Part shown: positions 1-64,000 of the stretch, in pieces | How the letters are laid out: each line of letters opens with the position of its first letter | Numbering within the stretch: the stretch's first letter is position 1 | Source of the DNA: an uncultured Bacilli bacterium | Lineage (GTDB): Bacteria > Bacillota_I > Bacilli_A > RF39 > UBA660 | Direction of reading: 5' to 3' | DNA: 64,000 nt | Assembly: GCA_934096815.1 (NCBI GenBank) | Contig: CAKOMY010000002.1 | Coordinates: 9,546 to 73,545, forward strand | Notes under the pieces: generated by a model | What the model saw: the letters and a program-made list of their open reading frames with translations, nothing else | What the model was told of the DNA's origin: nothing | The model's database searches: none | Made by a program: the position numbers and the translations under genes

Positions 1-180
1 TATGGATAAAATTATATTTAAGAAAACAAAATCTAAATCAAGAAGATATTTTTTATGCATTTTATAAAAAAGGTAAGATTTATACTATATTAAAGTCCAA
101 TGTAAATGAATTGTAAATTTTCATATTAATTTACATTTTATAAACATAATAATACGTAAAGTGTTATATAATGATTTTAG

Positions 181-882
181 GTGGTAAGAATGAAAGATTT
201 TTTAGTAAATTTAATTAAATTAATATTAAGTGTGTTAGTAATAATGTTTACTGAAGAATATTTTTATAAATTATTAGATTTACTTAAGTTAAGTATTAAT
301 AGTAAAGCGATAGTTTCTTTAATTGTTTATATATTAATATTTATTATTATATATATTATTTATAAAGGAGAAGTTAATGCGGCTTTTGCAAAGTATAAAA
401 ATAAGTTAACTACAAATATTTTTTATAGTGTTATTTCATTTATGGTTTTATTTATTGCAATGATGATTATAGATTATTTAGTTGCTGCTCTTGCTAAGGG
501 ATTTAATATAACATATGAAGGATTAAGTTTTGTAAATATATTTGATTATAAGTTTAGTTTTGAATTAATTGCGATTATTATTAAAGATATAATTATTGTG
601 CCTTTTATTAAAGTTGTTATTTTTGTATTAGGGGTTAATAATATGTGTTCTAAGAAGACTGGAATGTTCTTTAGTGGATTATTGTATTCCTTATTTGCAA
701 TTTATACTATGTGTCATTTTAATGCTTCAATAAGTTATGTGTTAATTAATATGATTCCTTATTATTTATTATTTAATATGTTAAGTTTTATATATAAAAA
801 GAATAATAATATAGCATATAGTATAGTATCTTATGGTTTATATGAGTTATTTACTAGTGTATTAATAAGAAGATTCTTGTGA
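181..882 (+). CDS. Polytopic membrane protein, hypothetical
   Basis: 233-aa ORF with multiple hydrophobic segments; no catalytic motif recognised; immediately upstream of a CPBP protease gene. Confidence 0.4.
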   Translation: MVRMKDFLVNLIKLILSVLVIMFTEEYFYKLLDLLKLSINSKAIVSLIVYILIFIIIYIIYKGEVNAAFAKYKNKLTTNIFYSVISFMVLFIAMMIIDYLVAALAKGFNITYEGLSFVNIFDYKFSFELIAIIIKDIIIVPFIKVVIFVLGVNNMCSKKTGMFFSGLLYSLFAIYTMCHFNASISYVLINMIPYYLLFNMLSFIYKKNNNIAYSIVSYGLYELFTSVLIRRFL

Positions 883-889
883 GGTTACT

Positions 890-1591
890 ATGAAAGATAA
901 TGTTAAAAATATATTTAAATTAATAATAAGTTTTGTATTGTTTTTTAATTTAAGTTTAGTAATAGCCTGTATATTTAAATTAGTAGGTATAAATTATAGT
1001 GATTTTAATTATATTGATTATGCTTGTTTAAATACTTTTATAGAGTTAATTATGTTTGTAGTAGTACTACTATTTTATAAAAAATATTTAAAAAAGGATT
1101 TAGTGTTATTTAAGTTAAATAAAAAAGACTATATAAAGAAAATTATTTCTTACTTTCTAATATTTTTGGTTGTAAAGTATGGAGTAGCATTATTTTCAAG
1201 TTTACTTTTAGTTATGTTAGGATCTGATCTTGTTACAAGTGAAAATCAAGAGAGTGTGGTAACCTTAGCTAAAACATTGCCTTTTATGATGATGATATCT
1301 ACTAGTTTACTTGCTCCTTTTGTTGAAGAAGGAATATTTAGATTAGGAATTAGAAAAGTAATTAATAATAAATATTTATTTATCCTAGTAAGTGGTTTAA
1401 TATTTGGATTTATGCATATATTTCCAACTGAATTACCATTATATGTAGCTTTAATAGAATCACTTAATTATGTTACTATGGGACTACTACTTGCATATAT
1501 TTATAATGAGACAGATAATATATATGTTGTAGTTATAATTCATGCTTTAAATAATTTACTTAGTATGTTAATGATACTTGCTACTATGTAA
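890..1591 (+). CDS. CPBP family intramembrane glutamic endopeptidase (CAAX protease/Abi-like)
   Basis: Multi-TM protein carrying the three CPBP motifs: EEGIFR (EExxxR), FGFMH (FxxxH) and HALNN (HxxxN). Confidence 0.7.
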   Translation: MKDNVKNIFKLIISFVLFFNLSLVIACIFKLVGINYSDFNYIDYACLNTFIELIMFVVVLLFYKKYLKKDLVLFKLNKKDYIKKIISYFLIFLVVKYGVALFSSLLLVMLGSDLVTSENQESVVTLAKTLPFMMMISTSLLAPFVEEGIFRLGIRKVINNKYLFILVSGLIFGFMHIFPTELPLYVALIESLNYVTMGLLLAYIYNETDNIYVVVIIHALNNLLSMLMILATM

Positions 1592-1617
1592 AAAAATATA
1601 TATAATAATAAGAAAAA

Positions 1618-2118
1618 ATGGAGTTAATTATGAAAGAAACATTAAAAGATTTATTTGGGTTTATGTATTCACTTAGTATGGGAGATTATTTCTTCTTTAT
1701 AGGTACATTTTTATTAATCGTTTTATTTATTTATATTATTTATTTACTTAAGACTGAACCTGATGAATTACCTAAGAAAAAAGAAGATAAATTTGATATT
1801 AGTAAAGTTACTAAGAATTTAGAAGAAAATTATAAACCTGCAACACCTAATATTAAATTAACAAGTTATGAAGAAGAACAAGAAAATAATGCCATTATAA
1901 GTTATGATGAACTTGTTAAAACTAGAGAAATGAATGTTGTAACGTATGATGATAATTTTTCTAATACTGAACCGGATTTAGATATTAAAAAAATTGATTT
2001 AGAGGGTACTGGTAAAATAAAGATTATTGATCCTAAGATTGAAGTTAAATTAATTGAATATGAAAAAGAAGAAGAGTTTTTAAAAGTATTAAAAGATTTA
2101 CAAAGCAAACTAAGTTAG
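1618..2118 (+). CDS. Membrane-anchored acidic protein, hypothetical
   Basis: N-terminal TM helix followed by an E/K-rich tail; good RBS spacing. Confidence 0.35.
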   Translation: MELIMKETLKDLFGFMYSLSMGDYFFFIGTFLLIVLFIYIIYLLKTEPDELPKKKEDKFDISKVTKNLEENYKPATPNIKLTSYEEEQENNAIISYDELVKTREMNVVTYDDNFSNTEPDLDIKKIDLEGTGKIKIIDPKIEVKLIEYEKEEEFLKVLKDLQSKLS

Positions 2119-2314
2119 GTTGCTTTTTTAATTACTAGTTTGGATATAAAAAAATATAGCTGATTGGTTAGAGAAGATAGTTAAAATATCTTCTTTTAAT
2201 TTGTAGCAAAAATATGTTTGCTATTTTAAAAAGTTTATGATAGAGTATATCTTACCAAAAGAAATAAAAGATATTGTGAAATAGAATGACAAAGAATATA
2301 ATTATAGAAGGTGA

Positions 2315-3373
2315 ATGGTAATGCAAAAAGAAGATTTGCAAAAAATTTATAATCAAGATAAAAACATAGAAAATAATTTAGCAAATAGGATTAATAATTA
2401 TGAAAGAAAATTAAATAAATTAAAACTATCAAGTTGTAGTTATCGTGTTAAAACAAATTTATTTGTTACTTTATTAATTTTATTGGGATTATCCAATAGT
2501 AGTTTAATCTTCTTAATTGCAGAAAATACTGTACTTAGTGAGGTTATTCTAACTACATTATTTGGAATTATTTATGGAGTTTCTGATTTTACATATAAAA
2601 TTATTGTAGGTAAAAAATATGGAGTTAATTTATTTAAGCCAACATCTGAAAAAGAAAGTATTAAGAAAGAAATTGAATATAATGTTAAGTTAGAACAAAT
2701 CAAAAATGAAGATATTATGGTAAAAAATTCTTTAAGTTATTTAAGCAAACAGATTAAAGCGTGTTATAATGGATTACCTTTATTTAGTAAGAATTATTAT
2801 GTATGTAAAAATGAATTAGAAATTAAATTAAATAATTTGAATGAAATTATTCAAGAAAAAAAATTTAGATTAAATGAAACTATAGAAAGATCAACAGTTA
2901 GTAAAGTTTCTACAAATTATTCCTTAATAAATATGTTTTTTCATACATTTTTTAATATTGGCATTGGTGCAGTTATAATTGTTAGTTTACCTGTTTTATT
3001 AAACTTAACTATTTCAAGTTTATTTCAAATTATTTTAGGCTTTATATTATTTACTAGATATGCAGTTAGCAAAAGTATTACTTTTAAAAAAGCTAGAGAA
3101 GTATTTAATAAATATGGAATTAATTTAATGTCTTTAAAACAATTTGGAAAATTTGAAGATAATGAGAAAAAAATTAAAGAAGAAAGCGAAGAATTAAGTA
3201 AATATAGAATTGAACAAATAGAGGTTAAAACAGTGTGTTGTTCCATAGAGTGCATGAATAATAATAGAATTGATGATAATTTAATACCAAAATCTATAGA
3301 TATAATTCTATTAGGAAAAGAACCAACTATGGATAAAGGAAAATTATTAATAAAAAATAGAAAGAAAATGTGA
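2315..3373 (+). CDS. Hypothetical membrane protein
   Basis: 352-aa ORF; polar coiled N-terminus, central TM segments, K/E-rich C-terminus. Confidence 0.35.
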   Translation: MVMQKEDLQKIYNQDKNIENNLANRINNYERKLNKLKLSSCSYRVKTNLFVTLLILLGLSNSSLIFLIAENTVLSEVILTTLFGIIYGVSDFTYKIIVGKKYGVNLFKPTSEKESIKKEIEYNVKLEQIKNEDIMVKNSLSYLSKQIKACYNGLPLFSKNYYVCKNELEIKLNNLNEIIQEKKFRLNETIERSTVSKVSTNYSLINMFFHTFFNIGIGAVIIVSLPVLLNLTISSLFQIILGFILFTRYAVSKSITFKKAREVFNKYGINLMSLKQFGKFEDNEKKIKEESEELSKYRIEQIEVKTVCCSIECMNNNRIDDNLIPKSIDIILLGKEPTMDKGKLLIKNRKKM

Positions 3374-3379
3374 ATTTAG

Positions 3380-4639
3380 ATGAAAATATATATAGAAACA
3401 TTGGGTTGTAAAGTTAATACTTATGAATCTGAAGTAATTAAGGAAGAATTTTTAAGAAATGGATATGAGGAAACAAGTGATGTAACAATTGCTGATGTAA
3501 TTGTTGTTAATACTTGTTCTGTAACTAATCAAAGTGATGCTAAGAGTAGGAAAGTTATTCGTGCAGCAAGGAAAGCAAATGAAAAAGCAATTCTTGTAGT
3601 TTGTGGTTGTTCTAGTCAGAATCATCAAGAAGAATTAAAAAAGTTAAATGTAGATATATTAATAGGAAATAAAGATAAATCTAAAATATATGATTATGTT
3701 AAAAATTATGATAATAAGCAAGTTGTTAAATATTATGATATGATTAAAACTAATTTTGAAAAGATGAGTCTAAATAATTATAGTGAAAGAACAAGAGCAT
3801 TTGTTAAGATTCAAGATGGTTGTAATAATTATTGCTCATATTGTATTATTCCTTATTTAAGAGGAACAATTAGAAATAAAGAATTAAATGATGCAGTGGA
3901 AGAAATTAATACATTAGTTAATAATGGTTTTAAAGAAATAGTTTTAACGGGTATTCATACTGGAAGTTATCCTGATTTAGTTAAATTAATTAAAGAAATA
4001 AGTAAAAATGATAAATTAGAAAGAATAAGAATTAGTAGTATTGAAGCAACTGAAATAGATGATGAATTTTTAGAAGAATTAAAAAATAATAAGAAGATTT
4101 GTAATCATATGCATATTCCTGTCCAAGCAGCTTGTGATAATACATTAAAAAAGATGAATCGAAAATATGATATGAATAAGTTTATTAGTATTATTAATAA
4201 AATAAGAGAAGTTAGACCTGATATTAATATTACTACTGATTTAATAGTAGGTTTTCCAACTGAAAATGAAGAGGATTTTTTAGAAAGCTATAATAATGCT
4301 TGTAAGATTAAGTTTGGTAAAATTCATGTATTTCCATATTCTAAGAGAGATGGAACTGTTGCTGCTAAGATGAAAAGTGTTTTAAGTGATAGTGAGAAAA
4401 AAGAACGTACTCATAAAATGATTGAGTTATCTAATAAATTAGAAAACGAATATTATAATAAATTTTTAGGTAAAATTTTAAATGTTTTAGTAGAAGAGGT
4501 ATTTGATGATCATAGCACGGGACATACTGATAATTATATTAAAGTAATTATTAATTCTAAGTTAGAACATAATAAAGATTATAATGTTAAAATTATTAAA
4601 GTAGATGGCATTAATGTCTATGGAGAGGTTATTAAATAG
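3380..4639 (+). CDS. mtaB: Radical-SAM tRNA methylthiotransferase, MtaB/MiaB-like
   Basis: N-terminal MTTase domain (ETLGCKVN...NTCSVT), radical SAM CNNYCSYC (Cx3Cx2C) and C-terminal TRAM-like region; 419 aa fits MtaB. Confidence 0.7.
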   Translation: MKIYIETLGCKVNTYESEVIKEEFLRNGYEETSDVTIADVIVVNTCSVTNQSDAKSRKVIRAARKANEKAILVVCGCSSQNHQEELKKLNVDILIGNKDKSKIYDYVKNYDNKQVVKYYDMIKTNFEKMSLNNYSERTRAFVKIQDGCNNYCSYCIIPYLRGTIRNKELNDAVEEINTLVNNGFKEIVLTGIHTGSYPDLVKLIKEISKNDKLERIRISSIEATEIDDEFLEELKNNKKICNHMHIPVQAACDNTLKKMNRKYDMNKFISIINKIREVRPDINITTDLIVGFPTENEEDFLESYNNACKIKFGKIHVFPYSKRDGTVAAKMKSVLSDSEKKERTHKMIELSNKLENEYYNKFLGKILNVLVEEVFDDHSTGHTDNYIKVIINSKLEHNKDYNVKIIKVDGINVYGEVIK

Positions 4640-4674
4640 AGTAACAAATATCCTATATATTAATATAATATAAT

Positions 4675-4893
4675 ATGATGAGAGTTATTAATATAAAGGA
4701 TTATAACAATGAAGGAGTATTTATAAATTTAGATATATCATTTAAACCATATGAAAATTTGCTTAATAATCATTATAAATATTTAAGTAAAGATAAAGAA
4801 TACTATTTTTATTGTAAGGGTGGAGTTAAATCTAAAAAAGTGGCAAGTATTTTATCAGCTTACGGTTATAACACTGTCCTTGTTCTAAACTAA
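4675..4893 (+). CDS. Small rhodanese-like domain protein
   Basis: FYCKGGVKSKKVASILSAYGYNTV resembles a rhodanese active-site loop region; only 72 aa, so possibly a partial domain. Confidence 0.3.
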   Translation: MMRVINIKDYNNEGVFINLDISFKPYENLLNNHYKYLSKDKEYYFYCKGGVKSKKVASILSAYGYNTVLVLN

Positions 4894-4920
4894 AGAACCA
4901 GTAAATATTGGTTCTTTTTT
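4894..4920 (+). terminator. Rho-independent terminator
   Basis: agaacca-gtaaatat-tggttct hairpin followed by TTTTTT. Confidence 0.6.
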
Positions 4921-4987
4921 GATATATAAATAATAATTGACATTGAAATTTAAATTAAGGTAAAATTTCGATAAGGAGATATGAAAT

Positions 4988-5506
4988 ATGGAAAATAAGT
5001 TTAGAGATAATAACAAGAAAAGTGTAACAATATTTTTTTGTGATATATGTGGCACAGTTGATGGTGGCTTTACTTTAGAAGATTGTTATAGATTTGCAGA
5101 ATTATTAAAAAAACTAAAAGAAAAGAATGGAAGCGATTACTTATTTTTTGGTATGTCATCGACAGAACATCCAGATGTGGTTGATTATTATGAAAAATGT
5201 CTTTCAAGATATTTTAGTGATGATATTTTATTAATGGATAAAATTCATAATGCAGAGACATTACGTGAAGCAAAAATTTCTTGTGCACTTCTTTATATTC
5301 AAAATTTGCAGAAGGATTATGATATAAAAGGTGTTTATTGTGCTGATGATATAGAAATATTACAAGAATTATTTAAAAATTTATTAAAAGATATATTAGA
5401 TATAGATTTAAATATTATAGTACCAAAGAGTGGTGAGAATAATTTAGAATTTATTAATAAAGAAATTGAAGAAAGTTTTATTAAGGAAAGTTCTAAAATT
5501 AAATAA
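4988..5506 (+). CDS. Hypothetical protein (weak HAD-like N-terminal motif)
   Basis: FFCDICGTVDGG resembles HAD motif I (DxDGT) with the second Asp replaced by Cys; otherwise unrecognised. Confidence 0.3.
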   Translation: MENKFRDNNKKSVTIFFCDICGTVDGGFTLEDCYRFAELLKKLKEKNGSDYLFFGMSSTEHPDVVDYYEKCLSRYFSDDILLMDKIHNAETLREAKISCALLYIQNLQKDYDIKGVYCADDIEILQELFKNLLKDILDIDLNIIVPKSGENNLEFINKEIEESFIKESSKIK

Positions 5507-5568
5507 ATGTAAATTGTTAATTGTATTTTAAATATTATATTGGTAAAATTATTGTAGGTGAATATGTA

Positions 5569-6939
5569 ATGATATATGAGTGTGATAAATGTGGGTTTAA
5601 ACATGAAGGAATACTGCCGGATGGATATCATTGTCCTTTGTGTTTATCGGGGTATGATCATTTAATTCCCATTGAATTTGAAAATAAAGTATATAAAAGG
5701 GTAGAAATATCTAATGGAAATGTTGGAATTAGAAGAATAGAGGAAAAATGCATTAATTGTGGTATGTGTTTAAGGACTTGTGAAAAAGTAACTAATTGTT
5801 TAGTTAATACGGCAAATAATGATTATAAAGATTCAAATGATTTATGTTTAGAATGTGGAAATTGTATATTAACTTGTCCTACATCATCATTAATTCCAAA
5901 GTATGATTATCAAGAAGTGCTAAAATATATTGATAACCCTGATTATATTGTAATAGCACTAACTAGTCCTGCAACAAGAGTTGGAATTGGAGATGCTTTT
6001 TTCAAAGAACCTGGTATGTTTTTAGAAGGCAAAATGGTAGCTGCTTTAAAAAAATTAGGGTTTGATTATGTTTTTGATTTAACTTTTGGAGCGGATATTA
6101 CATCAGTAGAGGAAGCACATGAATTAAAAGAAAGATTAGAAAGTAGGGGAAAACCCATGTTTTCTAGTTGTTGTCCTTCTTGGGTAAAATATTGTCATAT
6201 AGTTCATCCTGAGCTAATAGATAATTTATCCACTTGTAAGAGCCCTATTGGTATGGCAAGTACAGTTATAAAAAAATTATTTGCACCTAATGAGTATGAT
6301 AGAGATAAAAAAATAATAATAGTGGCTGTAACGCCTTGCACAAGTAAAAAAAGAGAAATTGTTGGTACAGATACTGATTTTGTTATTACTACAAGTGAGC
6401 TAGCTTTGATGATTAGAGAAAATGGGATTGATTTTAATAAATTAGAAGATGCTGCTTTTGATAGAGTAAAAGGATCATTTTCTGGTACTAATTATGGAAC
6501 TGGTGGAGGAGTTACTAAATCAGTTGTTAGGTGTCTTTATTATGAGATGACTGGTAAAGATTTAAAAGAAAAAGATTATATAATAGAAGATAAAGAATAT
6601 TACAGGTTACTTAAAGTTAAAATTAATTCAAGAATTGTTAGATGTATAATAGTTAGTACAATGTCAAATTTAGAAAAAATACTAAAAAATGATGTTGAGT
6701 TTGATTTTGCTGAGATTATGTATTGTGATGGTGGATGTGTTTCAGGCGGAGGCCAAGTCTTAATGCCTGTTAAAGATAAAGAATTGATTAAACAAAAAAG
6801 AGCAGAAAGCTTGAACAAAAAACATAATGAGATTGAATACTATCCTTATAAAAATGACTTAATAGATGATTTATATAATACTTATTTAAATAATCCGGGA
6901 AGTGCTGATGCTCATAAATATTTACATATTAATCATTAA
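5569..6939 (+). CDS. [FeFe] hydrogenase with 2x[4Fe-4S] ferredoxin-type and N-terminal Cys4 (rubredoxin-like) motifs
   Basis: H-cluster signatures SSCCPSW (L1), TPCTSKKRE (L2), EIMYCDGGCVSGGGQ (L3); CINCGMCLRTC and CLECGNCILTCP ferredoxin motifs; ATG 5569 has RBS AGGTGA, whereas the track TTG start at 5521 does not. Confidence 0.8.
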   Translation: MIYECDKCGFKHEGILPDGYHCPLCLSGYDHLIPIEFENKVYKRVEISNGNVGIRRIEEKCINCGMCLRTCEKVTNCLVNTANNDYKDSNDLCLECGNCILTCPTSSLIPKYDYQEVLKYIDNPDYIVIALTSPATRVGIGDAFFKEPGMFLEGKMVAALKKLGFDYVFDLTFGADITSVEEAHELKERLESRGKPMFSSCCPSWVKYCHIVHPELIDNLSTCKSPIGMASTVIKKLFAPNEYDRDKKIIIVAVTPCTSKKREIVGTDTDFVITTSELALMIRENGIDFNKLEDAAFDRVKGSFSGTNYGTGGGVTKSVVRCLYYEMTGKDLKEKDYIIEDKEYYRLLKVKINSRIVRCIIVSTMSNLEKILKNDVEFDFAEIMYCDGGCVSGGGQVLMPVKDKELIKQKRAESLNKKHNEIEYYPYKNDLIDDLYNTYLNNPGSADAHKYLHINH

Positions 6940-7021
6940 AACTTAAATATAATTATGAAAAAAATTAGTTGATATACTAATTTTTTTGTGGTAGTATTTT
7001 ATTAGAATAGCGAGGAATTTT

Positions 7022-7306
7022 ATGAATACTAATATTGAATTAAAAAGAGTAAATGGAGAAATAATAAAAGCAGAATTAATTAGTTATTTTGAGTATGTTC
7101 CAAATAATAAAAAATATGTATTTTATACTTTAAATGAAAAAGTAGAAAATGATTTAGTAAAAATGTATGTATCTGAAGTATCAAATGGGAACGCTTTATC
7201 AGATAATATGACAAATGATGAATGGAATAATATAAAGGGAATTATGAAATCCATTCTTACAGCAAATAATAATGAAAATATTAAATACTTAAATTGGGAG
7301 GCTTAA
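7022..7306 (+). CDS. DUF1292-like small acidic protein
   Basis: 94 aa; pattern I-x-L-x-x-x-G-E...YFEY...KKYVFY typical of the DUF1292 family. Confidence 0.4.
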   Translation: MNTNIELKRVNGEIIKAELISYFEYVPNNKKYVFYTLNEKVENDLVKMYVSEVSNGNALSDNMTNDEWNNIKGIMKSILTANNNENIKYLNWEA

Positions 7307-7308
7307 TA

Positions 7309-8064
7309 ATGGCAAACATAATACAAAATGAATCAAGAAAGATAGCATTAACTGCAGATCAGTTGAATTCACTTAAAAAAGCATATAGTGAGAGTATGAC
7401 AAAGCAAACTAAAATGACTACGCAAGCATCAGGGGTAACAAATGATGCTGTTGTTCAACAAATAGTAAATAATAGTACTAATTCAATGCCTCAAACTGAT
7501 GTTTTAATTCCTGATGCACCAGTAAATACAGTAGCACCAACACAGCCAGTTAATATGTTTGAGTCAGTTCCAATTGTAGATAGTCTAGTAGGAAATGCTG
7601 GTACTTCAAATACAAGTGAACCTAAAATAGAAGAACAAGTAGTTTCTGCAGTTCCTGGTGAACAACAAACAGATAATGTTATTAGTGATAATAAAGATTT
7701 AGCTGATTTAATAAAAAAAATTATAGATGAATATTATGATTTACAATTACATGTTCAAGAATATGGTGTAAAATTAGAAGAAACTTTAGAAAAGATGAAA
7801 AAGTTAATGAATGAAAATAACTTAACAAAACAAGTTACAAATACAGCAAATACTGTAACACAACAAGTTGTTCAGCCAACACCAACAGTAGCTGTAGCAT
7901 CTCAAGCAGCATCAGCTGGAACTAATGTTTTTGATGCTCCTAAAACTGAACCAGTAGCAACAATAACTCCAAAACAACCGCTTGCTTCACCTTATTCTGA
8001 AAACATTAATATATTTGATCAAATTCCGCAAACTCCCAGTAACGGAGGACAATTAAAAATATAA
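7309..8064 (+). CDS. Low-complexity Q/T/P/V-rich protein, hypothetical
   Basis: ATG 7309 with GGAG 8 nt upstream (track start 7294 is TTG); compositionally biased sequence. Confidence 0.35.
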   Translation: MANIIQNESRKIALTADQLNSLKKAYSESMTKQTKMTTQASGVTNDAVVQQIVNNSTNSMPQTDVLIPDAPVNTVAPTQPVNMFESVPIVDSLVGNAGTSNTSEPKIEEQVVSAVPGEQQTDNVISDNKDLADLIKKIIDEYYDLQLHVQEYGVKLEETLEKMKKLMNENNLTKQVTNTANTVTQQVVQPTPTVAVASQAASAGTNVFDAPKTEPVATITPKQPLASPYSENINIFDQIPQTPSNGGQLKI

Positions 8065-8115
8065 AATTAAGTCTAAATATTGGACTTTTTTTGTTTATTA
8101 AACATATAATTTAGT

Positions 8116-8994
8116 ATGGAAAATATATTAAATTATTATTATGATATAAACGTTATAGATATAAAAAAATATGATTATTATTACCTAATAACGAGTGATG
8201 ATGAAGAAGAATATTTATTTAATGAAATAGTAAATGTATCAGAATTAAAAGAAATAATAAATTATTTAAATAACACTAATATGTTATATCATTTATTAAT
8301 GCTAACTAAGGAACAAAATATAACGATAACTTATAATGATAAAGAATATGCTTTATTTAAAGTAAGAGATAATGATAACTTAAATATATTTAGTTTTTCT
8401 AATTTAATTACTAGTGGTAAATGTATATGGGGTACACTATGGTCTAATAGAGTAGATTATTATTTAGAACAATTAAAAGAAGTAGTTGATATAAATGAGA
8501 TTAAATATGCAATGGATTATTATATATCTTTAGCTGAAATTGCTATATCTTATTTTAATAATTTAGAAGAAATTTATAAAAGCAGTGAGTTAACTTATAC
8601 AATATCTCATCATTTTACTAGTTCACCATTATCTAAATATGAATTATATAACCCATCTAATATGTGTAAAGATTTAATAGTTAGAGATGTTGCCGAATAT
8701 ATTAAAGCATCCTTTTTTGAAGATATATTAACTAATAATGAAATACTTAATTTAATAGATAGGATCAATTTAAACGAAGTATTAGCTAACTATTTATTAG
8801 TAAGATTAATATATCCATCTTATATGTTTAAAATATACGATAAGTATATAGAAACAAAAGAAATAGATCGTAAATTTTATGACTATATGAAAAAAAGTAG
8901 GGAATATGAACGCCTACTAGCAAATATATATAATAAATTAAAACTTAAATTTCCTATTAAAGCTTATATTTACTTCTTTAAAGATCAATATTAA
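8116..8994 (+). CDS. Hypothetical protein
   Basis: 292-aa ORF, no recognised motif. Confidence 0.3.
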   Translation: MENILNYYYDINVIDIKKYDYYYLITSDDEEEYLFNEIVNVSELKEIINYLNNTNMLYHLLMLTKEQNITITYNDKEYALFKVRDNDNLNIFSFSNLITSGKCIWGTLWSNRVDYYLEQLKEVVDINEIKYAMDYYISLAEIAISYFNNLEEIYKSSELTYTISHHFTSSPLSKYELYNPSNMCKDLIVRDVAEYIKASFFEDILTNNEILNLIDRINLNEVLANYLLVRLIYPSYMFKIYDKYIETKEIDRKFYDYMKKSREYERLLANIYNKLKLKFPIKAYIYFFKDQY

Positions 8995-9211
8995 TTACAT
9001 CTTTAACTTCTGGAACTTCTTCTTTAATAGTTCTAAGAACAAAATCAGTTATTGTATCATCTTTGTAACCACATTCGGCACATGCTCCATGTAATTTAAT
9101 ATATACAATATTATCTTTTAAACTAATAAATTCTATATCGCCACCATCACTATTTAAGTATGGTTTAATAATATTAATTGTTTCTTTTATTTTTTCTTCC
9201 ATATATAACAC
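8978..9211 (-). CDS. NifU-like Fe-S cluster scaffold domain protein
   Basis: 77 aa, HGACAECG Cys pair and overall NFU C-terminal-domain-like pattern. Confidence 0.5.
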   Translation of the reverse strand: MLYMEEKIKETINIIKPYLNSDGGDIEFISLKDNIVYIKLHGACAECGYKDDTITDFVLRTIKEEVPEVKDVINIDL

Positions 9212-9267
9212 CCACTTGAGATTATATCACATTTTATTTATAATAATAAGAAGAAGGAAAGATATTT

Positions 9268-9618
9268 ATGTATAGAGTAGGAGAAATAATAGAGGTTGAA
9301 GTAACTGGAATAGAAAGTTATGGTATCTTTGTTAAGGCTGATAATGATTATACTGGTTTAATTCATATATCCGAGATAGATAATAATTATATAAAAGATA
9401 TAAATAAGTATGTTAAATTAGGAGATAATATATATACAAATGTGATTGGAGTAGATGATGCAACTAAGCATTTAAAGTTATCTATAAAGAATATGAATTA
9501 TAATGATAATAATCATGGTAAGAGAATAATAAAAGAAAATATAAATGGCTTTTTACCTCTTCATAATAAGTTAGAAGAATGGATAGAGGAGACAATTAAA
9601 AAATTGAAACAATTATAA
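9268..9618 (+). CDS. S1 RNA-binding domain protein
   Basis: N-terminal S1/OB-fold pattern VGEIIEVEVTGIESYGIFVK...GLIHISE. Confidence 0.6.
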   Translation: MYRVGEIIEVEVTGIESYGIFVKADNDYTGLIHISEIDNNYIKDINKYVKLGDNIYTNVIGVDDATKHLKLSIKNMNYNDNNHGKRIIKENINGFLPLHNKLEEWIEETIKKLKQL

Positions 9619-9642
9619 TATAAAAGACAAACATATTTTCGC

Positions 9643-9670
9643 TTGACGGGGGGGCTTTTAAAGGTATAAT
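9643..9670 (+). promoter_or_regulatory. Consensus sigma-A-type promoter with G7 tract (paralog family copy 1)
   Basis: TTGACG (9643-9648), 16-nt spacer beginning with the G run, TATAAT (9665-9670), then AAGGTGA RBS and ATG 9695; about 60 bp are near-identical to the segments upstream of 23295, 24898 and 26839. Confidence 0.55.
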
Positions 9671-9694
9671 TTCACTAGGATAAGGTGATTTTAT

Positions 9695-11029
9695 ATGAAT
9701 AATAAAGAAGAACAATTAAAAGTGTATGTAATGATAGGAACAATAATAATGCTCCTAGTGATATTTTCAGGGATAACATATGCTTTTTTTAGTGCGAGCA
9801 ATAATAAAGGAAGTACGTCTTTAATATCAGCAATAAGTGGTAAAATGACAATAAATTATGCCGATGGCAAAAGTGATTTATTAGTATCAAATGATATACA
9901 ACCTAGTGATGCAATATTAGTTAATAAGACATTTACTTTAACAGGTACAAATACAACTAGTGGACTTGCCATGCCATATAAAGTAGGACTAAAATATACA
10001 TCAACATTTAGTGATGGACAAATTCATTATTATATAAAAGAAATGAATAGACCAGATAGTTCTAAAGTAACAGTAGAATATACAGGAACAACTAATCAAA
10101 CAGTACAAGGATATAGTTCGTATATAGGATATTCTCATGGAATTTTAAAAAACGGAAATAATTATACTGAAATGGTAACAGGAGAGTTTCCAGTGAACAC
10201 GTCAAATCAAACAATCACATTTAATTTAATTCTTCAATTTCCTGATACCGGAAAAAATCAAGATAGCGAAAAAGGAAAAGAAATAGGTGGAAGGGTTGTC
10301 GTTAATTATGAACAACCAAAAGCAACCACATTTGCCGAAGATTCATGGAGTACAATAGCAGCCGTGGTTAAAGATGGACAGTTAAATGCTTATTCAGTTG
10401 GAGATGAAAAAGAAGTAGTGCTAAGCGATGGAAAAAGTTATACAGTGCGTGTTGCTAATAATACAACACCTGAAGAGTGTAAAGGACCTGATTTTTCACA
10501 GACAGCCTGTGGATTTGTAGTTGAATTTGTTGATATAGTAGATCAAAGAACAATGAATACTACGGGCACCAATGTAGGCGGTTGGCCAGCAACAGCAATG
10601 AGAATATATACAAAAGGAGAATTCTTAAATAAATTACCAGCAGAATTAAGAAATGTAATAATTGAAACAAAAGTAATATCTGGTCATGGAAGTACATCAG
10701 GAGAAGCTAACTTTATTTCAACAGATAAAATATATTTACTAAGTGCGCATGAAGTATGGGAAGATGGTATAAGTAATCCGGTATCTAGTAGAGATGCTGC
10801 GTATAAAAATACAAGACAATTAGATTATTATGCAAATCTAAAAGTAACCACCAGTAACTATTCAGGTGCTATAAAGAAAAATGTTAATGGTTCGAATTCC
10901 AATTGGTGGCTTCGCTCGGGCAGTTCTGGTAGTAAAAATTATTTTCTAATTGTCAAAAATGATGGAGACTGGACTAATTTTGATGCTAGGTATGCCAGTG
11001 GCTTTGCTCCAGCGTTCCGTATTGGGTAA
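9695..11029 (+). CDS. Secreted protein, paralog family member 1 (TasA/camelysin-like SipW-cognate-type N-terminal signal region, conserved N-domain, distinct C-terminal domain)
   Basis: N-terminus MNNKEEQLKVYVMIGTIIMLLVIFSGITYAFFSASNNKGSTS is near-identical (also at DNA level) to the ORFs at 23295/24898; C-terminal domain ends ...WWLRSGSSGS...GFAPAFRIG. Confidence 0.6.
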   Translation: MNNKEEQLKVYVMIGTIIMLLVIFSGITYAFFSASNNKGSTSLISAISGKMTINYADGKSDLLVSNDIQPSDAILVNKTFTLTGTNTTSGLAMPYKVGLKYTSTFSDGQIHYYIKEMNRPDSSKVTVEYTGTTNQTVQGYSSYIGYSHGILKNGNNYTEMVTGEFPVNTSNQTITFNLILQFPDTGKNQDSEKGKEIGGRVVVNYEQPKATTFAEDSWSTIAAVVKDGQLNAYSVGDEKEVVLSDGKSYTVRVANNTTPEECKGPDFSQTACGFVVEFVDIVDQRTMNTTGTNVGGWPATAMRIYTKGEFLNKLPAELRNVIIETKVISGHGSTSGEANFISTDKIYLLSAHEVWEDGISNPVSSRDAAYKNTRQLDYYANLKVTTSNYSGAIKKNVNGSNSNWWLRSGSSGSKNYFLIVKNDGDWTNFDARYASGFAPAFRIG

Positions 11030-11180
11030 AAATGCAAATCATGGATAGAATAAAATAAAACCTTACGAGGAAACTTATTCAATTAACAGATAAGAATAGG
11101 TTCTTTTTTTTAATTCCATTTACATAATTATAGATAACATTTGTAATTTATTATATAATTATAATGTAAGGAGAATGATT

Positions 11181-12269
11181 ATGAGAGTAATTATTACAGC
11201 AGGAGGTACAGGTGGACATATTTATCCGGCTATATCTATATTAAATAAAATAAAAGAGGAAGAACCAAACAGTACGTTTTTATATATTGGAACTCACAAC
11301 CGAATGGAAAAAGATATTGTTCCTTCATTAGGATATGATTATAAATCTATTGAAATATATGGTTTTAGTAAAAAAAATATAAAACTAGATTTTAAAAATA
11401 TTGGATTAATACATAAGGCTTATAAAGAAAGTTTAAAAATAATAAAAGAGTTTAAACCTGATATAGTAATAGGTGTTGGAGGATATGTAACATTTCCTGT
11501 TATAATGGCAGCTCATAAATTAAAAATTAAAACATTTTTACATGAACAAAATTCAATTCCTGGTAAAAGTAATAAATTCTTAATTAAATATGCTGATAAA
11601 ATAGGACTTAGTTTTGCTGATAGCAGTAAATATTTTCCTAAAGATAAATGGATATTAACCGGTAATCCTTGTTCTGAAAATGCTATAAATATTAAAGCAA
11701 CATCTAGAACAAAATATGGACTTAGTTACGATAAAAAAAGTATTCTGATAGTTCAAGGTTCACTTGGTTCTGAAGTAATTAATAATAAAATGCTATCATT
11801 CTTACAAAGTATTGATAATGAACCTTATGATGTATTATATGTAACAGGTAAAAATTATTATGAAAATTATAGTAAAAATAAATTTAGTAAAAATGTTAAA
11901 GTTGTTCCTTATGTTGAAAATTTGAGTAGTTTATTAAAAGATATCGATTTAATTATAACAAGAGCTGGAGCAAGCACTATTGCTGAAATTACTTCTCTTG
12001 GCTTACCAGCTATATTAATTCCTAGTCCATATGTTGCAAATAATCATCAATACTATAATGCTTTATCACTTAAAAATGCAAATGCATCAGAACTTATTGA
12101 ACAAAAAGATCTAAATGAAAAAACATTAAAAGAAACAATTAATAAAATATTAAATAATAAAAATACTTACGAGACATATCATAATAATTTATTAAAATTA
12201 AGTATTCCTAATAGTAGCACAATAATATATGAAAGTATAAAAAAGTTAATTAATGAAAAAGAAAGTTAA
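11181..12269 (+). CDS. murG: Undecaprenyldiphospho-muramoylpentapeptide beta-N-acetylglucosaminyltransferase
   Basis: MRVIITAGGTGGHIYPAISI N-terminal glycine-rich MurG signature; length 363 aa; second ATG chosen on RBS spacing. Confidence 0.85.
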   Translation: MRVIITAGGTGGHIYPAISILNKIKEEEPNSTFLYIGTHNRMEKDIVPSLGYDYKSIEIYGFSKKNIKLDFKNIGLIHKAYKESLKIIKEFKPDIVIGVGGYVTFPVIMAAHKLKIKTFLHEQNSIPGKSNKFLIKYADKIGLSFADSSKYFPKDKWILTGNPCSENAINIKATSRTKYGLSYDKKSILIVQGSLGSEVINNKMLSFLQSIDNEPYDVLYVTGKNYYENYSKNKFSKNVKVVPYVENLSSLLKDIDLIITRAGASTIAEITSLGLPAILIPSPYVANNHQYYNALSLKNANASELIEQKDLNEKTLKETINKILNNKNTYETYHNNLLKLSIPNSSTIIYESIKKLINEKES

Positions 12270-12936
12270 AAAGAAAAAATTAAATATCGTCAAGTTTTTA
12301 GTGTTCATCTTAATATTTTATATTATTGGATATAGCGGTTATAGTTTGTTTACAATGAAAACTAAAAACATAATTATAAAGGGAAATACTTATTTAAAAG
12401 ATTATGAAATAATAGAACAGGCTGGAGTTAAAGATTATCCTGCCTTGTTAACTCTAAATAAGAAAAAAACAATTAATAAATTGAAAGAATTAGATTTAGT
12501 AAGCGATGCAAAAATTACTAAAAAGTTTGATTTTACACTTATTATTGAAATAACTGAAAAGAAAATTATTTTAGAATATGAAGGAAAATATTATTTAAAT
12601 GATGGAACAAGAATAGATGGAGACTTCTTAGCAGTTCCAACTCTAATTAACTATGTTCCTGATGGAACTTTAAAGAAATTCCTTAAGGAAATGGGAAATA
12701 TCAATTATGACATTATTAATTCAATAAGTGAGATAGAGTATGCTCCTACCAAAAATAGCGATGGTACTATAACTGATGAAAACATATTTATTTTTAAAAT
12801 GAATGATGGTAATATAGTATACATATCTACTGATAAATTAGAAATAATGAATAAATATCAAAAAATTTATGCTAGTTTAGGAAATAAAAAAGGAATCTTG
12901 CATTTAGATAATGGAAATTATTTGGAGGTACAATGA
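12253..12936 (+). CDS. ftsQ: Cell division protein FtsQ/DivIB (POTRA domain)
   Basis: Basic N-terminus, single TM helix, then I-I-K-G-N POTRA-like region; conserved position after murG. Confidence 0.6.
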   Translation: MKKKVKKKKLNIVKFLVFILIFYIIGYSGYSLFTMKTKNIIIKGNTYLKDYEIIEQAGVKDYPALLTLNKKKTINKLKELDLVSDAKITKKFDFTLIIEITEKKIILEYEGKYYLNDGTRIDGDFLAVPTLINYVPDGTLKKFLKEMGNINYDIINSISEIEYAPTKNSDGTITDENIFIFKMNDGNIVYISTDKLEIMNKYQKIYASLGNKKGILHLDNGNYLEVQ

Positions 12937-13535
12937 TGAATATAAATTATAATGAAGAAATGAAAAAAATAATAAGTAATTTAGATAGTAATAATACACT
13001 TTTATTACATTCATGTTGTGGACCTTGTTCAACAGCAGTAATTGAAAGATTAAAAGATTACTTTGATATAACAGTTCTTTATTATAATCCAAATATTGAA
13101 CCGAAAGATGAATACATAAAAAGAAAAGAAGAACAATTAAAAGTATTAAAAGAATATAATATTAAATTTAAAGATATTGATTATTTAAATGAAGAATATC
13201 GTAAGAAAGTAATTGGATATGAAAAAGAACCAGAAAATGGCGCAAGATGTCATATTTGTTATGAACTTAGATTAGAAAAAACAGCTATTCTAGCTAAAGA
13301 AAATAGCTTTGATTATTTTGCAACAACCTTAACTGTTAGTCCATATAAAAATGCTAAAGTGATTAATGAAATAGGACTTAAGTTACAAAACAAATATGAT
13401 GTTAAATATTTACTTTCTGATTTTAAAAAAGAAGATGGTTATAAGAAAAGTATTGAACTATCTAAAAAATATAATTTATATCGTCAAGATTACTGTGGAT
13501 GTTTATTTAGTAAGGAGAGAAAAGTAGATGAATAA
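12933..13535 (+). CDS. queH: Epoxyqueuosine reductase QueH (DUF208)
   Basis: LLLHSCCGPCS...YYNPNIEP...DYCGCLFS cysteine pattern typical of QueH. Confidence 0.7.
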   Translation: MMNINYNEEMKKIISNLDSNNTLLLHSCCGPCSTAVIERLKDYFDITVLYYNPNIEPKDEYIKRKEEQLKVLKEYNIKFKDIDYLNEEYRKKVIGYEKEPENGARCHICYELRLEKTAILAKENSFDYFATTLTVSPYKNAKVINEIGLKLQNKYDVKYLLSDFKKEDGYKKSIELSKKYNLYRQDYCGCLFSKERKVDE

Positions 13536-13923
13536 AAAAGGATTTACATTAGTTGAGATATTAGCAACACTTGTGATACTATCTTTTATATTTATGCTTA
13601 CTTATCCAACGATACAAAAGGCTTTTAACAATGGTAAAACAGCAATTTCTGAATTAAGTAAGAAACAAATTGAAGATGCAGCTAAAATAGTAATAGATGA
13701 AGTTATTTATTGCAATATGTCAGAAGATACTAAATCACTGTTAAATGCTACTAACTGCAAGGATGCACTTGATAAAATTGTTAATGGAATTAATGTTGAT
13801 ATTTCTAAATTGAATTTAGACAATATAAATAATAAACAAAAATGTGAAGGTATAATAAGTATAAAAATAGATAGAGAAACATATAAAGAAACAATAGATA
13901 TGACAAATGTAATATGTAAATAA
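13528..13923 (+). CDS. Prepilin-type N-terminal cleavage/methylation domain protein (type IV pilin-like pseudopilin)
   Basis: MNKKGFTLVEILATLVILSFIF matches the class III signal and N-methylation motif. Confidence 0.6.
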   Translation: MNKKGFTLVEILATLVILSFIFMLTYPTIQKAFNNGKTAISELSKKQIEDAAKIVIDEVIYCNMSEDTKSLLNATNCKDALDKIVNGINVDISKLNLDNINNKQKCEGIISIKIDRETYKETIDMTNVICK

Positions 13924-13932
13924 GGTGAGGTT

Positions 13933-14904
13933 ATGGGACTATTTAATAAATTTAAAGAAATATTTAAAAAAGAAGATAAACAAGATATTGAAGCTTTTGA
14001 TAAAGGATTAGAAAAAACTAGAAATGAATTTGTTTCTAATTTAAGTTTTCTAGGTCATAAATATACTAAAGTAAATGATGAATATTTTGATGAACTTGAA
14101 AGTATTTTAATCAAAGCAGATATTGGTGTTAATACTACTTATAAGTTTTTGGATAAATTAAAAAAGAGAGTTAAAGAAGAAAAAATAGAAGATGCTGAAG
14201 TATTAAGAGAAATAATTATAGATGAATTATTCATGATTTATGTTGATGGCGATAATTTAACCGATAAAATTAATATTCAAAAAGAAGGACCAACAGTTAT
14301 ATTAATGGTTGGAGTTAATGGAGTAGGAAAGACAACAACTATTGGAAAAATTGCAAACAATTATAAAAAACAAGGACATAAAATAATGTTAGTTGGAGCA
14401 GATACATTTAGAGCAGGAGCCGTTAAACAATTAGAAGAATGGGCTAAAAGAACTGGTTCAAGCTTTTGTGGTAAAGAAAATGTTGATCCTTCAAGTGTTA
14501 TTTATGATGGATTAGAACAAGCCCTAAAAGAAAAATGCGATTTAATAATTATAGATACAGCTGGAAGATTACAAAATAAAGTAAATCTAATGAATGAGCT
14601 TGAGAAAGTTAATAAAGTTATAGGTAAAATAATTCCGGGAGCTCCTCATGAAACTTTGTTAGTAATAGATGCAACAACTGGTCAAAATGGTATAAGTCAA
14701 GCTGAAAGTTTTAAAGAAATTACAAATATTACAGGGATTGTTTTAACAAAATTAGATGGAACAGCTAAAGGTGGTATTGTCCTTGCAATTAAAGAAGAAG
14801 TTAAATTACCCGTTAAATTTATTGGCTTAGGTGAAGGAATTGATGACTTAAAATCATTTGATATTGAAGAATATATTTATGGGCTTCTAAAGGACTTAAT
14901 GTAA
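13933..14904 (+). CDS. ftsY: Signal recognition particle receptor FtsY
   Basis: SRP GTPase motifs GVNGVGKTTT, DTAGR, TKLDG; short Gram-positive form. Confidence 0.85.
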   Translation: MGLFNKFKEIFKKEDKQDIEAFDKGLEKTRNEFVSNLSFLGHKYTKVNDEYFDELESILIKADIGVNTTYKFLDKLKKRVKEEKIEDAEVLREIIIDELFMIYVDGDNLTDKINIQKEGPTVILMVGVNGVGKTTTIGKIANNYKKQGHKIMLVGADTFRAGAVKQLEEWAKRTGSSFCGKENVDPSSVIYDGLEQALKEKCDLIIIDTAGRLQNKVNLMNELEKVNKVIGKIIPGAPHETLLVIDATTGQNGISQAESFKEITNITGIVLTKLDGTAKGGIVLAIKEEVKLPVKFIGLGEGIDDLKSFDIEEYIYGLLKDLM

Positions 14905-15185
14905 TGGATGATATTGTATATTATAATGCTTTGTTTGATTATTATGGAGAATTATTAACAACAACTCAAATTAATTATTTTAAGGCTTATTATTATGACA
15001 ATTTAAGTTTAAGTGAAATTTCAAGTGAATATAATGTGTCAAGAAATGCTATTAGTAAAACTTTAAAAGAAGTAAAAGATAAACTAGATTATTATGAAAA
15101 TAAATTAAATTTATATAAAAATAAACAAGTAATTATTAATTTATTGCCGGAAAAAGATATTGATTTGATTATAAATTATATATAA
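14904..15185 (+). CDS. ylxM: YlxM/UPF0122 putative DNA-binding protein
   Basis: 93 aa, sigma-region-4-like HTH (LSLSEISSEYNVSRNAISKTL); canonical position after ftsY. Confidence 0.7.
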   Translation: MDDIVYYNALFDYYGELLTTTQINYFKAYYYDNLSLSEISSEYNVSRNAISKTLKEVKDKLDYYENKLNLYKNKQVIINLLPEKDIDLIINYI

Positions 15186-15238
15186 AGGTTATATTTAAAA
15201 TATAAGCTTTTTTTATGCTTTGATTAGCGAACATTAAT

Positions 15239-15267
15239 TTGACTTATAGTAAGATAAATGTTATAAT
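15239..15267 (+). promoter_or_regulatory. Consensus sigma-A-type promoter upstream of the first large sigma gene
   Basis: TTGACT, 17 nt, TATAAT, followed by a GGGGGA RBS and ATG 15291. Confidence 0.45.
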
Positions 15268-15290
15268 ACGACTTAATTAATGGGGGATTT

Positions 15291-17240
15291 ATGAAATATC
15301 AAAATAAAAATAATCAAATTTTTATTAAATTAAAGTCTAAATTAAGTAGATATTATGATGAAATTCGTTTAATACCAATGAGTAAGGAATATTATTTCGA
15401 TTATGTAACTGAATTGATTAGTAGATGTAGTTGTGAAAATGAAGAAGAAGTATTTAATTTGATAAAAGATCAAACTATAGAGTTAATTTTAAATAGTGAT
15501 AATTGTTTTGAATTTATAAATGGATATATTAATGATAATTTTTCTATAAATAGTGATATTTTAGATTTTTTTAACAAGTTAAATAATTTATTGTTGAAAT
15601 GTAAAAAATTAATAGATTTGGATTTTTATATTGAATTACTAAATAAAAATAAGTTATTGTATTCTATAACTGAATTATATTTTAAGAAGCGTGAGGAACA
15701 AATTATTGGAAGTAATCTTTGGGATTTATTAGATTGTTATGTATTAGTTTATTGTTTACAAGCATATTTAATAATAAATAATATTGAACTTAAGGAAGAA
15801 ATAATTGATTTTGATTACGAATTTGATTATGATTATAAAACTGATTCTTTAACGCAATATTTAAATGAAATAAAACAATATAAAGTTTTAGATGCTCATG
15901 AAGAAAGAAAAATTATTATTGCTACTCAATGTGGTAATATAGAAGCACGTGATTTATTTATAAAATGTAATTTAAGATTAGTAGCAAGTATAGTTCTTAA
16001 AAATTATAATAATAAAGGTATATCAATTTTGGATTTAATTCAAGAAGGAAATATTGGCATGATGCGAGCACTTGATAAATTTAATGTTAATGCTGGATAT
16101 AAATTTTCAACTTATGCTTATCCATGGATTAAACAATATATTGAAAGATATATTGAAAGAAATGGAAGAAATATAAGAATTTCAAGTAATTTTATATTAA
16201 AAATCAATAAATATAAGACTGTATATAGTGAATTAGAAATTAAATTAGGTAGAAAACCTACTAGAAAAGAAATAAGTGTCTTTGCTGGTTTATCAGAAAG
16301 TGATATAGAATTAATTGAAAAAAATTTAAGTGATGTTCTTAGTTTGGATGCGAAATGTGATAATAATGAAGATTTTAAAATATCTGATTCAATAGTAGAT
16401 CCTAGTCCATTATTTGAAGAAGAATATATAGAACAAGAACAAATTAAAATTTTAATGGACAGTTTTTCGAAAGCTAAATTATCTGATAGAGAAGTTGAAA
16501 TATTAAAATGTAGAAATGGCTTTTATGGCAATATTATGTCTTATGAAAAAATTGGAAAAAAATATAATATTAGTAAAGAAAGAGTAAGAAAAATTGAAAT
16601 TGCTACAGTTAAAAAGATAAAAGAATATTTAGAAAAAACTGGAGTTCTTTCAGAAAAAATAAATGTTGATAATATAAATTCAAAACTTATATATGACTAT
16701 TTTAAAGATTATTCTAGGGAACAGATAAATTATGCAATAAAATTTTTGAACGAAGGATATAAAAAGTTAATTTATCTTCATTTAGGAAAAAATTTAAATA
16801 AATTATATGCTTCAAGGTTAAATAGTGAACAAATAAAAATGTTTGATGATTATGTTTTGATAAGAATTTTTAATATTTTATTAATGATATTTGGAGATAG
16901 AAATAGTGATTATAAAAAAGAATTGAATAAAAAAACGTTTGATATAATGCTGTGTTTATTAGAAATGTATCCTTTTACAATAATAAAAGAAAATATATCT
17001 TTAGATGTGTTGATCACGGGGTTATTAAAATTAGGGTATGTTAATGGAGATACTTACAGTGATGAAGTAATTGCTAAATTTTTTAATACATCTGTAGAAA
17101 ATATTACCAAATATTTTAGGGATTTTTTAAGGCTTACTAAAAGTGATCCTTATATTAATAGTATAGTAAAAGAAAAAGAATTTTATTTAAAGTTAGCAAA
17201 CCTAACATATATGGCTAAGATTAATAAAAAGATAAAGTAG
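15291..17240 (+). CDS. Atypical 649-aa sigma-70 family protein (regions 1.2-4 flanked by about 175-aa N-terminal and about 200-aa C-terminal extensions)
   Basis: RpoD-like core: FIKCNLRLVASIV (2.1), DLIQEGNIGMMRALDKF (2.2), YKFSTYAYPWIKQYI (2.3/2.4), region 4 HTH LSDREVEILKCRNGF...ISKERVRKIEIATVKKIKE. Confidence 0.6.
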   Translation: MKYQNKNNQIFIKLKSKLSRYYDEIRLIPMSKEYYFDYVTELISRCSCENEEEVFNLIKDQTIELILNSDNCFEFINGYINDNFSINSDILDFFNKLNNLLLKCKKLIDLDFYIELLNKNKLLYSITELYFKKREEQIIGSNLWDLLDCYVLVYCLQAYLIINNIELKEEIIDFDYEFDYDYKTDSLTQYLNEIKQYKVLDAHEERKIIIATQCGNIEARDLFIKCNLRLVASIVLKNYNNKGISILDLIQEGNIGMMRALDKFNVNAGYKFSTYAYPWIKQYIERYIERNGRNIRISSNFILKINKYKTVYSELEIKLGRKPTRKEISVFAGLSESDIELIEKNLSDVLSLDAKCDNNEDFKISDSIVDPSPLFEEEYIEQEQIKILMDSFSKAKLSDREVEILKCRNGFYGNIMSYEKIGKKYNISKERVRKIEIATVKKIKEYLEKTGVLSEKINVDNINSKLIYDYFKDYSREQINYAIKFLNEGYKKLIYLHLGKNLNKLYASRLNSEQIKMFDDYVLIRIFNILLMIFGDRNSDYKKELNKKTFDIMLCLLEMYPFTIIKENISLDVLITGLLKLGYVNGDTYSDEVIAKFFNTSVENITKYFRDFLRLTKSDPYINSIVKEKEFYLKLANLTYMAKINKKIK

Positions 17241-17248
17241 GTGTTAGT

Positions 17249-19198
17249 ATGAATAATGATAATATATATGAAATTATAATAGAATGGTTAGAATCTTTAT
17301 ATAGTGAGATACCATATATTTCGAAAAATTTATCCGATTATTTGGAATATGTGAAAGAAAAATTAAAAGATGAAAAATTAAATATTGATAGTTTAAAAAT
17401 TGAATTAAAAGATAAGATTATAATAGATATATTAAAAGGATATAACTATTTAGAGTTTTTGAATTTTTATATAAATCATAATTTTAAGGAAACTAATAAA
17501 ATAGAAGAAATAATAGATTATTTTTATGAATTAAACAGGTTAATAGAAGATTCTGGAAGAATAATGTTAATGGATGATTATTTTTATTTATTAAAAAATA
17601 ATAAAATTCTATTAAAATTACTTGAAGTTGTATATAATAGGTACGATAAATTTATAAAAAATAATAGATTTTCGGAGGTTAATAGTAATTCTTTATTAAA
17701 AGCAATTATGCAGGCTTATTGTGATTTAAATAATATTGAAATAGAAGATAGATTTGATAAATTAGAAGATTATTATAGTGATGATAGTTTAGCACAGTAT
17801 ATTTTTGAAATTAGAAGATATCCATTGTTAAATAAAGAAGAAGAAAGAATGTTAATTCTTGAAATAAATAAGGGTAATCAAGATGCTAAAGATTTCTTTA
17901 TAAAATGTAATTTAAGATTAGTTGTATCTGTGGTAATGAGAGAATTTTATAGTTGTTCAATATCTAAATTAGATTTAATTCAAGAAGGAAATTTAGGATT
18001 AATGAGAGCTGTTGAAAAATATAATATTTTAAGTGAGAATAAGTTTTCTAGTTATGCTTACTATTGGATTGAATCCTTTATAACTAGGGCTATAAATAAT
18101 CAATGTCGTACTATTCGCGTTTCTGTTGATTTTCATTATAAAATAAATAAGTATAAAAAGATTTATGAATTATTATTCAACAAATATGGTAGAATTCCAA
18201 CAATGCAAGAAATGATAGAAGCAACAGGAATGAATGAGGAAACTATAAATCTTATTCGAAGTAATCTTATTGGTGTAGTAAGTTATGATTTAGAAGTTAC
18301 CAATGATACTACAGATAAAATATTAGATTTTGTAGAAGATTCAGATGCGAATATTGAAGCAAATTTTCTAATAAAACAGAAGAAAGAAATTTTTAGACAA
18401 TTGTTTAAGAGTAATTATTTAAGCGAAAGAGAAAAGAAAATTTTAATTGATAGGTTTGGTTTTAATGGAGATATTAAATCTCTTGAAGAAATTGGTGCTG
18501 AAATGAAAATAACTAGAGAAAGAGTAAGACAACTTGAGGAAAAAGCAAAAAGAAAAGCATTTAATTTTATCAAAAAACATTATAGAAAAATAATTGAAGT
18601 ACCAAATGAATATCAAAATGGTTTAGATAAAAACTCTGATTTGGTTCAAAAACCATTATATTCTTCATTACCATATCCTTTTGAACAAGTTGATAATGTA
18701 ATATCATTATTGGATAAAAAAGAGCGTGATTATGTAGAATTAAAATATGGAACGGACTTAAGTAAAGCTTATGAATCTAAATTATCAAAATATGAGACTA
18801 AACGTTTTTATAAATTAGTTTTACCAAAAATAAAATTACTTCTAGAACAATTAAATGAAAGTCAACCTGTTTCTGAATTTGATACAATTCAAAGTGATAC
18901 ATGTAATAGACTTTTGAAGTTAATTAGACTGGATTCAATTAATGAATTAATAAATTTATATTCATATAACACTATTGTTATTGGTTTTCTTAAAACTGGT
19001 TATGTTGATTTAATTAAATATAATAATTTAGTAATTGCTAATTTTCTTAATATTAGTGAAGAAAATGTGATAAATGATTTTGAAAAGTTTCAAGGATTAT
19101 CAAATAATGATGAGAAATTAATAGATATTTTATCTAAACGAACTAAATATATTAATTTAATTTCAAAAAAAGAAACTACTGAAAAGTTGTCAAAGTAG
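17249..19198 (+). CDS. Atypical 649-aa sigma-70 family protein, tandem paralog of the preceding gene
   Basis: FIKCNLRLVVSVV, DLIQEGNLGLMRAVEKY, FSSYAYYWIESFI, region 4 LSEREKKILIDRFGF...ITRERVRQLEEKAKRKA; same length and architecture as 15291..17240. Confidence 0.6.
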   Translation: MNNDNIYEIIIEWLESLYSEIPYISKNLSDYLEYVKEKLKDEKLNIDSLKIELKDKIIIDILKGYNYLEFLNFYINHNFKETNKIEEIIDYFYELNRLIEDSGRIMLMDDYFYLLKNNKILLKLLEVVYNRYDKFIKNNRFSEVNSNSLLKAIMQAYCDLNNIEIEDRFDKLEDYYSDDSLAQYIFEIRRYPLLNKEEERMLILEINKGNQDAKDFFIKCNLRLVVSVVMREFYSCSISKLDLIQEGNLGLMRAVEKYNILSENKFSSYAYYWIESFITRAINNQCRTIRVSVDFHYKINKYKKIYELLFNKYGRIPTMQEMIEATGMNEETINLIRSNLIGVVSYDLEVTNDTTDKILDFVEDSDANIEANFLIKQKKEIFRQLFKSNYLSEREKKILIDRFGFNGDIKSLEEIGAEMKITRERVRQLEEKAKRKAFNFIKKHYRKIIEVPNEYQNGLDKNSDLVQKPLYSSLPYPFEQVDNVISLLDKKERDYVELKYGTDLSKAYESKLSKYETKRFYKLVLPKIKLLLEQLNESQPVSEFDTIQSDTCNRLLKLIRLDSINELINLYSYNTIVIGFLKTGYVDLIKYNNLVIANFLNISEENVINDFEKFQGLSNNDEKLIDILSKRTKYINLISKKETTEKLSK

Positions 19199-19205
19199 TT
19201 TCTTT

Positions 19206-19934
19206 TTATTTGATTATTGATTCTAGTGCTAAGATAATCATTTTGTTAAGATTTAATTGTCTTTCTTCAGCTGAATAATCTTTTCCTTTTTCAAATGGAC
19301 TATCAGTTATTGTTACTAAACAAGTTGCTTCTTTATCGAGATAGTCTGCGATACTATATAAACCAAATGATTCCATTTCACTAGCAAGTAATTTAATATT
19401 TTTAGGAATTTGTTTATTTAAATGAGGTGTAGGAATATATGGTTCAAATATTTCGGAAGTATATAATCCACCTTTTTTTAATTCAATATTAAGACTTTTA
19501 GCCTTACTTTCAATAATTTGATTTAAATTATTAGTAGATGATATTTTTTTTGCTTTACTCTTACACATAGCATATCTTATATTTGAAAAAGAAAATGAAT
19601 ATGTGCCAAGAACAATATCACCAACTGAAATATTTGGGTTAAATGCTCCAGCTGAACCAATTCTAATAATTTTTTTAACATTATAGATTTGATATAATTC
19701 ATAAGCATATATGCAGCAACTGGCACATCCCATACCAGAACCTATGACCGTTATTCTTTTTCCTTTATAAAATCCGGTATATCCTAACATATTTCTTATT
19801 GTGTTAATTAAAACTGGCTTTTCTAAATAATGTTCAGCAATATATTTTGCTCTTAATGGGTCTCCTGGAAATAATACTCTAGGAGCTATATTTTTTTTAT
19901 CAGTTACAATGTGAACTGGATTCACTTTTATCAA
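19206..19934 (-). CDS. deoD: Purine nucleoside phosphorylase, DeoD-type (PNP/UDP family)
   Basis: LFPGDPLRAKYIAEHYL...GYTGFYKGKRITVIGSGMGCASCCIYAYEL closely matches the DeoD N-terminal signature. Confidence 0.75.
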   Translation of the reverse strand: MIKVNPVHIVTDKKNIAPRVLFPGDPLRAKYIAEHYLEKPVLINTIRNMLGYTGFYKGKRITVIGSGMGCASCCIYAYELYQIYNVKKIIRIGSAGAFNPNISVGDIVLGTYSFSFSNIRYAMCKSKAKKISSTNNLNQIIESKAKSLNIELKKGGLYTSEIFEPYIPTPHLNKQIPKNIKLLASEMESFGLYSIADYLDKEATCLVTITDSPFEKGKDYSAEERQLNLNKMIILALESIIK

Positions 19935-20039
19935 CCTACCTTCTATCTTATTATAGCATGATATTCACGTTTTTAGTAAATAAAGTATCAAAATAAATTA
20001 ATTCTGTTTATAAATTGATATTATTTAGTTATAATAATA

Positions 20040-21317
20040 TTGGAGTGGTTAATAATGCTTATAAATAGTAAAAATTATGGCAGTTACAATTTACATACAA
20101 TTAAAACAGATAGATTTAAAACTTGTCATGTTGAAGTTGTATTTAGAAATAATGTAAATGTAGAAGAACTAACAATTAGAAATGTTTTATTTGATACATT
20201 GTTAGAAGGTAGTAAAAATTATGAAACTAATAGATTATTAAATTTAAAATTAGAAGATTTATATAATGCTTCAGTATATTCCGTAACTAGTAAAGTTGGT
20301 AATATGATTTTAACTAGTTTTTGTATTGATTTTTTAGCACCTAAATATAGTGAAGATAAAATAATAGATGAAGCCTTAAAGTTGTTATTTGAATTAATAT
20401 TTAATCCTTTAGTTATTAATAATGAATTTGATAAATCTAAAGTTGATTATGTTAAAATTAAACTTGAATCAGAGTTGAAATCAATAGTGGAAAATCCTAG
20501 GAAGATAGCAATAATAGATGCTTTAAAAACTTTAGGTGAAACTCCAACAAGTTATGAGACGAATGGTAGAGTAGAAGATTTATCTAAAGTTAATCAGAGT
20601 AATCTTTATGAATATTATGAAAAAGTTTTAAAAAGTGATTACATAGATATATATGTTATAGGTAATTTAGATCCTGATAAAGTTGATAAAATAGTAAAAA
20701 AATATCAACAATTTGATATAATTAAAACTCATGATGTAGATGTATATGTTAAAAATGAGAAAAGAAAATTAATTAAAGAAAATAAAACCACTAACTATTT
20801 TCAAACTAATTTAGTTTTTCTACTTAATTTATATAATTTAACAGATTTTGAAAAAAAATATATTGCTAATCTTTATAATATTATATTGGGTGGAGGATCA
20901 CTCCAAACTAAGCTATCTAAAAAATTAAGAATAGATAATTCTCTTTGCTATAATGTACAATCTTCTTATTTAAAGTATGATAATATGATTTTAATATCAA
21001 CAGGAGTAGATGTTAATGGAGAAACAAAAGCTATTAAATTAATTAAAGATGCTATTAATGAGATGAAGACAAATATTACTGATGAAGAATTATCAGAGGC
21101 TAAAGAACTTATTTTAACAAGTTTAAAAATGACAGAAGATTCTCCTAGTAGGATTATTGATAATTTACTTTATCGTGATTTGGGACTTATTGATGATTTA
21201 GAAGAGCGATTAATAAATTTTAAAAAGGTAACAAAAGAAGATATTTATAATTTAGCAAATAAAATAAGTATATGTACAATATATTCTTTAAGAGGGAGTC
21301 TAAATGAAGAAAATTAA
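20040..21317 (+). CDS. M16 (pitrilysin) family peptidase-like protein, non-catalytic subunit
   Basis: M16 fold-like length and organisation but no HxxEH motif; paired with the following gene. Confidence 0.55.
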   Translation: MEWLIMLINSKNYGSYNLHTIKTDRFKTCHVEVVFRNNVNVEELTIRNVLFDTLLEGSKNYETNRLLNLKLEDLYNASVYSVTSKVGNMILTSFCIDFLAPKYSEDKIIDEALKLLFELIFNPLVINNEFDKSKVDYVKIKLESELKSIVENPRKIAIIDALKTLGETPTSYETNGRVEDLSKVNQSNLYEYYEKVLKSDYIDIYVIGNLDPDKVDKIVKKYQQFDIIKTHDVDVYVKNEKRKLIKENKTTNYFQTNLVFLLNLYNLTDFEKKYIANLYNIILGGGSLQTKLSKKLRIDNSLCYNVQSSYLKYDNMILISTGVDVNGETKAIKLIKDAINEMKTNITDEELSEAKELILTSLKMTEDSPSRIIDNLLYRDLGLIDDLEERLINFKKVTKEDIYNLANKISICTIYSLRGSLNEEN

Positions 21318-22581
21318 ATTAGATAATACAGATGAATCTTTATATTATGATAAGTTAGATTGTGGTTTAGAAATTTATATGGTTCCTAATAATAATATAA
21401 ATAAATTTTATTTAACATTAAATACTAAATTTGGTTCAATAAATACTAAATTCAAATATGATAGTAAAGAATATGATATGCCTAAAGGTATAGCTCATTA
21501 TTTAGAACATTTATCGTTTAATATGGAAGATGAATCTGTGTTTGATCATTATGGTAAGATTGGTTCATCTATTAATGCTTTTACAACTTATGATTTAACA
21601 AGTTATAATGTAATGAGTAATAATAGATTTAAGGAAAATTTAGAGTATTTACTTGAGTATGTTTATACTCCTTATTTTACTAAAGAATTATTTCAAAGTG
21701 AAAAAGGGGTTATAGAAGAAGAAGTCAAAATGTATAAAGATGATCCAGGTATGACTATTGTTAATGGTACTTTAAAAAATTTATTTGTAAATGATGAACG
21801 TAAGTATTTGGTTGGTGGTACTGTTAAAGATGTTAAAAGTATTAAATTAGAAGATGTTATCACTTGTTATAATGCTTATTATAATCCTGAAAATATGTTT
21901 TTAGTTGTAACGGGTAATTTTAATGTTAATGAAGCTTTAGCGATTGTATCGGAAAAAATGAAAATATTAAATTTAAATAAAGATTTTAATGTTAAAAGTA
22001 TTTATCCGAAAGAACCGGAAAAAGTTTATAAAAATGAAGAAACAATTAAAATGAATATTGATAAACCAAAAATTTCTATTGGAATTAAAATACCCAAAAA
22101 TAATTTTAGAAATTTTAAGTTGGATAATTATGTGTTAAAGATATATTTGTCTAGTATTTTATATGCTAATTTTGGTGCAACATCTTTAATATTAGAAGAA
22201 TTACAAAAAGGAAATATTGCTGATGATCTAGATTTTTCTATAATTGAATCTAATGATTATTATATAATATTGTTTATAAGTTCAACATTTTATCCAGAAT
22301 ATTTTAAGGATAGAATTATTGACAAGTTTAATTCTTTAGAAGTAAGCAATGATGATTTACAAAGAATTATTAAAGTTAATATTAGTAATTATACATTATT
22401 GTTTGATTCAGCAGTAGCTGTTAATAATTATATAATTGATGAAGTAATGGATAGTGGAAAGGTTAATTCTGATTTTGTGAATATAATTAGATCACTTGAT
22501 ATCGATACTTGTAATAAAATTTTAAATAAGTTAAAATCTTATGATTATGCAATTTGTAAATTAATGCCAAATGATAAATGA
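21304..22581 (+). CDS. M16 family zinc peptidase
   Basis: GIAHYLEHLSFN contains the inverted zinc-binding HxxEH motif; 4-nt overlap with the preceding paralogous-fold gene. Confidence 0.65.
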   Translation: MKKIKLDNTDESLYYDKLDCGLEIYMVPNNNINKFYLTLNTKFGSINTKFKYDSKEYDMPKGIAHYLEHLSFNMEDESVFDHYGKIGSSINAFTTYDLTSYNVMSNNRFKENLEYLLEYVYTPYFTKELFQSEKGVIEEEVKMYKDDPGMTIVNGTLKNLFVNDERKYLVGGTVKDVKSIKLEDVITCYNAYYNPENMFLVVTGNFNVNEALAIVSEKMKILNLNKDFNVKSIYPKEPEKVYKNEETIKMNIDKPKISIGIKIPKNNFRNFKLDNYVLKIYLSSILYANFGATSLILEELQKGNIADDLDFSIIESNDYYIILFISSTFYPEYFKDRIIDKFNSLEVSNDDLQRIIKVNISNYTLLFDSAVAVNNYIIDEVMDSGKVNSDFVNIIRSLDIDTCNKILNKLKSYDYAICKLMPNDK

Positions 22582-22585
22582 TGAA

Positions 22586-22611
22586 TAGCGAACATAATGT
22601 TTGCTTTTTTA
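22586..22611 (+). terminator. Rho-independent terminator
   Basis: agcgaac-ataat-gtttgct hairpin followed by TTTTTT. Confidence 0.5.
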
Positions 22612-22657
22612 ATATATATATGCTATAATATAGACATATTTAAGGGGAAAAATTAAA

Positions 22658-23149
22658 ATGGAAAATATGATTATAGCATTTGATTATGTTGGAACGGATA
22701 ACAATATACATACTGAGGTATATAGACATTATAAAGAAGAACCATTTATAGTTAGTCCAAGTGTAGAGTTTGCATATATTCCAGCAAAAAGAATATTACA
22801 AAGAAATTTAGCATCAATTGTATCATTTAATGTTTATTATTTTGATAATGAAGGGAAATATATTAAAGAATCTTATTATATTTGTAGTAAAAAAAATAAA
22901 TATAAAAAATTTTTAAATAAAAATTATGAAAATGAAAAAGAAAAATTAGAACAATTGAAATTGAAAATATCTTTATTAAATATTCTTAGTAGAATTAATA
23001 AACATGCAAATGATATTAATGTTTCGTTAAATGAGACAGTCGGAGAATTTATGAACCATTCTCATCTTTGCAAATCAAGAAGTGAATTACTTACTAAATT
23101 GGATGAGTGGATATCACTACAAGAAGAAAGTAAAATTAAAAGAAAATAA
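22658..23149 (+). CDS. Hypothetical protein
   Basis: 163-aa ORF with RBS GGGGAAAAA; no recognised motif. Confidence 0.3.
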   Translation: MENMIIAFDYVGTDNNIHTEVYRHYKEEPFIVSPSVEFAYIPAKRILQRNLASIVSFNVYYFDNEGKYIKESYYICSKKNKYKKFLNKNYENEKEKLEQLKLKISLLNILSRINKHANDINVSLNETVGEFMNHSHLCKSRSELLTKLDEWISLQEESKIKRK

Positions 23150-23241
23150 TTTAATTACCGGCAGGGAAATCAAAACCCACCGGAATTTTTTAATATAAAT
23201 TATCATATATATTATAAATTACAAATAGAACAAAAATTCGC

Positions 23242-23269
23242 TTGACGGGGGGGCTTTTAAAGGTATAAT
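23242..23269 (+). promoter_or_regulatory. Consensus promoter with G7 tract (paralog copy 2)
   Basis: TTGACGGGGGGGCTTTTAAAGGTATAAT, identical to the 9643 and 24846 copies. Confidence 0.55.
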
Positions 23270-23294
23270 TTCACTATGGAATATGGTGATTTAT

Positions 23295-24788
23295 ATGAAT
23301 AAAGAAGAACAAATAAAAGTATATGTAATGATAGGAACAGTAGTGATGCTCTTAGTGATCTTTTCGGGAATAACATATGCTTTTTTTAGTGCCAGTAATA
23401 ATAAAGGAAGTACATCGATAGTAGAGGTAAAAAGTGGTAAAATGACAATAAGTTATGCAAATGGTAAAAGTAGATTGTTAGTATCAAAAGATATTCAACC
23501 AAGTGATAAGATAATAATAGATAAAACTTTTACATTAACAGGAACAAATACAACAAGTGGCTTAGCTATGCCATATAAGATAGGACTAAATTATGTATCT
23601 GAGTTTAGTGATGGACAAATACATTATTATATTAAAAGAACAAACGCCAATAGTAATATAACAAGTAATTTAGTAGGAACAGCAAATCAAACAATACCAG
23701 GAAATACCACTGAAACAGGATATACTACTGGGACACTTAAAAAAGGTAATAGATACTTAGAACTAGCAACAGGAGAATTTAAAGCAAACACAAGTAATCA
23801 AACAATAACATTTAATTTAAAAATCCAATTTCCTGTTACCGGAGTAAGTCAAGATAGTGAAAAAGGAAAAACACTAACTGGTGAAATAGTTGTAAATTAC
23901 GAAGAAACAGCAACTGATACCTTAATGGCTCTTTATGATAAAGAAACAAAGACAAATGAAGTATCAACAAGTGGATTATTTATTGATGATACTAAAGATG
24001 TAAATTTAAGATATACCGGAGCAACACCAAATAACTATGTCGAGTTTAATAATGAGACATGGAGAATAATTGGAATATTTAATGTATTTAATAATGAAAC
24101 TAAAAAAGTTGAAAAAATGATTAAAATAATAAGAAATGAATCTCTTGGATTATATTCTTGGGATACGTCTAATTCTAAAGTGAACGATGGAAAAGGAATT
24201 AATGAATGGAGTCAAGCAAAATTAATGTATGAATTAAATACGGATTATATAGACATTAGTAAAAGTGGAACAACTAAATGGTATAATGGTCCGGAAAATG
24301 CACAAAATGAAATTTATGAATATAGTAAAAACATAAATAGTGATTCGATGGATAAAATAGCAAATGTTAAATGGAATACTGGTGGAACAATATACGGAGT
24401 AAACGTAATTACTTCTTACAATCAAGAACGAGGAACAATTAATGTTGATAATCCGACAGATGGAATTGTTAGAAATAGTTATTGGAATGGTAAAATTGGA
24501 TTATTATATCCAAGTGATTATGGTTATGCATCCTCAAATGATATATGTAGAAGTCAGTTGAGTTCACCTGACTGTAAAAATAATAATTGGATTTTTATAG
24601 GTATGAGTCAATGGACAATAACTCCTTATAAAAATAGTAGTATGAGATCATTTAGTTCATTAGAACATGGTATTATAAATGATACCAATGTAAGCAATCC
24701 AAGTAATGTTCGTCCAACAATTTTTTTAAAAAATCATGTAAAAATAATAAGAGGAGAAGGAACAAATTCTAATCCATATCAAATATAG
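23295..24788 (+). CDS. Secreted protein, paralog family member 2
   Basis: Start moved to the ATG aligned with the other paralogs (MNKEEQIKVYVMIGT...); shares the conserved N-domain; mosaic C-region (middle like copy 4, end like copy 3) ending ...VRPTIFLKNHVKIIRGEGTNSNPYQI. Confidence 0.6.
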   Translation: MNKEEQIKVYVMIGTVVMLLVIFSGITYAFFSASNNKGSTSIVEVKSGKMTISYANGKSRLLVSKDIQPSDKIIIDKTFTLTGTNTTSGLAMPYKIGLNYVSEFSDGQIHYYIKRTNANSNITSNLVGTANQTIPGNTTETGYTTGTLKKGNRYLELATGEFKANTSNQTITFNLKIQFPVTGVSQDSEKGKTLTGEIVVNYEETATDTLMALYDKETKTNEVSTSGLFIDDTKDVNLRYTGATPNNYVEFNNETWRIIGIFNVFNNETKKVEKMIKIIRNESLGLYSWDTSNSKVNDGKGINEWSQAKLMYELNTDYIDISKSGTTKWYNGPENAQNEIYEYSKNINSDSMDKIANVKWNTGGTIYGVNVITSYNQERGTINVDNPTDGIVRNSYWNGKIGLLYPSDYGYASSNDICRSQLSSPDCKNNNWIFIGMSQWTITPYKNSSMRSFSSLEHGIINDTNVSNPSNVRPTIFLKNHVKIIRGEGTNSNPYQI

Positions 24789-24845
24789 TATATATAATAT
24801 AAATTACCATACATATTATAAATTACAAATAGAACAAAAATTCGC

Positions 24846-24873
24846 TTGACGGGGGGGCTTTTAAAGGTATAAT
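24846..24873 (+). promoter_or_regulatory. Consensus promoter with G7 tract (paralog copy 3)
   Basis: TTGACG plus G run, 16 nt, TATAAT; the whole 24786-24897 intergenic region is near-identical to 23180-23294. Confidence 0.55.
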
Positions 24874-24897
24874 TTCACTAGGATAAGGTGATTTTAT

Positions 24898-26457
24898 ATG
24901 AATAATAAAGAAGAACAAATAAAAGTGTATGTAATGATAGGAACAATAATAATGCTCCTAGTGATATTTTCAGGAGTAACATATGCTTTTTTTAGTGCCA
25001 GTAATAATAAAGGAAGTACATCAATAGTAGAAGTAAAAAGTGGAAAAATGACAATAAGTTATGCAGATGGTAAAAGTAGTTTATTAGTATCAAAAGATAT
25101 TCAGCCAAGTAATAAGATAATAATAGATAAAACTTTCACGTTAACAGGAACAAATACAACTAGTGGACTTGCCATGCCATATAAAGTAGGACTAAATTAT
25201 GTATCTGAGTTTAGTGATGGACAAATACATTATTATATTAAAAGAACGAATGCAAATGCAAATATCACAAGCAATTTAATTGGAACTGCAAATCAAACTA
25301 TACCAGGAAATATTTCTGAAACTGGTTATACTTTTGGAACACTTAAAAAAGGTAATAGATACTTAGAACTAGCAACAGGAGAGTTTAAAGCAAGCACAAG
25401 TAATCAAACAATTACATTTAACCTAAAACTACAATTTCCTGATACAGGTATCAATCAAGATAGTGAAAAAGGAAAAACACTAACTGGTGAAATCGTTGTA
25501 AATTATGAATCTGAAACTATTGCTAAAACAATTTCTAAATTAGATAAAGAAAGTAATGGACTTGAAATAGATGATACTGTAGATAAAAATTTAAGATATG
25601 TAGGAGTAAATCCTAGAAACTATATAACATTTAACAACGAAACGTGGAGAATTGTTGGCGTATTTAATAACATTACAACTATAGATGATAATGGAAATGA
25701 AAAACAAGAATCATTAGTAAAAATAATACGAGATGAACGTATAGGAAGCTATTCATGGGATAGTTCATCATCAGATATAAATGATGGTAGTGGAATCAAT
25801 GAATGGAGTCAAGCAGACTTAATGTATGAACTTAACTGTGATGGAACGTCTTCATCAAAATATTGTCGCGAAGATATAGCCGGTGGCTATTTATCAAACA
25901 TTACAAATGGAACAACTAAATGGTATAATACTCAGAATAATATTCAAGGTGCAACTTATTATTATAGTAAAAATGTCAAAAAGGAATATATAAATTATAT
26001 TGCAACTGCTAGATGGAATTTAGGTGGGGCAACATACGGCTCGAGTTCATTAAAATCATATAATGAGGAACGAGGAACTAACCATATAAGTAACCCATCA
26101 GATGGAATCTCAAGAACTAACTTTTGGAAAGGAAAAATTGCTTTATTGTATCCAAGTGATTATGGGTATGCTTCAACAGATTCATTATGTAGAAGTGATA
26201 TGCGTTCACAAACTAGTAATATTTATAATTGTCAAAATAATAATTGGTTATTCAATGGTACATATCAATGGACATTGTCTTCATTTTCTGATAGGGATAA
26301 AGCTATATTTAATTTCACTAATAAAGGGTGGGTAACTAATGTCGATGCATGTGCTAGTAGTAGCGTACGTCCAACTCTATACTTAAAATCTGATATTGTA
26401 ATAGTTGGAGGAACTGGAGAAAAAGGAGATACATATATAATAGATGAAATTAAATAA
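24898..26457 (+). CDS. Secreted protein, paralog family member 3
   Basis: N-terminal 60 codons nearly identical in DNA to the gene at 9695; C-terminal module ends VRPTLYLKSDIVIVGGTGEKGDTYII. Confidence 0.6.
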   Translation: MNNKEEQIKVYVMIGTIIMLLVIFSGVTYAFFSASNNKGSTSIVEVKSGKMTISYADGKSSLLVSKDIQPSNKIIIDKTFTLTGTNTTSGLAMPYKVGLNYVSEFSDGQIHYYIKRTNANANITSNLIGTANQTIPGNISETGYTFGTLKKGNRYLELATGEFKASTSNQTITFNLKLQFPDTGINQDSEKGKTLTGEIVVNYESETIAKTISKLDKESNGLEIDDTVDKNLRYVGVNPRNYITFNNETWRIVGVFNNITTIDDNGNEKQESLVKIIRDERIGSYSWDSSSSDINDGSGINEWSQADLMYELNCDGTSSSKYCREDIAGGYLSNITNGTTKWYNTQNNIQGATYYYSKNVKKEYINYIATARWNLGGATYGSSSLKSYNEERGTNHISNPSDGISRTNFWKGKIALLYPSDYGYASTDSLCRSDMRSQTSNIYNCQNNNWLFNGTYQWTLSSFSDRDKAIFNFTNKGWVTNVDACASSSVRPTLYLKSDIVIVGGTGEKGDTYIIDEIK

Positions 26458-26780
26458 TTTTATCAAAACAAAAAAAGATGATAAATATAGAAAACTTCAA
26501 TAATATATTTGATAAATTCCAAAAATATATTATAAATCATGGTTGGTGACATAAAAAAGGATTAAAATTCATAAAATTTTGTGCTGATTATTCTTGAATT
26601 TAATCGTATCATAAATATGTCGAAAGATAGTAATTTTGAAGGAAGAGAAACAGTTTAGCGACTAAGGAATCTCTTCTTTTATTTTATCTTAATATTCTTT
26701 AAATAATGTGCAATTCATTTTACACTATCTATGGCCCGTCAAGTGTAGTTAAAAAATTTTTAAAGTGAACCTACGTTTGC

Positions 26781-26808
26781 TTGACGGGGGGGTAAATGGC
26801 GATATAAT
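26781..26808 (+). promoter_or_regulatory. Consensus promoter with G7 tract (paralog copy 4, divergent spacer)
   Basis: TTGACGGGGGGGTAAATGGCGATATAAT; -35, G7 and -10 are conserved although the spacer sequence differs. Confidence 0.5.
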
Positions 26809-26838
26809 TTGACTATGATATAGGAAGGATAAAGAAGA

Positions 26839-28398
26839 ATGAATGAACAAAAAGTAAGAACAATTGTGGTTTTATCAATAATAATAATGATGATAGTGTT
26901 ATTTATTGGAATAACTTATTCTTATTTTACTGCTTTAAATAATAAAGGAAGTACATCATTAATATCAGCAACAAGTGGTAAAATGGTAATAAGTTATGCC
27001 GATGGATCTAGTAAATTATTATCAAGTGAAAATATACAGCCAAGTAATAAGATTTTAATAGATAAAACATTCACATTAACTGGAACAAATACAACTAGTG
27101 GCTTAGCCATGCCATATAAAGTAGGCCTAAATTATGTATCTGAGTTTAGTGATGGACAAATACATTATTATATTAAAAGAATGAGTACAAATAGTAATAT
27201 AACAAGCAAATTAGTAGGAACAGCAAATCAAACAATACCAGGAAATACAACTGAAACAGGATATACTACAGGAACACTTAAAAAAGGTAATAGATACTTA
27301 GAACTAGCAACAGGAGAGTTTAAAGCAAATACATCAAATCAAACAATAACATTTAATTTAAAAATCCAATTTCCGGATACCGGAGTAAGTCAAGATAGTG
27401 AAAAAGGAAAAACACTAACTGGTGAAATAGTTGTCAATTACGAAGAATCAGCAACTGATACCTTAATGGCTCTTTATGATAAAGAAACAAAGACAAATGG
27501 AGTATCAACAAGTGGATTATTTATAGATGATACTAAAGATGTAAATTTAAGATATGCAGGAGCAACACCAAATAACTATGTTTATTTTGGAAATGATAAT
27601 GAATTATGGAGAATAGTTGGAATATTTAATGTAACAGATTCAGAAGGTAATACAACAAGAAAACTAAAATTAGTAAGAGATTCAGCATTAGGTGGATACT
27701 CATGGGATGCAACTGGAAATAATAATCATGGATTTAATGATTGGACAGATGCAGATTTAATGAAAGAATTAAATGGAGATTATTTAAATACAACCTTAAC
27801 AGCCAATAAAACAAATTGGTACAATTCATATTGGGATTCTAGCACACAAAAACCAGTATTAAGACAAACAGGAACATTTAACTATACAACTGTCATAAAA
27901 GATAAATATCAAAACATGATAAGCAATAGTGTATGGAACATCGGTGGAAATAGTTATACCGATTCTACACCATATTCTATAAACTTATTAACTCAGTATA
28001 ATCGTGAGAGAGATAAAATAACCTATCAAAATAGTCGTCCTACCACTTGGATAGGTAAGGTTGGACTTATTTATGCAAGTGATTATGGTTATGCATCAAC
28101 TTATGCAGAATGTCATAAAAACTTAAGAGTAGGAGTAACTTATGATAAATCTACTAATAAGTGGGATTATTCTGGACTATGTAAAATAGATAACTGGCTT
28201 GCCAAGAACTCATGGTACTGGACATTGTCGCCTTACTCTGGTGACTCGTATCACGTGTTCTATGTGCATGGGGACGGTGCTGTCAACATCCTCGACGCGT
28301 GTCTTTCCAACAACGTTTTTCCGACAGTTTTCTTGAAATCTGATGTCAAAATAACAAGTGGAACAGGTGAAAAAGGAAGCCCATATATTTTAATTTAA
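26839..28398 (+). CDS. Secreted protein, paralog family member 4
   Basis: Divergent signal region (MNEQKVRTIVVLSIIIMMIVLFIGITYSYFTALNNKGSTS), same conserved N-domain, distinct C-region ending VFPTVFLKSDVKITSGTGEKGSPYILI. Confidence 0.6.
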   Translation: MNEQKVRTIVVLSIIIMMIVLFIGITYSYFTALNNKGSTSLISATSGKMVISYADGSSKLLSSENIQPSNKILIDKTFTLTGTNTTSGLAMPYKVGLNYVSEFSDGQIHYYIKRMSTNSNITSKLVGTANQTIPGNTTETGYTTGTLKKGNRYLELATGEFKANTSNQTITFNLKIQFPDTGVSQDSEKGKTLTGEIVVNYEESATDTLMALYDKETKTNGVSTSGLFIDDTKDVNLRYAGATPNNYVYFGNDNELWRIVGIFNVTDSEGNTTRKLKLVRDSALGGYSWDATGNNNHGFNDWTDADLMKELNGDYLNTTLTANKTNWYNSYWDSSTQKPVLRQTGTFNYTTVIKDKYQNMISNSVWNIGGNSYTDSTPYSINLLTQYNRERDKITYQNSRPTTWIGKVGLIYASDYGYASTYAECHKNLRVGVTYDKSTNKWDYSGLCKIDNWLAKNSWYWTLSPYSGDSYHVFYVHGDGAVNILDACLSNNVFPTVFLKSDVKITSGTGEKGSPYILI

Positions 28399-28401
28399 TA
28401 A

Positions 28402-28440
28402 AAAGGATATTGGAAAATAATAACAATATCCTTTATTTCT
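28402..28440. terminator. Bidirectional rho-independent terminator between convergent genes
   Basis: 10-bp stem aaggatattg/caatatcctt with 11-nt loop, flanked by A and T runs. Confidence 0.55.
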
Positions 28441-28996
28441 TTTTTAGTTTAAACCTATCTAATAATGTTTTTTTCTTTGTGATAATTTCATTTATTCTTA
28501 AGTTTATTAAATCTTCATCAGTTCCAAATACTTTAGCACAAAATTCTGGATTATGAAAATGATTTTCTAATTTAAGTAATTCATCTTTTGGAACTAATAA
28601 ATTTCTTGCCATATATTCCGCAAGTTCATTTCTTTGCATTTTTTCTATTGAACCATAACCTGTATGATAATTTATATTTTTAGAATTTAAATGAAACATA
28701 TAATAAGAAAGTAAATATAAAATTAGATATCTTTTATCTTTTGGTTTAAGATTTGATCTAATAACTATACTTTTATCTTTATTATTAACTCTTATGATTC
28801 CATCAATAAATGTTGGTAAGTTTTCATTTTCATAAACATTAAAATTAAATAGATCAGCAAGTTTTAATACTACAATTCTTTGAATATTAATATCATAATA
28901 TCTGTTTTTATATTCATAATTTTTATATACCTTAAATTCTTTTTTTATTTTATTAATTGTTTCATCTAATTCTTGTTTTGTTAATTCATCAATCAT
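28433..28996 (-). CDS. Degenerate ImmA/IrrE-like (DUF955) protein lacking the HEXXH zinc motif, paralog A
   Basis: Architecture I-x-V-N...R-x-R-[YF] then LLSYYMFH where HEXXH is expected, followed by the ELAEYMARNLLVP motif typical of the family C-terminus. Confidence 0.4.
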   Translation of the reverse strand: MIDELTKQELDETINKIKKEFKVYKNYEYKNRYYDINIQRIVVLKLADLFNFNVYENENLPTFIDGIIRVNNKDKSIVIRSNLKPKDKRYLILYLLSYYMFHLNSKNINYHTGYGSIEKMQRNELAEYMARNLLVPKDELLKLENHFHNPEFCAKVFGTDEDLINLRINEIITKKKTLLDRFKLKKK

Positions 28997-29017
28997 ATAA
29001 TTAATCCTTTCTAATTG

Positions 29018-29268
29018 GTTTATTGGATATTTCCAACTTATATGTATTTGTATTTGTTATTATATCATAAACTTTAGAAGAAACAAGTTCATATTTTCTT
29101 GTTAAAAAAGTATCAGATATTTTAGAACTAATTAATATATCACTTTTAATATTCCTTAAGTAATGTTGTCCTCTTTTATCAAAAACAAGTACTTTAACAT
29201 ATATGGTATCACAATTTTTTCGGTCTTCTTTAGTTAATCAAATTAAAATATGAATAAGCATTAATGTA
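29018..29268 (-). pseudogene. 3'-terminal remnant of a tmcAL paralog (product of a tandem duplication)
   Basis: About 250 bp, about 80% identical in DNA to 29985..30235 (C-terminal 85 codons of tmcAL) but interrupted by stops. Confidence 0.6.
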
Positions 29269-29397
29269 GAAGAAATTGTAAAAAATAACTAAAAAACAAA
29301 TATTTTTTACTTTACCTGTAATTTATATAATTTTATATGTCATATATATCAATACAACTTTTAATTAAGATTATTTTATCAATTAAATTATAACAAT

Positions 29398-29961
29398 TTA
29401 GTTCTTTATTTTATTTATTAAATTTTTAACAGTATTGTCATTTTTAAGATAATATAACTGTTCACACATAATTTTTAAATTTACACTAAATATTTTAGTA
29501 CATAAAGTTGGATACAAGTAATAATTTTTAATTTTATTTAATTCTTCTTTTGGAACTAAAATATTTCTAGCTATATATTCAGCATTCTTATCTCTGTATT
29601 TAAAATCTTCTTCAGTATCAAATGATTGCAAAAAAATATAATCTTCATTTGCATGTAATAAATAATACGATAATAAATACATAATAATATATCTTTTATT
29701 ACTTAGACTTCTGTGTTTATTAACAATTATTTTTTTATATTCATTATTAGTATATAAAATACCATCATTTAAATCAGGAAGAATATCACTTTCTTCAATT
29801 TCTACATCAAATAAATTTGCAAGTTTAACTGTGTTTACTTTTTTTATTTCAATCTTATTGTGATTAATGTAATATTGATTTGTATCAAATGCAATATCAA
29901 GATTTGTTTTAATTTCATTAATTTTATAATCTAAAATATCTTTATTCACATTTTCATTCAT
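29398..29961 (-). CDS. Degenerate ImmA/IrrE-like (DUF955) protein lacking HEXXH, paralog B
   Basis: 187 aa, same length as 28433..28996; YLLSYYLLHANE in place of HEXXH, then AEYIARNILVP. Confidence 0.4.
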   Translation of the reverse strand: MNENVNKDILDYKINEIKTNLDIAFDTNQYYINHNKIEIKKVNTVKLANLFDVEIEESDILPDLNDGILYTNNEYKKIIVNKHRSLSNKRYIIMYLLSYYLLHANEDYIFLQSFDTEEDFKYRDKNAEYIARNILVPKEELNKIKNYYLYPTLCTKIFSVNLKIMCEQLYYLKNDNTVKNLINKIKN

Positions 29962-29966
29962 TAAAT

Positions 29967-31079
29967 TTATTTCTCCTTTCTTATCGGTTTATTCGACAAT
30001 TCAAATTTATATGAATCTGTGTTGCATATTATATCATATATTTTTGAAGAAACAAGTTCATATTTTCTAGTTAAAAAAGTATCAGGTATTTTAGAACTTA
30101 ATAATATATCACTTTTAATATTCTTTAAGTAACGTTGTCCTATATTGTCAAAACCAAGTACTTTAACGTATTCAATATCACATTTTTTTCTATCTTCTTT
30201 AGTTAGTCCAATTAAAATATGAATAAGCATTCTTCTAATTCGGTTATATGTATATCTTTTAGATTTAACTTTATTTATTAATTCATCTATTGTTTTACAA
30301 TTATTTATTTCTTTAATTAATTTATATTCGATACCTTCATCAACAGTTAAATATTTACTTAAATCTTTATCAGTAATAATTTTATATTTAATTAACTTAA
30401 ATAATAACTCTTCATTAATCTTATTAAAAATAGGATCATAATTAATATATTTTTTTACATCAATATTATTTTTAATTTTTTCTCTTATGTTACTTGCACT
30501 TACTATATTACTTTCGCTTACAGTATCTAAATAATTACTTGTTCTTTTAATAGTGATAGGCTTAATATCATAATTATTCTTTATAATAGCTTTAATATAA
30601 CTAACGCCTAATAAATCATTAGGACTATTTAAATTAACACCAATACCTTTATTTAAGGCAGTAGGGTAGTTTATTCCTTTTTTTATTTCTTCTTTAACTT
30701 TTAAAGAAAAATCATCTTCTAATTGTTTTTTAGCAATTAATGTAAGTTTATCTATATCATTTGATTCACTACCAAAAATTATTTTATCTACTTTCATATA
30801 ATTTAATATTTTGACACTTGCATCAGCAAAAGTATCAGCTGAATTAGAAGCAAAAACGAAAGGTAGTTCAACAACTATATTGATACCGTTATTAAGTGCT
30901 AATTTAGTTTTATCTTCTTTAGAAAGAATACTAATATCGCCTCTTTCTCCAAAATAACCATTAACACACAAAATAATTATTGAATCAGGACACATTTCTT
31001 TAATTTTATTAATATGATAAACATGACCATTATGAAATGGATTATATTCACAAATAATTCCGATAGTTTCCATAAACAC
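29967..31079 (-). CDS. tmcAL: tRNA(Met) cytidine acetate ligase (YlbM/DUF795 nucleotidyltransferase family)
   Basis: N-terminus METIGIICEYNPFHNGHVYHI matches the HIGH-like nucleotidyltransferase signature of TmcAL/YlbM; 370 aa. Confidence 0.7.
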   Translation of the reverse strand: MFMETIGIICEYNPFHNGHVYHINKIKEMCPDSIIILCVNGYFGERGDISILSKEDKTKLALNNGINIVVELPFVFASNSADTFADASVKILNYMKVDKIIFGSESNDIDKLTLIAKKQLEDDFSLKVKEEIKKGINYPTALNKGIGVNLNSPNDLLGVSYIKAIIKNNYDIKPITIKRTSNYLDTVSESNIVSASNIREKIKNNIDVKKYINYDPIFNKINEELLFKLIKYKIITDKDLSKYLTVDEGIEYKLIKEINNCKTIDELINKVKSKRYTYNRIRRMLIHILIGLTKEDRKKCDIEYVKVLGFDNIGQRYLKNIKSDILLSSKIPDTFLTRKYELVSSKIYDIICNTDSYKFELSNKPIRKEK

Positions 31080-31128
31080 CTCAAAGTTATTATAGCAAAA
31101 TATATGATTTTATGATAACATTTTTATA

Positions 31129-31566
31129 GTGATTAATATGGAAAGACTAAATATATATTTTATGCATTCGAATAAATTTGATTATGAAAATTTAATATAC
31201 AAAAAAGTATTAAGTAGTAGTGTTTGTTTAAGTCAAAATTTTATTTTACCTTATAGTGATAATAATAAAACTAAATATGCTAAGGATTTAATTAAAAATG
31301 CTGATTTAGTAATAGTTGATTTATATAAACCTTCCTTTGGATTATCTTTAGAACTTAGATGGTTATCTAAAATTAAAGATAAAAAAGTTTTATTTTTATC
31401 TCAAGATAATATGATTCCTAAAAAATATCGTAAATTAGTAACTGATTTAACTAAATATGATGAAAATAATACTTATATTAAATTAATTGAAGATTTTATT
31501 AATAAAGAATTAGAGATTCGAAGTAAAGTTAAAGATAATGTTTATACAATTGGAGAAATAAATTAA
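31129..31566 (+). CDS. Nucleoside 2-deoxyribosyltransferase-like small protein
   Basis: IKNADLVIVDLYKPSFGLSLELRWL...KVLFL resembles the PF05014 core (ADxVxAxL...GTxxExG...KPV). Confidence 0.35.
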   Translation: MINMERLNIYFMHSNKFDYENLIYKKVLSSSVCLSQNFILPYSDNNKTKYAKDLIKNADLVIVDLYKPSFGLSLELRWLSKIKDKKVLFLSQDNMIPKKYRKLVTDLTKYDENNTYIKLIEDFINKELEIRSKVKDNVYTIGEIN

Positions 31567-31843
31567 AATAGGAATTTAAGTAGTCAAAAAATGCAGAACA
31601 AATTACTCTAAATTTGCACAATATATGTTGATAAAATCATATGTTATTCCTATAGACAGGTGAATTTGATGAGCTTAACAAAAAAGTTTATAAATAGATA
31701 AAGCGACAAAAGAAAATATATAGTTATAACAATGGAATATATTCAATTTATGAAAAATATCAACAAAAGAAATTTAAATCATACTTTTTTATTGTTTTAT
31801 CGTTAATTTTATTATATACTTTAAGCGTAAGGATGTGATAGTT

Positions 31844-33250
31844 GTGGGAAAAGTAAAATTATTAATATTTAGCATCATAGCATGTTTATTTATTAATGTA
31901 AGTGCTCTTACATATACTGAAGAAGAAGTAGTAGATAGAATTAATTCATCTAAAGTAAGTGTAAATGAGTTATTAGGGGATTTAATAAATTGGTCTGATA
32001 CAAATAAAAATGCGACTAAAAAATTAGTTAACAAAGATTTTGTTAAAAGCATTAATTCTTTAGACTTTGAAACTAACTTAAATAAGACAATAAGTAAATT
32101 AAGAAATAGTGGAGAGATTAAGGCTGCTAATGACTTAGAAGCATTAAAATCAAAACTTTTAAATAATTATAATAGTTATAAAGAAACACTTAAAATAACT
32201 AAAACTTATTTAGAAGAAAGAAAAGATTATGGAGTTAATGGTAATTTAGATGTATTTATAGCAATTAGAGAACTTGCTAAATATAATAAGTCTAGTATAT
32301 CTTCTTTAGGAAAAATATATTATAGTGATGCATTTGATTATATATATGATAATATTGATAAATATACTATTGATGAGGTAATTAGTGAATTTGATTATAT
32401 TTATGAATTAGATATTGTTAATAAACTATTTAATAAGTCTGATGAGTTTATGGCAATTTATAATGATTATCATTTAGAAGACTATGATGATTTATTTAAG
32501 GATTACTTTGGAAGTTATTATAGTACTTTAAAGAAAGATTATTATAAATTATATGATAAATTAGAAAGTAAATATCAGGCTATTTTAGAAAAGAAAGTTA
32601 AAGAAATAGTTGATAATACTGATTTGAGTAGTGATGCAAGTATTACAAATAGAAATAACAAATTATATGAATTAATAGATGAAATAGATTTAACAAGTAA
32701 TAAGTTAAATACTAGATTTAATAATATTGATTCTAAAATTAAAATAGCAAGTATTAAAAAATATACTAAAGAATATCAAACTGAAGCATTAAATAGATTT
32801 GAAGAAGCAAGTAATTATGTAAGAAAATATATTATTGATAATCTTAAATTAGATGTTAAAAATGATTCTGATAGAAAAGATTTTCAAATAAATATGGCAA
32901 AAGAAATGATTATTTATAGTGGTACAAATTTAGACATTTCAGTTATTGATAAACTTGTAAGTAATTATGGATTTTTAAGAACTGTAAACTTATTTGGAAA
33001 TAATGTTGGTACAGGAAGTAGAATTCAAATTATTAATAATGAATTAATTGTAAAAGATTTCTTATTCATAGTTAAAGGTGATGTTAGTGCATCAGGAAGA
33101 ATAGATATTTCTGATGTAGTTAAAATGGCTAATAAGATGTTTGATAAAGTTAATTTAAGTGAATTTGAAATGATGGCTGCTGATATGAATGATGATAATA
33201 AAATTGATATTACTGACATAGTATTACTTTGTAACAAGATATTTAATTAG
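31844..33250 (+). CDS. Secreted protein with C-terminal type I dockerin-like domain
   Basis: Signal peptide (cleavage near VSA-LT); two 12-residue Ca-loop repeats at the C-terminus, DVSASGRIDISD and DMNDDNKIDITD, each followed by a hydrophobic helix; GTG 31844 preferred on RBS spacing (track start 31835). Confidence 0.5.
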   Translation: MGKVKLLIFSIIACLFINVSALTYTEEEVVDRINSSKVSVNELLGDLINWSDTNKNATKKLVNKDFVKSINSLDFETNLNKTISKLRNSGEIKAANDLEALKSKLLNNYNSYKETLKITKTYLEERKDYGVNGNLDVFIAIRELAKYNKSSISSLGKIYYSDAFDYIYDNIDKYTIDEVISEFDYIYELDIVNKLFNKSDEFMAIYNDYHLEDYDDLFKDYFGSYYSTLKKDYYKLYDKLESKYQAILEKKVKEIVDNTDLSSDASITNRNNKLYELIDEIDLTSNKLNTRFNNIDSKIKIASIKKYTKEYQTEALNRFEEASNYVRKYIIDNLKLDVKNDSDRKDFQINMAKEMIIYSGTNLDISVIDKLVSNYGFLRTVNLFGNNVGTGSRIQIINNELIVKDFLFIVKGDVSASGRIDISDVVKMANKMFDKVNLSEFEMMAADMNDDNKIDITDIVLLCNKIFN

Positions 33251-33258
33251 GAGGATAT

Positions 33259-34092
33259 ATGAAAAAGATTAAAAATTTATTAATACTTGTACTTGCTATT
33301 ATTTTTACAGGAAATGTTTATGCTGCAACAGCTACAACAAGTATTACAGGAACTAATACAGTTAAAGTAGGAAATACAACTAAAATTTATATTAAATTAA
33401 ATGCAAGTGATTTAATTGAAGGTGTAGATGTAACTTATGCTGCATCAGGAAATATTCAGGTTACTAATGCTGTTATTGGTAGTGGCCTAACTCAAATGGG
33501 AAAAAATGGAAATAGATACATTCTATATGCTCAATCACCAATTAAAAGTGGATCAACAGTTTTAACACTTACAGTAAAGGGTACAAAAGAAGGATCTGGA
33601 ACAATAACAGTATCAAAAATGGAAGCAACAGTAAGTGGTGGAACAGTAAATGGTGGAACAAAGTCTTATAATATTAAAGTAAATCCTGCTAAAACTGCTT
33701 CAGAAATAAAAGCTGAAGAAGAAGCTGCTAAAAATAAAGAAGAAGAAAGAAAAGCAAAGGAAGAAGCTAATAAAAAAGCTTTGGAAGAAGCAAAAAAATT
33801 AGTAGAAGCTGCTGAAAAATCACTTAATAGTGAAGATTATGATGCTGCTTTAAAAGCAGTAAATGCATTAACTGATTCAGATGATAAAACAAAATTAGTT
33901 GAAAGATTAGATAAAGTAAAATTTGATATTGAAGTAAATAAAGCTGCGTTAAATAAATGTTCAAATAAAGAACCAAATCAAACTGTATGTAACAATGTTG
34001 ATTGTAAGAAATGGATACTTCTTTCAGTAATCTTATTTGTTGGATTATTAACTGAAACAGCATATATTATTATTCGTAAAAATAATAAATAA
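33259..34092 (+). CDS. Membrane-anchored surface protein: signal peptide, about 125-aa beta-rich domain (possible cohesin-like), E/K/A coiled linker, C-terminal TM anchor
   Basis: Signal VYAATAT; S/T/G/V-rich beta domain; EEEAAKNKEEERKAKEEANKKALEEAKK linker; C-terminal WILLSVILFVGLL...RKNNK. Confidence 0.4.
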   Translation: MKKIKNLLILVLAIIFTGNVYAATATTSITGTNTVKVGNTTKIYIKLNASDLIEGVDVTYAASGNIQVTNAVIGSGLTQMGKNGNRYILYAQSPIKSGSTVLTLTVKGTKEGSGTITVSKMEATVSGGTVNGGTKSYNIKVNPAKTASEIKAEEEAAKNKEEERKAKEEANKKALEEAKKLVEAAEKSLNSEDYDAALKAVNALTDSDDKTKLVERLDKVKFDIEVNKAALNKCSNKEPNQTVCNNVDCKKWILLSVILFVGLLTETAYIIIRKNNK

Positions 34093-34117
34093 AGGTTATA
34101 AATAAATGGTATTAATT

Positions 34118-34151
34118 AGGGAAATAATGATTGGTTATTTCTCTTTTTTTA
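34118..34151 (+). terminator. Rho-independent terminator
   Basis: agggaaataa-tgattgg-ttatttctct (10-bp stem with one G-U) followed by TTTTTTT. Confidence 0.55.
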
Positions 34152-34167
34152 TGTTTAAAAAATAAAA

Positions 34168-34284
34168 GTGGGTGCAAAAAGGTGCAAGTACAACCAAAAA
34201 GTGGGTGCAAAAAGGTGCAAGTACAACCAAAAAGTGGGTGCAAAAAGGTGCAAGTACAACCAAAAAGTGGGTGCAAAAAGGTGT
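34168..34284. repeat. 33-bp direct tandem repeat, 3.5 copies (GTGGGTGCAAAAAGGTGCAAGTACAACCAAAAA)
   Basis: Three perfect copies (34168, 34201, 34234) plus a partial fourth; intergenic; GC-richer than the surroundings. Confidence 0.85.
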
Positions 34285-34403
34285 AAATCATACATATACA
34301 ATATATTAATCAATTAATCTTATTATTAGTATTCCATATTTCGACAAATAATATCAAAAAAATTAAATATAATAATAACGGATATTAAAGGAGAAATAAG
34401 TTT

Positions 34404-34502
34404 ATGAATATGTTTACAATCTTTTTTATAGGATTATTTATAGGTGGATTATTAGGTATAACCTTAATGTGTATGTTACAAATTAATAAAGATAAGTATT
34501 AG
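34404..34502 (+). CDS. Small hydrophobic peptide (32 aa), possible membrane micro-protein
   Basis: AAAGGAGAAATAAGTTT-ATG RBS; MNMFTIFFIGLFIGGLLGITLMCMLQINKDKY is a single TM helix; followed by a hairpin and T run. Confidence 0.3.
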   Translation: MNMFTIFFIGLFIGGLLGITLMCMLQINKDKY

Positions 34503-34616
34503 AGAAAAGGTCAATAATTGATCTTTTTTTAGTTTATCTAAATTTTTATTCATATTACAAGATCTTAAGTACTATTATTTAAAAGAGTGTGATTTATTAA
34601 TAATGTTAGGAGACTT

Positions 34617-34952
34617 ATGGAAAAACAAGATTTGAAAAAAATAAAAAGAAAAGATCTTTTAGAATTATTACTGGCACAGACTAATAGAATTAGAGAATTA
34701 GAAGAAGAAAATATAAAACTTCAAAATGAATTAAATAATCGAAAAATTAAGATTGATGAATCAGGAACACTTGCAGAAGCAGCTCTTAAGCTTAATAATC
34801 TTTTTGAAGATGCTGAGAAAGCTATCGATGATTATTTTTACAATCTTGAAGCTAGGCAGGGTAATAGTATATCCAAAAAAGATACTATAGTTACAATAAA
34901 TAATATTAGAAAGCCACTTAATAATAAGAAAAGTAATTATGAAAAAAACTAA
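34617..34952 (+). CDS. Coiled-coil protein, hypothetical
   Basis: 111 aa with heptad-like charged pattern; overlaps the start of the signal peptidase gene. Confidence 0.3.
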   Translation: MEKQDLKKIKRKDLLELLLAQTNRIRELEEENIKLQNELNNRKIKIDESGTLAEAALKLNNLFEDAEKAIDDYFYNLEARQGNSISKKDTIVTINNIRKPLNNKKSNYEKN

Positions 34953-35529
34953 AGAAAAACTAAATTATAAAGATTTAATTGTTTCAGATATTGAAGATGA
35001 AATTGCTAGAGAAAAATATAAAAAAAGTTTTACTAAAATACTTACAAATACCTTATTTATATTATTAATTATTTTAGCAGTTGGTTCAATTATAACAACT
35101 ATCTTTATGCCAGTTATAGAAGTTACATCATCTAGTATGAAACCAATAATTAATGATGGTAATTTAATTTTAAATTTTAAAACTAATAATTATAGAACTG
35201 GAGATATAGTTTCATTTTATCATGGTAATAAGATACTTATTAAAAGAGTTATTGGAACTAGTGGAGATTTTATAAATATAGATATAGATGGGAATGTGTA
35301 TGTAAATGGAAATAAAATAAATATTCCTAATGTTACAAACTTAAAAAAGGGGAATGGAGATGTAACTTTTCCTTTACAAGTACCAGAAAATTCTTTATTC
35401 GTATTAAGTGATGAAAGAGATAATATGTTTGATTCAAGGACTAGTGAAATAGGTTTTGTAAGTAAAAATGACACAATAGGTAAGGTTATTTTAAAAATTT
35501 ATCCATTAAATGAGATAAGAATCATATAA
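34939..35529 (+). CDS. Signal peptidase I (S26 family, P-type), pilus-locus associated
   Basis: N-terminal TM; SSSMKP (Ser box), IKRVIGTSGD (Lys box), LSDERDNMFDSR (GDNRxxSxDSR-like box). Confidence 0.7.
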   Translation: MKKTKEKLNYKDLIVSDIEDEIAREKYKKSFTKILTNTLFILLIILAVGSIITTIFMPVIEVTSSSMKPIINDGNLILNFKTNNYRTGDIVSFYHGNKILIKRVIGTSGDFINIDIDGNVYVNGNKINIPNVTNLKKGNGDVTFPLQVPENSLFVLSDERDNMFDSRTSEIGFVSKNDTIGKVILKIYPLNEIRII

Positions 35530-35548
35530 TAACTTAGCGGGAGGTTTT

Positions 35549-37816
35549 ATGAGAAAACTTAAACAATTTATCTTATTGTTCTTTATATTCATTTTCGTAC
35601 TAAATCCTTTTTTAAATGTTTTTGCAAGTAATAATGAACAACAAATTAAATATATTGGTACAACTACAACTGGTGAAAAGGCTACAATTAGTAAAATTAT
35701 TACTCCTTCAGAATTAGAAAATTATTTTGATATAACTTTAAAAGTTAAAACAGAAGAAGAACTTAGAAAGCAAGATATGTCAATTGTAATAGTTATGGAT
35801 ATATCTAATACTATGAATGATTATTTAGATATAAATAAAACGGATACTAAATATGATGCTGCAATTAAAGCGATGGAAAGTTTTATTAAAAAGTTTGCGA
35901 GTGTTTCTTTAAATGTTCCAAACTCTGTAACTCGTAAAATTGGATTTGTTGCTTTTAATACTGATGCTCATTTAATATTTTCCTTAAGTGATTGTAAAAC
36001 GCAAGAAGAAGCAGATGCTTTAATAGATAAAATGAAAACAAGTACTAAAAAAATTATTAAAGCTGATGGCTATAAAGATTCTCACTTACGATTTACTAAT
36101 ATTGAAGCTGGATTAAAAGCATCTAGTGATATGCTTACTTATGTTACTTCTAATAAACATGTTATTTTCTTATCGGATGGTTTTCCAACAACTTATATTT
36201 CATCTGGTTACAAAGGATATGATCCATATACAATTTATAAAGCAAACAGTAATGATTCTAAAGAAGGATATTTCTTTGATGGTAAAAAAACTACAACTTC
36301 AAATAATCAAAAAGTATGCTTATATGGAACTAGTTATAGTGATAGAGGAGCAATAAAAGCAAGGAATATGGCTATACAAATGAAAAAAAATAATATAACT
36401 ATCCATTCAGTAGGTGTTGGAATAATCAAAAAAGAAGATGGAGGAACTTTAAAAACTATTGCAGAATATCGTAGTCAAAGTAATAAAAGTAATTTTTCGG
36501 TTATCGATGTTGATAAAAATGCAACCAAGTATGAAATTGGTGGTGAAAATGATTTAGAAGGATATAAAAATTGGTTAAAAAATAAAATTGGTTCAAACAT
36601 ATATTATGATGCAACAGATACAGCGGGAATGAATGAAGCGTTTAATGGAATATTTGAAAATGTAAAGCTTTTATCTGAAGCAGGTGAAGTAATAGATCCA
36701 ATGGGTGATGATATTGAGTTTGTTAAGTTTTATAATAATCAAGATAATAAAGTTACATATGATAATGAGACAATTAAATGGAATTTAAAAGATTCTAAGT
36801 TTGTAACAAGTGTTAAAGATAATATTACTTATTATGAATATGAACTTAAATATCAAATAAGATTAGAAAATGAAAATCCTGATTTTAATTATAATAATGC
36901 TATCTCTACTAATAAGAAAACAACCTTAAGTTATGTTATTAAAAATGGTGATGATACTATTATTAAAACATTAGATTTTAAAATTCCTACCATAGAAGGA
37001 TATTATGCTTCATTAGAGTTTGATAAAAAATCAGATTATAAAAATGAAATACTTGAAGGAGCAGTTTTTGAACTTATTCATGATGATAATTGTTCTTGTA
37101 TGAGTGAGTCTAAACATATTGATAAAAATTATAAATTAACGGCAAGTTCAAATTCTAATGGTAAGGTTGTATTTAATAAAGTTCCTTCAGGACATAGTTA
37201 TAAATTACATGAAATAGAGACTGATGAATATCATAGTTTAGATGATAATTATTATAATATAAAGATTGATTTTGGGTTACTTACACATAACATAGCTAAT
37301 AATACAATTATAAATAATATAATTAAGAAGGATTTAATTATAAGTAAAGTTGTTAAAAATATAACAACTAATAAATCATTTGATTTTGAAATAAATGCAA
37401 ATTATAAAAATAAACAATTAAATGGTACATATCAAGTTATTAGAAACACAAGTGGTAAAGAAACTAATGAATCAATAACATTTATAGATGGCAAAACTAA
37501 GTTTAAATTAAAAAATAATGAATCAATAACAATTAAGGATTTACCTTTTAAAATAGATTTTAATATTAAGGAATTAAATTATGATGGTTTTAGTGTTAAG
37601 TATCAAATTAATGATGGAGATATAAAGAAATTTAATGATAATAAAATAAAAAGTAGTTTAGAAGATGATATGAAAATAAAATTTATTAATTATTCAGGAT
37701 ATATGATGCCTGAAACTGGTAGTAATAAAATGTTAATTTTAGCAATAATAGGTACATTTTTAGTTTTAATACCTATTTTGTATATATCAGTTAATACTTT
37801 TAAAAAGTTTAACTAA
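35549..37816 (+). CDS. Pilus tip adhesin candidate: vWA (MIDAS) domain surface protein with C-terminal sortase signal
   Basis: Signal peptide; vWA MIDAS IVIVMDISNTMND (DxSxS) and ...IFLSDGFPT; C-terminus MPETG, then hydrophobic helix, then KKFN. Confidence 0.6.
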   Translation: MRKLKQFILLFFIFIFVLNPFLNVFASNNEQQIKYIGTTTTGEKATISKIITPSELENYFDITLKVKTEEELRKQDMSIVIVMDISNTMNDYLDINKTDTKYDAAIKAMESFIKKFASVSLNVPNSVTRKIGFVAFNTDAHLIFSLSDCKTQEEADALIDKMKTSTKKIIKADGYKDSHLRFTNIEAGLKASSDMLTYVTSNKHVIFLSDGFPTTYISSGYKGYDPYTIYKANSNDSKEGYFFDGKKTTTSNNQKVCLYGTSYSDRGAIKARNMAIQMKKNNITIHSVGVGIIKKEDGGTLKTIAEYRSQSNKSNFSVIDVDKNATKYEIGGENDLEGYKNWLKNKIGSNIYYDATDTAGMNEAFNGIFENVKLLSEAGEVIDPMGDDIEFVKFYNNQDNKVTYDNETIKWNLKDSKFVTSVKDNITYYEYELKYQIRLENENPDFNYNNAISTNKKTTLSYVIKNGDDTIIKTLDFKIPTIEGYYASLEFDKKSDYKNEILEGAVFELIHDDNCSCMSESKHIDKNYKLTASSNSNGKVVFNKVPSGHSYKLHEIETDEYHSLDDNYYNIKIDFGLLTHNIANNTIINNIIKKDLIISKVVKNITTNKSFDFEINANYKNKQLNGTYQVIRNTSGKETNESITFIDGKTKFKLKNNESITIKDLPFKIDFNIKELNYDGFSVKYQINDGDIKKFNDNKIKSSLEDDMKIKFINYSGYMMPETGSNKMLILAIIGTFLVLIPILYISVNTFKKFN

Positions 37817-37831
37817 GAAAGGAAAAAGAGA

Positions 37832-39220
37832 ATGAAAAGTATAAAAAGACTTATTTGTATGTTATTTATGTTAGTGCTTTCTATTGTAAATGTTAGTGCA
37901 GCAGAAAAAGGTACAATAATAATTAACAAAGCAATTGTTAATGAAAGTTATAATATCTATAAAGTATTAGATTTAGAAACTTATGATAAAGTTAATAATC
38001 ATTACATTTATAGAGCAACAAACGAGTGGAAAGCATTTTTAGATGAAACAACTGATTATTTAGAAGTAAAAAATGAAAATGGGGATAAATATTATATTTG
38101 GAAAGATGGGGTTGATAAGGCAAAAGCTAAAGAATTTGCTGAAGCAGCATATAAATATGCAAAAGATAATAATATTACTCCAACTATGACTAAAAAGGCT
38201 ATATCTACATCTGTTAAATTTGATAATTTGGAATTAGGATACTACTTAGTAGATTCATCAGTAGGAGCTTTACTTCATTTAACTACAACTAATCCTAGTG
38301 CAATAGTTAATGAAAAGAATACATTAAATCCTAATGTAGATAAAAATGTATTAGAAAATAGTACTGGAACTTATGGTAAAGAAAATGATGATATGATTGG
38401 AAGTACTATTAGTTATAAGACTACAATAACAACTGGTGCTGGATATGGAAATTATGTATTATATGATGTAATGGATAAAGGTTTAACATTTAATGTTAAT
38501 TCTGTAGTAGTTAAAATTGGTGATGAAGTTGTAGATAGTACTAACTATATAGTTAAAACAAATGTTACTGGTTATACATTTGTAGTAGAATTTAATAATG
38601 ATTTTATTCTTAAACAACCTAAAAATATTAATATAGATGTTTATTATACTGCAACATTAAATAAAGATGCTATTGTTGCTGGTAGTGGTAATGTTAACGA
38701 AACATATTTAGAATATGGAGAAAAAACAGCAACTGATAAAAGTAAAACAACAACTTATACATATTTATTTAACCTAGTTAAAACTAATAAAGAAGGTGTT
38801 GAATTAAACGGTGCTGAATTTAAATTATTAGATAAAAATGATAATGAAATAAAAGTAGTTTTAAAAGATGAAGTAAGTAATACTTATAGAGTTGCTACTG
38901 GAAGTGAAGAGGGAGTAACAATTAAAGTAGGACACGCCATTATTGAAGGTTTAGATAAAGATTCATATAAATTATTAGAAGTAGTTAGTCCAGAAGGATA
39001 TAATAAATTAACAAGTCCAGTAGATATTCAAATTAATGGGAAAACAAATAGTTCATCTTATGAAATAGCTGAAATTAAAGTAATTAACTATACAGGATCA
39101 GAACTACCAGAAACAGGTGGAATAGGTACTAAAATGTTTATTACAGGCGGTTTATCATTAGTGCTTATTTGTGGATTAGTATTAGTTACAAAATTAAGAT
39201 TATATAAAGAAAATTTATAA
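37832..39220 (+). CDS. Backbone (major) pilin subunit with LPETG sorting signal
   Basis: Signal peptide; CnaB-like GAEFKLLDKNDNEI; E-box-like YKLLEVVSPEGYN; C-terminal ELPETGG, then TM, then KLRLYKENL. Confidence 0.65.
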   Translation: MKSIKRLICMLFMLVLSIVNVSAAEKGTIIINKAIVNESYNIYKVLDLETYDKVNNHYIYRATNEWKAFLDETTDYLEVKNENGDKYYIWKDGVDKAKAKEFAEAAYKYAKDNNITPTMTKKAISTSVKFDNLELGYYLVDSSVGALLHLTTTNPSAIVNEKNTLNPNVDKNVLENSTGTYGKENDDMIGSTISYKTTITTGAGYGNYVLYDVMDKGLTFNVNSVVVKIGDEVVDSTNYIVKTNVTGYTFVVEFNNDFILKQPKNINIDVYYTATLNKDAIVAGSGNVNETYLEYGEKTATDKSKTTTYTYLFNLVKTNKEGVELNGAEFKLLDKNDNEIKVVLKDEVSNTYRVATGSEEGVTIKVGHAIIEGLDKDSYKLLEVVSPEGYNKLTSPVDIQINGKTNSSSYEIAEIKVINYTGSELPETGGIGTKMFITGGLSLVLICGLVLVTKLRLYKENL

Positions 39221-39258
39221 TAATTATTATAGTAAAGATTGAAGGAGGTTAAAGTAAT

Positions 39259-40107
39259 ATGAATAAAAGAAATACTATAATTATGATAATATTATTTTTC
39301 ATAGGACTTTTAACCCTCTTTTATCCTACTTTAAGTAATTATTATAATGAAAAAATAGGATCTAAAACTATTTATAATTATGAAAATATAATTGATAGTT
39401 ATGATTTTAATAAATTTAAAGAAATAAAAGATAACGCTATTAAGTATAATAAATATTTATCTAAATTAAGTGATCCTTTAATAGATTATAAGGAAATAAA
39501 GAATTATGAAAATATTCTTAATGTAAATGATGAAGGAATGATGGGGTATTTATCTATCGATAAAATTAGAGTTGAAATACCTATTTATCATGGAACTAGT
39601 AATGATACATTAAACAGTTTTGTAGGACATGTTGAAGGAACTAGTCTTCCAATAGGTGGAAATAGTACTCATAGTGTTTTATCAGCTCATAGAGGACTTC
39701 CATCAGCTAAATTATTTTCTGATTTAGATAAGTTAGAGGTAGGAGATACATTTAAAATTATTGTACTTGATGAGGCTTTAACTTACAAAGTAGATAAAAT
39801 ATCAATAGTTAAACCTAATAATAGTAAAGAATTAATGAATGTTAAAGATAAAGATTATGTAACTTTAATTACTTGTACTCCTTATGGAATTAATACGCAT
39901 AGATTATTAGTAAGAGGAGTAAGAGTAGATAATAATATTAATAAAGTTTATATAAGTACAGAAGGATTTAAAATAAATAAGCTAATAGTAATACCTATTT
40001 TAACATTACCTATAATAATACTATTAATATTAATTATAGTAATTAAACCAGTTAAGAAACCTAATAATATGATATTTAAAAAGTATCTATATCCTAATGG
40101 AAAATAG
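39259..40107 (+). CDS. Class C (pilus-assembly) sortase
   Basis: N-terminal TM, HRGLPSAKLF (catalytic His region), TLITCTPYGINTHRLLVRG (TLxTC Cys, Arg), C-terminal hydrophobic lid/anchor. Confidence 0.8.
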   Translation: MNKRNTIIMIILFFIGLLTLFYPTLSNYYNEKIGSKTIYNYENIIDSYDFNKFKEIKDNAIKYNKYLSKLSDPLIDYKEIKNYENILNVNDEGMMGYLSIDKIRVEIPIYHGTSNDTLNSFVGHVEGTSLPIGGNSTHSVLSAHRGLPSAKLFSDLDKLEVGDTFKIIVLDEALTYKVDKISIVKPNNSKELMNVKDKDYVTLITCTPYGINTHRLLVRGVRVDNNINKVYISTEGFKINKLIVIPILTLPIIILLILIIVIKPVKKPNNMIFKKYLYPNGK

Positions 40108-40115
40108 GAGGTAAT

Positions 40116-40997
40116 ATGAAATATTTAAAATTTATATTGTTAATATTAATGATATTTACAACTAATGTATTTGCTAATAATTATAGTGTGGACTTAAGTG
40201 TAAGTGGTAAAATTAATATTGAATTAACCGATAAAGAAAATAATGAATCTATCAAAGGAGTAGAATTAACTTTATATAAGATTGCAAATGTTTTAGAAGA
40301 AGATAATCATTTAATTTACAAATATGTTGATAATATTAATTGTGATATATCTTTAGATAATTTAGAATCTAAGGAACTTTCAGATAAAATTAATTTATGT
40401 GTAAATGATGATTTAATTCTTGATACTAAAGTAACTGATTTAGAGGGGAAAGTTACATTTGATAATTTATCTTTAGGTTTATATTTAGTTAAGCAAACTA
40501 ATAAAGTTAAAGGATATTCTAGTATTAATTCATATTTATTAACTATTCCTAAAGTAGAAGATAATAAATTTATTTATGAAATAAATAGTAAACCTAAAAC
40601 TGATATTTTAAGATTAATGAATCTTACTGTTAAAAAAGTTTGGAATGAATCATTAAGTAACAAAAATGATTTAGAAAGTTTACCTAAGTATGTTGAAATT
40701 GGTTTATATAAAAATAATAAATTAATAGATAAGGTTAAATTAGGTAAAGATAATAATTGGGAATATACTTGGTTAGATATAGAAAAAAGTGATGATTATA
40801 ATGTATTAGAATTAAATGTTCCTAAAGGATATATTGCTACTTATGAAGAAATAGATAATACTTTTATTATTACTAATACTAAGACTTTAGTACAAACTGG
40901 TAATAATTATTATTTAGTAGTAATTTTAGGTAGCTGTGGAATAATACTTATATTATTAAGTATTATTTATAATAAATATAAGGAACATAATGAATAG
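40116..40997 (+). CDS. Minor/basal pilin candidate with non-canonical sorting signal (LVQTG)
   Basis: Signal peptide; CnaB-like GVELTLYKI and LYLVKQTNKVKGY; C-terminus LVQTG plus TM plus KYKEHNE. Confidence 0.5.
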   Translation: MKYLKFILLILMIFTTNVFANNYSVDLSVSGKINIELTDKENNESIKGVELTLYKIANVLEEDNHLIYKYVDNINCDISLDNLESKELSDKINLCVNDDLILDTKVTDLEGKVTFDNLSLGLYLVKQTNKVKGYSSINSYLLTIPKVEDNKFIYEINSKPKTDILRLMNLTVKKVWNESLSNKNDLESLPKYVEIGLYKNNKLIDKVKLGKDNNWEYTWLDIEKSDDYNVLELNVPKGYIATYEEIDNTFIITNTKTLVQTGNNYYLVVILGSCGIILILLSIIYNKYKEHNE

Positions 40998-41547
40998 AAT
41001 ATCTAAATTATTATTGTTAATGGGAATTATTTTATTATCTTTATCTATTTTATTATATTTTTATTTTCAACTAGAAGAGATATGTTCTAGAAAAACGGTT
41101 AAGGATACTATGAATAATTTAATTAATAATGGTAGTGAAGTTATTCATAATGATAATTTTGATATTAAGGTTATTGATAATGAAGAATATATTGGGTATT
41201 TAGAGATACCTTCTTTGAATTTATTATTACCTATAACTAATGGTTATTCATATAACTCTTTAAGGAAAAGTCCTGCTTTATATTATGGAAATTTAAATAG
41301 TAATTTGGTTATTTGTGGACATTCTTATAAGGCTCATTTTGGTAATTTATATAAATTAAAACAAGGGGATACTGTTATTTTTAGAGATATAAATAATAAT
41401 AGGTATGTTTATGAAGTGGAGACAGTAGAAATTCTTAAACCTACTGAAATTAAGGAAATGATTGAAAGTAATTTTGATTTAACTTTATATACTTGTACTA
41501 AAGATAGTAAAAGTAGAGTAACTATTAGATGTAATAGGGTAGGTTAA
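40990..41547 (+). CDS. Second, small sortase (185 aa)
   Basis: N-terminal TM, ICGHSYKAHF (His), LTLYTCT (TLxTC-like Cys), RCNRV (Arg). Confidence 0.6.
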   Translation: MNRISKLLLLMGIILLSLSILLYFYFQLEEICSRKTVKDTMNNLINNGSEVIHNDNFDIKVIDNEEYIGYLEIPSLNLLLPITNGYSYNSLRKSPALYYGNLNSNLVICGHSYKAHFGNLYKLKQGDTVIFRDINNNRYVYEVETVEILKPTEIKEMIESNFDLTLYTCTKDSKSRVTIRCNRVG

Positions 41548-41717
41548 TTTGGGTAGAGAGATCTATCTTTTTTTTAAAATAAATATAAAATCGCTAATTT
41601 AATTATTTTATTGACATAATTTGCATAAAAATTGCAAATATTAATAATAAAATATAAAAAATAATTGATTTAATACAAAAAAATACATATAATAATATCG
41701 AATGGAGGAGTTATAAA

Positions 41718-42962
41718 TTGATAATAGAATTTAGTGTTAAAAACTTTTTATCATTTAAAGAAAGAGTGACATTTAGTATGTTATCAAACTCAAATAAAGG
41801 ATTAGATGATAATTATGTAGAATATAATGATAAAAAAATATTAAAAACATCTGCAATTTATGGAGCAAATGCTTCAGGTAAAACTAATTTATTCCAAATT
41901 TTAGCTAGTGTTATTTATATGTTAAGGAATTCAAATAATTTTAATATGAATTCTAAGCTTCTTATTGCACCATTTAAATTTGATAAAAAAACAATTAATA
42001 AACCAAGTGAATTTGAAATAAAATTTATTGCCGAAAATATTCGTTATGTTTATGGATTTGTAGCAGATTCTAAGAAAATATATGAAGAGTACTTATATTA
42101 TTATCCTAGTGGAAGAGAAACAAAAATTTTTGATAGAACTAATACTAATGAGTATTCTTTTCCTCAAAAAGATGGAAGAATATTAAATGATATTGCATCT
42201 AAAACTGCAGCAAATAAATTTTTTATTGCAACTGCAACCAATTGGAATTATGAGCAAACTAAAGTTCCGTATAAATTTTTAACTGTAGATATTAATACAT
42301 TTAATAATTTAAGTGGTCTTAGAGATACAGCAATAAGAGAATATTTAAAAAATGATAATGAATTAAAAAGTTTTGCTTTAGAATTTTTAAAAAAAGCAGA
42401 TTTTAATATAGTTGATTATAAAGTTTTAGAAACCGATGTTCCTGAAGATGTGTTAGCAACAATACCAGATTATATTAAAGCGGAAATAAATATGAAAGAA
42501 AAACTAAAAGTATTTACAGCTTTTTTTAAACATATTGATTCAGATATTGAATTATCATATGAAGAAGAATCTATGGGAACTCAAATTGTTTTTTGTTTTA
42601 TTCCTTTTATAATGGATGCATTAAATAATAAAAAAATTATTGTAGTAGATGAACTTGATAAAAGTTTACATCCATATTTAGTTGAAATGATTGTTCAAAT
42701 GTTTAATGATCCTAATATAAATAAAAATGGTGCTCAATTAATTTTTAATACTCATGATACTAATTTATTAAAATTAAATATTTTACGAAGAGATCAAATA
42801 TGGTTTACAGAAAAAGATCATAATAATGGAATAAGTGATTTATATCCTTTAAGTGATTTTTCTGTAAGGAAAACAGAAAATATTGAGAGAGGATATATGC
42901 TTGGTAGGTATGGTGCAGTACCATTTATCAAAAATGATTTTAATTTATGGGAAGAAGATTAG
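41718..42962 (+). CDS. AAA_21/AAA_15-type ATPase, AbiLi/RloA-like defence component
   Basis: MIIEFSVKNFLSFKERVTF...GANASGKTNLFQIL (Walker A), IIVVDELDKSLHP (Walker B), QLIFNTHDTNLL (ABC-like H-loop region). Confidence 0.65.
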   Translation: MIIEFSVKNFLSFKERVTFSMLSNSNKGLDDNYVEYNDKKILKTSAIYGANASGKTNLFQILASVIYMLRNSNNFNMNSKLLIAPFKFDKKTINKPSEFEIKFIAENIRYVYGFVADSKKIYEEYLYYYPSGRETKIFDRTNTNEYSFPQKDGRILNDIASKTAANKFFIATATNWNYEQTKVPYKFLTVDINTFNNLSGLRDTAIREYLKNDNELKSFALEFLKKADFNIVDYKVLETDVPEDVLATIPDYIKAEINMKEKLKVFTAFFKHIDSDIELSYEEESMGTQIVFCFIPFIMDALNNKKIIVVDELDKSLHPYLVEMIVQMFNDPNINKNGAQLIFNTHDTNLLKLNILRRDQIWFTEKDHNNGISDLYPLSDFSVRKTENIERGYMLGRYGAVPFIKNDFNLWEED

Positions 42963-43579
42963 AACAAAGTAGAAAAATTAGTAATGATAGAGTTAGAAAA
43001 ATTAGAAAACCAAAAAGTAAAATATTAATAGCTGTAGAAGGAAAAAATAAGACTGAGAAATTATATTTTAATCATTTTGATGATGGCAATAAAAATTATT
43101 CAATCTCATTTGCAAAAGGAAATTATACAGATCCATTAAATTTAGTTAGAATGTTAATTGATGAAATTAAAAGAATTGGTTTAGATTTGTTAGATGAAGA
43201 TAAAGCCTATTGTGTATTTGATGTAGATGTTGACTTTGCAAAAAATAGTTTAATAAATGAAGCAAAAAAACTTGCTGAAAAGAATAATATTAAAATTATA
43301 ACTTCAACTCCTTCTATTGAATTATGGTTCTTACTTCACTATGAATATACTTCATCTAACATGAACAATAAAGAAGTAATTAATAGATTAAGAAAGCATT
43401 ATATCGCTTATGATAAAAATGTTGATATTTATCCCAATATTTATAGTAATATGGGTGATGCAATAACAAATGCAAAAAAGTTAGAAAAATATCAATTAGA
43501 AAATAGTAAGATAATTGGAAATGTTGAAGCTAATCCAAATACAGAAATATATAAAATAGTCTTGGATCTGCTTAACTAA
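42947..43579 (+). CDS. RloB-like (DUF4276, TOPRIM-related) protein, AbiLii-like partner
   Basis: ILIAVEGKNKTEKLYFNHF...CVFDVDVD...PSIELWFLLHY pattern; 16-nt overlap with the ATPase gene. Confidence 0.55.
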   Translation: MGRRLEQSRKISNDRVRKIRKPKSKILIAVEGKNKTEKLYFNHFDDGNKNYSISFAKGNYTDPLNLVRMLIDEIKRIGLDLLDEDKAYCVFDVDVDFAKNSLINEAKKLAEKNNIKIITSTPSIELWFLLHYEYTSSNMNNKEVINRLRKHYIAYDKNVDIYPNIYSNMGDAITNAKKLEKYQLENSKIIGNVEANPNTEIYKIVLDLLN

Positions 43580-43955
43580 AAAAATGTTAGTTTATTAATT
43601 ATTAAGTTATAATATTGATTGTGCATTAGCAATTTAAATATGCATTTCTTGATAAAGGTGCTATTGGTATTATTGAAATACTTATTTCCAGATTTTGAAT
43701 TATTAATTGATATTTTATTATTGATTATTGATGAAAGAGGTATATTTATGAAAATAGATTTAAGCAAGTGGTTAAAAAAGGTACTTGTGGTAGGTGTTAC
43801 AATAGTTGCCTATAATATAGATCAAGAAAGAAGTGCCCTGAAGAGGTTCAAATCCTCAACCTACCACCAATTTGTGTAACATTAAAGAAGATTATCTTCT
43901 TTTTTTAGTGGTTTATTAATACAAAATTTTAAAATTACAAAATTGTGATTTTGCG

Positions 43956-43984
43956 TTGTTATTATATGAAATATTTGTTATAAT
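43956..43984 (+). promoter_or_regulatory. Candidate promoter of the polysaccharide locus
   Basis: TTGTTA, 17 nt, TATAAT, 35 bp upstream of the sugar transferase ATG. Confidence 0.4.
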
Positions 43985-44019
43985 ATGTACGAACTTGTAA
44001 CGAAAAGGGGTATGTTGTA

Positions 44020-44706
44020 ATGAATAATGATGTAAAGGATATAAGTATACATAGTTTATCTAATACTATAAATATATCTAAAGTAAATAAATATAGTTAT
44101 TTATTTATTAAAAGATTATTTGATATAATCTTATCATTATTTGGAATATTATTTTTAATTCCTATAGCTATTGTTATAAAGATATCATATATTTTAAATA
44201 AAGATTATTCTTCTATATTTTATAGTCAAACTAGAATAGGTAAGAATGGTAAAGAATTTAAATTATATAAGTTTAGAAGTATGATACCTAATGCGGATGA
44301 GGTACTAAAAGAGTTAATAAGAAAAGAACCATATAAAACAGAATGGAAAAACAATCAAAAATTATCTAAAGATCCAAGAATAACTAAAATGGGTAATATC
44401 TTAAGAAAAACATCATTAGATGAATTACCTCAATTGATTGCCATTATTAAAGGAGATATGTCTTTTATAGGGCCAAGACCATTAGTAATTGGAGAATTAG
44501 ATGCTCATAATGGGAATCATAAAATATATGAAAGTGTTAGACCTGGACTATCAGGTTGGTGGGCTTGTAATGGAAGATCTGATACAACTTATGAGGAAAG
44601 ATTAAATTTAGAGTATTATTATTGTAAAAATGCATCATTATTATTAGATATTAAATGTGTTTTTAAAACAATAAAAGTAGTATTTTTAAAAAAAGGTGCA
44701 GAGTAG
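44020..44706 (+). CDS. Polyprenyl-phosphate hexose-1-phosphate transferase (bacterial sugar transferase, priming glycosyltransferase)
   Basis: N-terminal TM then LYKFRSM...DPRITKMGNILRKTSLDELPQL...GDMSFIGPRP, the conserved WbaP/CpsE C-terminal catalytic domain. Confidence 0.75.
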   Translation: MNNDVKDISIHSLSNTINISKVNKYSYLFIKRLFDIILSLFGILFLIPIAIVIKISYILNKDYSSIFYSQTRIGKNGKEFKLYKFRSMIPNADEVLKELIRKEPYKTEWKNNQKLSKDPRITKMGNILRKTSLDELPQLIAIIKGDMSFIGPRPLVIGELDAHNGNHKIYESVRPGLSGWWACNGRSDTTYEERLNLEYYYCKNASLLLDIKCVFKTIKVVFLKKGAE

Positions 44707-44714
44707 GGAGAATT

Positions 44715-45425
44715 ATGAAAGAACATAATAGTATTAAATATTTGGTATACTTTTTTTGTTTATTAGGATTTATATTTTCCTTATTAATTATTCGCGAATT
44801 ATTGCATTATAATTATATAAGTACGAATGAGGTTGGAATTATTATTACAAGTTTAACTTTATTATTTGAAATAATTAATTCTGCTTATGAACGAAGAAAA
44901 AGTATTTTTGTTCAAAAAAATATTAAAGATCAGGAAAATTTTGAAAATATTGTTTCTGAAGTTCTTGATTTTTATTCAAATATAACAAGTGATTTTGTTA
45001 GTTATGCTCTTCTTGATATAAAATATGATAATAACACAAATACATATAGATTTGATATTAATTCTTTGGATAGATTAAATGCTATGATTTCAAATTATTA
45101 TTGTAAATTAAGAACTTATAATAATAAAATAGAATATTTACATGGAATGAAGAATCAATCTCATCCTGAATATGATAAATTTAAGATTAAAGTTATAGAT
45201 TTAAATACTTCAATTGCTTCAATAATGAATGATTTATCAATTTTAATAAATAGATGTGTTGATACACCAGCAGAAGGATTTTCTGAAAGAGATGTAAAAA
45301 ATTTAAATGATAGTCGAAATGAATATGTGAATAAATTGCAAAATTTATTTGAATGTAATATCAATGAAATGTATATTTTAGCAACAAATTGTGTAGATGA
45401 AAGAAACAAATTAAGAATGAAATAA
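44715..45425 (+). CDS. Hypothetical protein with N-terminal TM helices
   Basis: 236-aa ORF within the polysaccharide locus; no motif recognised. Confidence 0.3.
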   Translation: MKEHNSIKYLVYFFCLLGFIFSLLIIRELLHYNYISTNEVGIIITSLTLLFEIINSAYERRKSIFVQKNIKDQENFENIVSEVLDFYSNITSDFVSYALLDIKYDNNTNTYRFDINSLDRLNAMISNYYCKLRTYNNKIEYLHGMKNQSHPEYDKFKIKVIDLNTSIASIMNDLSILINRCVDTPAEGFSERDVKNLNDSRNEYVNKLQNLFECNINEMYILATNCVDERNKLRMK

Positions 45426-45436
45426 ATGTAAAGGTT

Positions 45437-47602
45437 GTGGTTAAAGTGAATCAAGAACCAATTAGAGTAGCACATATTATTGGTAAATGGTTATGTGGAG
45501 GAGTAGAATCTGTTGTTATGAATTATTATCGACATATTGATAGGACTAAAATTCAATTTGATTTTATATGTGATAAAGATTCTACAAATATACCTTATGA
45601 TGAAATTGAACAATTAGGTGGTAGAGTTATTTTAGTTTCACCATATCAAAAAGTATTTGAATATCAAAAAGAATTGATAAAAATTTTTAAAGAAAATAAA
45701 TATAAAATAGTTCATTCACATATAAATACATTATCTGTTTTTCCTTTAAGAGCAGCGAAAAAAGCGGGAGTACCAGTTAGAATAGCACATAGTCATAGTA
45801 CAACTAATAAAAAAGAATGGAAGAAAAATTTAGTAAAACAGGTTTTAAGACCTTTTAGTAAGGTTTATGCTACTGATTATATGTGTTGCTCTGAGTTAGC
45901 TGGAAGATGGTTATTTGGTAATAAAGAGTATGATAAAGGAAATGTTTATTTATTAAATAACGCAATAGATTTAGATAAGTTTAAGTATGATGAAAAGATT
46001 AGAAAAGAAAAAAGAAAAGAATTAAATATAAAAGATGATACATTAGTTATTGGTCATGTAGGAAGATTTGTAGAGCAAAAAAATCATAGATTTTTAATAG
46101 ATATATTTAATGAAGTACATAAACAAAGAGAAAATTCTATTTTATTACTTGTTGGTCAAGGTCCTTTAATGGAAGAAATGAAAGAAAAAGTTAAAACATT
46201 AGGAATAGAAGATAGTGTTAAATTTTTAGGACAAAGAAATGATATAAATGAATTATATCAAGTATTTGATGTTTTCTGCTTGTCATCATTGTATGAAGGG
46301 TTGCCAGTTGTTGGAGTTGAAGCACAAGCAACAGGATTATTATGTGTATTTTCTGATGATATGACAAAAGAAACAAAAGTATTAGATACTACTGAATTTT
46401 TATCATTAAATCAAAATGCTGAAGAGTGGACTGATGTATTGCTAGAAAAAAATCAAAAATTTAAGCGATTAAATCAAACAAAAAAGTTATCGAATAGAGG
46501 ATTTGACATAAATATTGAAGCAATGAAACTCGAAAAAATGTATATAGAAAAATCAAAAAGTACAATCATTCATGTTGTAAATTCAAAAGTTTTTTCTGGA
46601 TTAGAAAGTGTAGTTTGTGACATAATCACGTCTAAACTTTCCAATAAATATAATTTTGTATATGTAACACAAAACGGCTCAATTGTTGAAGTTTTAAATG
46701 AAAAAAATATAAATTATGAAATAATAGATAAACTTAATTGTAAAGAAATTAAGAGAGTATTAAGAAAATATAATCCGTCAATTATACATGCTCATGATTT
46801 TACTGCAAGTGTAATATGCTCATTATTTAAGAGAAAAAGATATTTAATTGAACATTTGCACAATAATTGTCCTTGGTTAAAAAATATAAATTTTAAAACA
46901 TTGGTCTTTTTATATGCTGGTTTAAGAGCTAGTATTATCTTAACTGTATCTAAATCAATTGAAAATGAATATATTTTTTCAAAATTAATAAATAAAAAAA
47001 TAGAATGTATTGGAAACCCAGTTTCAAGAAAAAAAATAATGACAATGATAGGCACAAAAAAATATAGTAAGATTTATGATGTATGTTGTGTTGCTAGACT
47101 AACTGAGCAAAAAAATCCTTTTAAATTTTTGAAAATAATTTATGAAGTTAAAAAAGAAATTCCAGAAATTAAATGTGTTTGGGTAGGAGATGGAGAATTA
47201 AAAGAATTGATTGATGAAAAAATTAAAATATTAGAATTAAAAGATAATATAGAGCTAGTTGGATTTAAGAAAAATCCATATAAATATATGGCATCTTCAA
47301 AAATTTTTTTATTAACATCTGATTGGGAAGGCTATGGGTTAGTAGCATTTGAGGCTTTGACATTAGGCGTCCCCTGCGTTGTATCAAATGTTGGTGGCTT
47401 ATCAAAAATTGTAGATGAAAGTTGTGGATATTTATGCAATTCTAAAGAAGATTACATAAATGAATGTAAAAAGTTATTGAAAAATGCAATATATTTGAAT
47501 CAAAAGGCCAACAAGTCTATTAAAAAATCAAAAAAACTTGAAAATTATAATGAATATATTACTAAGATAGGTAATTATTATAAAAATATGGAGGGAAAAT
47601 AA
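45437..47602 (+). CDS. Tandem GT4 (GT-B) glycosyltransferase fusion
   Basis: Two copies of the GT1/GT4 E-x7-E region: EGLPVVGVEAQATG and EGYGLVAFEALTLGVPCV; 721 aa. Confidence 0.6.
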   Translation: MVKVNQEPIRVAHIIGKWLCGGVESVVMNYYRHIDRTKIQFDFICDKDSTNIPYDEIEQLGGRVILVSPYQKVFEYQKELIKIFKENKYKIVHSHINTLSVFPLRAAKKAGVPVRIAHSHSTTNKKEWKKNLVKQVLRPFSKVYATDYMCCSELAGRWLFGNKEYDKGNVYLLNNAIDLDKFKYDEKIRKEKRKELNIKDDTLVIGHVGRFVEQKNHRFLIDIFNEVHKQRENSILLLVGQGPLMEEMKEKVKTLGIEDSVKFLGQRNDINELYQVFDVFCLSSLYEGLPVVGVEAQATGLLCVFSDDMTKETKVLDTTEFLSLNQNAEEWTDVLLEKNQKFKRLNQTKKLSNRGFDINIEAMKLEKMYIEKSKSTIIHVVNSKVFSGLESVVCDIITSKLSNKYNFVYVTQNGSIVEVLNEKNINYEIIDKLNCKEIKRVLRKYNPSIIHAHDFTASVICSLFKRKRYLIEHLHNNCPWLKNINFKTLVFLYAGLRASIILTVSKSIENEYIFSKLINKKIECIGNPVSRKKIMTMIGTKKYSKIYDVCCVARLTEQKNPFKFLKIIYEVKKEIPEIKCVWVGDGELKELIDEKIKILELKDNIELVGFKKNPYKYMASSKIFLLTSDWEGYGLVAFEALTLGVPCVVSNVGGLSKIVDESCGYLCNSKEDYINECKKLLKNAIYLNQKANKSIKKSKKLENYNEYITKIGNYYKNMEGK

Positions 47603-47603
47603 G

Positions 47604-48728
47604 GTGTTATTTTTTATTGGAATTATTTTAGGATTGCTAAATTTAATAGATTTTGGAACATTTGGATTAGGAGAATTTTTCTTAATAATTATTTTATTCT
47701 TTTCGAATTTTATGAAAAAAGGAAATAATAAAACAAATTATATTATTTATTTAAAAAATAATTTTAATTCTGAATTGTTTAAAATTGGTTTATTTATTAT
47801 ATTTTTAATTGGTTATTTCTTTTGGACAAATATTAGTAAAAGTTTTGTAATTAAAGATGTTGTCAAATGGCTGACTATTTTTACAGAAATGTTTTTAATA
47901 AATAAATCGTTAAATAACAATAAAAAAATTATTGATTTGTTAATTTCTTTTATGTTGTTTTCTAAGCTATCAGAATATCATACTTTTAATACAATATATT
48001 CTTTACATTATTTTTTTATTATACCAATTTTTAATTTACTATATATAAAAAATAAAAGTAACAATTATAAATACTTGTTATATCTAATATGTTTGATATA
48101 TTTTTTTATTGGAAAATCAAGATCAGCATTAATATTATTAATGATTTATATAGCATACGAATGGGCTAATTTTGTTCTAATAAATTTGATAAGCAAAAAA
48201 TTTAATAATAAAATAAAAGCTTTGGGGGTAATTTTCCTATTTATAGTTGGTTCTATATTTTCAATACAATACATTAAAAGTAATACTTCTTTATCAACCG
48301 AATCAAATAATGAGAGAAGAATTTTAATACAAATTGTTTTTGAAGAATTTAAAACACATCCCATATTAGGAGTAGGGCCAATTAACTTTAATAATTATGC
48401 TCAAAATACCTTAGGATATAGATTGCGTAATAACCAATTAACGCCGCATAATTTATATTTAGAAATATTATCTGAAAATGGTATAATAGGTTTTATGTTA
48501 TTTTTAAATATATTAAGTATTCTTTTTAGAATTATAAAAAAACAAAATTTAGATTTCTCTGTTAAGTTTTCAGCATTATACATTTTAGTATATTATATGT
48601 TTTCAACTTTTACAGGAACAAATAGAATAGTCTTTACTATTTTATTTGCTGTAGTATCTTATGAATATTATAGAATGATTGGAGCGGAGCATTATGAACA
48701 AAATATCAGTGATTGTACCTATATATAA
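47604..48728 (+). CDS. Wzy-type polymerase / O-antigen ligase family membrane protein
   Basis: About 10 TM segments; central periplasmic-loop region with basic residues (NNERRILIQIVFEEF...GVGPINF) typical of Wzy_C. Confidence 0.5.
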   Translation: MLFFIGIILGLLNLIDFGTFGLGEFFLIIILFFSNFMKKGNNKTNYIIYLKNNFNSELFKIGLFIIFLIGYFFWTNISKSFVIKDVVKWLTIFTEMFLINKSLNNNKKIIDLLISFMLFSKLSEYHTFNTIYSLHYFFIIPIFNLLYIKNKSNNYKYLLYLICLIYFFIGKSRSALILLMIYIAYEWANFVLINLISKKFNNKIKALGVIFLFIVGSIFSIQYIKSNTSLSTESNNERRILIQIVFEEFKTHPILGVGPINFNNYAQNTLGYRLRNNQLTPHNLYLEILSENGIIGFMLFLNILSILFRIIKKQNLDFSVKFSALYILVYYMFSTFTGTNRIVFTILFAVVSYEYYRMIGAEHYEQNISDCTYI

Positions 48729-49665
48729 TTCTGAAAAGTATTTAAGAAAATGTTTAGATTCAGTTATAAATCAAACATACAAGAACTTAGAAATTATTTT
48801 AATAAATGATGGTTCTAATGATAGTTCTAGAAATATATGTGAAGCATATGAAAAAAAGGATAATAGAATTGTATTAATAAACCAAGAAAATAGTGGACCA
48901 GCAAAAACTAGAAATTATGGTTTAAAGCTTGCAACAGGGGAATTTATTGCCTTTATTGATTCTGATGATTTTATTGATGAAAAAATGTTTGAAAAATTAA
49001 TTTCCCACATTATCGTTGATAATTCTGATATTGCGATTTGTAAGCATGTTGAAGTTATAAATAATGCAATAATTCATATGAATTATAAACATTTATCCCC
49101 AATTATATCAAATGAAGATATAATTAAATTATTTTTAAAAGGTGATACGATTAATGCTTATTTGTGGAATAAATTGTACCGAAAAGAGTTGTTTAAAAAT
49201 TTAGAATTTAATGAAATAAAGATGTTGGAAGATTTAGATATTATGTATAAGCTTTTACGTAAAAGTCAAAAAATTTCGTTTGTAAATGAAGAATTATATT
49301 ATTATAAATGTGATAATAATAACAGTTTAAGTAAAAAATGTAGTACCCAGATGATAAATGATTATTGTTATGCGATTAATGAAATGTATAAAGAATTAAG
49401 CAAAATTCCGAATATTGAAAGTGAAATTAATTTTAATAAGGTAATTATGTATACTCCACTTTTTTCTAATATTGCTCAATCTAAATATTATAATAATGAT
49501 ACCAAATTTAATAACTTATATTTTGATTTTAAATTATCTTTTAAATATATTATATCGCATAAAATGCTTAAAGACTTGAATACAAAACAAATAAGTAAAG
49601 GATTATTATTATTTTGCAACAAAAAGTTTTTTTACAATATTTATAGAAAGAAGATGAGAAAATGA
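48694..49665 (+). CDS. GT2 family glycosyltransferase
   Basis: ISVIVPIYNSEKYLRKCLDSVINQTY...LINDGSND...FIDSDD (DxD) signature; ATG 48694 with GGAGCGGAG RBS (track TTG 48679). Confidence 0.7.
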   Translation: MNKISVIVPIYNSEKYLRKCLDSVINQTYKNLEIILINDGSNDSSRNICEAYEKKDNRIVLINQENSGPAKTRNYGLKLATGEFIAFIDSDDFIDEKMFEKLISHIIVDNSDIAICKHVEVINNAIIHMNYKHLSPIISNEDIIKLFLKGDTINAYLWNKLYRKELFKNLEFNEIKMLEDLDIMYKLLRKSQKISFVNEELYYYKCDNNNSLSKKCSTQMINDYCYAINEMYKELSKIPNIESEINFNKVIMYTPLFSNIAQSKYYNNDTKFNNLYFDFKLSFKYIISHKMLKDLNTKQISKGLLLFCNKKFFYNIYRKKMRK

Positions 49666-50426
49666 AAAATTTAATTTATGTTGTTACGCATAAAAAGTTT
49701 AATTATAAATTGAAAGATAACTATGTTCCTATTCAAGTAGGGAAATCGAACAGTAGAAATGATCTACCTTATATTTCAGATGATACAGGTGATAATATTT
49801 CATTAAAAAATGCAAATTATTGTGAATTAACCGCAATTTATTGGATTTGGAAAAATGTGGTTAACTGTGATTACATAGGAATTGTTCATTATAGGAGATA
49901 TTTTGTATATGGAGTTGATTCTAAATTGGTTGATGATTATTATATTAATAAATATTTAAAAAAATACGATGTAATTTTACCATATGAGTATAAAACTGAA
50001 TCAACTGTTTATAATCATTTCATCAATAGCACAAGTGGAAGAGAAAAAGATTTAAAAAATTTAAAAGTAATAATTAGCGATAAATATCCCGAATATATTA
50101 ATGATTATGATTATATTATGAATTCAAAAAAAACATCTTATTGTAATATGGCAATCATGTCTAAAAGTAATTACAATAAATACTGTGAGTGGCTATTTGA
50201 TATATTATTTTCTTTAGAAAAAATAACGGATTTATCAGGTTACACGAAACAAGAGCAAAGATTATATGGGTTTCTTTCTGAATTTTTATTAAATGTATGG
50301 ATAAGACATAACGGGTTAAAAATTAAGTATTGCAGTATGTATTATATAGAAGATAACAAATTTAAAAATATATTAAAAAAAATTAAATTGGGATTAAGAA
50401 GTTTTATAAAAAATAAAGGAGAATAA
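49662..50426 (+). CDS. DUF4422 domain protein (glycosyltransferase-like, polysaccharide loci)
   Basis: IYVVTHK...YVPIQVG...DDTGDNISLKNANYCELTAIYWIWKN...YIGIVHYRRYF matches the DUF4422 consensus pattern. Confidence 0.55.
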   Translation: MKNLIYVVTHKKFNYKLKDNYVPIQVGKSNSRNDLPYISDDTGDNISLKNANYCELTAIYWIWKNVVNCDYIGIVHYRRYFVYGVDSKLVDDYYINKYLKKYDVILPYEYKTESTVYNHFINSTSGREKDLKNLKVIISDKYPEYINDYDYIMNSKKTSYCNMAIMSKSNYNKYCEWLFDILFSLEKITDLSGYTKQEQRLYGFLSEFLLNVWIRHNGLKIKYCSMYYIEDNKFKNILKKIKLGLRSFIKNKGE

Positions 50427-50432
50427 TTAATT

Positions 50433-51560
50433 ATGAAAAAATATGACTATGTCATTGTTGGAGCTGGATTATTTGGAACAACATTTGCAAATTTGGCAAA
50501 ACGTGATGGAAAAAAGGTAATAGTTATCGAAAAAAGATCTCATGTAGCTGGCAATATTTATACAGAATATGTACAGGGAATACAAGTTCATAGATATGGA
50601 GCTCACATATTTCACACTGATTATAAAGATGTCTGGGATTATGTCAATTCTTTTATTGAATTTAATAGATATACTAATTCCCCAATGGCTAGAATTAATA
50701 ATGAAATATATAATTTACCATTTAATATGAATACATTTTCAAAAATATGGACAGATGTATTTACTCCAGATGATGCCCTAAAACACATTGAATTTGAAAA
50801 AAAGGAAATGGCTGGAAAAGAGCCATCAAATTTAGAAGAACAGGCTATTAGCTTGGTTGGAAGAACAATTTATGAAAAATTGATAAAAGGCTATACAGAA
50901 AAACAATGGAATAGAAAATGTACAGACTTACCTGCATTTATTATTAAAAGATTACCTGTAAGACTTACTTATGATAATAATTATTTTAATGATAAATATC
51001 AAGGTATTCCTGTAGGTGGGTACACTAAATTAATTGAAAATATGTTAAGTGGGATTGAAGTAAAATTAAATACTGATTATTTTTCAAATGTAGATTATTA
51101 TAAATCAATATCTGAAAAAATTGTTTATACTGGTCCGATTGATGAATTCTTTAATTATTCATTAGGAAATTTGGGTTGGAGGTCTTTGAGATTTGAAACA
51201 AAAATATTAAATATGTCAAATTTTCAAGGTAATGCGGTTATTAATTATACTGGGCATGAAGTGGAATATACTAGAATAATAGAACATAAACATTTTGAAT
51301 TTGATATCACTAGTACAAAAACCATTATTACGTATGAATATCCCGCTGATTATGAGCAAGGAATGGAAAAATATTATACATTAAACGATGATGATAACAA
51401 TAAAATTGCGGAAAAATATCGTGAATTGGCAATGAAAGAAGAAAATGTTATATTTGGTGGTAGATTAGCTGAGTATAAATATTATGATATGGATGATGTC
51501 ATTAAGTCAGCATTTGAAAAATATAAAAATGAACAGATTTCGAGAGTGAATTTAAAATGA
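50433..51560 (+). CDS. glf: UDP-galactopyranose mutase
   Basis: MKKYDYVIVGAGLFG FAD-binding N-terminus plus conserved Glf blocks (HRYGAHIFHT, YTEKQW, EYPADY). Confidence 0.85.
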   Translation: MKKYDYVIVGAGLFGTTFANLAKRDGKKVIVIEKRSHVAGNIYTEYVQGIQVHRYGAHIFHTDYKDVWDYVNSFIEFNRYTNSPMARINNEIYNLPFNMNTFSKIWTDVFTPDDALKHIEFEKKEMAGKEPSNLEEQAISLVGRTIYEKLIKGYTEKQWNRKCTDLPAFIIKRLPVRLTYDNNYFNDKYQGIPVGGYTKLIENMLSGIEVKLNTDYFSNVDYYKSISEKIVYTGPIDEFFNYSLGNLGWRSLRFETKILNMSNFQGNAVINYTGHEVEYTRIIEHKHFEFDITSTKTIITYEYPADYEQGMEKYYTLNDDDNNKIAEKYRELAMKEENVIFGGRLAEYKYYDMDDVIKSAFEKYKNEQISRVNLK

Positions 51561-52633
51561 AAAAAATTGGAATTTTAACAATAAATGATGATGGAAATTA
51601 TGGAAATCGATTACAAAATTATGCTGTTCAACATGTATTAGAGAAAAAAGGTTTTGAAGTAAATACAATTAGTAATCAAAAAAAAAGTCATAGTATAATA
51701 TTTTTTTTCAAAAATTTAATCAAATCAATAATGCCAAACAATAAAGGCACCAGGTATAGAAATTTTGTTAAATTTAATAAATATATCAAGTATTCTAAAA
51801 TACATATTGATGAAAATCATATTCCAAAAAAATTAAATAAATTATATGATTGTTTTTTTTCAGGTTCTGACCAAGTTTGGAATCCTACATTTGGAAGAAT
51901 GTCTGACATTGATTTTTTAACTTTTGCCGACGAAAATAAAAGATGTTCTTTTTCTGCAAGTTTTGGTATAACAAAAATACCAGAAGAAAAAAAAGAATAC
52001 TATAGAGATAGACTAGAAAAATTTAAATGCATTTCAGTTCGTGAAGATGTCGGTAAAAAGATAGTTGAAGATTTAATAGGTAGAAAAGATGTTGTTACTT
52101 TGGCTGACCCAACTATGTTGCTATCTAGTGAAGAATGGGATAATTTAAGCAAAATGCCAAAACAAATTGAAAAATTAAAAATAAAAAAATATATATTAAA
52201 TTATTTTTTAGGTAATTTATCAGATAAAAGATATAAAGAAATAGAAAAAATAGCTAAAAAAAATAAATGTGAAATAATAAATTTGCTTGATAAAAATGAT
52301 CCTTTTTATATATCAGGGCCAAGTGAATTCTTATGGCTTGAGAAAAATGCTTTTTTAATATGTACTGATTCTTTTCATTCAAGTGTATTTGCCATTATTT
52401 ATAATAGACCATTCGTTATATTTGATAGAGAAGATCAAGAACAAAATATGAGTTCGAGATTAGAAACTTTAATAAGTAAATTTCATTTAAAAGATAGAAA
52501 ATATAATGAAAAAAGTATTACTGATAATAATTTGAATCATGATTATAGTGATGCATATAAAATATTAGAAAAAGAAAAAGAAAAAAGCAATGTTTTTTTA
52601 AGAAAAGCTTTAAATATAAAGGAAGGTGAATAA
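51557..52633 (+). CDS. Polysaccharide pyruvyl transferase family protein
   Basis: MKKIGILTINDDGNYGNRLQNYAVQHVL N-terminal pattern of the CsaB/WcaK-type pyruvyl transferases. Confidence 0.5.
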   Translation: MKKIGILTINDDGNYGNRLQNYAVQHVLEKKGFEVNTISNQKKSHSIIFFFKNLIKSIMPNNKGTRYRNFVKFNKYIKYSKIHIDENHIPKKLNKLYDCFFSGSDQVWNPTFGRMSDIDFLTFADENKRCSFSASFGITKIPEEKKEYYRDRLEKFKCISVREDVGKKIVEDLIGRKDVVTLADPTMLLSSEEWDNLSKMPKQIEKLKIKKYILNYFLGNLSDKRYKEIEKIAKKNKCEIINLLDKNDPFYISGPSEFLWLEKNAFLICTDSFHSSVFAIIYNRPFVIFDREDQEQNMSSRLETLISKFHLKDRKYNEKSITDNNLNHDYSDAYKILEKEKEKSNVFLRKALNIKEGE

Positions 52634-54167
52634 TATGAATGATAGTAAAAATCGTAAAATTGGCGCATTTTTATCTTATTTATCTATAATTGCTACAACA
52701 TTAATTTCTTTAGTTTATACTCCTTTTTTGATTAAAATGTTAGGTTCAAGTGAATATGGTTTGTTTTCTCTTGTTAACTCAATAATAGGCTATTTGACGT
52801 TATTGGATTTAGGTTTTGGAAATGCAATAATTGTATATACATCTAAATATAGAGCACAAAAAAAATATGCAGAAGAAAAAAAATTACACGGAATGTTTTT
52901 TATTATATTTGTGATTATAGGATTTTTAGCTGGGATTGGTGGATTAATATTATATTTTAATGTTGACAAATTATTTGGAGCTACTATGAGTAGCCTAGAA
53001 CTACAAAAAGCAAAAATAATGATGTTAATATTAACATTTAATTTAGTAGTAACATTTGCATTTAACATATATGGGTGTATATTAAATGCTTACGAAAAAT
53101 TTGTATATCAAAAAGTACTAAGTATTATCAATACTATATTGAGACCTCTCATAATGATTCCGTTATTGTTTTTGGGCTATAAATCTATTACTATGGTGAT
53201 AGTAATTACTATATTAAATATTTTAACACTATTATCTAATTATATTTATTGTCAAAAAAAATTACACATAAAAATAAAATACATGGGTTTTGATAAAATA
53301 CTATTTAAAACTATATTAGGATATTCTATATGGATATTCTTAGGTGTTATTGCAGATAAGATTAATTGGTCTGTTGATCAATTTGTATTAGGTGCTGTTT
53401 CTGGAACGATTGCTGTTTCAATATATTCTGTTGCTAGTAATTTAAACTCTTTATTTATTAATTTATCTACTGCTATCAGTGGGGTTCTTTTACCAAAAAT
53501 GTCTAAAATGGTTGCCCAAAAAGCGAGCAATATTGAAATTACAAATGAATTTATCAAGGTTGGTAGAATACAATATTTGATTATATTTTTAATGGCATCA
53601 GGGTTTGTTCTGTTTGGGAAAGAATTTATTATCGCATGGGTAGGAGAAGAATATATTATATCATATTATGTTGCATTATTATTAATTTTACCAATGTGTA
53701 TTCCTTTGATTCAAAACTTAGGATTAAGCATAATGCAAGCTATGAATAAATTTAAATTTAGAACAATATCAATGGCTATTATGTCTATATTTAATATAAT
53801 ATTAAGTGTTTTTCTAGCAAAATTATATGGTCCAATAGGAAGTGCAATAGGTACTACAATCAGCTTATTTATTGTAAATATTTTAATAATAAACATTTAT
53901 TATTACAGAGTTATTAAAATTGATATTCCAAAATTTTGGAACAATATAATTGAAATGACTGTTCCTAGTATAATTCCTATATTGATAATTTTGATGTTAG
54001 AATATTTTATACATTTAAAAGGGTTTTTTAACGTAATTATATTTGGCGGAATCTACACAATTATGTACGTTTGTATTTGTTATTTTATTACTATGAATGA
54101 TTATGAAAAAGAAATAGTAAATAAAATAATTAAAAAAATTCCTGTATTGAAAAAGATGGCTAATTAG
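52626..54167 (+). CDS. Wzx-type oligosaccharide flippase (MOP superfamily)
   Basis: 513 aa, about 14 TM segments, polysaccharide biosynthesis protein architecture; last gene of the locus. Confidence 0.65.
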   Translation: MNNMNDSKNRKIGAFLSYLSIIATTLISLVYTPFLIKMLGSSEYGLFSLVNSIIGYLTLLDLGFGNAIIVYTSKYRAQKKYAEEKKLHGMFFIIFVIIGFLAGIGGLILYFNVDKLFGATMSSLELQKAKIMMLILTFNLVVTFAFNIYGCILNAYEKFVYQKVLSIINTILRPLIMIPLLFLGYKSITMVIVITILNILTLLSNYIYCQKKLHIKIKYMGFDKILFKTILGYSIWIFLGVIADKINWSVDQFVLGAVSGTIAVSIYSVASNLNSLFINLSTAISGVLLPKMSKMVAQKASNIEITNEFIKVGRIQYLIIFLMASGFVLFGKEFIIAWVGEEYIISYYVALLLILPMCIPLIQNLGLSIMQAMNKFKFRTISMAIMSIFNIILSVFLAKLYGPIGSAIGTTISLFIVNILIINIYYYRVIKIDIPKFWNNIIEMTVPSIIPILIILMLEYFIHLKGFFNVIIFGGIYTIMYVCICYFITMNDYEKEIVNKIIKKIPVLKKMAN

Positions 54168-54333
54168 ATGATTCCTTACTTAATTCCAAGAAATCATTAT
54201 TAATATCTTGTCATACCAGTTATTTAAGATATCATCAAAAGCTAGTAAAAAAATTGAATGGATTTTATATCATAATACAAAAAATATATAATTATAATAG
54301 AATATCTTATTTCTTAGTTCGAATAAGAATAGA

Positions 54334-54853
54334 AATTTAGAAATAATGCATTTATCAAGAAAAATTATTTAGTTAATTATATAAGAAATTGTGCTGTACA
54401 TAATAAATTTAATGAAGATGAATTAATAAATAAGTTTAATGAATATGGTATTAAGTTAGTTATTGAAGATGACTTACCTAGTTCAAAAATAAGAGGAGCA
54501 TTTAAAGTTTATAAAAATATTCCTAGTATTTATATTACTCATAAACATCAAAGAATTGCTGATATATATTTTACTTTATTACATGAACTATCTCATTGTA
54601 AAAGTGATTTTAATAAGGCAAAGGCAACTAATATAGTTATATATAATGATGAAGAGGTAGCAGATAAACAAGCATTAAATTGGATGGTAGATGATATATA
54701 TTATAATAAAGTTTTATTAGATAAAAATTATGATATTAATAAAGAAGAAAATTATCCTAAATGTTTTATTGCTTATCGTTTAGCCATGGATAATAATATT
54801 AAATATTCTAGTAAAATTTATCAAGAAAATAATCCATTAATTTCATCAATATA
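54334..54853 (+). pseudogene. ImmA/IrrE-family metallopeptidase gene fragment lacking an ATG start
   Basis: Open frame with no ATG before the internal Met codon of NWMV; encodes ...YFTLLHELSHCKSD (HEXXH) ...EVADKQALNWMV; missed by the ORF track. Confidence 0.5.
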
Positions 54854-55379
54854 GTTAGGTGAAATGATTATTTAATAGTATGAATTTAATTAATTATTTT
54901 GGAACTTTGAACTAATCAGAGTTCTTTTATAATGTATTAAAAAATGTTTTCTATATAAAATATTTTAAAGAGAGAGGTAATAAATAAAATATATGGAAAA
55001 TATAGATAAATAAAGAGAAAAATTGGTGGTAGTTGATGAAACTATTCACATTACTTAAGTTAGGATATGGTTATTATAATGAAATTATTAAAAGTAGTAG
55101 CAAATAATTTTAAACTATGTGAAAAAAATTTTACTATTTCTTTTATTCCTATAGCTAATAAAACAGAGGAAGATAAAGAATTTGAATTACAAAAATAGAT
55201 GAATAGTTATATAAATTTAATACTCTTGGTATTATAGGTAAGAGATATACTACAGATTTAGTTAAAAATGATAATTTTGTTAATAATAATCTAGTGTTTT
55301 TTTAAATCAAAAATTATATAAAAGAGAATATAAAAAAACTCATATTACAGAATTATTTAATTATTATAAGTATGAAGAA

Positions 55380-55817
55380 GTTTTATTAAATATTTTTTTA
55401 CCAGCGGACACATCAATTTTATATGTAATACTTAAAAATATAATGACTAGAGGAATGTGTGATGCTATAAAAGGTTTTGGTTTATTTATGTTTGTTGCAT
55501 ATTTATTAAAAACTGGTACTGACTTAATAATTGATGAAATAGAAAATCATTTTTATAAAGTTTTAATTAATTTATATAAGGATAAATAAGTTAATAAAAA
55601 TAAAGTGACTTTAATTTTTACAACTCATTATTGTGAAATATTGGATTTATTTAATAGAGGCGATAATATTCATATAAGTAAATTTCAAAATGAAAATAAT
55701 TTAGAAAATATGTATGAGAAGTATAAATTTTATAATAATGAATTTAACGCTAATGTAAGTTATGAAGCATTAATGAATTTTAAAAAGGAATTAATGATAA
55801 TTTATTATTTTAAATAG
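55380..55817 (+). pseudogene. Remnant of an AAA_21-type ATPase gene (paralog-like of 41718..42962)
   Basis: ...TDLIIDEIENHF (Walker B) then a stop, then in another frame TLIFTTHYCEILDLF (H-loop region); flanking DNA is full of stops. Confidence 0.4.
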
Positions 55818-55920
55818 TTATAACGTATATATGGGTGTAAGTTTTAATGAATTCATTGATGGATATTATGTTTAATTAATAAAATGTTATCATCTAAAGA
55901 CAGAAAATTTATTCTATCTT

Positions 55921-56180
55921 TTTTATTTTCTCCAAATTTCAAATTTAAATAAGCCTTAATATCCTCAAGTAAGTGTACAACTTTAATAAAATAACAAGTA
56001 AATTAGGTTACCTTTTACAATATATATTATAGAAACACCAAGTAAGGTGTTTTTAGTACGTACGAAAAAATATATATGGAAGGAGAAAAAATTATGTTTA
56101 ATTTAAAATTAATTTTAAAGTATTTAGCTAAAATATTAATATTTTATATTTAATGAAAAATGCGGAAAAAAAAGTCGTAA
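55921..56180 (+). repeat. Conserved leader region of the Rpn-family unit, copy A (with 19-aa mini-ORF 56094..56153)
   Basis: About 85-90% identical to 57226..57479 (offset 1300 bp); contains the hairpin aacacc-aagtaa-ggtgtt plus T run, a GTACGTAC palindrome, a GGAAGGAGA RBS and the ORF MFNLKLILKYLAKILIFYI. Confidence 0.6.
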
Positions 56181-56181
56181 G

Positions 56182-57216
56182 TTGAAAACGTATTTTAATG
56201 ATAAAACAGTTTATGCTACTAGAATTAATGAAATTAAAAATGGTCTTATTATAAAACCATCAGGTGAAATAATTAAGAAAAAGAATTTCCAAATACCGTT
56301 TATAGAAGATAGAGCCTTTAAACATTTATGTAAGTTAGATTCTAACATTATAATTAATTTATTAACTATAACATCTAAATATGCAAATATAACTTTAGAA
56401 CAATTAGATTTTACTGACACTACATTACCTAATTTAAAATTTAATGATAAAAAGATGACAACGGATACATTATTTAAATTTGCTAATAATACATATGTAA
56501 ATATAGAAGTAAATACAAGTTTAAATAAAAGTACTTTAATAAAAAATATCCAATATATTTATAGATTAATATTAAGTCAAGAAAAAATTGGTGAAGAATT
56601 AAATTCGGTAAATGTAATTCAAGTTAATATCGATTTATATTCAAGAAAATTTATGGGAGGAATAATAAATGTATATAATTTGAAGAATAATTTAAATGGA
56701 GGTATACATCCAGAAGCATTTACTATAATTCATATAGGACTTGATAAATTATTTGAAAATCCGTATAATGAGGATATAGATGACTGGACAAGGCGTTTTT
56801 TAAATATGCTAGTATCGATAGATGTAAAATATACGGAAGAATTAGCAGGAGATTATAAAGATTTAAAGGAGGTTGCCAAAATTATGAAAGAATATTCAGA
56901 AGATACATCTAATTTAATATATTATAATAAAAAAGCAATGGAAGAAAGTATGAGAAAAACTGATCTTAAATTTGCTAAAGAAGAAGGTATATCTGAAGGA
57001 TATAATGAAGGTCATGCAGAAGGTTTTAATGAGGGATATACTAAAGGAATTACAGAAGGTATAAATCGAGGTATTAAACAAGGTATAAATCAAGGAGAAA
57101 TAAAAAAATCATTAGAGATAGCAAAAAAATTGTTAGAAAATGATATGTTAATTGAAGATATATCAAAAATAACTGAATTAAGTAAAGAAGAAATATTAAA
57201 GTTACAAGATAACTAA
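56182..57216 (+). CDS. Rpn (YhgA-like, PF04754 Transposase_31) family recombination-promoting nuclease
   Basis: TTG start; N-terminal ...DRAFKHLCKLDSNIIINLL; C-terminal repeat EGISEGYNEGHAEGFNEGYTKGITEGINRGIKQGINQGE followed by ...IEDISKITELSKEEILKL, characteristic of the family. Confidence 0.55.
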   Translation: MKTYFNDKTVYATRINEIKNGLIIKPSGEIIKKKNFQIPFIEDRAFKHLCKLDSNIIINLLTITSKYANITLEQLDFTDTTLPNLKFNDKKMTTDTLFKFANNTYVNIEVNTSLNKSTLIKNIQYIYRLILSQEKIGEELNSVNVIQVNIDLYSRKFMGGIINVYNLKNNLNGGIHPEAFTIIHIGLDKLFENPYNEDIDDWTRRFLNMLVSIDVKYTEELAGDYKDLKEVAKIMKEYSEDTSNLIYYNKKAMEESMRKTDLKFAKEEGISEGYNEGHAEGFNEGYTKGITEGINRGIKQGINQGEIKKSLEIAKKLLENDMLIEDISKITELSKEEILKLQDN

Positions 57217-57225
57217 TAATATTTC

Positions 57226-57479
57226 TTTTTTTATTTTATCTAATTTTAAATAAGTCCTAATAGCCTCAAGTAAGTGTACAACTTTAATAAAATAACAAGT
57301 AAATTAAGTTATTCTTTACAATATATATTATAGAAGCACCAAGTGAGGTGTTTTTAGTACGTACGAAAAATATTAAGGAAAGGAGAAAAATATGTTTAGT
57401 TTAAAATTTATATTAAAAAAATTTGCACAATTCTTATTGTTATTTCTTTAATTGATATAATAGAAAGGAAAGTGATAAT
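57226..57479 (+). repeat. Conserved leader region of the Rpn-family unit, copy B (mini-ORF 57392..57451)
   Basis: Same hairpin, palindrome, RBS and 19-aa ORF MFSLKFILKKFAQFLLLFL as copy A. Confidence 0.6.
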
Positions 57480-57872
57480 ATGAAAATATCTTTAAATGAA
57501 ATATCAAAAGAAAATGATGCAAAAGAAATTCAAATTTATTTTGATATGTATTCAAAACCTTATATGGGAGGAATAATTAATAGATACACATACAAAAATT
57601 CTTTAAATAATAAAGAACTTCCAAATATGCCAGTAATAATTCGTATCGGACTAGATAAATTATTTGAAAATCCGTATAATGAGGATATAGATGACTGGAC
57701 AAGGCGTTTTTTAAATATGCTAGTATCAATAGATGTAAAATACACAGAAGAACTAGCTGGCGATTATGAAGATTTAAAGGAAGTTGCTAAAATTATGAGA
57801 GAATACTCAGAAGATCCTGAAAATATAAAACATTATTATGAAGAAGTAATTAAATCTAAAAATAATAATTAA
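57480..57872 (+). pseudogene. Truncated Rpn-family paralog (central segment only)
   Basis: 130-aa ORF whose residues 60-120 are about 95% identical in DNA to 56730..56920 of the full gene; lacks the N-terminal nuclease region and the C-terminal repeat region. Confidence 0.5.
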
Positions 57873-58006
57873 ATAAAGAATACTTAAGTGGGAATATTAT
57901 ATTTGAATTAATGAAGATAATATTCCCGCCTAAAAGTATTAAATATAAATATACAATTTATCAATAATTTGGTATATTTTTATTATGAAAGTAGTGAGAA
58001 TAAAAA

Positions 58007-58699
58007 GTGAAAGATTCAAAAAGTAAAATTATGTCAGGAATTTTGGTTTTAATAATAATATTTCTAATAGCAGCCTTAGTATATTTTGTATTACAAAATA
58101 ATAAATTAGAGAGGAAAATTACAAGTAATACAACCTCTGTAAGCAGTGATAATTCTTCATCTAATCAAAAAAATTCAATTTCAATTAACCAACCATTAGT
58201 TATAAGAGATATTGATTCTTTTATTTATGATAATGGATTATGTAATGATTCAAAATCAAATACAATAGACGCTGATAATAACTCTTATAAATTAAATTTT
58301 AAATTTTTAGGCATAAAAAAAGAAGATGATGAGGAATTATGTTCAATTATAGTAGATGATAAATTAAATTTTACATTTGGTTACATTACACAAAATGCAA
58401 TTCATATCATTAAAACCGACAAATATTATATTGTAGAAAGTGAGTTTGGAGGAACAAGACAATATTCATTTATAATATATGATATCAATGGAAAAAAAGT
58501 ATATAGTGAAGATAGTTGCACAAATGTTTTTGGGTATTCATATGTAGAAAATGGCATATATTATTACAATTGCTATGTTGAAATAGATGATCAACATGAT
58601 CGATTATACCATAAATCAATTGATTTAAATAAAAATACAATAATTAGTAAAGGTGATGATATTGGATATATTATAGATAAATTACCACAAGCATATTAA
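58007..58699 (+). CDS. Hypothetical exported protein (N-terminal TM/signal anchor)
   Basis: 230 aa; N-terminal hydrophobic helix then S/N-rich linker. Confidence 0.3.
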   Translation: MKDSKSKIMSGILVLIIIFLIAALVYFVLQNNKLERKITSNTTSVSSDNSSSNQKNSISINQPLVIRDIDSFIYDNGLCNDSKSNTIDADNNSYKLNFKFLGIKKEDDEELCSIIVDDKLNFTFGYITQNAIHIIKTDKYYIVESEFGGTRQYSFIIYDINGKKVYSEDSCTNVFGYSYVENGIYYYNCYVEIDDQHDRLYHKSIDLNKNTIISKGDDIGYIIDKLPQAY

Positions 58700-58796
58700 A
58701 AAGAATTAAATAAGAATTAAATAAAAAGTTAAAAGTTAGTGAAAACTATCTTTTTTTATGGTAATATTTAAATAGATATAAAGAAGAGTGATTATT

Positions 58797-59723
58797 GTGA
58801 AAGATTTAAGAGTTGTATTTATGGGAAGTCCTTCCTTTAGTGTTCCTGTCCTTGAAGAATTAAATAAAAATGTAAATGTTGTAGGAGTTGTTACAGCACC
58901 TGATGCATATGTAGGTAGAAAAAAAATTCTTACAATGTGCCCTGTTAAAGAGAAAGCTGTTGGTCTAGGATTAAAAGTTTATAGTCCGATTAAATTAAGA
59001 AGTGATTTTGAATTTATTAAAGAACTCAATCCAGATATGATTATTACTTGTGCTTATGGTCAAATATTAAGTGAAGAAATATTAAATATTCCTAAATTAG
59101 GATGTTTTAATTTACATGGTAGTTTACTTCCTAAATATCGAGGTGGTGCCCCAATTCATTATGCTCTATTAAACGGTGATGAAAAAACAGGAATCACTTT
59201 AATGTATATGGATAAAGGTATGGATTCTGGTGACATGATTGCCAAAGAAGAAATTAAAATAGAAGATAATGATAATATTGAGTCATTAACAAGTAAGTTA
59301 AGTATAATTGCTTCTAAGATGATAATAAAATATTTACCTAGTTTAATTGATGGAACTAATAATAGAGTAAAACAAGACATTAATAAAGTTACTTTCTCAC
59401 CAATTATTACAAGAGAAGATGAACATTTAGATTTTAATTTAACAGCTAAAGAAATTTATAATCGATATCGTATGTTAAGTCCAAATCCACTTCCAAATAT
59501 TAAAATAGATAATATAGAATATAAAATAGCAGAATGTAAAATAGTTGATGCAAGTGGTAAAGTAAGTACAGTTGTAAGTAAGGATAAAAATTCATTTACA
59601 ATTATGGCAAAAGATAAAGGGATAATGGTTTCAAAAATTAAACCTATTGGTAAAAATATAATGAACGTTAGAGATTTCTTTAATGGTTATCATGAAGAGA
59701 TAATAGGCAAAGAGGTTAAGTAA
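58797..59723 (+). CDS. fmt: Methionyl-tRNA formyltransferase
   Basis: VFMGSPSFSVPVLEEL... HGSLLPKYRGGAPIHYALLNGDEKTGITLMYMDKGMDSGDM (SLLP/formyl-transferase active-site block); GTG 58797 has good RBS spacing. Confidence 0.8.
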   Translation: MKDLRVVFMGSPSFSVPVLEELNKNVNVVGVVTAPDAYVGRKKILTMCPVKEKAVGLGLKVYSPIKLRSDFEFIKELNPDMIITCAYGQILSEEILNIPKLGCFNLHGSLLPKYRGGAPIHYALLNGDEKTGITLMYMDKGMDSGDMIAKEEIKIEDNDNIESLTSKLSIIASKMIIKYLPSLIDGTNNRVKQDINKVTFSPIITREDEHLDFNLTAKEIYNRYRMLSPNPLPNIKIDNIEYKIAECKIVDASGKVSTVVSKDKNSFTIMAKDKGIMVSKIKPIGKNIMNVRDFFNGYHEEIIGKEVK

Positions 59724-60274
59724 TGAATGATTTAGTAAGTTTATGGAATGATCCTAAATATAAAAATATTATTAAACTTATTTTATGGTTTATCTTTATA
59801 ATCTTCGTATTTTGTTTAGCTTTATTTTCTAATCGAAATAAGGTTATAAATAAAGAAAATATTCCTATAGAAAATAATAATATAATAAAAATTCATAATA
59901 AAAGTGTAAATATAAAATATCAAATAGATGATTACAAAATAGATGGAAATTATAGTGATAAAATATTTAAAGGAACAGTTATCTATCAAGATGGAACTAC
60001 GTATCAAATAAAATATGAAAATGATAGTCTTGTTAAGGATGATAATAATGGGGATTTCCTAGTTATTAGTATCGAAACAAGATATTTAGATCCTAATTAT
60101 ATAAGTGAAATATTTAATAGTAGTAAACCAACTATTTTAGAAGAAAATAAAAGTTATTTATATAATATTGATGGAACAACTTATTACGTATATATAAATG
60201 AAAATAATAGTTATAAAATAAGAATTATTAAATATGATAAAGAGGGAATATTAGAATATCAATATTTAGAATAG
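59723..60274 (+). CDS. Hypothetical membrane-anchored protein
   Basis: 183 aa, N-terminal TM, start codon overlapping the fmt stop. Confidence 0.3.
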   Translation: MNDLVSLWNDPKYKNIIKLILWFIFIIFVFCLALFSNRNKVINKENIPIENNNIIKIHNKSVNIKYQIDDYKIDGNYSDKIFKGTVIYQDGTTYQIKYENDSLVKDDNNGDFLVISIETRYLDPNYISEIFNSSKPTILEENKSYLYNIDGTTYYVYINENNSYKIRIIKYDKEGILEYQYLE

Positions 60275-60285
60275 TCTGGTGAAAT

Positions 60286-61023
60286 ATGAAAAATAAATTG
60301 ATTATTGTTAATTTAATTACAATTAGTAGATTAATTGGAACGATTATGTTTCCTATATTTGTAAATATTATACCTACAACCGGATTAATAATATATTTAT
60401 TATTACTTTTACTAACTGACCTTATTGATGGTATTTTAGCAAGAAATTGGAAAGTTAGTACCATATTTGGTGCATTACTTGATGCAACAGCAGACAAAAT
60501 GTTTGGAATATCTACAATGCTTGTTGTGTCAATGAAATATCCTATAATGTTTTTACCAATATTAACCGAAATAATTATTACGAGTGTAAATATTTGTGGA
60601 GCTAATCATGGAAGTGGATTAGAAAGTTCTAACTTGGGTAAATTCAAGACTTGGATATTCGGACTTGGAACGTTTATTTCATTTCTAACTATTTATGCAA
60701 ATGATTTATTGTTAGTAGCAAATAGTATTAAGTGGTTAAATAATATTTTTGACTATTTAATTAATAATAGTTCTTTAGTAGTATCTTATATGGCATTTAT
60801 TATGATGGGTGCAGATATAATGGTTACATTTGATTATCAAGCTAAAGTAAAAGAAGCAGTAAAAAATGCAAAAAAAGAAGGAATAAAAAGAAAAAATTAT
60901 AAATTAAAAAAAGGTAATGATTTAAAGTTTGCTTTATTTAATCATAATTATTATATAGAAACTAAAAAAATGCCTTTATTAATCAGATTAGGTAAGGAGT
61001 GTAAAAATGAAAGAAAAAATTAA
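60286..61023 (+). CDS. CDP-alcohol phosphatidyltransferase family protein
   Basis: DLIDGILARNWKVSTIFGALLDATADK fits D-G-x2-A-R-x8-G-x3-D-x3-D. Confidence 0.65.
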   Translation: MKNKLIIVNLITISRLIGTIMFPIFVNIIPTTGLIIYLLLLLLTDLIDGILARNWKVSTIFGALLDATADKMFGISTMLVVSMKYPIMFLPILTEIIITSVNICGANHGSGLESSNLGKFKTWIFGLGTFISFLTIYANDLLLVANSIKWLNNIFDYLINNSSLVVSYMAFIMMGADIMVTFDYQAKVKEAVKNAKKEGIKRKNYKLKKGNDLKFALFNHNYYIETKKMPLLIRLGKECKNERKN

Positions 61024-62242
61024 AGAAAATAAATATTATCAACTAGGATTAACCATATTTATGGTAATAGGAGCTTGTATATTACTTACATTTATAATAT
61101 TTAATATAGATAAGATATGGAAATTTTTAGGAACAATAGTGGGATTGTTTAGTCCATTTATTATTGGATTTGTATTTGCTTATTTATTAAATCCAATAGT
61201 TATATTTTTTAAGAAAAATGTTTTTGATAAATTTGTAAAAAAAGATAAAGTAGCTAATAATTTAAGTTTACTTACTACTTGTGTTATCTTTTTAACACTT
61301 GCAATTGTATTGTTTAATAGTATTATTCCGGCACTTTTAAAGAGTATTCAATCACTAGTTGTTAATATGCCAACATATATTAAAGATATAAAAGATTATT
61401 TAATTGCTACAACTGACTCAAGTGGACTTGCTGATACAATAAACGCTAATTATAGTACTATTAATGAAAGTTTAAATAGTATGATGAATAATTTTCTTCC
61501 TAAATTAGAGGATATGATTACAATAGTATCTAATGGACTATTTGGTGCAGTTAAAGTAGTGTTTAAAATATTTATGGGATTTGTTATTTCTATTTATTAT
61601 TTATCTGATAAGGACAACTTTGTTGCGGGAACTAAGAAGATCATTTATAGTATCTTTGGGGTAAAAGTGGCTAATCATATTATGGATAATGCTAGACACA
61701 CTAACGATATATTTGGTAACTTTATTGTTGGTAAATTACTTGATGGTTTTACAATTGGATTTATTACATGTATATTTCTAACTATTTTAGGTTTTAGTGA
61801 TTATGCTTTATTAATTGGCGTTACAGTTGGTTTAACAAATATGATTCCTTATTTTGGCCCATATATTGGAACTATACCTAGTGCTTTATTAATCCTTATG
61901 GATGAAGTACATGGCGGAGGTAAAATGTGTATTATATTTATTATATTTATAATCGCATTACAACAAATTGATAGTTATGTTATTGAACCAAAATTATGTG
62001 GATCTAAAACGGGTCTAAAATCATTCTGGGTACTTGCATCTATTTTATTCTTTGGTGATGCTTTTGGAATTATTGGTTTATTACTAGGTGTACCAGTATT
62101 TGCATTAATTTATGGATATGTCCATAATTTAATTACAATTAGATTAGAAGAAAAGAATTTACCAAGTGAAACTAAAGATTATATTGACTTAGAAAGAATT
62201 AATAGTAAAACTCATGCAGTTGTTAAATTAAGTGATAAATAA
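61007..62242 (+). CDS. AI-2E family transporter (UPF0118/PF01594)
   Basis: 8 TM architecture with the family-typical NMIPYFGPYIGTIPSALLIL block. Confidence 0.65.
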   Translation: MKEKIKENKYYQLGLTIFMVIGACILLTFIIFNIDKIWKFLGTIVGLFSPFIIGFVFAYLLNPIVIFFKKNVFDKFVKKDKVANNLSLLTTCVIFLTLAIVLFNSIIPALLKSIQSLVVNMPTYIKDIKDYLIATTDSSGLADTINANYSTINESLNSMMNNFLPKLEDMITIVSNGLFGAVKVVFKIFMGFVISIYYLSDKDNFVAGTKKIIYSIFGVKVANHIMDNARHTNDIFGNFIVGKLLDGFTIGFITCIFLTILGFSDYALLIGVTVGLTNMIPYFGPYIGTIPSALLILMDEVHGGGKMCIIFIIFIIALQQIDSYVIEPKLCGSKTGLKSFWVLASILFFGDAFGIIGLLLGVPVFALIYGYVHNLITIRLEEKNLPSETKDYIDLERINSKTHAVVKLSDK

Positions 62243-62339
62243 AATTAAGATGGGTTTAATGACAATCCGTCTTTTTTGTTGTGATATGAATTATTATATG
62301 TTATTCTTTAGATAGAAAAGTAGGGATGAGATTAGTTTT

Positions 62340-63230
62340 ATGAAATATTTTAAATTATATTGGTTACATATTTTATATTTTATACTATTTTTATCATTTA
62401 TAGTTGTAAGTGTTAAAAGTGTAGTTATCACGCAAATTAATCAGTTAGAATATCTTAAAGAATCGTATAGTAAACATTGTATGGATATTACTGAAGAGAA
62501 AAGAAATGCTTGTGAAGAATGGAAAATTGAAATTGAAAATGGTGGTAATTCAGGATTTTTGTTATATCAAGAAACAATTACTAATAAATATTTTCCAAAA
62601 GGTATTATGCAAGTTTTACTTATACTCATTCCATCATGCTATTTTATAACAAAATATTTTAGAGAAAGAATAATACTTTATGAAAACAATAGAAGAGGTT
62701 ATGCTAATAATTTATTAAGAGTATTTAAAAATAGTTATATTTTAGCATTAATTCCTTCTATTATTTTACTTTTTGTTTTCTTATTTTATTATAAATATAC
62801 TGGTGGATTTAACATAATGGATTATGAGGTTAATTCAATTGGTTGGAGTTATATTACTAAGCCTTGGTTATTTATATTAGTTTATTTAATTAATTTGACT
62901 CTAACTAATTTAATATATATAAATATAAGTATATTAGTTTCTAGAAAATATCATAATTATTTTATATCAGTTATATTGTCATTTTTAGTAACAGTTGGAT
63001 TACAGTTATTTTTAGAAATAGTTATGGATGGAATAATTTGTGGTATTATATTGCATAGTGAATTTGGAATTATTTTTAATATAATAAACGCTATACCTTT
63101 TAATGATTCATATGGATTAGTATGGCCTCTTGTGTTTAGTTTAAGTATGAATTTAATAATTATATTTATTATTTATTTAGTTTATAAAAATAAAGAAAAA
63201 TTAATAATAGATTGTGAAAAAAATAGTTAG
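62340..63230 (+). CDS. Polytopic membrane protein, possible ABC-2-type permease partner
   Basis: 296 aa, 6+ TM helices, directly upstream of an ABC ATPase gene. Confidence 0.3.
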   Translation: MKYFKLYWLHILYFILFLSFIVVSVKSVVITQINQLEYLKESYSKHCMDITEEKRNACEEWKIEIENGGNSGFLLYQETITNKYFPKGIMQVLLILIPSCYFITKYFRERIILYENNRRGYANNLLRVFKNSYILALIPSIILLFVFLFYYKYTGGFNIMDYEVNSIGWSYITKPWLFILVYLINLTLTNLIYINISILVSRKYHNYFISVILSFLVTVGLQLFLEIVMDGIICGIILHSEFGIIFNIINAIPFNDSYGLVWPLVFSLSMNLIIIFIIYLVYKNKEKLIIDCEKNS

Positions 63231-63238
63231 GAGTTTAT

Positions 63239-63877
63239 ATGATTATAGAATGTAAAAATATTATTAAGAAATTTGATAATAGCTTAATTATAAAAGGAAT
63301 TAATTATAAATTTGAAGAAGGAAAAATTTATGGATTATATGGATTAAATGGAAGTGGAAAGAGTGTTTTTCTTAAATTAATATGTGGATTTTATATTCCT
63401 ACTTTAGGAGAAATTTTATATAATGGAATAAATTTAAATAATAAAAAAGAATTTTGTAATGAGATTAGAGCATTAATAGAGAAGCCATCATTTTTTTCAG
63501 ATTTAAGTGGATATGAAAATTTAAAACTTCTTGCTAATATACAGAAAAAAATTAGTGATAAAGAAATACTAGAAGCTTTAGAAATTGTTAATTTAACAAG
63601 TGAAAAAGATAAAAAATATTGTAAATATTCTCTAGGAATGAAACAAAAGTTAGGAATTGCACAAGCAATTATGGAAAAAACTAAATTTATAGTTTTAGAT
63701 GAACCATTTAATGGTATTGAAAGAGAAACAGTTACAAGGATAAAAGATTATTTAAAATCATTAAAAGATAAAGGTGTAACAATTATTATAAGTTCTCATA
63801 TTAAAGAAGATTTAAATGAATTAGTAGATGAAATGATTTATTTTGAAGATGGAGAAATTTTAAGTGAAGCAAATTAA
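63239..63877 (+). CDS. ABC transporter ATP-binding protein
   Basis: Walker A GLNGSGKS, signature YSLGMKQKLGIAQA, Walker B FIVLDEPFNGIE, H-loop SSHIKED. Confidence 0.75.
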   Translation: MIIECKNIIKKFDNSLIIKGINYKFEEGKIYGLYGLNGSGKSVFLKLICGFYIPTLGEILYNGINLNNKKEFCNEIRALIEKPSFFSDLSGYENLKLLANIQKKISDKEILEALEIVNLTSEKDKKYCKYSLGMKQKLGIAQAIMEKTKFIVLDEPFNGIERETVTRIKDYLKSLKDKGVTIIISSHIKEDLNELVDEMIYFEDGEILSEAN

Positions 63878-64000
63878 GGAACATTTTAATAATAAAAATA
63901 ATTTCATTGTGTTTTTAATAATATTTATTGGGATAATGTGTCCTTTATTTTCGGGAAAATTAGAATTTAATTTTTGGACAAATATGAATGATGTTTTAAC

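Follow-up and report, generated by a model that had tools for sequence, protein, structure and literature searches.

Why would a gene beside murG share its promoter and the start of its coding sequence almost base for base with a paralog 15 kb away, and carry a C-terminal half that has no match in its surroundings? The gene, g9695, lies in a 64,000-nucleotide stretch of metagenomic DNA (the window; GC content 23.6%), with an S1-domain gene on one side and murG/ftsQ on the other, and is a monocistronic family member with its own promoter (Table 1). Three paralogs, g23283, g24898 and g26839, are present in the same window, the last of them orthologous to the loci L054, L058 and L049, and a tblastn search of the 64 kb yielded no further family copy. 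The same type of search found the C-terminal half of g9695, which is the Pfam domain DUF6273 (PF19789), to be unique in the window, as had been noted from the sequence alone; the three paralogs share a different C-terminal module, termed class B. A sequence-only reading of the locus had proposed that a constant promoter-plus-signal-peptide cassette, kept alike by recent recombination or concerted evolution, is coupled to exchangeable effector domains. We have followed up this proposal by comparing the family within the window and across related genomes.

Table 1. Coordinates of g9695, its sequence features and its paralogs (positions in the window)
Feature	Position	Strand	Basis or remark
g9695 coding sequence, 444 aa	9695..11029	+	Identical protein present in ENA assemblies
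78-bp block, exact match to 24841-24918	9638..9715	+	Putative core of a gene-conversion tract
-35 hexamer TTGACG	9643..9648	+	Kept in all four copies and in relatives
G7 homopolymer, 5' end of promoter spacer	9648..9654	+	Runs of G4-G8 in relatives
-10 hexamer TATAAT plus conserved downstream TTCACTA	9665..9677	+	TATAATTTNACTA confined to the four family promoters
Ribosome-binding site AAGGTGA, 6 nt 5' of ATG	9682..9688	+	Sequence inspection
Signal/anchor region, aa 1-35, SipW-type motif G-I-T-Y-A-F-F-S-A	9695..9799	+	AF2 helix 4-35; TIGR04088 sub-threshold on g24898 and relatives
TasA/CalY-like all-beta N-domain, aa 36-207	9800..10315	+	hhalign; PF12389 in 3/13 family members; AF2
C-terminal DUF6273 module, aa 208-444, C-type-lectin-like	10316..11026	+	Pfam match aa 279-443; PMC10743442; PMC12237041
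Weak terminator-like hairpin, then U8	11067..11112	+	-8.9 kcal/mol, z -1.8
Paralog g23283, promoter as in g9695, class B C-module	23240..24788	+	Sequence comparison
Paralog g24898, likely donor type for the g9695 5' tract, class B C-module	24844..26457	+	
Paralog g26839, second promoter/leader subtype (MNEQKV...), class B C-module	26779..28398	+	

In an ungapped comparison with positions counted from the ATG, g9695 and g24898 are identical at 55 of 55 positions of the promoter and 5' untranslated region (-55 to -1) and at 97 of the first 100 coding positions, their longest exact run covering the 78 bp from -57 to +20. Identity is 83% between +100 and +200 and, past about +630, roughly 40%, which is background at this GC content; 5' of -57 it is 52%, i.e. 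the sequences are unrelated. The near-identity of the 5' coding end is thus as had been described, and so is that of the adjoining non-coding DNA, except that it extends over some 57 bp and not over the 75 bp or so originally given. The promoter of g23283 is 89% identical to that of g9695 over -55 to -1, and that of g26839 has only the -35 element, the G7 run, the -10 element and its flank in common with it (65%).

Identical 5' ends may also be produced by the mis-joining of repeats, given that the source is a MEGAHIT-style metagenome contig and that all family data derive from metagenome assemblies. The window is identical to a segment of a 204-kb ENA metagenome contig (ERZ27286929 k141_322801), the name of which implies that the assembler used k=141. 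Since none of the shared exact runs exceeds 78 nt and all are thus shorter than k, collapse of repeats during assembly would be unlikely. Moreover, the exact g9695 protein is found on at least four contigs, and the same architecture and promoters recur in independent MAGs and samples. We consider the probability of an assembly artefact to be negligible.

More informative is the comparison with orthologous loci, for which the MAG CAKOQK represents a close relative (98% amino acid identity in murG and about 90% identity in the flanking DNA). The family gene that adjoins murG there, L022, corresponds to g9695 in position and is its ortholog. Between -55 and -1, however, g9695 has 100% identity with g24898, its paralog, and only 74% with this ortholog; within CAKOQK, L022 and L020 as well as L021 and L023 are each 100% identical over the same interval. 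Further downstream the relationships change. Between +131 and +330 of the coding sequence g9695 groups with the DUF6273-type genes of CAKOQK (92-95%), whereas g24898 reaches only 82%, and between +331 and +620 L022 resembles class B-type N-domains (83-87%) more than it resembles g9695 (71%). Because partner relationships switch in this way along the gene, the family genes are mosaics. Silent sites were compared at codons that specify the same amino acid in g9695 and g24898: only 1 of 28 such codons differs within codons 1-33, as against 7 of 24 in codons 34-66 and 11 of 40 in codons 67-116 (18 of 64, or about 28%, for the latter two together). Finally, the spacer of the g9695 promoter is of the type CTTTTAAAGG, which matches the class B cluster and not the orthologs of g9695 (TAAACCG...), which points to g9695 as the recipient in the conversion.

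A nearest-neighbour test of 54 genes from 9 genomes, carried out per segment, extends this picture to the family. The nearest neighbour was located in the same genome for 34 promoters, 37 leaders and 37 N-domains, but for only 19 of the 54 genes when the last 600 nt were considered (about 7 expected by chance in either case), so promoters and leaders cluster by genome and C-terminal modules do so far less. The leader peptides are accordingly genome-specific, those of the murG-adjacent orthologs included, with MNNKEEQ... in the window and CAKOQK, MN(K/N)(V/A)KNER... in CAKOIE and MERKQKEQ... in CAKOKM.

Could these observations reflect no more than ordinary old paralogy, in which the likeness of the 5' ends is maintained by purifying selection on promoter and signal peptide? 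Promoter elements are indeed conserved across species, and codons 1-43, which encode the signal peptide, are 85-98% identical among all NNKEEQ-type copies of both genomes. Such selection would leave unaccounted for that identity at the 5' end far exceeds that in the rest of the gene, the reverse of what the sequence-only reading had named as the mark of old paralogy. Nor would it explain why g9695 is more similar to the paralog than to the positional ortholog at unconstrained positions, why silent sites are homogenised or why the mosaic blocks change partners. Old paralogy thus appears largely refuted by the ortholog contrast and the silent sites, and we regard it as improbable. Our results instead support the view that the 5' end of g9695 has been homogenised by recombination, although part of the similarity within genomes could stem from lineage-specific duplication instead of conversion. 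Some elements of the original proposal have to be modified, though. The constant part is shared as proposed but is more than promoter and signal peptide, as it also takes in a TasA/CalY-like domain of about 170 residues that contains breakpoints of its own, and g9695 is no recently dispersed copy, since a DUF6273-class gene adjoins murG in three genomes.

Profile comparison identifies this N-domain as a predicted beta-sandwich that is homologous to the TasA/CalY/BsaA fibre subunits. When a profile of the N-domain was aligned by hhalign with the N-domains of PF12389-positive 'CalY family' proteins, the match had a probability of 97% and an E value of 9e-11 over 155 columns and included the NQD..KGK block at the C-terminal end as well as the signal motif. 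Direct PF12389 matches were obtained for 3 of 13 family members (best E 2.6e-6) and, at E<=0.1, for none of the four window proteins; TIGR04088 scored on g24898 only (15.6 bits, cutoff 19). The profile found 1166 cluster representatives among 1.84 billion proteins, ranging from 190 to 789 aa. A profile search of PDB sequences gave no match, and TasA is absent from the top PDB matches of the N-domain in a Foldseek search. AlphaFold2 models of g9695 and g24898 (mean pLDDT 86.9 and 85.3) consist of an N-terminal helix, a beta-sandwich, for which the pLDDT is about 90, and a mixed alpha/beta head.

The relationship to TasA also shows in the gene order of relatives. The core operon of CAKOJQ and CAKOQK, located behind a two-component system, comprises two TasA-like genes and then the gene of a signal peptidase of the archaeal type, which matches TIGR02228 with 105 bits (cutoff 51.85) and also matches SipW. 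The first TasA-like gene encodes 196 aa and matches the family profile with 96% probability, and the second, of about 240 aa, is a standalone family member. No SipW was found in the 64-kb window, whose sole S26 peptidase (34939-35529) is of the bacterial type and belongs to a sortase pilus locus (TIGR02227 110 bits; TIGR02228 38.6 bits, cutoff 51.85).

What, then, does the identity of the promoters reflect? The g9695 promoter (9643-9670) consists of TTGACG, a 16-nt spacer that begins with the G run, and TATAAT; it agrees with the consensus at 11 of 12 positions and is, as judged from these elements, a near-consensus promoter of the sigma-70 type. The heptamer GGGGGGG occurs four times in the window, each time in one of the four family promoters (0.31 occurrences expected; none of 100 shuffles reached four), and the extended -10 motif is similarly restricted (Table 1). 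Neither an Rfam family nor a tRNA was detected in the whole window. Beyond the window, a 22-base promoter pattern retrieved 16 metagenome stretches, and a protein-guided scan yielded 59 loci from 9 MAG species, with 5 to 15 copies per genome in the better-sampled relatives. TTGAC-G7-10 nt-TA(T/A)AAT is present in exactly this form in 26 of 57 loci; in the others the run is G4, G5, G6 or G8, is interrupted, or is separated from TTGAC by additional bases, and some family members use an unrelated promoter. The P0305 and P0245 loci lack the G-run promoter, the N-terminus of P0245 being different as well, and the motif is thus not universal. At least 8 MAG species nevertheless retain the combination of -35 element, G run and -10 element, which also precedes the genes of a second, unrelated-looking protein family (MIKNDKRFKYTL..., whose C-termini are Gly-rich or DUF6273); it follows that promoter conservation is partly functional. 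The original argument from the identity of non-coding DNA to recombination is weakened to this extent, part of that identity being due to constraint.

Carried further, this argument would make the GTTCGCTTGAC-G7 block the site at which a dedicated regulator or sigma factor binds, the family a co-regulated regulon and the observed identity mainly a product of purifying selection. To this reading we assign somewhat less than an even chance. In its favour, the motif has been kept across species while the other 10 bases of the spacer vary, the G run is retained even in promoters with insertions between it and TTGAC, and a second family stands under the same promoter; in addition, there is the two-component system ahead of the core operon in relatives, and two unusual 649-aa sigma-70-like genes are located between the family members of the window. 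Then again, constraint leaves unexplained the 100% identity at variable positions of spacer and untranslated region, the 74% identity to the ortholog and the collapse of silent differences over codons 1-33. Moreover, the candidate block has no linked regulator, and the core tasA-like/sipW operon itself is without the G-run motif. The shared promoter is a handle for retrieving the whole putative regulon from metagenomes, given that the 22-base pattern picked up members of this family and of the second one.

The G run may also act as a contingency switch, in that gain or loss of G residues by slipped-strand mispairing would alter the distance between the -35 and -10 elements (15, 16 and 17 nt for G6, G7 and G8, respectively) and so tune single family members. 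This would be compatible with gene conversion, our best explanation for the family, but we regard it as possible rather than likely. The run lies inside the spacer region of TTGACG-16-TATAAT, a G7 occupies this place in all four promoters of a window with only 23.6% GC, and run length varies from G4 to G8 among paralogs. Otherwise identical promoters differ by G6 versus G7 (L005 versus L004, L011 and L017; L012 versus L007), and in three samples the locus of P0197, with identical protein and identical 130-bp upstream flank, has G8 (L078) or G7 (L079, L080). Length polymorphism at the same locus was thus observed, in few cases and partly on low-coverage contigs, where sequencing error is possible; single-base homopolymer differences in contigs of 3-5x coverage may be errors. 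There is precedent in the spacer indels that switch the mycoplasma surface-protein genes vlp, maa2 and vmm (PMC2268961). However, no other state is nearly as frequent as G7 with its 16-nt spacer, whereas classical contingency loci are highly variable among copies and strains. Moreover, 7 nt is a short run for slippage at high frequency, and promoters with G7 and with G8 are both expected to be active. A literature search for RF39 in connection with phase variation returned nothing on the g9695 family. The poly-G tract offers a concrete read-level target for phase variation.

The C-terminal heads present a different picture from the front halves. The head of g9695 matches PF19789 with 61.4 bits (cutoff 23.5) over aa 279-443, and nearly all of the 3278 homologs of this module are PF19789-positive. 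At 55-66% identity the module also occurs behind CalY-like (PF12389), prepilin (N_methyl) and DUF285 N-termini. This makes it a portable module, carried by at least three different export scaffolds (TasA-like, prepilin, DUF285). For the AlphaFold2 models of both g9695 (E 5e-5, 286 columns) and g24898 (E 8e-7) the best PDB match is 9qa6, the IgA protease of T. ramosa. The match presumably falls on the N-terminal DUF6273 domain of the protease, which is C-type-lectin-like and of unknown function (PMC12237041, PMC12402451). The predicted fold of the g9695 head is likewise C-type-lectin-like. In g23283, g24898 and g26839 the class B heads measure about 300 aa; a few of their homologs carry PF19789, and g26839 reaches 15.2 bits on that model, below its cutoff. 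The sequence-only reading had recognised one motif skeleton in all C-modules. At the sequence level only the last 45 columns of the class A and class B head profiles can be aligned, and weakly so (hhalign probability 15%, E 0.0018); it is the common best match of the two structure models that makes a relationship between the classes plausible. We would describe the heads as putative lectin-like binding modules rather than as demonstrated effectors.

That C-terminal modules are exchangeable, as had been proposed, is borne out by the relatives. Where the window continues after its M16 peptidase genes with orf163 and three class B genes, CAKOQK has a single DUF6273-type gene, which bears the same MVIYM... 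leader as g23283. Identical leader types are found on both head classes within one genome, and one protein of 732 aa (L027) contains both heads in tandem.

DUF6273 domains are known as targets of diversity-generating retroelements (DGRs) and as phage tail-fibre or receptor-binding modules (PMC10743442), and DUF6273 proteins of the latter kind are the best matches among viral models (BFVD, E about 1e-12). One might thus suspect that the head of g9695 is a DGR target, or that the gene codes for a receptor-binding protein of a phage and was captured in a prophage. No repeat of the 3' end of g9695 (10800-11029) was found in the window, and neither reverse transcriptase nor recombinase nor phage genes were present among the ORFs scanned. 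We rejected a DGR target for lack of template repeat and reverse transcriptase, a prophage or mobile element on account of the housekeeping neighbours (S1, murG, ftsQ) and of a position conserved in three genomes, and a recombinase-driven or invertible switch for lack of a recombinase among the scanned ORFs of the window; the chance that g9695 is a DGR target or of phage origin is very small.

Taken together, we consider it probable that g9695 belongs to a lineage-specific multigene family that combines a SipW/TasA-type signal, a TasA-like beta-sandwich and a binding head, and whose evolution proceeds by segmental gene conversion between paralogs. A tract of about 160-190 bp in g9695, from -57 to about +100 or +130, would have been overwritten by a copy of the g24898 type. 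With further breakpoints within the N-domain and where it meets the head, front halves would converge within a genome and heads reassort. The proteins may be processed by a SipW-type peptidase such as that found in the relatives and may then join or cap TasA-like fibres or remain on the surface, where the alternative lectin-like heads would be displayed for adhesion. In the most far-reaching version, which we think unlikely, a widespread Bacilli lineage of the human gut decorates TasA-like fibres encoded by a core operon with SipW with any of 5-15 alternative head subunits, the genes of which are tuned or switched one by one through poly-G slippage in the shared promoter and constantly reshuffled by gene conversion. 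If true, antigenic and adhesive variation of the mycoplasma Vlp or neisserial Opa type would have a fibre-based counterpart among Gram-positive bacteria.

TasA-type fibres have been known as plain matrix scaffolds. A TasA scaffold domain joined to interchangeable lectin-like heads in a recombining family suggests a modular adhesin system. The window proteins resemble TasA of B. subtilis, CalY of B. cereus and BsaA of C. perfringens in the signal motif G-x-T-Y-A-F-F, the strand S-G-x-M-x-I-x-Y-x-D-G, P-S/G-D and the C-terminal N-Q-D-x-x-K-G-K block, which align with CalY-like N-domains, and relatives possess a tasA-like, tasA-like, sipW operon; TasA and BsaA assemble by donor-strand exchange (PMC9674648, PMC11580942). 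They differ in that they bear a large C-terminal head, are dispersed as many monocistronic copies, each under a promoter of its own, instead of forming one operon with sipW, and remain below all curated cutoffs for these proteins (PF12389, TIGR04088, TIGR04090). Closest in their two-part architecture are PF12389+PF19789 fusions of about 411 aa from Clostridium MAGs ('CalY family protein', e.g. P0151), whose DUF6273 is 55-58% identical; their N-domain is only about 22% identical, and they are known as automatic annotations only. The IgA protease of T. ramosa (Thomasclavelia) shares the DUF6273 domain, which there lies N-terminal to the metalloprotease and is dispensable for catalysis (PMC12237041), whereas in g9695 it forms the C-terminal head. 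Phage tentaclins and DGR targets likewise have DUF6273 in common with g9695, the window of which is without a DGR.

Among mycoplasma systems, Vlp of M. hyorhinis also has a homopolymer between -35 and -10, and Vsp of M. bovis and Vpma of M. agalactiae combine a conserved cassette of 5' untranslated region and signal peptide with divergent bodies (PMC2268961). Unlike these, the g9695 family has neither a lipobox Cys or lipoprotein signal nor tandem-repeat C-termini, no invertase or site-specific recombinase is encoded near it among the scanned ORFs of the window, its homopolymer is poly-G, not poly-A, and mostly uniform in length, and its host is walled and has sortase pili. Already known, then, are the PF12389+PF19789 architecture, the head domain and the principle of a conserved 5' cassette; new are their combination, the size of the family, a G-run promoter that has been conserved and, for a prevalent but uncultured gut lineage, direct evidence of conversion. 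The host, a walled, low-GC, uncultured gut bacterium, is labelled either Bacilli or 'Tenericutes' in MAG records.

The promoter of the secreted TasA/CalY-like family is not confined to that family. On five metagenome contigs (loci L004, L007, L009, L016 and L017) the same arrangement, GTTCGCTTGAC-G7-N10-TATAATTTCACTA, where G7 is the seven-G run of the spacer, is also found upstream of a second protein family, whose members begin MIKNDKRFKYTLIV...GYSLSFFN and end in one of two sorts of C-terminus, either Gly-rich (GGSGIVVIRAH) or DUF6273-like (GFSPAFRIG). Because the same G7 promoter precedes this second family, the regulon, we suggest, extends beyond the family studied here. A conserved block, (T)GTTCGCT, lies immediately 5' of the -35 element, both at 9630-9642 of the window and in the homologous promoters. 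In B. subtilis, tapA-sipW-tasA is controlled through the SinR operator half-site GTTCTYT, which we take, by eye, to be what this block resembles.

The heads carried by these proteins are also combined in other ways. A family member of 732 aa in the CANNTX MAG (L027) contains a class B module followed in tandem by a DUF6273 module and is thus a double-headed variant of the family, and elsewhere fused DUF6273 heads are borne by prepilin N-termini like that of the lone ComGC-like protein of the window. In the relatives, a two-component system (OmpR/PhoB-type response regulator and histidine kinase) shares the core operon with a pair of TasA-like genes and with the gene for an archaeal-type SipW, a protein that ends in a long Asn/Lys-rich C-terminal tail; no G-run promoter was found at either of the operon's two loci.

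At the place corresponding to the class B cluster, the close relative CAKOQK lacks orf163, an ORF without a family match, and has one class A gene instead of orf163 and the three class B genes. The paired ImmA/IrrE-like genes follow immediately downstream of the cluster, and no partner HTH gene was seen with them. Between the dispersed and the clustered family members sits the pair of sigma-70-like genes, both products of which carry regions 1.2, 2, 3 and 4 centrally (at about aa 180-445), flanked by long N- and C-terminal extensions; their size and duplication are unusual for a primary-type sigma factor.

Features of the window and of related loci
Feature	Position	Strand	Setting
Core operon	L076 2390-4762; L077 2380-4721		relatives
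Lone prepilin-type gene (131 aa, GFxxxE, ComGC-like)	window 13528-13923		between queH and ftsY
Tandem paralogous sigma-70-like genes (649 aa each)	window 15291-17240, 17249-19198
orf163 (163 aa)	window 22658-23149		5' of class B cluster
Paralogous ImmA/IrrE-like (Peptidase_M78) genes (187 aa each)	window 28433-28996, 29398-29961	minus
Protein with C-terminal type I dockerin domain (471 aa), rest of body without recognised identity	window 31835-33250
Sortase-dependent pilus locus	window 34617-41547
AAA_21 (AbiEii-like ATPase) and RloB gene pair, defence-type module	window 41718-43579
Polysaccharide locus (10 kb): UDP-galactopyranose mutase, Wzy-like polymerase, pyruvyl transferase	window 44020-54167

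The AAA_21/RloB pair adjoins the polysaccharide locus. Upstream of a PD-(D/E)XK transposase-like gene, a stretch of about 2 kb (54168-56181) contains no ORF of at least 90 aa and no Rfam or tRNA match. The pilus locus encodes a bacterial-type S26 signal peptidase, a VWA/GBS104-like tip pilin (755 aa), a SpaH/EbpB-like LPXTG major pilin and a Cna-B minor pilin, together with a class C and a second sortase; this sortase-dependent locus therefore shows that the 'Tenericutes'-labelled organism has a wall.

Follow-up and report, generated by a model that had tools for sequence, protein, structure and literature searches.

An extended tandem sigma-70-family gene pair in a hypervariable, recombining cassette of an uncultured gut Bacilli genome

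Introduction

What are the two large sigma-like proteins encoded one behind the other downstream of ftsY and ylxM in an uncultured, very AT-rich Bacilli genome: housekeeping sigma factors, alternative ones, or proteins that have left sigma function behind? An earlier note, made from the letters of a 64,000-nucleotide stretch of this genome (the window), had described them as two tandem 649-residue sigma-70-like proteins of equal length, placed where ffh would be expected. ORF and Pfam analysis confirmed the description of the pair, and we report here what the proteins, their relatives and their locus suggest about their role.

Results

The gene pair, its relatives and its predicted promoter

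The locus is arranged as follows.

13933 to 14904, plus strand: ftsY, left flank (Pfam)
14904 to 15185, plus strand: ylxM, left flank (Pfam)
15225 to 15233, plus strand: conserved TAGCGAACA block, directly upstream of the -35 hexamer (alignment)
15239 to 15267, plus strand: predicted sigmaA-type promoter, TTGACT, 17-nt spacer ending in TG (extended -10), TATAAT (11 of 12 matches plus TG)
15282 to 15286, plus strand: ribosome binding site GGGGG, 4 nt before the sig1 ATG (conserved in 4 of 4 aligned loci)
15291 to 17240, plus strand: sig1, 649-aa extended sigma-70-family protein (ORF, Pfam, PDB matches)
17249 to 19198, plus strand: sig2, 649-aa paralogue of sig1 (ORF, Pfam, PDB matches)
19206 to 19934, minus strand: purine/uridine nucleoside phosphorylase-family gene (PNP), right flank (PF01048 in orthologous loci)

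Eight bp separate the sig1 stop from the sig2 start, and the two genes are probably co-transcribed; PNP is convergent with sig2, their stop codons lying 7 bp apart. The proteins are 35% identical over 638 aligned residues, nearly their whole length (BLASTP, E 6e-92), in agreement with the moderate identity noticed earlier. Both reading frames are unbroken despite a genomic GC content of 23%, at which stop codons are frequent, and the GC content of the locus equals that of its surroundings. The same 649 + 649 tandem was found in L091 (a 204-kb ENA contig) and in L092 and L093 (Logan), and the sister species (L094) also carries a tandem pair. Among the ORFs of the window and of 10 kb past either end (84 kb in total), there was neither a second SRP54-type protein (ffh), as the earlier note had stated for the window, nor a third sigma factor or canonical sigA. 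Many genes of the window are accessory or defence-like.

Both proteins belong to a family that we defined by a common domain at the N-terminus (N-domain, see below), with clusters drawn at 50% identity. At least 1,021 such clusters exist, and the family constitutes a large, undescribed, modular branch of sigma-70 in very AT-rich uncultured gut Bacilli. Domain architectures differ among its members and tandem copies recur; the N-domain and the C-terminal modules occur independently of each other, and therefore need not act together. The order ftsY-ylxM-sigma is kept only in the genus-level clade of the window (L001, L095). Elsewhere family members follow uvrC, mnmA, rpoA-rplQ or a HIT gene, so that the "position of ffh" is incidental synteny. 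In L001, a KilA-N gene is inserted near the sigma locus.

A conserved promoter of sigmaA type with an extended -10, the best site within 13.8-20.1 kb, is predicted to drive the pair. Across genera its two hexamers are retained, unlike the spacer between them. In the L001/L003 genus and in the sister species the TAGCGAACA block is unchanged from the window, although the spacer has diverged; the block may bind a regulator or act like an UP element. Half of the 16 strongest matches to TTGACA-N16-18-TATAAT fell in the intergenic 11.5%, an excess partly confounded by intergenic DNA being more AT-rich than coding DNA. From the end of each of these eight to the start of a downstream gene there are 14-36 nt, and one of them is the promoter just described. 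These sites indicate that canonical promoter specificity is in use in the source organism.

A sharply bounded, hypervariable cassette

Two further features were obtained by comparison with related genomes and between the two copies.

15130 to 19200, no strand: hypervariable segment (sliding-window identity against L095)
15957 to 15982, plus strand: 26-nt stretch identical to 17897-17922 in sig2, encoding FIKCNLRLV of region 2.1 (longest common substring)

DNA identity to L095 fell from 87-94% to 55-65% in the segment, and rose again to 86-95% at the PNP stop codon; at the protein level, FtsY, YlxM and PNP are 96%, 82% and 94% identical to those of L095, respectively. The sigma proteins are 41% identical between genomes whose FtsY, MurG and PNP are 94-96% identical (flanking genes overall, 80-96%), and a second comparison gave 40% for sigma versus 76-94% for the flanks. 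The sigma gene or genes thus form a sharply bounded cassette, whose sequence type differs drastically between otherwise close genomes. Relatives with near-identical flanks carry a single sigma gene, and sig2-type proteins were found only in the source species and its sister species. The "old duplication" of the earlier note is for this reason uncertain, the locus behaving as a replaceable hypervariable cassette and not as two copies that drift apart slowly. In another strain, L096, a hybrid gene was found, matching sig1 over nt 1-660 and sig2 over the remainder, and its crossover point is the 26-nt shared stretch. We conclude that tandem duplication of the cassette, and recombination between its copies, can occur.

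Such behaviour raises the question of a mobile, phage or defence origin, for example as an anti-phage sigma of the MZA type or a prophage remnant. This would explain the patchiness and the hypervariability, and is in keeping with the sharp bounds of the swapped segment, with a sigma gene evolving far faster than its flanks, with the appearance of MzaA among the NCBIfam and PADLOC matches, and with the KilA-N gene of L001 and the abundant accessory and defence-like genes. We nevertheless judge it improbable. No integrase, transposase or repeats were found at the cassette borders, the GC content is that of the surroundings, and in every relative the sigma locus keeps its place between ylxM and PNP, under a conserved promoter of host type. 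Moreover, the MzaA match is limited to the generic sigma core (profile positions 427-658, 104-165 bits for a cut-off of 800), PHROG returned for the extensions just one marginal match, with the sig1 N-domain (phrog_18168, E 0.0029), and the N-domain has no viral structural relative.

The sigma core and the question of housekeeping function

The sigma core occupies the middle of each protein.

15843 to 16625, plus strand: sig1 sigma core, region 1.2 aa 185-206, region 2 aa 224-293, region 3 aa 304-371, region 4 aa 395-445 (Pfam, PDB)
17783 to 18556, plus strand: sig2 sigma core (Pfam, PDB)

The earlier note had proposed a complete RpoD-like core and a search with the Sigma70 models to check it. 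Sigma70_r1_2, r2, r3 and r4 were all found in both proteins (aa 185-445 of sig1, aa 179-436 of sig2), r2 and r4 above their gathering cut-offs in each; the core was thereby recovered in full, and the extensions remained unmatched in Pfam. The quoted motifs CNLRLV, LDLIQEGN and KFS(T/S)YAY.W are indeed present, as is LLDKKERDYVELKYG in copy 2. With the superfamily model TIGR02937, sig2 scored 90 bits (cut-off 43). Against solved SigA, RpoD and RpoS structures the cores gave E values of 1e-38 to 1e-45: RpoS and SigA for sig1 (1e-41 to 1e-38), and, as best matches for sig2, SigA of C. difficile, B. subtilis and S. aureus (1e-40 to 5e-45). The core-binding motif of region 2.2, DLIQEG..G, is invariant in the family. 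By these sequence criteria sig1 and sig2 qualify as true members of the sigma-70 family.

Promoter-contacting residues are another matter. Region 2.3/2.4 reads YAYPWIKQYIERYI in sig1, which is non-canonical, and YAYYWIESFITRAI in sig2. The -10 contacts, canonically YATWWIRQAITR, are YAYPWIKQYIER in sig1 and YAYYWIESFITR in sig2; the equivalent of W433 is replaced by P or Y, and further -10 contacts are altered. In region 4.2, sig1 has SKERVRK and sig2 the canonical TRERVRQ, the group 1 reference being TRERIRQ. Deeper family members have fully canonical -10 and -35 contact residues; such proteins may recognise sigmaA-type promoters and may serve as primary-like sigmas in the genomes that encode them.

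Most likely, sig1 and sig2 are not housekeeping sigma factors. Pfam found no sigma-1.1 domain (PF03979) in either of them, and their scores (sig1/sig2) are far below the cut-offs of PRK09210 (168/186 bits, cut-off 572) and RpoD_Cterm (180/181 bits, cut-off 354), as well as of the RpoS equivalog (190 bits, cut-off 379). Over their full length they are about 27-28% identical to canonical SigA, and for the cores of other family members the value is 40-50%; the listed relatives of one canonical SigA, P0045, match it at about 78-83% identity. The dnaG-sigA operon is typical of Firmicutes, and P0045, a relative of canonical length, lies in the order dnaG-sigA-trmK. In none of six distinct genomic contexts was dnaG adjacent to a family member. 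Primary-like regions 1.2-4 without region 1.1 are as in group 2. Sigma-1.1, an equivalog-level score, dnaG synteny, strong conservation and canonical contacts, which characterise group 1, are all wanting, with the exception of the canonical -35 contacts of sig2. Support for a co-existing group 1 sigma is indirect and comes from the canonical promoters, no separate canonical sigA lying within the 84 kb.

The alternative, in which the two proteins are the primary sigmas of the lineage, duplicated and with added domains, and their length is that of a standard SigA, deserves consideration. Their core is closest to groups 1 and 2, with SigA of three Firmicutes as the best solved matches of sig2; one member of the family is called RpoD/SigA at NCBI; the surrounding genes are core genes, in conserved synteny; the acidic N-domain and acidic linker recall the sigma-1.1 layout; and the 84 kb show no other sigma. 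We find this alternative unlikely, because a factor that reads every housekeeping promoter cannot be swapped in the way implied by 41% identity between sharp boundaries, next to flanks at 94-96%. Region 2.3/2.4 is non-canonical, although canonical promoters are enriched and conserved, and the low equivalog scores, the lack of dnaG linkage, the variable architectures, the recurrent tandem copies and a dN/dS 6-10 times that of ftsY or PNP all point the same way. The earlier note's view of the pair as something other than standard primary sigmas most likely holds.

The N-domain and the C-terminal modules

Outside the core, the following parts were delimited.

15291 to 15800, plus strand: sig1 N-domain, aa 1-170, acidic, about 10 helices, the family signature (AlphaFold, family search)
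15801 to 15842, plus strand: sig1 acidic linker, aa 171-184, pI 4.1 (low pLDDT)
16677 to 16922, plus strand: sig1 C-module A, aa 463-544, degenerate region-4-like (hhalign, PDB profile)
16926 to 17228, plus strand: sig1 C-module B, aa 546-646, pseudo-sigma-4 helix-turn-helix without the -35-contacting R/R/R/Q
17249 to 17752, plus strand: sig2 N-domain
18647 to 18886, plus strand: sig2 module A
18890 to 19183, plus strand: sig2 module B

Structure prediction, also suggested by the earlier note, gave confident AlphaFold models of the extensions (pLDDT 85-88). The sig1 N-domain is modelled as all-helical (pLDDT 87.6, pTM 0.77); it has a pI of 4.8, and the conserved motif AYCxxNNIEIKE marks its C-terminal end. 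This family-specific acidic domain and the acidic linker take the place of sigma-1.1 before the core. Pfam found nothing for aa 1-180 or 450-649 of sig1 and sig2. The claim that some 175 residues before and 200 after the core lack recognisable similarity stands for the N-domain, which has no relative in PDB, Pfam, viral structures or within the proteins themselves, and fails for the tail, whose profile matches sigma region 4 in PDB (E 3e-4). Module A gave weak PDB matches with region 4.1 of S. aureus and B. subtilis SigA, and aligned with the family's own sigma-4 at a probability of 81% (hhalign, E 1e-5); it is present in 1-2 copies in relatives (two being the maximum detected). For module B the corresponding probability was 73%, and the equivalents of R584, R586, R588 and Q589 are missing. 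The tail can thus be described as two degenerate sigma region-4 modules, the terminal one lacking the DNA-contacting arginines, and the second region-4-like helix pair perceived earlier in copy 2 (LLDKKERDYVELKYG) agrees with both the profile and hhalign. As to fused regulatory, anti-sigma or partner domains, large conserved extra domains do exist, and no anti-sigma-like domain was found in the extensions.

The extensions are conserved across the 25 aligned family members. Relative to the sister species, dN/dS is 0.33 for sig1, 0.30 for sig2 and 0.31 for the sig1 N-domain, with a per-domain range of 0.14-0.38, values that point to purifying selection on all domains, extensions included.

With three region-4-type modules per protein, one clearly without DNA contacts, and non-canonical residues in the melting region, sig1 and sig2 might be sigma-derived proteins that no longer initiate transcription, acting as decoys, as anti-anti-sigma-like factors in the style of PhyR, or as transcription factors with multiple sigma-4 helix-turn-helices. 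This is improbable as well, given the invariant core-binding motif of region 2.2, the presence of regions 1.2, 2, 3 and 4, all under purifying selection, and the RER.R motif kept by the genuine region 4.2 of both copies; nor did Pfam detect a receiver or other signalling domain in either protein. Finally, that the pair is an artefact (mis-assembly, frameshifted fusions with neighbours, or decaying pseudogenes), to which the hybrid gene, being on one Logan contig and conceivably an assembly chimera, might lend weight, is effectively refuted because three or more independent assemblies, and also the sister species, share this layout, dN/dS is about 0.3 throughout the domains, the extensions are kept across hundreds of clusters, and the ORFs are intact in a stop-rich 23% GC genome.

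Discussion

We propose, with a probability of roughly two thirds, that sig1 and sig2 are functional, non-housekeeping, group-2-like modular sigma factors, residing in a hypervariable and recombining cassette. A separate canonical SigA would transcribe the cassette, and each of the two products would guide RNA polymerase to its own, non-canonical and probably small set of promoters, since the paralogues differ in their contacts both at -10 (region 2.3/2.4) and at -35 (region 4.2). By analogy with sigma-1.1, the acidic N-domain may be auto-inhibitory and guard either DNA binding or the polymerase channel. For the pseudo-sigma-4 modules we propose a part in protein interaction or regulation rather than in further DNA reading; they may be docking sites, or decoys in cis, for factors that bind sigma-4.

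Comparison with known systems

PhyR is not a sigma factor, having a fused receiver domain and no functional core. The tail of sig1 and sig2 resembles it at the level of fold, but here the pseudo-sigma-4 is in cis to an apparently functional sigma, with no known NepR-like partner, and we rejected a PhyR-type decoy on account of the full sigma core and the missing receiver domain. MzaA, of the MZA anti-phage system, is likewise a long sigma-70-family protein (about 700 aa) with a large non-sigma N-terminal part; this part is however unrelated, MzaA has no C-terminal sigma-4 repeats, and no MZA partner genes were found near sig1 and sig2. Membership was rejected, the alignment being confined to the sigma core (PADLOC profile positions 425-658 of 683) and the NCBIfam score, 155-165 bits, being far below the cut-off of 800.

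The concept of a sigma factor with an extra domain after region 4 is shared with ECF41, ECF42 and OrbS, in which that domain is reported to modulate the activity of its own sigma (PMC3426412, PMC9023288). These are minimal sigma-2 + sigma-4 proteins with SnoaL-like, TPR or Cys-rich extensions, whereas sig1 and sig2 are full four-region proteins of the group 1/2 type, extended by duplicated sigma-4 modules and a separate N-domain. An ECF41/42-type sigma was rejected, regions 1.2 and 3 being present and the extension sigma-4-like.

With Firmicutes SigA (B. subtilis 7ckq_F, C. difficile 7l7b_F, S. aureus 8x6f_E) the pair shares the order of regions 1.2-4 and an acidic N-terminal part before region 1.2. 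It differs by its length (649 aa versus about 370), its two additional region-4-like modules, its changed -10 contacts, and the lack of a PF03979 match and of dnaG-sigA-trmK synteny.

Closer are the group 2 sigmas (RpoS; actinobacterial SigB and HrdA-D; cyanobacterial SigB-E), which also have complete primary-like regions 1.2-4, no sigma-1.1, and a co-existing primary sigma, the latter inferred for sig1 and sig2. RpoS and M. tuberculosis SigB are among the top NCBIfam/PDB matches. Group 2 proteins are however of about 300-350 aa, with no structured N-terminal domain of about 170 aa and nothing after region 4, and the RpoS equivalog score given above is half the cut-off. To our knowledge, group 2 sigmas have not been described in Firmicutes, and hypervariability between near-identical genomes has been reported for none of them. 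A parallel may be drawn with Turicibacter sanguinis (gut Bacilli/Erysipelotrichia), in which one true sigA orthologue and two further "sigA paralogs" are listed without characterisation (PMC13492147): compared by this description, a true sigA accompanied by two sigA-like genes is the very situation proposed here.

Two tandem extended sigma factors follow ftsY and ylxM

Analysis of the ORFs, Pfam searches and independent assemblies confirmed the presence, reported in the earlier note, of two tandem 649-aa sigma-70-like proteins after ftsY and ylxM. The features of the locus are the following:

14904-15185, ylxM
15225-15233, TAGCGAACA block, adjoining the −35 hexamer of the sigma promoter on its upstream side; candidate regulator-binding site
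15239-15267, TTGACT-17-(TG)-TATAAT, promoter ahead of sig1
15291-17240, + strand, sig1, extended sigma-70-family protein
17249-19198, + strand, sig2, extended sigma-70-family protein

The two proteins have exactly the same length and share 35% identity along all of it (E 6e-92), in a window whose G+C content is about 23% throughout. Pfam placed Sigma70_r1_2, r2, r3 and r4 at aa 185-445 of sig1 and aa 179-436 of sig2, and gave no match within the N-terminal ~180 or the C-terminal ~200 residues of either. Judging from their sequence, both retain an intact core for RNA polymerase binding and promoter recognition. A mis-assembly or frameshift fusion is ruled out, as three independent assemblies from the window species (L091, L092 and L093) and one sister species (L094) show the same 649+649 arrangement.

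Upstream of the pair lie ftsY (SRP54_N and SRP54 GTPase domains) and ylxM (UPF0122), and the pair had been thought to stand at the position of ffh. The window indeed lacks ffh, but the placement is incidental, the order ftsY-ylxM-sigma-PNP (PNP being the convergent nucleoside phosphorylase gene of the right flank) being conserved in the window's genus-level clade only. When the FtsY NG domain and both sigmas were compared by BLAST with every ORF of the window, no Ffh-like paralogue and no third sigma was found, nor is either present in the 10 kb past the two ends; ffh, rpsP, dnaG and a canonical sigA are absent from these 84 kb. Beyond the window are serS and thrS on the upstream side, and the S10 ribosomal operon downstream, from about 4.7 kb past the right end. 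In the single-sigma relative L095, rpsP and a KH-domain gene are found 7 kb downstream of the sigma gene (L095:19314-19837), without ffh, which indicates that the ancestral SRP/rpsP operon had already been split up in this lineage. The ffh gene must be located beyond the 84 kb covered here. No match was obtained when the window was scanned for Rfam families and tRNA genes.

A helical N-domain and a tail of degenerate region 4 copies

Both extensions are conserved in a 25-sequence family alignment, where the tail modules (A and B) are recognisable and the N-domain shows invariant residues, Y159 and I165, within the motif AYCxxNNIEIKE. The predicted model of the N-domain is confident, with about 10 helices (pLDDT 87.6, pTM 0.77). 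Between this mildly acidic domain (pI ~4.8-5.5) and region 1.2 stands a linker that is strongly acidic (pI 4.1), a layout reminiscent of sigma-1.1. A phage origin of the N-domain was rejected, since no viral structural match was obtained, and the comparison of the extensions with PHROGs gave nothing meaningful (a single marginal match, E 0.0029).

The tail profile matched region 4 of solved SigA/RpoD structures (E ~3e-4), the first module corresponding weakly to region 4.1. In profile-profile comparisons with the family's own region 4, module A scored a probability of 81% (E 1e-5) and module B of 73% (E 3e-5). On these matches the tail is identified as two degenerate copies of sigma region 4, and the region-4-like character suspected for LLDKKERDYVELKYG was correct. 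In module B, which is acidic, the equivalents of the −35-contacting residues R584, R586, R588 and Q589 are neutral or acidic, so that this module is unlikely to read DNA in the manner of sigma region 4.

A large and modular family from AT-rich gut Bacilli

A protein search brought up many metagenomic sigma-like proteins of 600-860 aa, and an exhaustive HMM search detected the N-domain in 1,021 clusters at 50% identity, of which 671 had E<=1e-10. It is placed at the N-terminus, or within a few residues of it, in the best 150 of these 1,021 matches, which are proteins of mostly 450-1,000 aa (maximum 1,474 aa). Using local module HMMs, we observed the architectures N+core+A+B (the window type), N+core+2A+B, N+core+A, N+core and core+A+B; among the matches listed, no canonical-length sigma had any N, A or B module. 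Because the N-domain and the C-modules each occur without the other across the family, they probably correspond to separable functions.

All family loci examined have a G+C content of 23-27%, and their sources include human (Hadza) gut and, per its isolate name, a rabbit-gut MAG. A scan of a genome collection with the family alignment, seeded with generic sigma motifs, produced at least one true family locus (L011) among the matches listed. The sole named member is called 'RpoD/SigA [Bacilli bacterium]' at NCBI; on a gut Bacilli family of more than 1,000 clusters, such a label may mislead predictions of regulons and essentiality for uncultured lineages. The family was not described in the literature searched on sigma C-terminal extensions, Firmicutes group 2 sigmas and hypervariable sigmas.

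The sigma locus behaves as a replaceable cassette

L095 and the window are almost one organism by their flanks (identity of 96% for MurG, 95% for FtsQ, 93% for QueH, 96% for FtsY and 94% for PNP). The single sigma of L095, P0007, is 41% identical to sig1. The other single-sigma relative, L001, has flanks at 76-94% identity and a sigma at 40% to sig1 and 34% to sig2. At the DNA level, identity to L095 is 87-94% in ftsY, drops at ~15,100-15,200 to 55-65% through the sigma segment, and from exactly the PNP stop codon onward is again 86-95%.

Compared with the sister species, dN/dS was 0.33 for sig1, 0.30 for sig2 and 0.14-0.38 for the N, A and B modules, versus 0.03 for ftsY and 0.05 for PNP. By this measure both sigma genes are functional, and the extra domains appear conserved and under selection. 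At the rates measured, drift in situ cannot give 41% identity within a 95% backbone. From these comparisons the locus behaves as a replaceable cassette of marked hypervariability. Such divergence inside a ~95% identical backbone, with sharp borders, is unusual for a transcription initiation factor, and suggests that promoter specificity, or sigma regulation, can be a target of diversifying selection.

The relatives with the same synteny, L001 and L095, have one sigma gene. In a distance tree these single-copy orthologues cluster with sig1 to the exclusion of sig2, and the window species and its sister species are the only ones in which sig2-type proteins were found. An unrelated clade of the family possesses its own tandem pair (L007:8001-11626), of 602 and 597 aa and without C-module B in either protein, so tandem duplication of these genes is recurrent. 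The start of sig2 is 8 bp past the sig1 stop, which makes their co-transcription probable, and the sig2 stop is 7 bp from the convergent PNP stop.

The longest DNA stretch common to both genes is 26 nt (15957-15982 and 17897-17922) and encodes FIKCNLRLV of region 2.1. In L096, a contig of the window species (Logan SRR17335711, flanks at 97-99% identity), a single sig1/sig2 hybrid of 655 aa occupies the space between ylxM and PNP (L096:4475-6442). Its nucleotides 1-660 match sig1 and the remainder sig2, the switch falling at the shared 26-nt stretch, so that sig1 contributed the N-domain and region 1.2, and sig2 everything after them. The hybrid may have arisen by a genuine recombinational deletion or may be a chimera of the assembly; in the first case, it shows that domains are shuffled between sigma copies.

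It is conceivable, although we consider it improbable, that the cassette serves in conflict or as a marker of strain identity, and that diversifying selection acts on its sigma factor. The pseudo-sigma-4 modules would then, in one version, act in cis as sensors of, or decoys for, those proteins of phages or competitors that are directed at region 4 (AsiA, Rsd, ORF67-like). In another, each cassette type would be a private sigma/promoter 'lock and key' for variable surface or defence genes, and new specificities would come from tandem duplication and inter-copy recombination at the region 2.1 stretch, an event that the sig1/sig2 hybrid, if real, exemplifies.

A dedicated sigmaA-type promoter

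Of the 16 strongest matches to TTGACA-N16-18-TATAAT, eight are located in the intergenic 11.5% of the window, and the distance from the end of each of these eight to the gene start downstream is 14-36 nt. This organism evidently makes use of canonical sigmaA-type promoters. The best one in the region is that of sig1, and the sigma operon thus appears to have a dedicated promoter of this type. Its hexamers, the TG and the upstream TAGCGAACA block are invariant across genera, and the spacer has diverged. The block could be bound by a regulator.

sig1 and sig2 are most likely not the housekeeping sigma

No sigma-1.1 domain was detected in sig1 or sig2 with Pfam, and both score below half of every RpoD/SigA/RpoS equivalog cut-off of NCBIfam. 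In none of the six distinct contexts examined does dnaG adjoin the family sigma; these contexts include positions after ftsY-ylxM, after rpoA-rplQ with a 979-aa ORF, and after a HIT gene, uvrC or mnmA. The best canonical-length match, P0045, is in a classical dnaG-sigA-trmK operon and is ~78-83% identical to its relatives from many lineages among the matches listed; family cores share only 40-50% identity with P0045. The window clade departs from the canonical sequence in region 2.3/2.4: at the position equivalent to W433, sig1 has P and sig2 has Y, and the equivalents of Q437 and T440 also vary. Region 4.2 of sig1 deviates from TRERIRQ.

A housekeeping role is therefore disfavoured, the decisive argument being the divergence rate compared to the flanks; the evident use of canonical sigmaA-type promoters, that of sig1 among them, also counts against it. 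We classify sig1 and sig2, on sequence grounds, as group-2-like members of the sigma-70 family, and infer a canonical sigA in the same genome. A precedent is found in Turicibacter sanguinis, which has one true sigA orthologue and two additional 'sigA paralogs' (PMC13492147). By its predicted make-up the pair is more than a duplicated sigA: the N-domain and the duplicated pseudo-region-4 modules, housed in a hypervariable cassette, are novel.

The following scheme may be proposed. A separate SigA would transcribe the sig1-sig2 operon. Since the two sigmas are not alike at their −10 and −35 contact positions, each would bring RNA polymerase to its own, probably small, set of promoters. A sigma-1.1-like role, auto-inhibitory or gatekeeping, may fall to the acidic N-domain and linker, and the pseudo-sigma-4 modules may be protein-binding or regulatory, either as docking sites or as decoys for factors that bind sigma region 4.

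Neighbouring genes

The ylxM product itself has a match to Pfam Sigma70_r4 (E 3e-5), as an HTH resembling sigma region 4. Among the core flank genes, ylxM shows the lowest conservation (77-82% identity, versus 94-96% for ftsY; dN/dS 0.42, on few changes), and its 3′ end is the start of the divergent segment. Between queH and ftsY, a small pilin-like gene with an N-terminal methylation motif (13528-13923) is unusually variable as well (52-63% aa identity, versus 80-96% for its neighbours), and has an inserted KilA-N gene next to it in L001. At the distant locus L004, queH, a pilin-like gene and a Tad-like pilus operon again adjoin a family sigma; the 979-aa ORF found there between rpoA-rplQ and the sigma (L004:6960-9899, 'Bacilli bacterium' MAG GCA_017528315.1) has no Pfam match.

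At 22658-28398, a 163-aa ORF is followed by three tandem paralogues (501, 519 and 519 aa), all without Pfam or NCBIfam match, and each paralogue has a strong TTGACG-16-TATAAT promoter upstream. This block is missing at that position in L095 and L001, and is thus an insertion beside the sigma cassette region. Of the window ORFs scanned, about half are without a match in Pfam or NCBIfam. Further along, 31835-57216 is an accessory, surface-related region; its features are given here with a gene of the left part of the window:

5521-6939, [FeFe] hydrogenase group A gene, which indicates an anaerobic fermentative lifestyle
31835-33250, dockerin-domain protein
35549-41547, sortase-dependent pilus operon (VWA tip pilin, backbone pilins, two sortases)
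41718-43579, AAA_21 ATPase and RloB pair, typical of defence systems
44020-54167, polysaccharide biosynthesis cluster
56182-57216, PD-(D/E)XK transposase-family gene

Comparison with known systems

Sigma factors are among the best-studied bacterial proteins. The class nearest to sig1 and sig2 is that of group 2 sigmas, which are primary-like, lack region 1.1 and coexist with a primary sigma; they have no structured N-domain and nothing past region 4. To our knowledge, group 2 sigmas have not been described in Firmicutes, and we know of no group-1/2-type sigma with duplicated pseudo-region-4 modules or with this type of N-terminal fold. In the literature searched, ECF sigmas (ECF41, ECF42 and OrbS, for example) are the only ones described with domains fused after region 4, and their C-terminal regulatory domains have folds unrelated to the tail of sig1 and sig2. 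An affiliation of the cassette to MZA defence was rejected, the match being confined to the sigma core, which is all that MzaA has in common with sig1 and sig2. For a sigma-like decoy blind to DNA, PhyR offers a functional analogy.

Follow-up and report, generated by a model that had tools for sequence, protein, structure and literature searches.

A poly-G tract in the promoter spacer of a lectin-like multigene family from uncultured gut Bacilli, a candidate phase-variation switch

The window analysed here, a stretch of 64,000 nucleotides from an uncultured Bacilli bacterium, carries four paralogous genes whose products measure 444-519 aa when counted from the ATGs given in Table 1. For paralog 2 this start has a Shine-Dalgarno sequence, GGTGA, 6 nt before it and is favoured over another in-frame ATG, at 23283. 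Neighbouring genes (murG, ftsQ, queH, ftsY, sigma factor genes, M16 peptidases) mark the region as core chromosome, which led us to reject a phage or plasmid origin; a viral-contig scan returned one match. All four genes have a promoter 25-30 nt upstream with the layout TTGAC-G7-N10-TATAAT and a 16-nt spacer, in which the G run is part of TTGACGGGGGG and sits where the -35 hexamer meets the spacer. The promoters of paralogs 2-4 are the best three sigma-70-like matches (11/12) in a scan of positions 22500-29000.

Table 1. Features of the window: promoters, genes and associated sequence elements
Feature	Start	End	Strand	Description
Promoter, paralog 1	9643	9670	+	-35 TTGACG 9643-9648; G7 9648-9654; -10 TATAAT 9665-9670; 16-nt spacer
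Paralog 1	9695	11029	+	444 aa; N-terminal hydrophobic helix; C-terminal DUF6273, E 1.3e-16
Promoter, paralog 2	23242	23269	+	-35 23242-23247; G7 23247-23253; -10 23264-23269
Paralog 2	23295	24788	+	497 aa, counted from ATG 23295
Promoter, paralog 3	24846	24873	+	-35 24846-24851; G7 24851-24857; -10 24868-24873
Paralog 3	24898	26457	+	519 aa
CCCGTCAAG	26735	26743	+	inverted copy of CTTGACGGG (26780-26788)
Promoter, paralog 4	26781	26808	+	-35 26781-26786; G7 26786-26792; -10 26803-26808
Paralog 4	26839	28398	+	519 aa; DUF6273 match weak
GC-rich segment (GC 0.53)	28213	28333	+	3' end of paralog 4; homologous to VR of sister-species DGR target

A preliminary description of this DNA had placed TTGACG, a G7 run and TATAAT with a 16-nt spacer before the four paralogs, and this arrangement was recovered at every locus. 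These four runs are the only occurrences of GGGGGGG in the window, all on the + strand; 0.31 are expected from shuffled versions of the window, and none of 100 shuffles reached four, in agreement with the earlier judgement that G7 is very unexpected in an AT-rich genome. Runs of six G and runs of five or more C are absent from the window. A G/C tract of at least 7 between -35 and -10, as in promoter-spacer phase variation, is thus present in all four window promoters. Copies 1-3 share one sequence from about -20 through the ATG and into the coding region. Copy 4 retains GCTTGAC-G7 and TATAATTT, while its remaining spacer, TAAATGGCGA, is unlike that of copies 1-3 and matches it at 2 of 10 bases: as had been noted earlier, the -35, the G7 and the -10 are kept despite the change of spacer.

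The proteins combine a hydrophobic N-terminal helix with a lectin-like domain and are predicted to be surface-located or secreted. For paralog 3, a structure model predicts a TM helix at residues 3-35 and a beta-sandwich at residues 45-201, the C-terminal domain being poorly modelled; mean pLDDT of the AlphaFold model is 66. Foldseek searches against the PDB, tried as a way of naming the fold, gave generic beta-sandwich matches and were uninformative on the promoter; the one exception was the IgA peptidase of T. ramosa, which carries DUF6273 as its N-terminal domain. A SipW-type signal peptide was hinted at by a GITYAFFSA motif; there is no NCBIfam match, so we claim no such signal. The family is large: it counts more than 2,386 homologues, and one MAG has more than 15 copies. 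Helix, beta-sandwich, DUF6273 and copy number describe a multigene family of surface or host-interaction genes, the kind often found under promoter-spacer phase variation, and together with a DGR target in the sister species CAKOIE they make the family typical of contingency genes.

The literature lists DUF6273 among the C-lectin-like targets of DGRs (PMC10743442). In CAKOIE one family member is a confirmed target: at its locus, which also carries bAvd and RVT_1, VR and TR differ at 17 of 26 adenine sites and at none of 75 non-adenine sites (L044). A VR-like segment lies at the end of paralog 4 (Table 1). A DNA search of the whole window found no template repeat for it, and a scan of the annotated ORFs of at least 100 aa, all but about a dozen of them, found no RT. 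A literature search returned no description of a DGR combined with a poly-G promoter tract.

The same promoter layout precedes the DUF6273 family in at least eight species of uncultured gut Bacilli (species-level MAGs), and also a second, unrelated family with a hydrophobic N-terminal segment. The genomes concerned have a GC content of about 23%. Across 739 kb, comprising the window and related low-GC loci, all 97 G/C runs of six or more follow directly after a TTGAC box. The promoters recur in a constant context in assemblies produced independently, by several projects and with several assemblers. A pattern scan of JGI metagenomes yielded 28 loci, about a third of which are unrelated high-GC chance matches. 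The other 10 spacer bases have diverged (cttttaaagg, taaatggcga, taaaccgaga, tgtttagagg, acactcgcga), and the persistence of pure G beside them, in at least eight species and two families, suggests that selection may act on the tract itself.

Tract length is not constant. In 59 flank contexts, or 60 context-by-length combinations, we counted one G5, 10 G6, 42 G7 and 7 G8, so that about 30% of distinct contexts deviate from G7. These changes are mostly uncompensated in the rest of the spacer, and an uncompensated change leaves a spacer of 15, 16 or 17 nt. The closest comparison involves contigs from four samples: a G8 contig (L003) differs from three G7 contigs (L004, L005, L006) by a single G, their sole difference over 8,537, 7,973 and 3,670 nt, respectively, although misassembly of a homopolymer could account for this lone G8. 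Such length polymorphism among close strains with constant flanks is characteristic of promoter-spacer phase variation, but it is infrequent (about 1 in 45) in the window's own lineage, where five loci gave about 45 contig instances of G7 and one of G8. G7 is retained at three of three loci in strains about 3% diverged, and 26 further contigs with the same proteins, searched for additional +/-1 variants, all had G7, a decayed tract or no tract. The comparison of tract lengths across relatives, proposed earlier as a check, nevertheless came out in the predicted direction: pure G in at least eight species, lengths from G5 to G8, and one set of contig pairs differing only as G8 and G7.

Spacing elsewhere in these genomes gives the lengths a scale. 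Among TTGACn...TATAAT promoters that carry no G run, 11 have a spacer of 17 nt, 8 of 18 nt and only one of 16 nt. The 16-nt spacer of the preliminary description therefore stands as a measurement but is locally unusual: with a norm of 17-18 nt, a G7 promoter is one or two slips short. Family promoters that lack a pure run show scrambled purine-rich remnants, and their spacers are 17 or 18 nt, never 16; since such genes keep -35 and -10 at canonical spacing, the G run is dispensable for a promoter. No singly interrupted tract was found among the family promoters compared.

The tract is embedded in further conserved sequence. TTCGC is conserved just upstream of the -35, and in many species conservation reaches past the -35 hexamer, giving an extended box, (A/T)TGTTCGCTTGACGG. 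In about half of the contexts this box forms a perfect 17-bp inverted repeat that takes in the -35 and the first two G's; the CCCGTCAAG/CTTGACGGG pair before paralog 4 is a degenerate form of the repeat overlapping the -35 in many related loci. The TGTTCGCTTGACGGGGGGG box is a candidate protein-binding site. An inverton was considered and rejected: the repeat encloses only a 15-40-nt AT-rich loop, with the -35 inside the right arm and the -10 outside, so the promoter is not flanked. No recombinase gene was found adjoining family promoters. A divergent promoter as the source of the inverted -35 box was discarded as well, the upstream gene being co-oriented in both loci checked. Nor did a riboswitch or other known leader RNA fit, with no Rfam match at the gathering threshold and a leader of only about 20 nt; a TTCAC/GTGAA pairing in the leader amounts to 5 bp and -1.6 kcal/mol, with one covarying pair.

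Drawing on the observed position, conservation, purity and length polymorphism of the tract, on the local spacer norm and on the type of gene, we lean modestly towards reading the poly-G tract as a slippage-driven dial or on/off switch, that is, as promoter-spacer phase variation. Each family gene would be its own transcription unit, read from a near-consensus promoter of the sigma-A/sigma-70 type in which a pure poly-G tract, beginning with the final base of the -35, determines how far apart -35 and -10 lie. Slipped-strand mispairing during replication would add or remove one G, giving spacers of 15 nt (G6), 16 nt (G7) or 17 nt (G8). Because promoters of these genomes normally have 17-18 nt, G7 would most likely be a reduced or resting state, with transcription strongest at G8 or G9 and shut off at G6 or G5. 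The outcome would be a stochastic, heritable, gene-by-gene transcriptional tuning of the multigene family. The earlier proposal of phase variation is thus backed by tract purity, conservation, length polymorphism and spacing logic, while G7 remains dominant and the switching itself, meaning frequent, reversible slippage and length-dependent transcription, is what we infer from these sequence features.

Several observations temper this reading. A G/C tract is accepted as a phase-variation candidate from a length of 7 upwards, and G7 is the shortest class deemed potentially phase-variable, with a mutability that may be below 1e-5 (PMC6321876). The strong dominance of G7, at the lower limit of known mutability, speaks against a switch, and the TTCGC box and 17-bp inverted repeat suggest that the region is also constrained for reasons other than slippage. 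Tract length may have a modest effect, given that promoters with near-consensus hexamers can work with 16 nt between them. In addition, the T-tract of the M. agalactiae vpma promoter is a homopolymer with no role in phase variation (PMC2268961).

The same features could reflect a cis-regulatory element of fixed length, in which the G run, together with TTCGC-TTGAC, would be recognised by an activator, a repressor or a specialised sigma factor dedicated to controlling these surface-protein genes as one regulon, and length variants would be mildly deleterious or neutral. The extended box and its inverted repeat would suit such an element, as would the wide margin by which G7 is the mode and its stability between strains about 3% diverged. 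The placing of one cassette before two unrelated families is regulon-like, and the window encodes two unusual 649-aa sigma-70 paralogs (15291-19198). Yet a fixed length agrees poorly with the mostly uncompensated deviations in about 30% of contexts, and a degenerate motif should yield singly substituted runs, whereas each tract is either a pure run or decayed throughout. Where the tract has decayed, family genes retain canonical -35/-10 spacing, the hexamers are plain housekeeping consensus, and no candidate regulator consistently adjoins the family genes; we regard a fixed element as unlikely.

We give still less credence to a G run devoid of function, hitch-hiking in a promoter cassette (perhaps palindromic and MITE- or terminator-like) that spread with gene 5' ends by duplication or gene conversion. 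The identity of copies 1-3 from promoter into coding region points to recent duplication or gene conversion, cassette and inverted repeat stand before different genes, and the GCGAACAT/ATGTTTGC palindrome also occurs as a terminator-like hairpin at 22587-22605. But a neutral G7 at about 23% GC should erode fast, and although decayed copies exist, most tracts stay pure across species in which the rest of the spacer has diverged completely; runs of six or more G, moreover, occur nowhere else in the 739 kb, and we hold this scenario to be improbable. As for sequencing or assembly artefacts behind the runs or their length differences, homopolymers are error-prone and some contigs with variant tracts have low coverage (3-5x for L068, L069 and L079), but the recurrence of identical tracts across the independent assemblies mentioned above, and of G7 in dozens of contigs, makes this explanation very improbable; only individual +/-1 calls could be errors.

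If the phase-variation reading holds, a more speculative extension, which we put forward as possible but doubtful, would be a parked archive: most lectin-like genes would be kept at G7, one or two slips away from the best spacing, and single copies raised by one additional G, while a DGR rewrites some of the ligand-binding tips. This two-tier system would pair a random choice of the gene to be expressed with directed hypermutation of its binding properties, and would travel as a portable hairpin/-35/G-run cassette before at least two families.

Poly-G/C tracts in core promoters set spacing and produce graded expression (high, medium or none) of surface proteins in Neisseria meningitidis (porA, opc, fetA, nadA) and, as poly-C, in Bordetella (fim2/fim3). 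The tracts described here likewise lie within or next to the core promoter of surface-protein genes; those of Neisseria and Bordetella are usually 9-14 nt long, precede single-copy genes and belong to Proteobacteria, and the Bordetella tract acts with the BvgA activator. Transcriptional phase variation of nadA has three levels (PMC5953494). Closer in organization are vlp of M. hyorhinis, maa2 of M. arthritidis and vmm of M. mycoides, which are switched by spacer indels (PMC2268961, citing Citti and Wise 1995): they share with our system a low-GC Bacilli/Mollicutes-type host, a surface multigene family, a promoter for each gene and a homopolymer in the -35/-10 spacer. The vlp tract is poly-A of about 17 nt or more, in contrast to the poly-G of about 7 nt directly adjoining the -35 here, where the host is a walled gut commensal; the vlp products are lipoproteins and ours lectin-like, and switching was shown experimentally for vlp, whereas here it is deduced. 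The Campylobacter phasome catalogued with PhasomeIt offers AT-rich genomes in which G/C homopolymers, conserved from species to species, accompany genes for surface structures, with a cut-off of at least 7 (PMC6321876); about 80% of the Campylobacter tracts lie inside genes and work through frameshifts, with variability demonstrated at 8 or more, whereas ours are all in promoters with a modal length of 7. The C-terminal DUF6273, and the sister-species member with VR/TR, bAvd and RT, recall the C-type-lectin targets of DGRs, which alter protein sequence rather than expression; neither TR nor RT was found in the window. To our knowledge, almost all simple-sequence contingency loci described so far come from cultured pathogens (Neisseria, Haemophilus, Campylobacter, Helicobacter, mycoplasmas). 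The signature TTGAC-G(n)-N10-TATAAT can be counted in existing metagenomic reads, which makes the hypothesis testable without cultivation. If true, a prevalent uncultured lineage of human-gut commensals would apply this kind of control to a very large family of lectin-like surface proteins, beside a DGR, pointing to strong, fluctuating selection on the surface by IgA, phage or glycan niches. Set against these precedents, the system is in our view a reasonably credible addition to promoter-spacer phase variation.

The run GGGGGGG occurs four times in the window, always on the + strand, and TTGACGGGGGG surrounds every copy. Dinucleotide-preserving shuffles of the window gave a mean of 0.31 such runs and never reached four; the window holds neither a G6 tract nor any C run of five or more. 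As read from the sequence, each promoter consists of TTGACG, a 16-nt spacer with six leading G's, and TATAAT, and in a simple consensus scan those of copies 2-4 are the top sigma-70-like sites (11/12) within 22500-29000. The preliminary description of these promoters was accurate at every coordinate. Alignment of the four upstream regions reveals that copies 1-3 show no difference between a point about 20 nt 5' of the -35 and the start codon, whereas copy 4 shares with them only GCTTGAC-G7, TATAATTT and two of the ten remaining spacer bases. In the window and in related loci, TTCAC directly 3' of the -10 complements a GTGAA overlapping the Shine-Dalgarno sequence GGTGA; the pairing is only 5 bp (-1.6 kcal/mol) with one covarying pair, its TTCAC arm probably precedes the transcription start, and a functional role as RNA structure is unlikely.

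The window, at about 23% GC, carries core chromosomal genes (murG, ftsQ, queH, ftsY, two sigma-70 paralogs and M16 peptidases) together with a sortase pilus cluster and a capsule-type cluster, so that the organism is a cell-walled representative of the Bacilli with very low GC. The four ORFs downstream of the G7 promoters are paralogs of 444-519 aa. Their homologues number more than 2,386 and come nearly throughout from human-gut metagenome assemblies; the few with a name belong to MAGs labelled 'Tenericutes' or 'uncultured Bacilli'. Hadza and other gut assemblies contain the locus in identical form. The proteins comprise an N-terminal hydrophobic helix (residues 3-35 of the model), a beta-sandwich modelled with confidence (residues 45-201) and a C-terminal region whose DUF6273 match is significant in copy 1 and weak in copy 4. 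The sole notable fold match of the model is the Thomasclavelia ramosa IgA peptidase, whose N-terminal domain is DUF6273 (PMC12402451), described as a C-type-lectin-like domain targeted by diversity-generating retroelements (DGRs) (PMC10743442). Elsewhere in the window, two tandem sigma-70-family genes each encode 649 aa comprising regions 1.2, 2, 3 and 4 with extensions of about 180 aa (N-terminal) and 200 aa (C-terminal), and their NCBIfam matches all fall under the curated cut-offs for RpoD, RpoS and MzaA. Paralog 4 is followed immediately by two paralogous genes for 187-aa M78 (ImmA/IrrE-like) peptidases, and an AAA_21/AbiEii-like and RloB-like gene pair adjoins the pilus cluster.

Coordinates of the features discussed (window positions unless a contig handle, L001 style, is given)
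Feature	Position	Strand	Remark
G7 tracts, copies 1-4	9648, 23247, 24851, 26786	+
Paralog 1 ORF	9695-11029	+
Paralog 2 ORF	23295-24788	+
Paralog 3 ORF	24898-26457	+
Paralog 4 ORF	26839-28398	+
TTCAC/GTGAA pairing	23270-23289, 24874-24891
VR-like segment of paralog 4	28213-28333
Degenerate inverted repeat, copy 4	26735-26743 with 26780-26788
Terminator-like hairpin	22587-22605
Tandem sigma-70-family genes	15291-17240, 17249-19198
M78 peptidase genes	28433-28996, 29398-29961	-
AAA_21/AbiEii-like and RloB-like pair	41718-43579
Extra G in tract	L003:4968
Inverted repeat CCGTCAAGCGAACATTT...AAATGTTCGCTTGACGG	L016:2898-2954		and about 35 other contexts
Second-family loci	L025:1005, L037:1031, L067:3643, L070, L074, L078, L084, L086, L087
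G10 promoter	L081:3350-3383
Complete DGR	L044:2998-7100
DGR variable region (VR)	L044:4390-4505
DGR template repeat (TR)	L044:5038-5134		500 nt downstream of VR
DGR bAvd	L044:5699-6058
DGR reverse transcriptase	L044:6039-7100

For comparison, 119 loci were gathered in four ways: from look-ups of identical proteins, from a protein-profile scan across species-representative genomes, and from DNA-pattern scans of metagenome contigs, with a variable tract allowed, and of viral contigs, which returned one locus. At least eight MAG species have TTGAC-G(n)-~10 nt-TATAAT in front of family genes, with more than 15 copies in one genome. The same G-run promoter cassette also precedes members of a second, unrelated family (about 470-550 aa) with a different hydrophobic N-terminus reading ...KYTLIVTIMLLFISIIGYSLSF; the window has no member of it. 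The low-GC sequence examined, 739 kb, contains 97 G/C runs of six or more, every one directly 3' of a TTGAC box. In a different organism, represented by a human-gut contig of 42% GC, TTGAC-G10-N9-TATAAT (18-nt spacer) is followed by a gene for a small protein predicted to be secreted and by a 758-aa ORF with a by-eye resemblance to TonB-dependent receptors; this G10 may be an independent promoter poly-G tract.

The preliminary description had proposed comparing tract lengths among relatives, and this comparison, based on consensus assemblies, uncovered variation from G5 to G8. The tract is pure in all 59 distinct flank contexts (G5 once, G6 10 times, G7 42 times, G8 seven times), and most length changes are uncompensated, giving spacers of 15, 16 or 17 nt. 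Among contigs from four separate samples, L003 is identical to L004, L005 and L006 over 8,537, 7,973 and 3,670 nt save for one extra G; a single random indel in 8.5 kb would have about a 0.1% chance of hitting the 8-nt tract. The window's closest relatives comprise about 45 contig instances of G7 and one of G8, and strains about 3% diverged retain G7 at three of three loci. Family promoters without a pure run carry scrambled purine-rich remnants (e.g. GATGGTGGG, TAGGGAGGA, GCGAGGAGGG, TAGAGGTGG) and a spacer of 17 or 18 nt in every case; no singly interrupted tract was seen among family promoters in the collected loci. Exact TTGACn...TATAAT pairs without a G run in these genomes are spaced by 17 nt (n=11), 18 nt (n=8) or 16 nt (n=1). 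One family member occupies a conserved core position, the P0091 locus between clpP and rimP-nusA-infB (L095-L104); its promoter is AT-rich and lacks a G run in all 10 contigs, and this copy may be expressed constitutively.

A neutral pure G run could not persist in dozens of copies and several species at about 23% GC while the adjoining spacer bases diverge, and we therefore infer that the tract itself is under selection. Tracts either pure or fully decayed, frequent variants of one G more or less, uncompensated changes and contigs differing by a lone indel are what a slippage-prone contingency tract predicts, and a promoter-spacer slippage switch is, in our guarded judgement, the best explanation and a fairly plausible candidate. 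G7 would leave the spacer, at 16 nt, 1-2 nt under the usual 17-18 nt; G8 (17 nt) would be the strongest state, and G6 or G5 would be off. Because 16 nt falls short of the 17-18 nt of normal and 'locked' family promoters, G7 is more likely a reduced or resting state, which refines the earlier model. The earlier proposal of slipped-strand phase variation gains partial, comparative support from pure, length-variable, uncompensated tracts. The reading stays at candidate level owing to the predominance of G7, to the use of consensus assemblies, in which variation within a population does not show, and to two published points: a G/C tract of seven is the minimum for flagging phase-variable loci, with a mutation rate that may be below 1e-5 (PMC6321876), and the Mycoplasma agalactiae vpma T-tract is a promoter homopolymer without a role in switching (PMC2268961).

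The G run could instead be a fixed regulatory element. A TGTTCGC box is conserved directly 5' of the -35, and in about half of contexts AAATGTTCGCTTGACGG forms the 3' arm of a perfect 17-bp inverted repeat, taking in the -35 hexamer and the tract's first two G's, with its partner arm CCGTCAAGCGAACATTT 45-70 nt upstream. Folded as RNA, the repeat reaches -27.3 kcal/mol (z -6.3); of the window's four promoters, that of copy 4 alone has a degenerate form of it. The repeat may act as a hairpin that insulates against read-through, as a palindromic cassette or as a regulator site. A divergent promoter is not its source, because the upstream gene is co-oriented in both loci checked, nor is it an inverton, because it does not enclose the promoter. 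As box and repeat permit a regulator site or cassette, we retain the fixed-element explanation, which we judge rather unlikely; the pattern of the tracts is less expected for a protein-binding motif, which should bear point substitutions better than length changes. Just 3' of an M16 peptidase gene, the window also contains a terminator-like hairpin, AGCGAACATAATGTTTGCT followed by a T run, made of the same GCGAACAT/ATGTT(C/T)GC palindrome as the box.

The family is also linked to DGRs. On contig L044 (species CAKOIE), a family gene ends in a VR and is accompanied by a complete DGR in the order TR, bAvd, reverse transcriptase. Of the 26 adenines of the TR, 17 differ from the VR, and the 75 other positions all agree, which marks the family as a target of hypervariation in at least one sister species. 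Paralog 4 contains a GC-rich segment (GC 0.53) homologous to this VR and differing from the L044 TR at 13 of 26 adenine positions and eight of the 75 remaining ones. Searching the window at the DNA level yielded no template repeat, and none of the window ORFs scanned encoded a reverse transcriptase. DGR targeting of the family fits a contingency role for the slippage-switch candidate, short of proof for the window locus.

A literature search returned no papers on this family's promoters or on SSR-based phase variation in this lineage. If true, the mechanism would be a further case of a well-known type of phase variation. Its logic would match that of the Neisseria porA and opc tracts and of the Bordetella fim tracts. 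The spacing logic proposed here for the G-run promoters is found in the promoters of M. hyorhinis vlp, M. arthritidis maa2 and M. mycoides vmm (PMC2268961).

Follow-up and report, generated by a model that had tools for sequence, protein, structure and literature searches.

Multigene families of the Mycoplasma Vlp/Vsa type comprise many paralogs with conserved 5′ ends and mosaic genes; their arrays grow and shrink, and the spacer of the promoter holds a homopolymer run. The family analyzed here, which is encoded in a stretch of 64 000 nucleotides from an uncultured Bacilli bacterium (the window), is alike in each of these features. However, its members are not lipoproteins, their heads are folded lectin-like domains and not repeats, the promoter tract is almost always G7 and each copy is served by a promoter of its own, with no silent cassettes. 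A second likeness is that to TasA, CalY (camelysin) and BsaA, considered together with SipW. The shared features are an N-terminal signal that closes with G-x-T-[YFW]-A-[FY]-F, followed directly by a predicted jelly-roll-like β-sandwich of about 170 residues, and stand-alone relatives of the N-terminal module (N-module) that are encoded beside a SipW-type peptidase. In contrast to these fibre proteins, the family here has dozens of copies per genome; the window proteins score below the curated HMM cut-offs, have no adjoining SipW gene and bear a lectin-like head of about 300 residues that is missing from TasA.

The heads resemble two further systems. First, DUF6273 is a published target of diversity-generating retroelements (DGRs; PMC10743442; bioRxiv 10.1101/2024.10.15.618418), and DGR variable proteins with C-lec/DUF6273 heads (Bordetella phage Mtd, Treponema TvpA and gut-phage 'tentaclins'; PMC10743442) share with the family a variable region (VR) at the C-terminal end of a C-lec-type domain, an invariant scaffold free of adenine, NNY variable codons and a GC-rich 3′ end. 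Unlike these proteins, the family here is chromosomal, has many paralogous targets with no linked reverse transcriptase (RT) or template repeat (TR) found, and carries its heads fused to a TasA-like N-module; two of the window genes, g2 and g3, lost the DGR signature or never had it. Second, the IgA protease (IgAse) of Thomasclavelia ramosa contains a domain described as DUF6273, an enlarged C-type-lectin-like domain (PMC12402451, PMC12237041). It lies N-terminal to the M64 peptidase, whereas its counterpart in the window proteins is C-terminal with no peptidase attached; the IgAse domain is dispensable for catalysis and of unknown function, whereas the window counterpart is hypervariable. We found matrix fibres of the SipW/TasA type, DGR hypermutation and the DUF6273 domain of gut IgA proteases, whose function is unknown, treated separately in the literature searched; the reading given below, if correct, would link the three.

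The family is real, uncharacterized and presumably exported, and it is variable at multiple levels. More than 2386 homologues were found, nearly all of them unnamed metagenome proteins; 537 stretches came from species-representative genomes, and the loci retrieved from a single MAG contained at least 29 different copies. The hosts are MAGs of uncultured low-GC gut bacteria, labelled 'Tenericutes' or 'Bacilli'. We consider it rather likely that this is a lineage-specific multigene family of exported ligand-binding proteins with a SipW/TasA-type front end and a DUF6273 head, which is diversified by paralog recombination and, in part of the family, apparently by DGR mutagenesis of the tip. Each protein would consist of an N-terminal hydrophobic segment ending in G-x-T-Y-A-F-F-[ST], acting as a SipW/TasA-type signal; a conserved β-sandwich N-module distantly related to TasA/camelysin; a short helical linker; and an enlarged C-type-lectin-like DUF6273 head with the fold seen at the N-terminus of the IgA protease. 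A hypervariable stretch of roughly 30 residues directly precedes the V[RF]P..FLK motif and would form the presumed ligand-binding surface. We infer the binding function, export route and cellular location of these proteins: the N-module may serve export and anchoring or polymerization, and the head may bind variable targets, for instance glycans or proteins of host or microbial origin. If this reading is true, an abundant uncultured low-GC gut lineage spends dozens of genes on one modular exported protein, with the export/assembly end kept uniform and the binding end diversified by two independent mechanisms.

Gene set and promoter tracts

The paralogs g2, g3 and g4 are tandem neighbours on the forward strand, and a fourth copy on the same strand, g1, lies 13 kb away. 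The mosaic gene g2 (23295–24788) encodes 497 residues; an alternative ORF start exists at 23283, and 23295 is favoured because of an RBS register common to g2 and g3. Both g3 (24898–26457) and g4 (26839–28398) encode 519 residues. The g3 protein has an N-module and a C-type-lectin-like C-module, and its predicted layout is a hydrophobic helix (residues 3–35) with GVTYAFFS, a β-sandwich (41–201), a helical linker (208–220) and a C-type-lectin-like domain (222–519). The g4 protein combines the N-module, a linker common to g2 and a DUF6273-like C-module (PF19789, E = 0.02). Lastly, g1 (9695–11029; 444 residues), detected by tblastn, has the N-module of g2–g4 but a different and shorter C-module, a short DUF6273 domain (Pfam PF19789, E = 1.3 × 10−16); it is the 'copy 1' implied by the numbering of the original prediction. 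That prediction described about 200 shared N-terminal residues in the three tandem genes, and protein alignment indeed gives a near-invariant N-module of about 205 residues containing all of the quoted motifs. The common C-terminal module that it described is likewise found in g2, g3 and g4, in the form W-x-L-[ST]-P ... V[RF]P-T-x-[FY]-LK ... G-x-GT.

All four genes have their own TTGACG-N16-TATAAT promoter (TTGAC-G7-N10-TATAAT; 11/12 match), and each would be a separate transcription unit. The promoters lie on the forward strand at 9643–9670 for g1 (G7 at 9648–9654), 23242–23269 for g2 (G7 at 23247–23253), 24846–24873 for g3 (G7 at 24851–24857) and 26781–26808 for g4 (G7 at 26786–26792). Each copy could be phase-variable through slipped-strand changes in this promoter-spacer run. 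The four tracts are the only G/C runs of six or more in the 64 kb window, the run length sets the −35/−10 spacing at 16 nt, and five of 36 related promoters deviate from G7 (one G5, two G6 and two G8), giving spacers of 14, 15 or 17 nt. However, the other 31 copies are G7, and the orthologous promoters in seven strain loci (L088–L094) are all G7, with no tract-length polymorphism at the same locus. We downgraded phase variation because the orthologous tracts are invariant, and we regard it as possible but doubtful; a near-fixed G7 is as compatible with a conserved promoter or regulator element as it is with a mutable tract.

The N-module and its relation to TasA and SipW

The N-module is a predicted β-sandwich with a conserved G-x-T-Y-A-F-F-[ST] signal motif. 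It is always N-terminal, and it occurs alone (190–250 residues) or fused to DUF6273, PARCEL/DUF285, LRR or ALK-GRD domains. Across 94 divergent members with a mean column identity of 9%, the signal-motif residues Gly26, Ala30 and Phe32 are conserved to 90% or more. The original prediction likened this signal to the SipW-cognate TasA/camelysin class. The likeness is partly supported by distant homologues and SipW operons, though not by direct HMM membership: in the searches that had been proposed, every window protein stayed below the curated cut-offs of TIGR04088 (19 bits) and Peptidase_M73 (PF12389; 22.5 bits). With TIGR04088, g3 scores 15.6 bits (E = 0.014) and g2 and g4 give no match, and Peptidase_M73 matches none of g1–g4. 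Regarding the 94 distant homologues, nine match TIGR04088 at E ≤ 0.01 (best 1 × 10−3) and 12 match Peptidase_M73 (best E = 9.8 × 10−7); ten Peptidase_M73-matching homologues, rechecked singly, gave 14.6–22.3 bits or no match. A stand-alone N-module relative scores 17.3 bits on TIGR04088.

The proposed structure prediction of the N-module gave the β-sandwich, but its link to TasA is weak: in a fold comparison TasA ranked only sixth, among generic β-sandwiches. Profile searches with the N-module (4 and 94 sequences) or with the full family found no match in PDB sequences, and hhalign and hmmsearch comparisons of the N-family with TasA aligned the first strands only (hhalign probability 3.5%). 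The direct HMM and fold links of the N-module to TasA/camelysin are weak. Regarding the peptidase, the window encodes a single signal peptidase, a LepB-type enzyme (TIGR02227, 110 bits; TIGR02228, 38.6 bits with a cut-off of 51.85); no SipW-type peptidase was found in the window and no SipW gene beside the family genes in 1.2 Mb of family loci.

Alternatively, the N-module could be a generic β-sandwich stalk that is not TasA-like, placed behind a membrane anchor that stays uncleaved or an ordinary Sec signal, and the family could consist of monomeric surface adhesins. We judge this unlikely. The G-x-T-Y-A-[YF]-F-[ST] motif is kept across the 94 divergent members, one distant member aligns to positions 9–181 of the 196-position M73 profile, and on four related contigs two stand-alone N-module genes form an operon with the gene of a SipW-type peptidase (99.7 bits on TIGR02228). 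The peptidase of contig L101 has 316 residues, and the stand-alone proteins have 196 and 239.

The DUF6273-like head and its hypervariable tip

The C-module is a predicted DUF6273/C-type-lectin-like domain, an identity overlooked in the original prediction. The PF19789 (DUF6273) profile, with a cut-off of 23.5 bits, scores 61.4 bits for g1, above the cut-off, and 15.2 bits for g4, below it; g2 and g3 give no match, and Pfam and NCBIfam scans of g2–g4 gave sub-threshold matches only. The same profile matches 13 of 53 close relatives of g3 (best E = 4.6 × 10−6). The predicted fold of the C-module agrees with the solved DUF6273 domain, the IgA-protease N-terminal domain (PDB 9qa6). No sequence-profile match of the family to this IgAse domain was detectable, and hhalign comparison of the g1 head with the g2–g4 family aligned only the VR.

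Sequence entropy in the family peaks, without indels, at residues 461–490 (26278–26367 on the forward strand in g3). In g3 this stretch has ordinary AT-rich codons and is stable between strains. Over about 105 nt ahead of the V[RF]P..FLK motif, g4 (VR at 28228–28332, forward strand) and many relatives carry the DGR sequence signature, and g1 (VR at 10920–11002, forward strand, from allele comparison) shows it at the allele level; it is absent from the variable stretch of g2 and g3. At the family level, adenine is found in none of the 55 invariant VR columns of subtype subR and none of the 53 of subtype sub4, which includes g4, while it is the commonest invariant base in most of the flanks. The GC content is 0.54–0.55 in the VR compared with 0.32–0.36 in the flanks. 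Variation by codon position (1/2/3) is 22/22/9 in subR, mainly at positions 1 and 2, and 17/19/16 in sub4, where it is evenly spread. Lys, Gln, Met and Trp are missing from the VR residues in a genome of 22% GC. From these patterns we infer that the hypervariable tip bears a DGR-type signature rather than that of cassette conversion.

Two window genes illustrate this at the allele and ortholog level. Compared with an otherwise identical allele, g1 has 28 substitutions in 83 nt of the VR and none in 1375 nt upstream, and adenine-directed DGR mutagenesis probably acts on its tip. The g4 scaffold is GC-rich and adenine-free and is common to paralogs and to orthologs in other MAGs; relative to the ortholog at locus L091, the VR differs at variable codons only. 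Within the g4 90% cluster, the VR is the same in all three members. The 3′ motif of the g4 VR is altered (CCG ACA versus CCG GCC in relatives). DGR mutagenesis of g4 is perhaps no longer active. As regards the g1 alleles, localized gene conversion could also yield a pattern of two VR haplotypes.

The retroelement driving this mutagenesis would be located elsewhere in the genome. No RT was found among the window ORFs scanned, and searches of the window and of a further 1.2 Mb from related loci gave neither an RT motif nor a TR; predicted-TR patterns gave no matches in viral contigs or in one metagenome scan. A second metagenome scan with a looser TR pattern returned one relevant contig (L086, 23% GC), on which a DGR cassette comprises a target 3′ end, an AAC-rich TR, a MutS_I-like gene, bAvd and RT. 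This cassette has the same GGTGTGCGTCCGG core as the window family, and its TR is out of register with both VR subtypes. A related low-GC contig (L097) holds a second cassette with RT, bAvd and a MutS_I-like gene, which is cut off by the start of the contig before any TR. Two further candidates from RT homologues were rejected, one as an IS-truncated remnant (L095) and one as an unrelated RT (L099).

The tip might also be diversified by recombination only, that is, by gene conversion among paralogous heads together with positive selection, without any retroelement. Paralogs demonstrably recombine, no RT or TR was found near any copy, just two g1 VR haplotypes were seen, and g2 and g3 vary without an A-free scaffold. 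Conversion, however, leaves unexplained the absence of adenine from the invariant VR columns, the lack of the four residues, and the GC-rich scaffold, which is identical across species despite flanks that are 86–93% variable; moreover, related low-GC contigs hold DGR cassettes with the same 3′ core. We consider recombination alone improbable. The second level of diversity would be adenine-directed mutagenesis of the tip by a DGR in some members of the family, as read from the sequence signature only.

An extension of the model that we hold to be more doubtful still is that the N-module is a TasA-type donor-strand subunit. The paralogs would then co-polymerize with, or cap, a fibre of stand-alone N-modules after SipW cleavage, displaying lectin-like heads with tips continuously rewritten by a trans-acting DGR and re-assorted by recombination. 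A gut bacterium with a reduced genome would then possess an adhesive fibre that is hypervariable and, in effect, 'adaptive'.

Recombination between paralogs

The first level of diversity is paralog recombination at module boundaries. The original prediction of segmental recombination among the copies holds, with abrupt identity switches in the pairwise DNA alignments and divergence that is not uniform. In g2, positions 23295–23651 are 92% identical to g3 and 78% to g4 at the DNA level. Positions 23652–24084 are 94% identical to g4 and 79% to g3, in keeping with the mid-region of copy 2 being nearly identical to copy 4, as had been claimed. The original prediction had matched the copy 2 C-terminus to copy 3; positions 24085–24788 are nearer to g3 (65%) than to g4 (55%) and derive from a third source. 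The two-breakpoint maximum chi-square for g2 is 85.3, compared with at most 21.7 in 200 permutations. The switches are also abrupt at synonymous sites and in the upstream non-coding DNA.

Comparison of the locus across strains, which had been suggested as a check, adds a second line of evidence. Closely related strains have two genes where three are found here, the difference being exactly one 1604-nt repeat unit, and a chimeric gene is present in another strain. Taken together, the alignments demonstrate that the paralogs recombine homologously and that the junctions coincide with module boundaries; the promoter/N-module, linker and head are shuffled in this way, and the tandem array grows or shrinks. 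Ordinary divergence of tandem duplicates, with the N-module kept by purifying selection only and no mosaicism, would suit the tandem order and the functional constraint on the N-module but is refuted by the abrupt switches, the permutation test and the strain difference of one repeat unit. Gene conversion from silent cassettes (vlsE/pilE type, with one expression site and promoterless donors) is ruled out for g1–g4, because each of the four copies in the window is a full-length ORF under a promoter of its own. Lastly, the first 100 nt or so of g1, the copy outside the array, are 98–100% identical to g3.

Mosaic paralogs and array recombination

Three of the four paralogous genes for predicted exported proteins are adjacent ORFs on the forward strand [g2, 23295(23283)–24788; g3, 24898–26457; g4, 26839–28398], and tblastn places the fourth, g1, at 9695–11029, with the N-module of g2–g4 and a different C-terminus. 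Position 23295 is favoured as the predicted start of g2, because it gives an RBS register common to g2 and g3. The first ~205 residues of g2–g4 are near-invariant in the protein alignment, and every motif quoted in the original prediction, which described an N-module of about 200 residues common to the three genes, is present. The original prediction also regarded the genes as mosaics and proposed mapping them by pairwise DNA alignment. The DNA identity among the paralogs changes abruptly along the genes: identity is 98–100% between g1 and g3 across the first ~100 nt and 92–100% between g2 and g3 from −80 to +250, and the middle part of g2 is 95–98% identical to g4 but only 40–88% to g3. A three-sequence informative-site analysis of g2, g3 and g4 places breakpoints in g2 at ~23652 and ~24084 (chi-square 85.3; 0 of 200 permutations exceeded 21.7), and the three resulting segments show identities to g3/g4 of 92/78, 79/94 and 65/55%, respectively. 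Thus, the ORFs, N-module motifs, identity switches and breakpoint statistics confirm the mosaic structure.

We compared the locus across strains, as had also been suggested. Two contigs from other samples (L091 and L093) match the window at 95–97% identity in the flanks and carry two family genes versus three in the window. One 714-nt stretch of their first gene (promoter and N-module) matches both g2 and g3; therefore, the window differs by exactly one repeat unit, which is 1604 nt according to the repeat spacing in the window. This single gene encodes a g2/g3-hybrid N-module with V27I, I139T and S166N relative to g3. In another locus, L094, the second gene is g4-like until window position ~27630 and then continues into another head (the C-terminal domain) and another downstream neighbourhood. 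Junctions are found repeatedly where the N-module ends (aa ~205) and where the head starts (aa ~263). Since the strain loci differ by a repeat unit, contain chimeric genes and share recurrent junctions, homologous recombination shuffles the modules and expands and contracts the array, which bears out the predicted segmental recombination among cassettes.

A TTGACG-N16-TATAAT promoter lies at all four genes and accounts for the region's three best promoter matches. Seven consecutive Gs (G7) stand in each spacer, and the 64-kb window has no other G/C run of ≥6. Phase-variable expression is a possible but unsupported reading of this run: G7 is found in 31 of 36 copies in related loci, the others having G5, G6 or G8, and the orthologous tracts of seven strain loci are invariably G7. 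The run may equally well be a conserved promoter element.

The lectin-like head and its variable region

The full-length model of g3 (pLDDT 85) comprises a helix (3–35), a sandwich (41–201), a helical linker (208–220) and an alpha/beta domain (222–519). The matched part of IgAse is its N-terminal domain (residues 31–322), annotated DUF6273, which is double-size C-type-lectin-like, unassigned in function and dispensable for catalysis (PMC12402451, PMC12237041). Against PF19789, g1 scores 61.4 bits and g4 15.2 bits, and 13 of 53 close relatives match. The 'WxL[ST]P ... VRP ... FLK' module of the original prediction is the C-terminal end of this DUF6273-type domain.

DUF6273 has already been published as a target of diversity-generating retroelements (DGRs) (PMC10743442; bioRxiv 10.1101/2024.10.15.618418). 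Among about 120 family members, column entropy peaks sharply (2.2–2.5 bits) at g3 residues 461–490, an indel-free stretch immediately preceding V[RF]P..FLK. At the DNA level this variable region (VR) has two subtypes, GVRPALFLK (n = 10) and VFPAVFLK (n = 7, including g4), both with invariant codons (such as GCG, GTG, TTC, GTC, TCG, GGG, GGT GTG CGT CCG GCC) interleaved with variable codons. The first subtype follows an NNY pattern with variable sites mainly at codon positions 1 and 2 (22/22/9), and in the second they are spread evenly (17/19/16). Adenine occupies 0 of 55 and 0 of 53 invariant VR columns in the two subtypes, whereas it outnumbers every other invariant base in most flanks and is tied or second in one. 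The GC content is 0.54–0.55 in the VR versus 0.32–0.36 in the flanks, the VR residues exclude K, Q, M and W, and the VR scaffold does not differ between MAGs with 86–93% variable flanks. This pattern is the classic signature of DGR mutagenic homing. Moreover, the g1 and L088 alleles show 0 differences in 1375 nt and then 28 substitutions in 83 nt (10920–11002), beyond which near-identity resumes, and the VRs of g4 and its L091 ortholog differ at variable codons only.

A search for a reverse transcriptase (RT) and template repeat (TR) in the window and 1.2 Mb of related loci found none. All three g4-cluster members have one and the same VR, and the 3′ motif of g4 is altered. In g2 and g3 the corresponding region has ordinary AT-rich codons; of the two, only g3 has cluster data, which show it to be stable between strains. 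We strongly infer, rather than assert, that a DGR has acted on part of the family; current activity on g4 would be less probable.

A pattern scan recovered a DGR cassette on a related contig of 23% GC (L086, 822–2620, − strand) in the order target 3′ end, AAC-rich TR, MutS_I-like gene, bAvd and RT. Its TR ends in GGTGTGCGTCCGGCA and is out of register with the family VRs. A second cassette (L097, 256–2110) has the MutS_I-like gene, bAvd and RT, and another lies at 8001–8555 of L095. A small MutS_I-like accessory gene is a feature of the cassettes on these low-GC contigs. The RT is often a short or damaged gene, with an internal deletion (L086), truncation beside an IS (L095) or a frameshift that splits it (L097), and most database homologues are just 100–270 aa.

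The N-module and SipW-type peptidases

An exhaustive profile search yields 434 clusters of N-module relatives at 50% identity. The module is N-terminal in every case, either alone (190–250 aa) or joined to other domains (among them DUF285/PARCEL repeats, LRRs, DUF6273 and an ALK-type glycine-rich domain) in proteins of up to 789 aa. Across 94 divergent members the mean column identity is 9%, while three positions of the G-x-T-Y-A-[YF]-F-[ST] motif, G26, A30 and F32, reach ≥90% conservation. Peptidase_M73 matches 12 of these members (best 9.8e-7) and TIGR04088 matches nine; one member covers Peptidase_M73 positions 9–181 of 196, and members checked singly are borderline at best (≤22.3 bits versus a cut-off of 22.5). 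The window proteins, searched with both models as originally proposed, pass neither.

The best support for a SipW/TasA assignment is genomic context. In four contigs of 24% GC (L101, 5389–7774, and likewise L102–L104), stand-alone N-module proteins of 196 and 239 aa are followed by a 316-aa signal peptidase, which scores 99.7 bits against TIGR02228 (cut-off 51.85) and matches the Bacillus SipW model end to end (80 bits). The operon is conserved in all four and follows the response regulator and histidine kinase genes of a two-component system, which lie upstream, and the peptidase carries a long K/N/D-rich C-terminal tail. The sole signal peptidase in the window is LepB-type and part of the pilus cluster. 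The predicted SipW-cognate TasA/camelysin class gains support from the conserved motif, some distant members and the operon, but not from model matches of the window proteins; on balance, the N-module is probably a distant domain of this type.

Family scale and neighbouring genes

The family has >2386 homologues, nearly all of them unnamed, and the retrieved loci of one MAG contain at least 29 distinct copies. The relatives' MAGs are labelled 'uncultured Bacilli bacterium' (Hadza gut), 'uncultured Tenericutes bacterium UMGS1661', 'Bacillales bacterium UBA6331' and Erysipelotrichaceae, and a 204-kb ENA metagenome contig encodes a protein identical to g4. Among the papers listed in a literature search, none joins DGRs with TasA, camelysin or SipW. 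The components (a SipW/TasA-like domain, a DUF6273 C-lec head, a DGR-type VR and a recombining multigene family) are each of a known kind; their combination and the family scale are undescribed.

The window (about 22% GC) contains murG, ftsQ, queH, ftsY, tmcAL, M16 peptidases, polysaccharide synthesis genes and two tandem 649-aa sigma-70 paralogs (15291–17240 and 17249–19198; regions 1.2, 2, 3 and 4), both with a ~180-aa N-terminal extension lacking a Pfam match. An isolated 131-aa protein with a prepilin-type N-terminal methylation motif (ComGC/GspG-like; 13528–13923) lies between queH and ftsY. Directly downstream of the array are paralogous 187-aa IrrE/Peptidase_M78-like genes (28433–28996 and 29398–29961, − strand) with a 274-nt DNA repeat (28989–29262 and 29958–30231). 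A 471-aa secreted-looking protein (31835–33250) ends in a type I dockerin domain, unusual in a small low-GC genome of this kind. A perfect 33-nt intergenic tandem repeat (AAAAGTGGGTGCAAAAAGGTGCAAGTACAACC, three to four copies, 34164–34286) lies upstream of the 34617 ORF. At 34939–41547 the LepB-type peptidase (TIGR02227, 110 bits) is immediately 5′ of a sortase-pilus cluster with a 755-aa VWA/SpaA tip-like protein, SpaH/EbpB-like pilins of 462 and 293 aa, a class C sortase and a second sortase of 185 aa. Beside it, an AAA_21 ATPase and RloB-like gene pair (41718–43579) is a candidate OLD/abortive-infection-type defence. Finally, repeated segments of 215, 129 and 97 nt (71–92% identity; 55941–57850) surround a PD-(D/E)XK transposase-family (Rpn-like) gene (56182–57216) and a 130-aa ORF (57480–57872).
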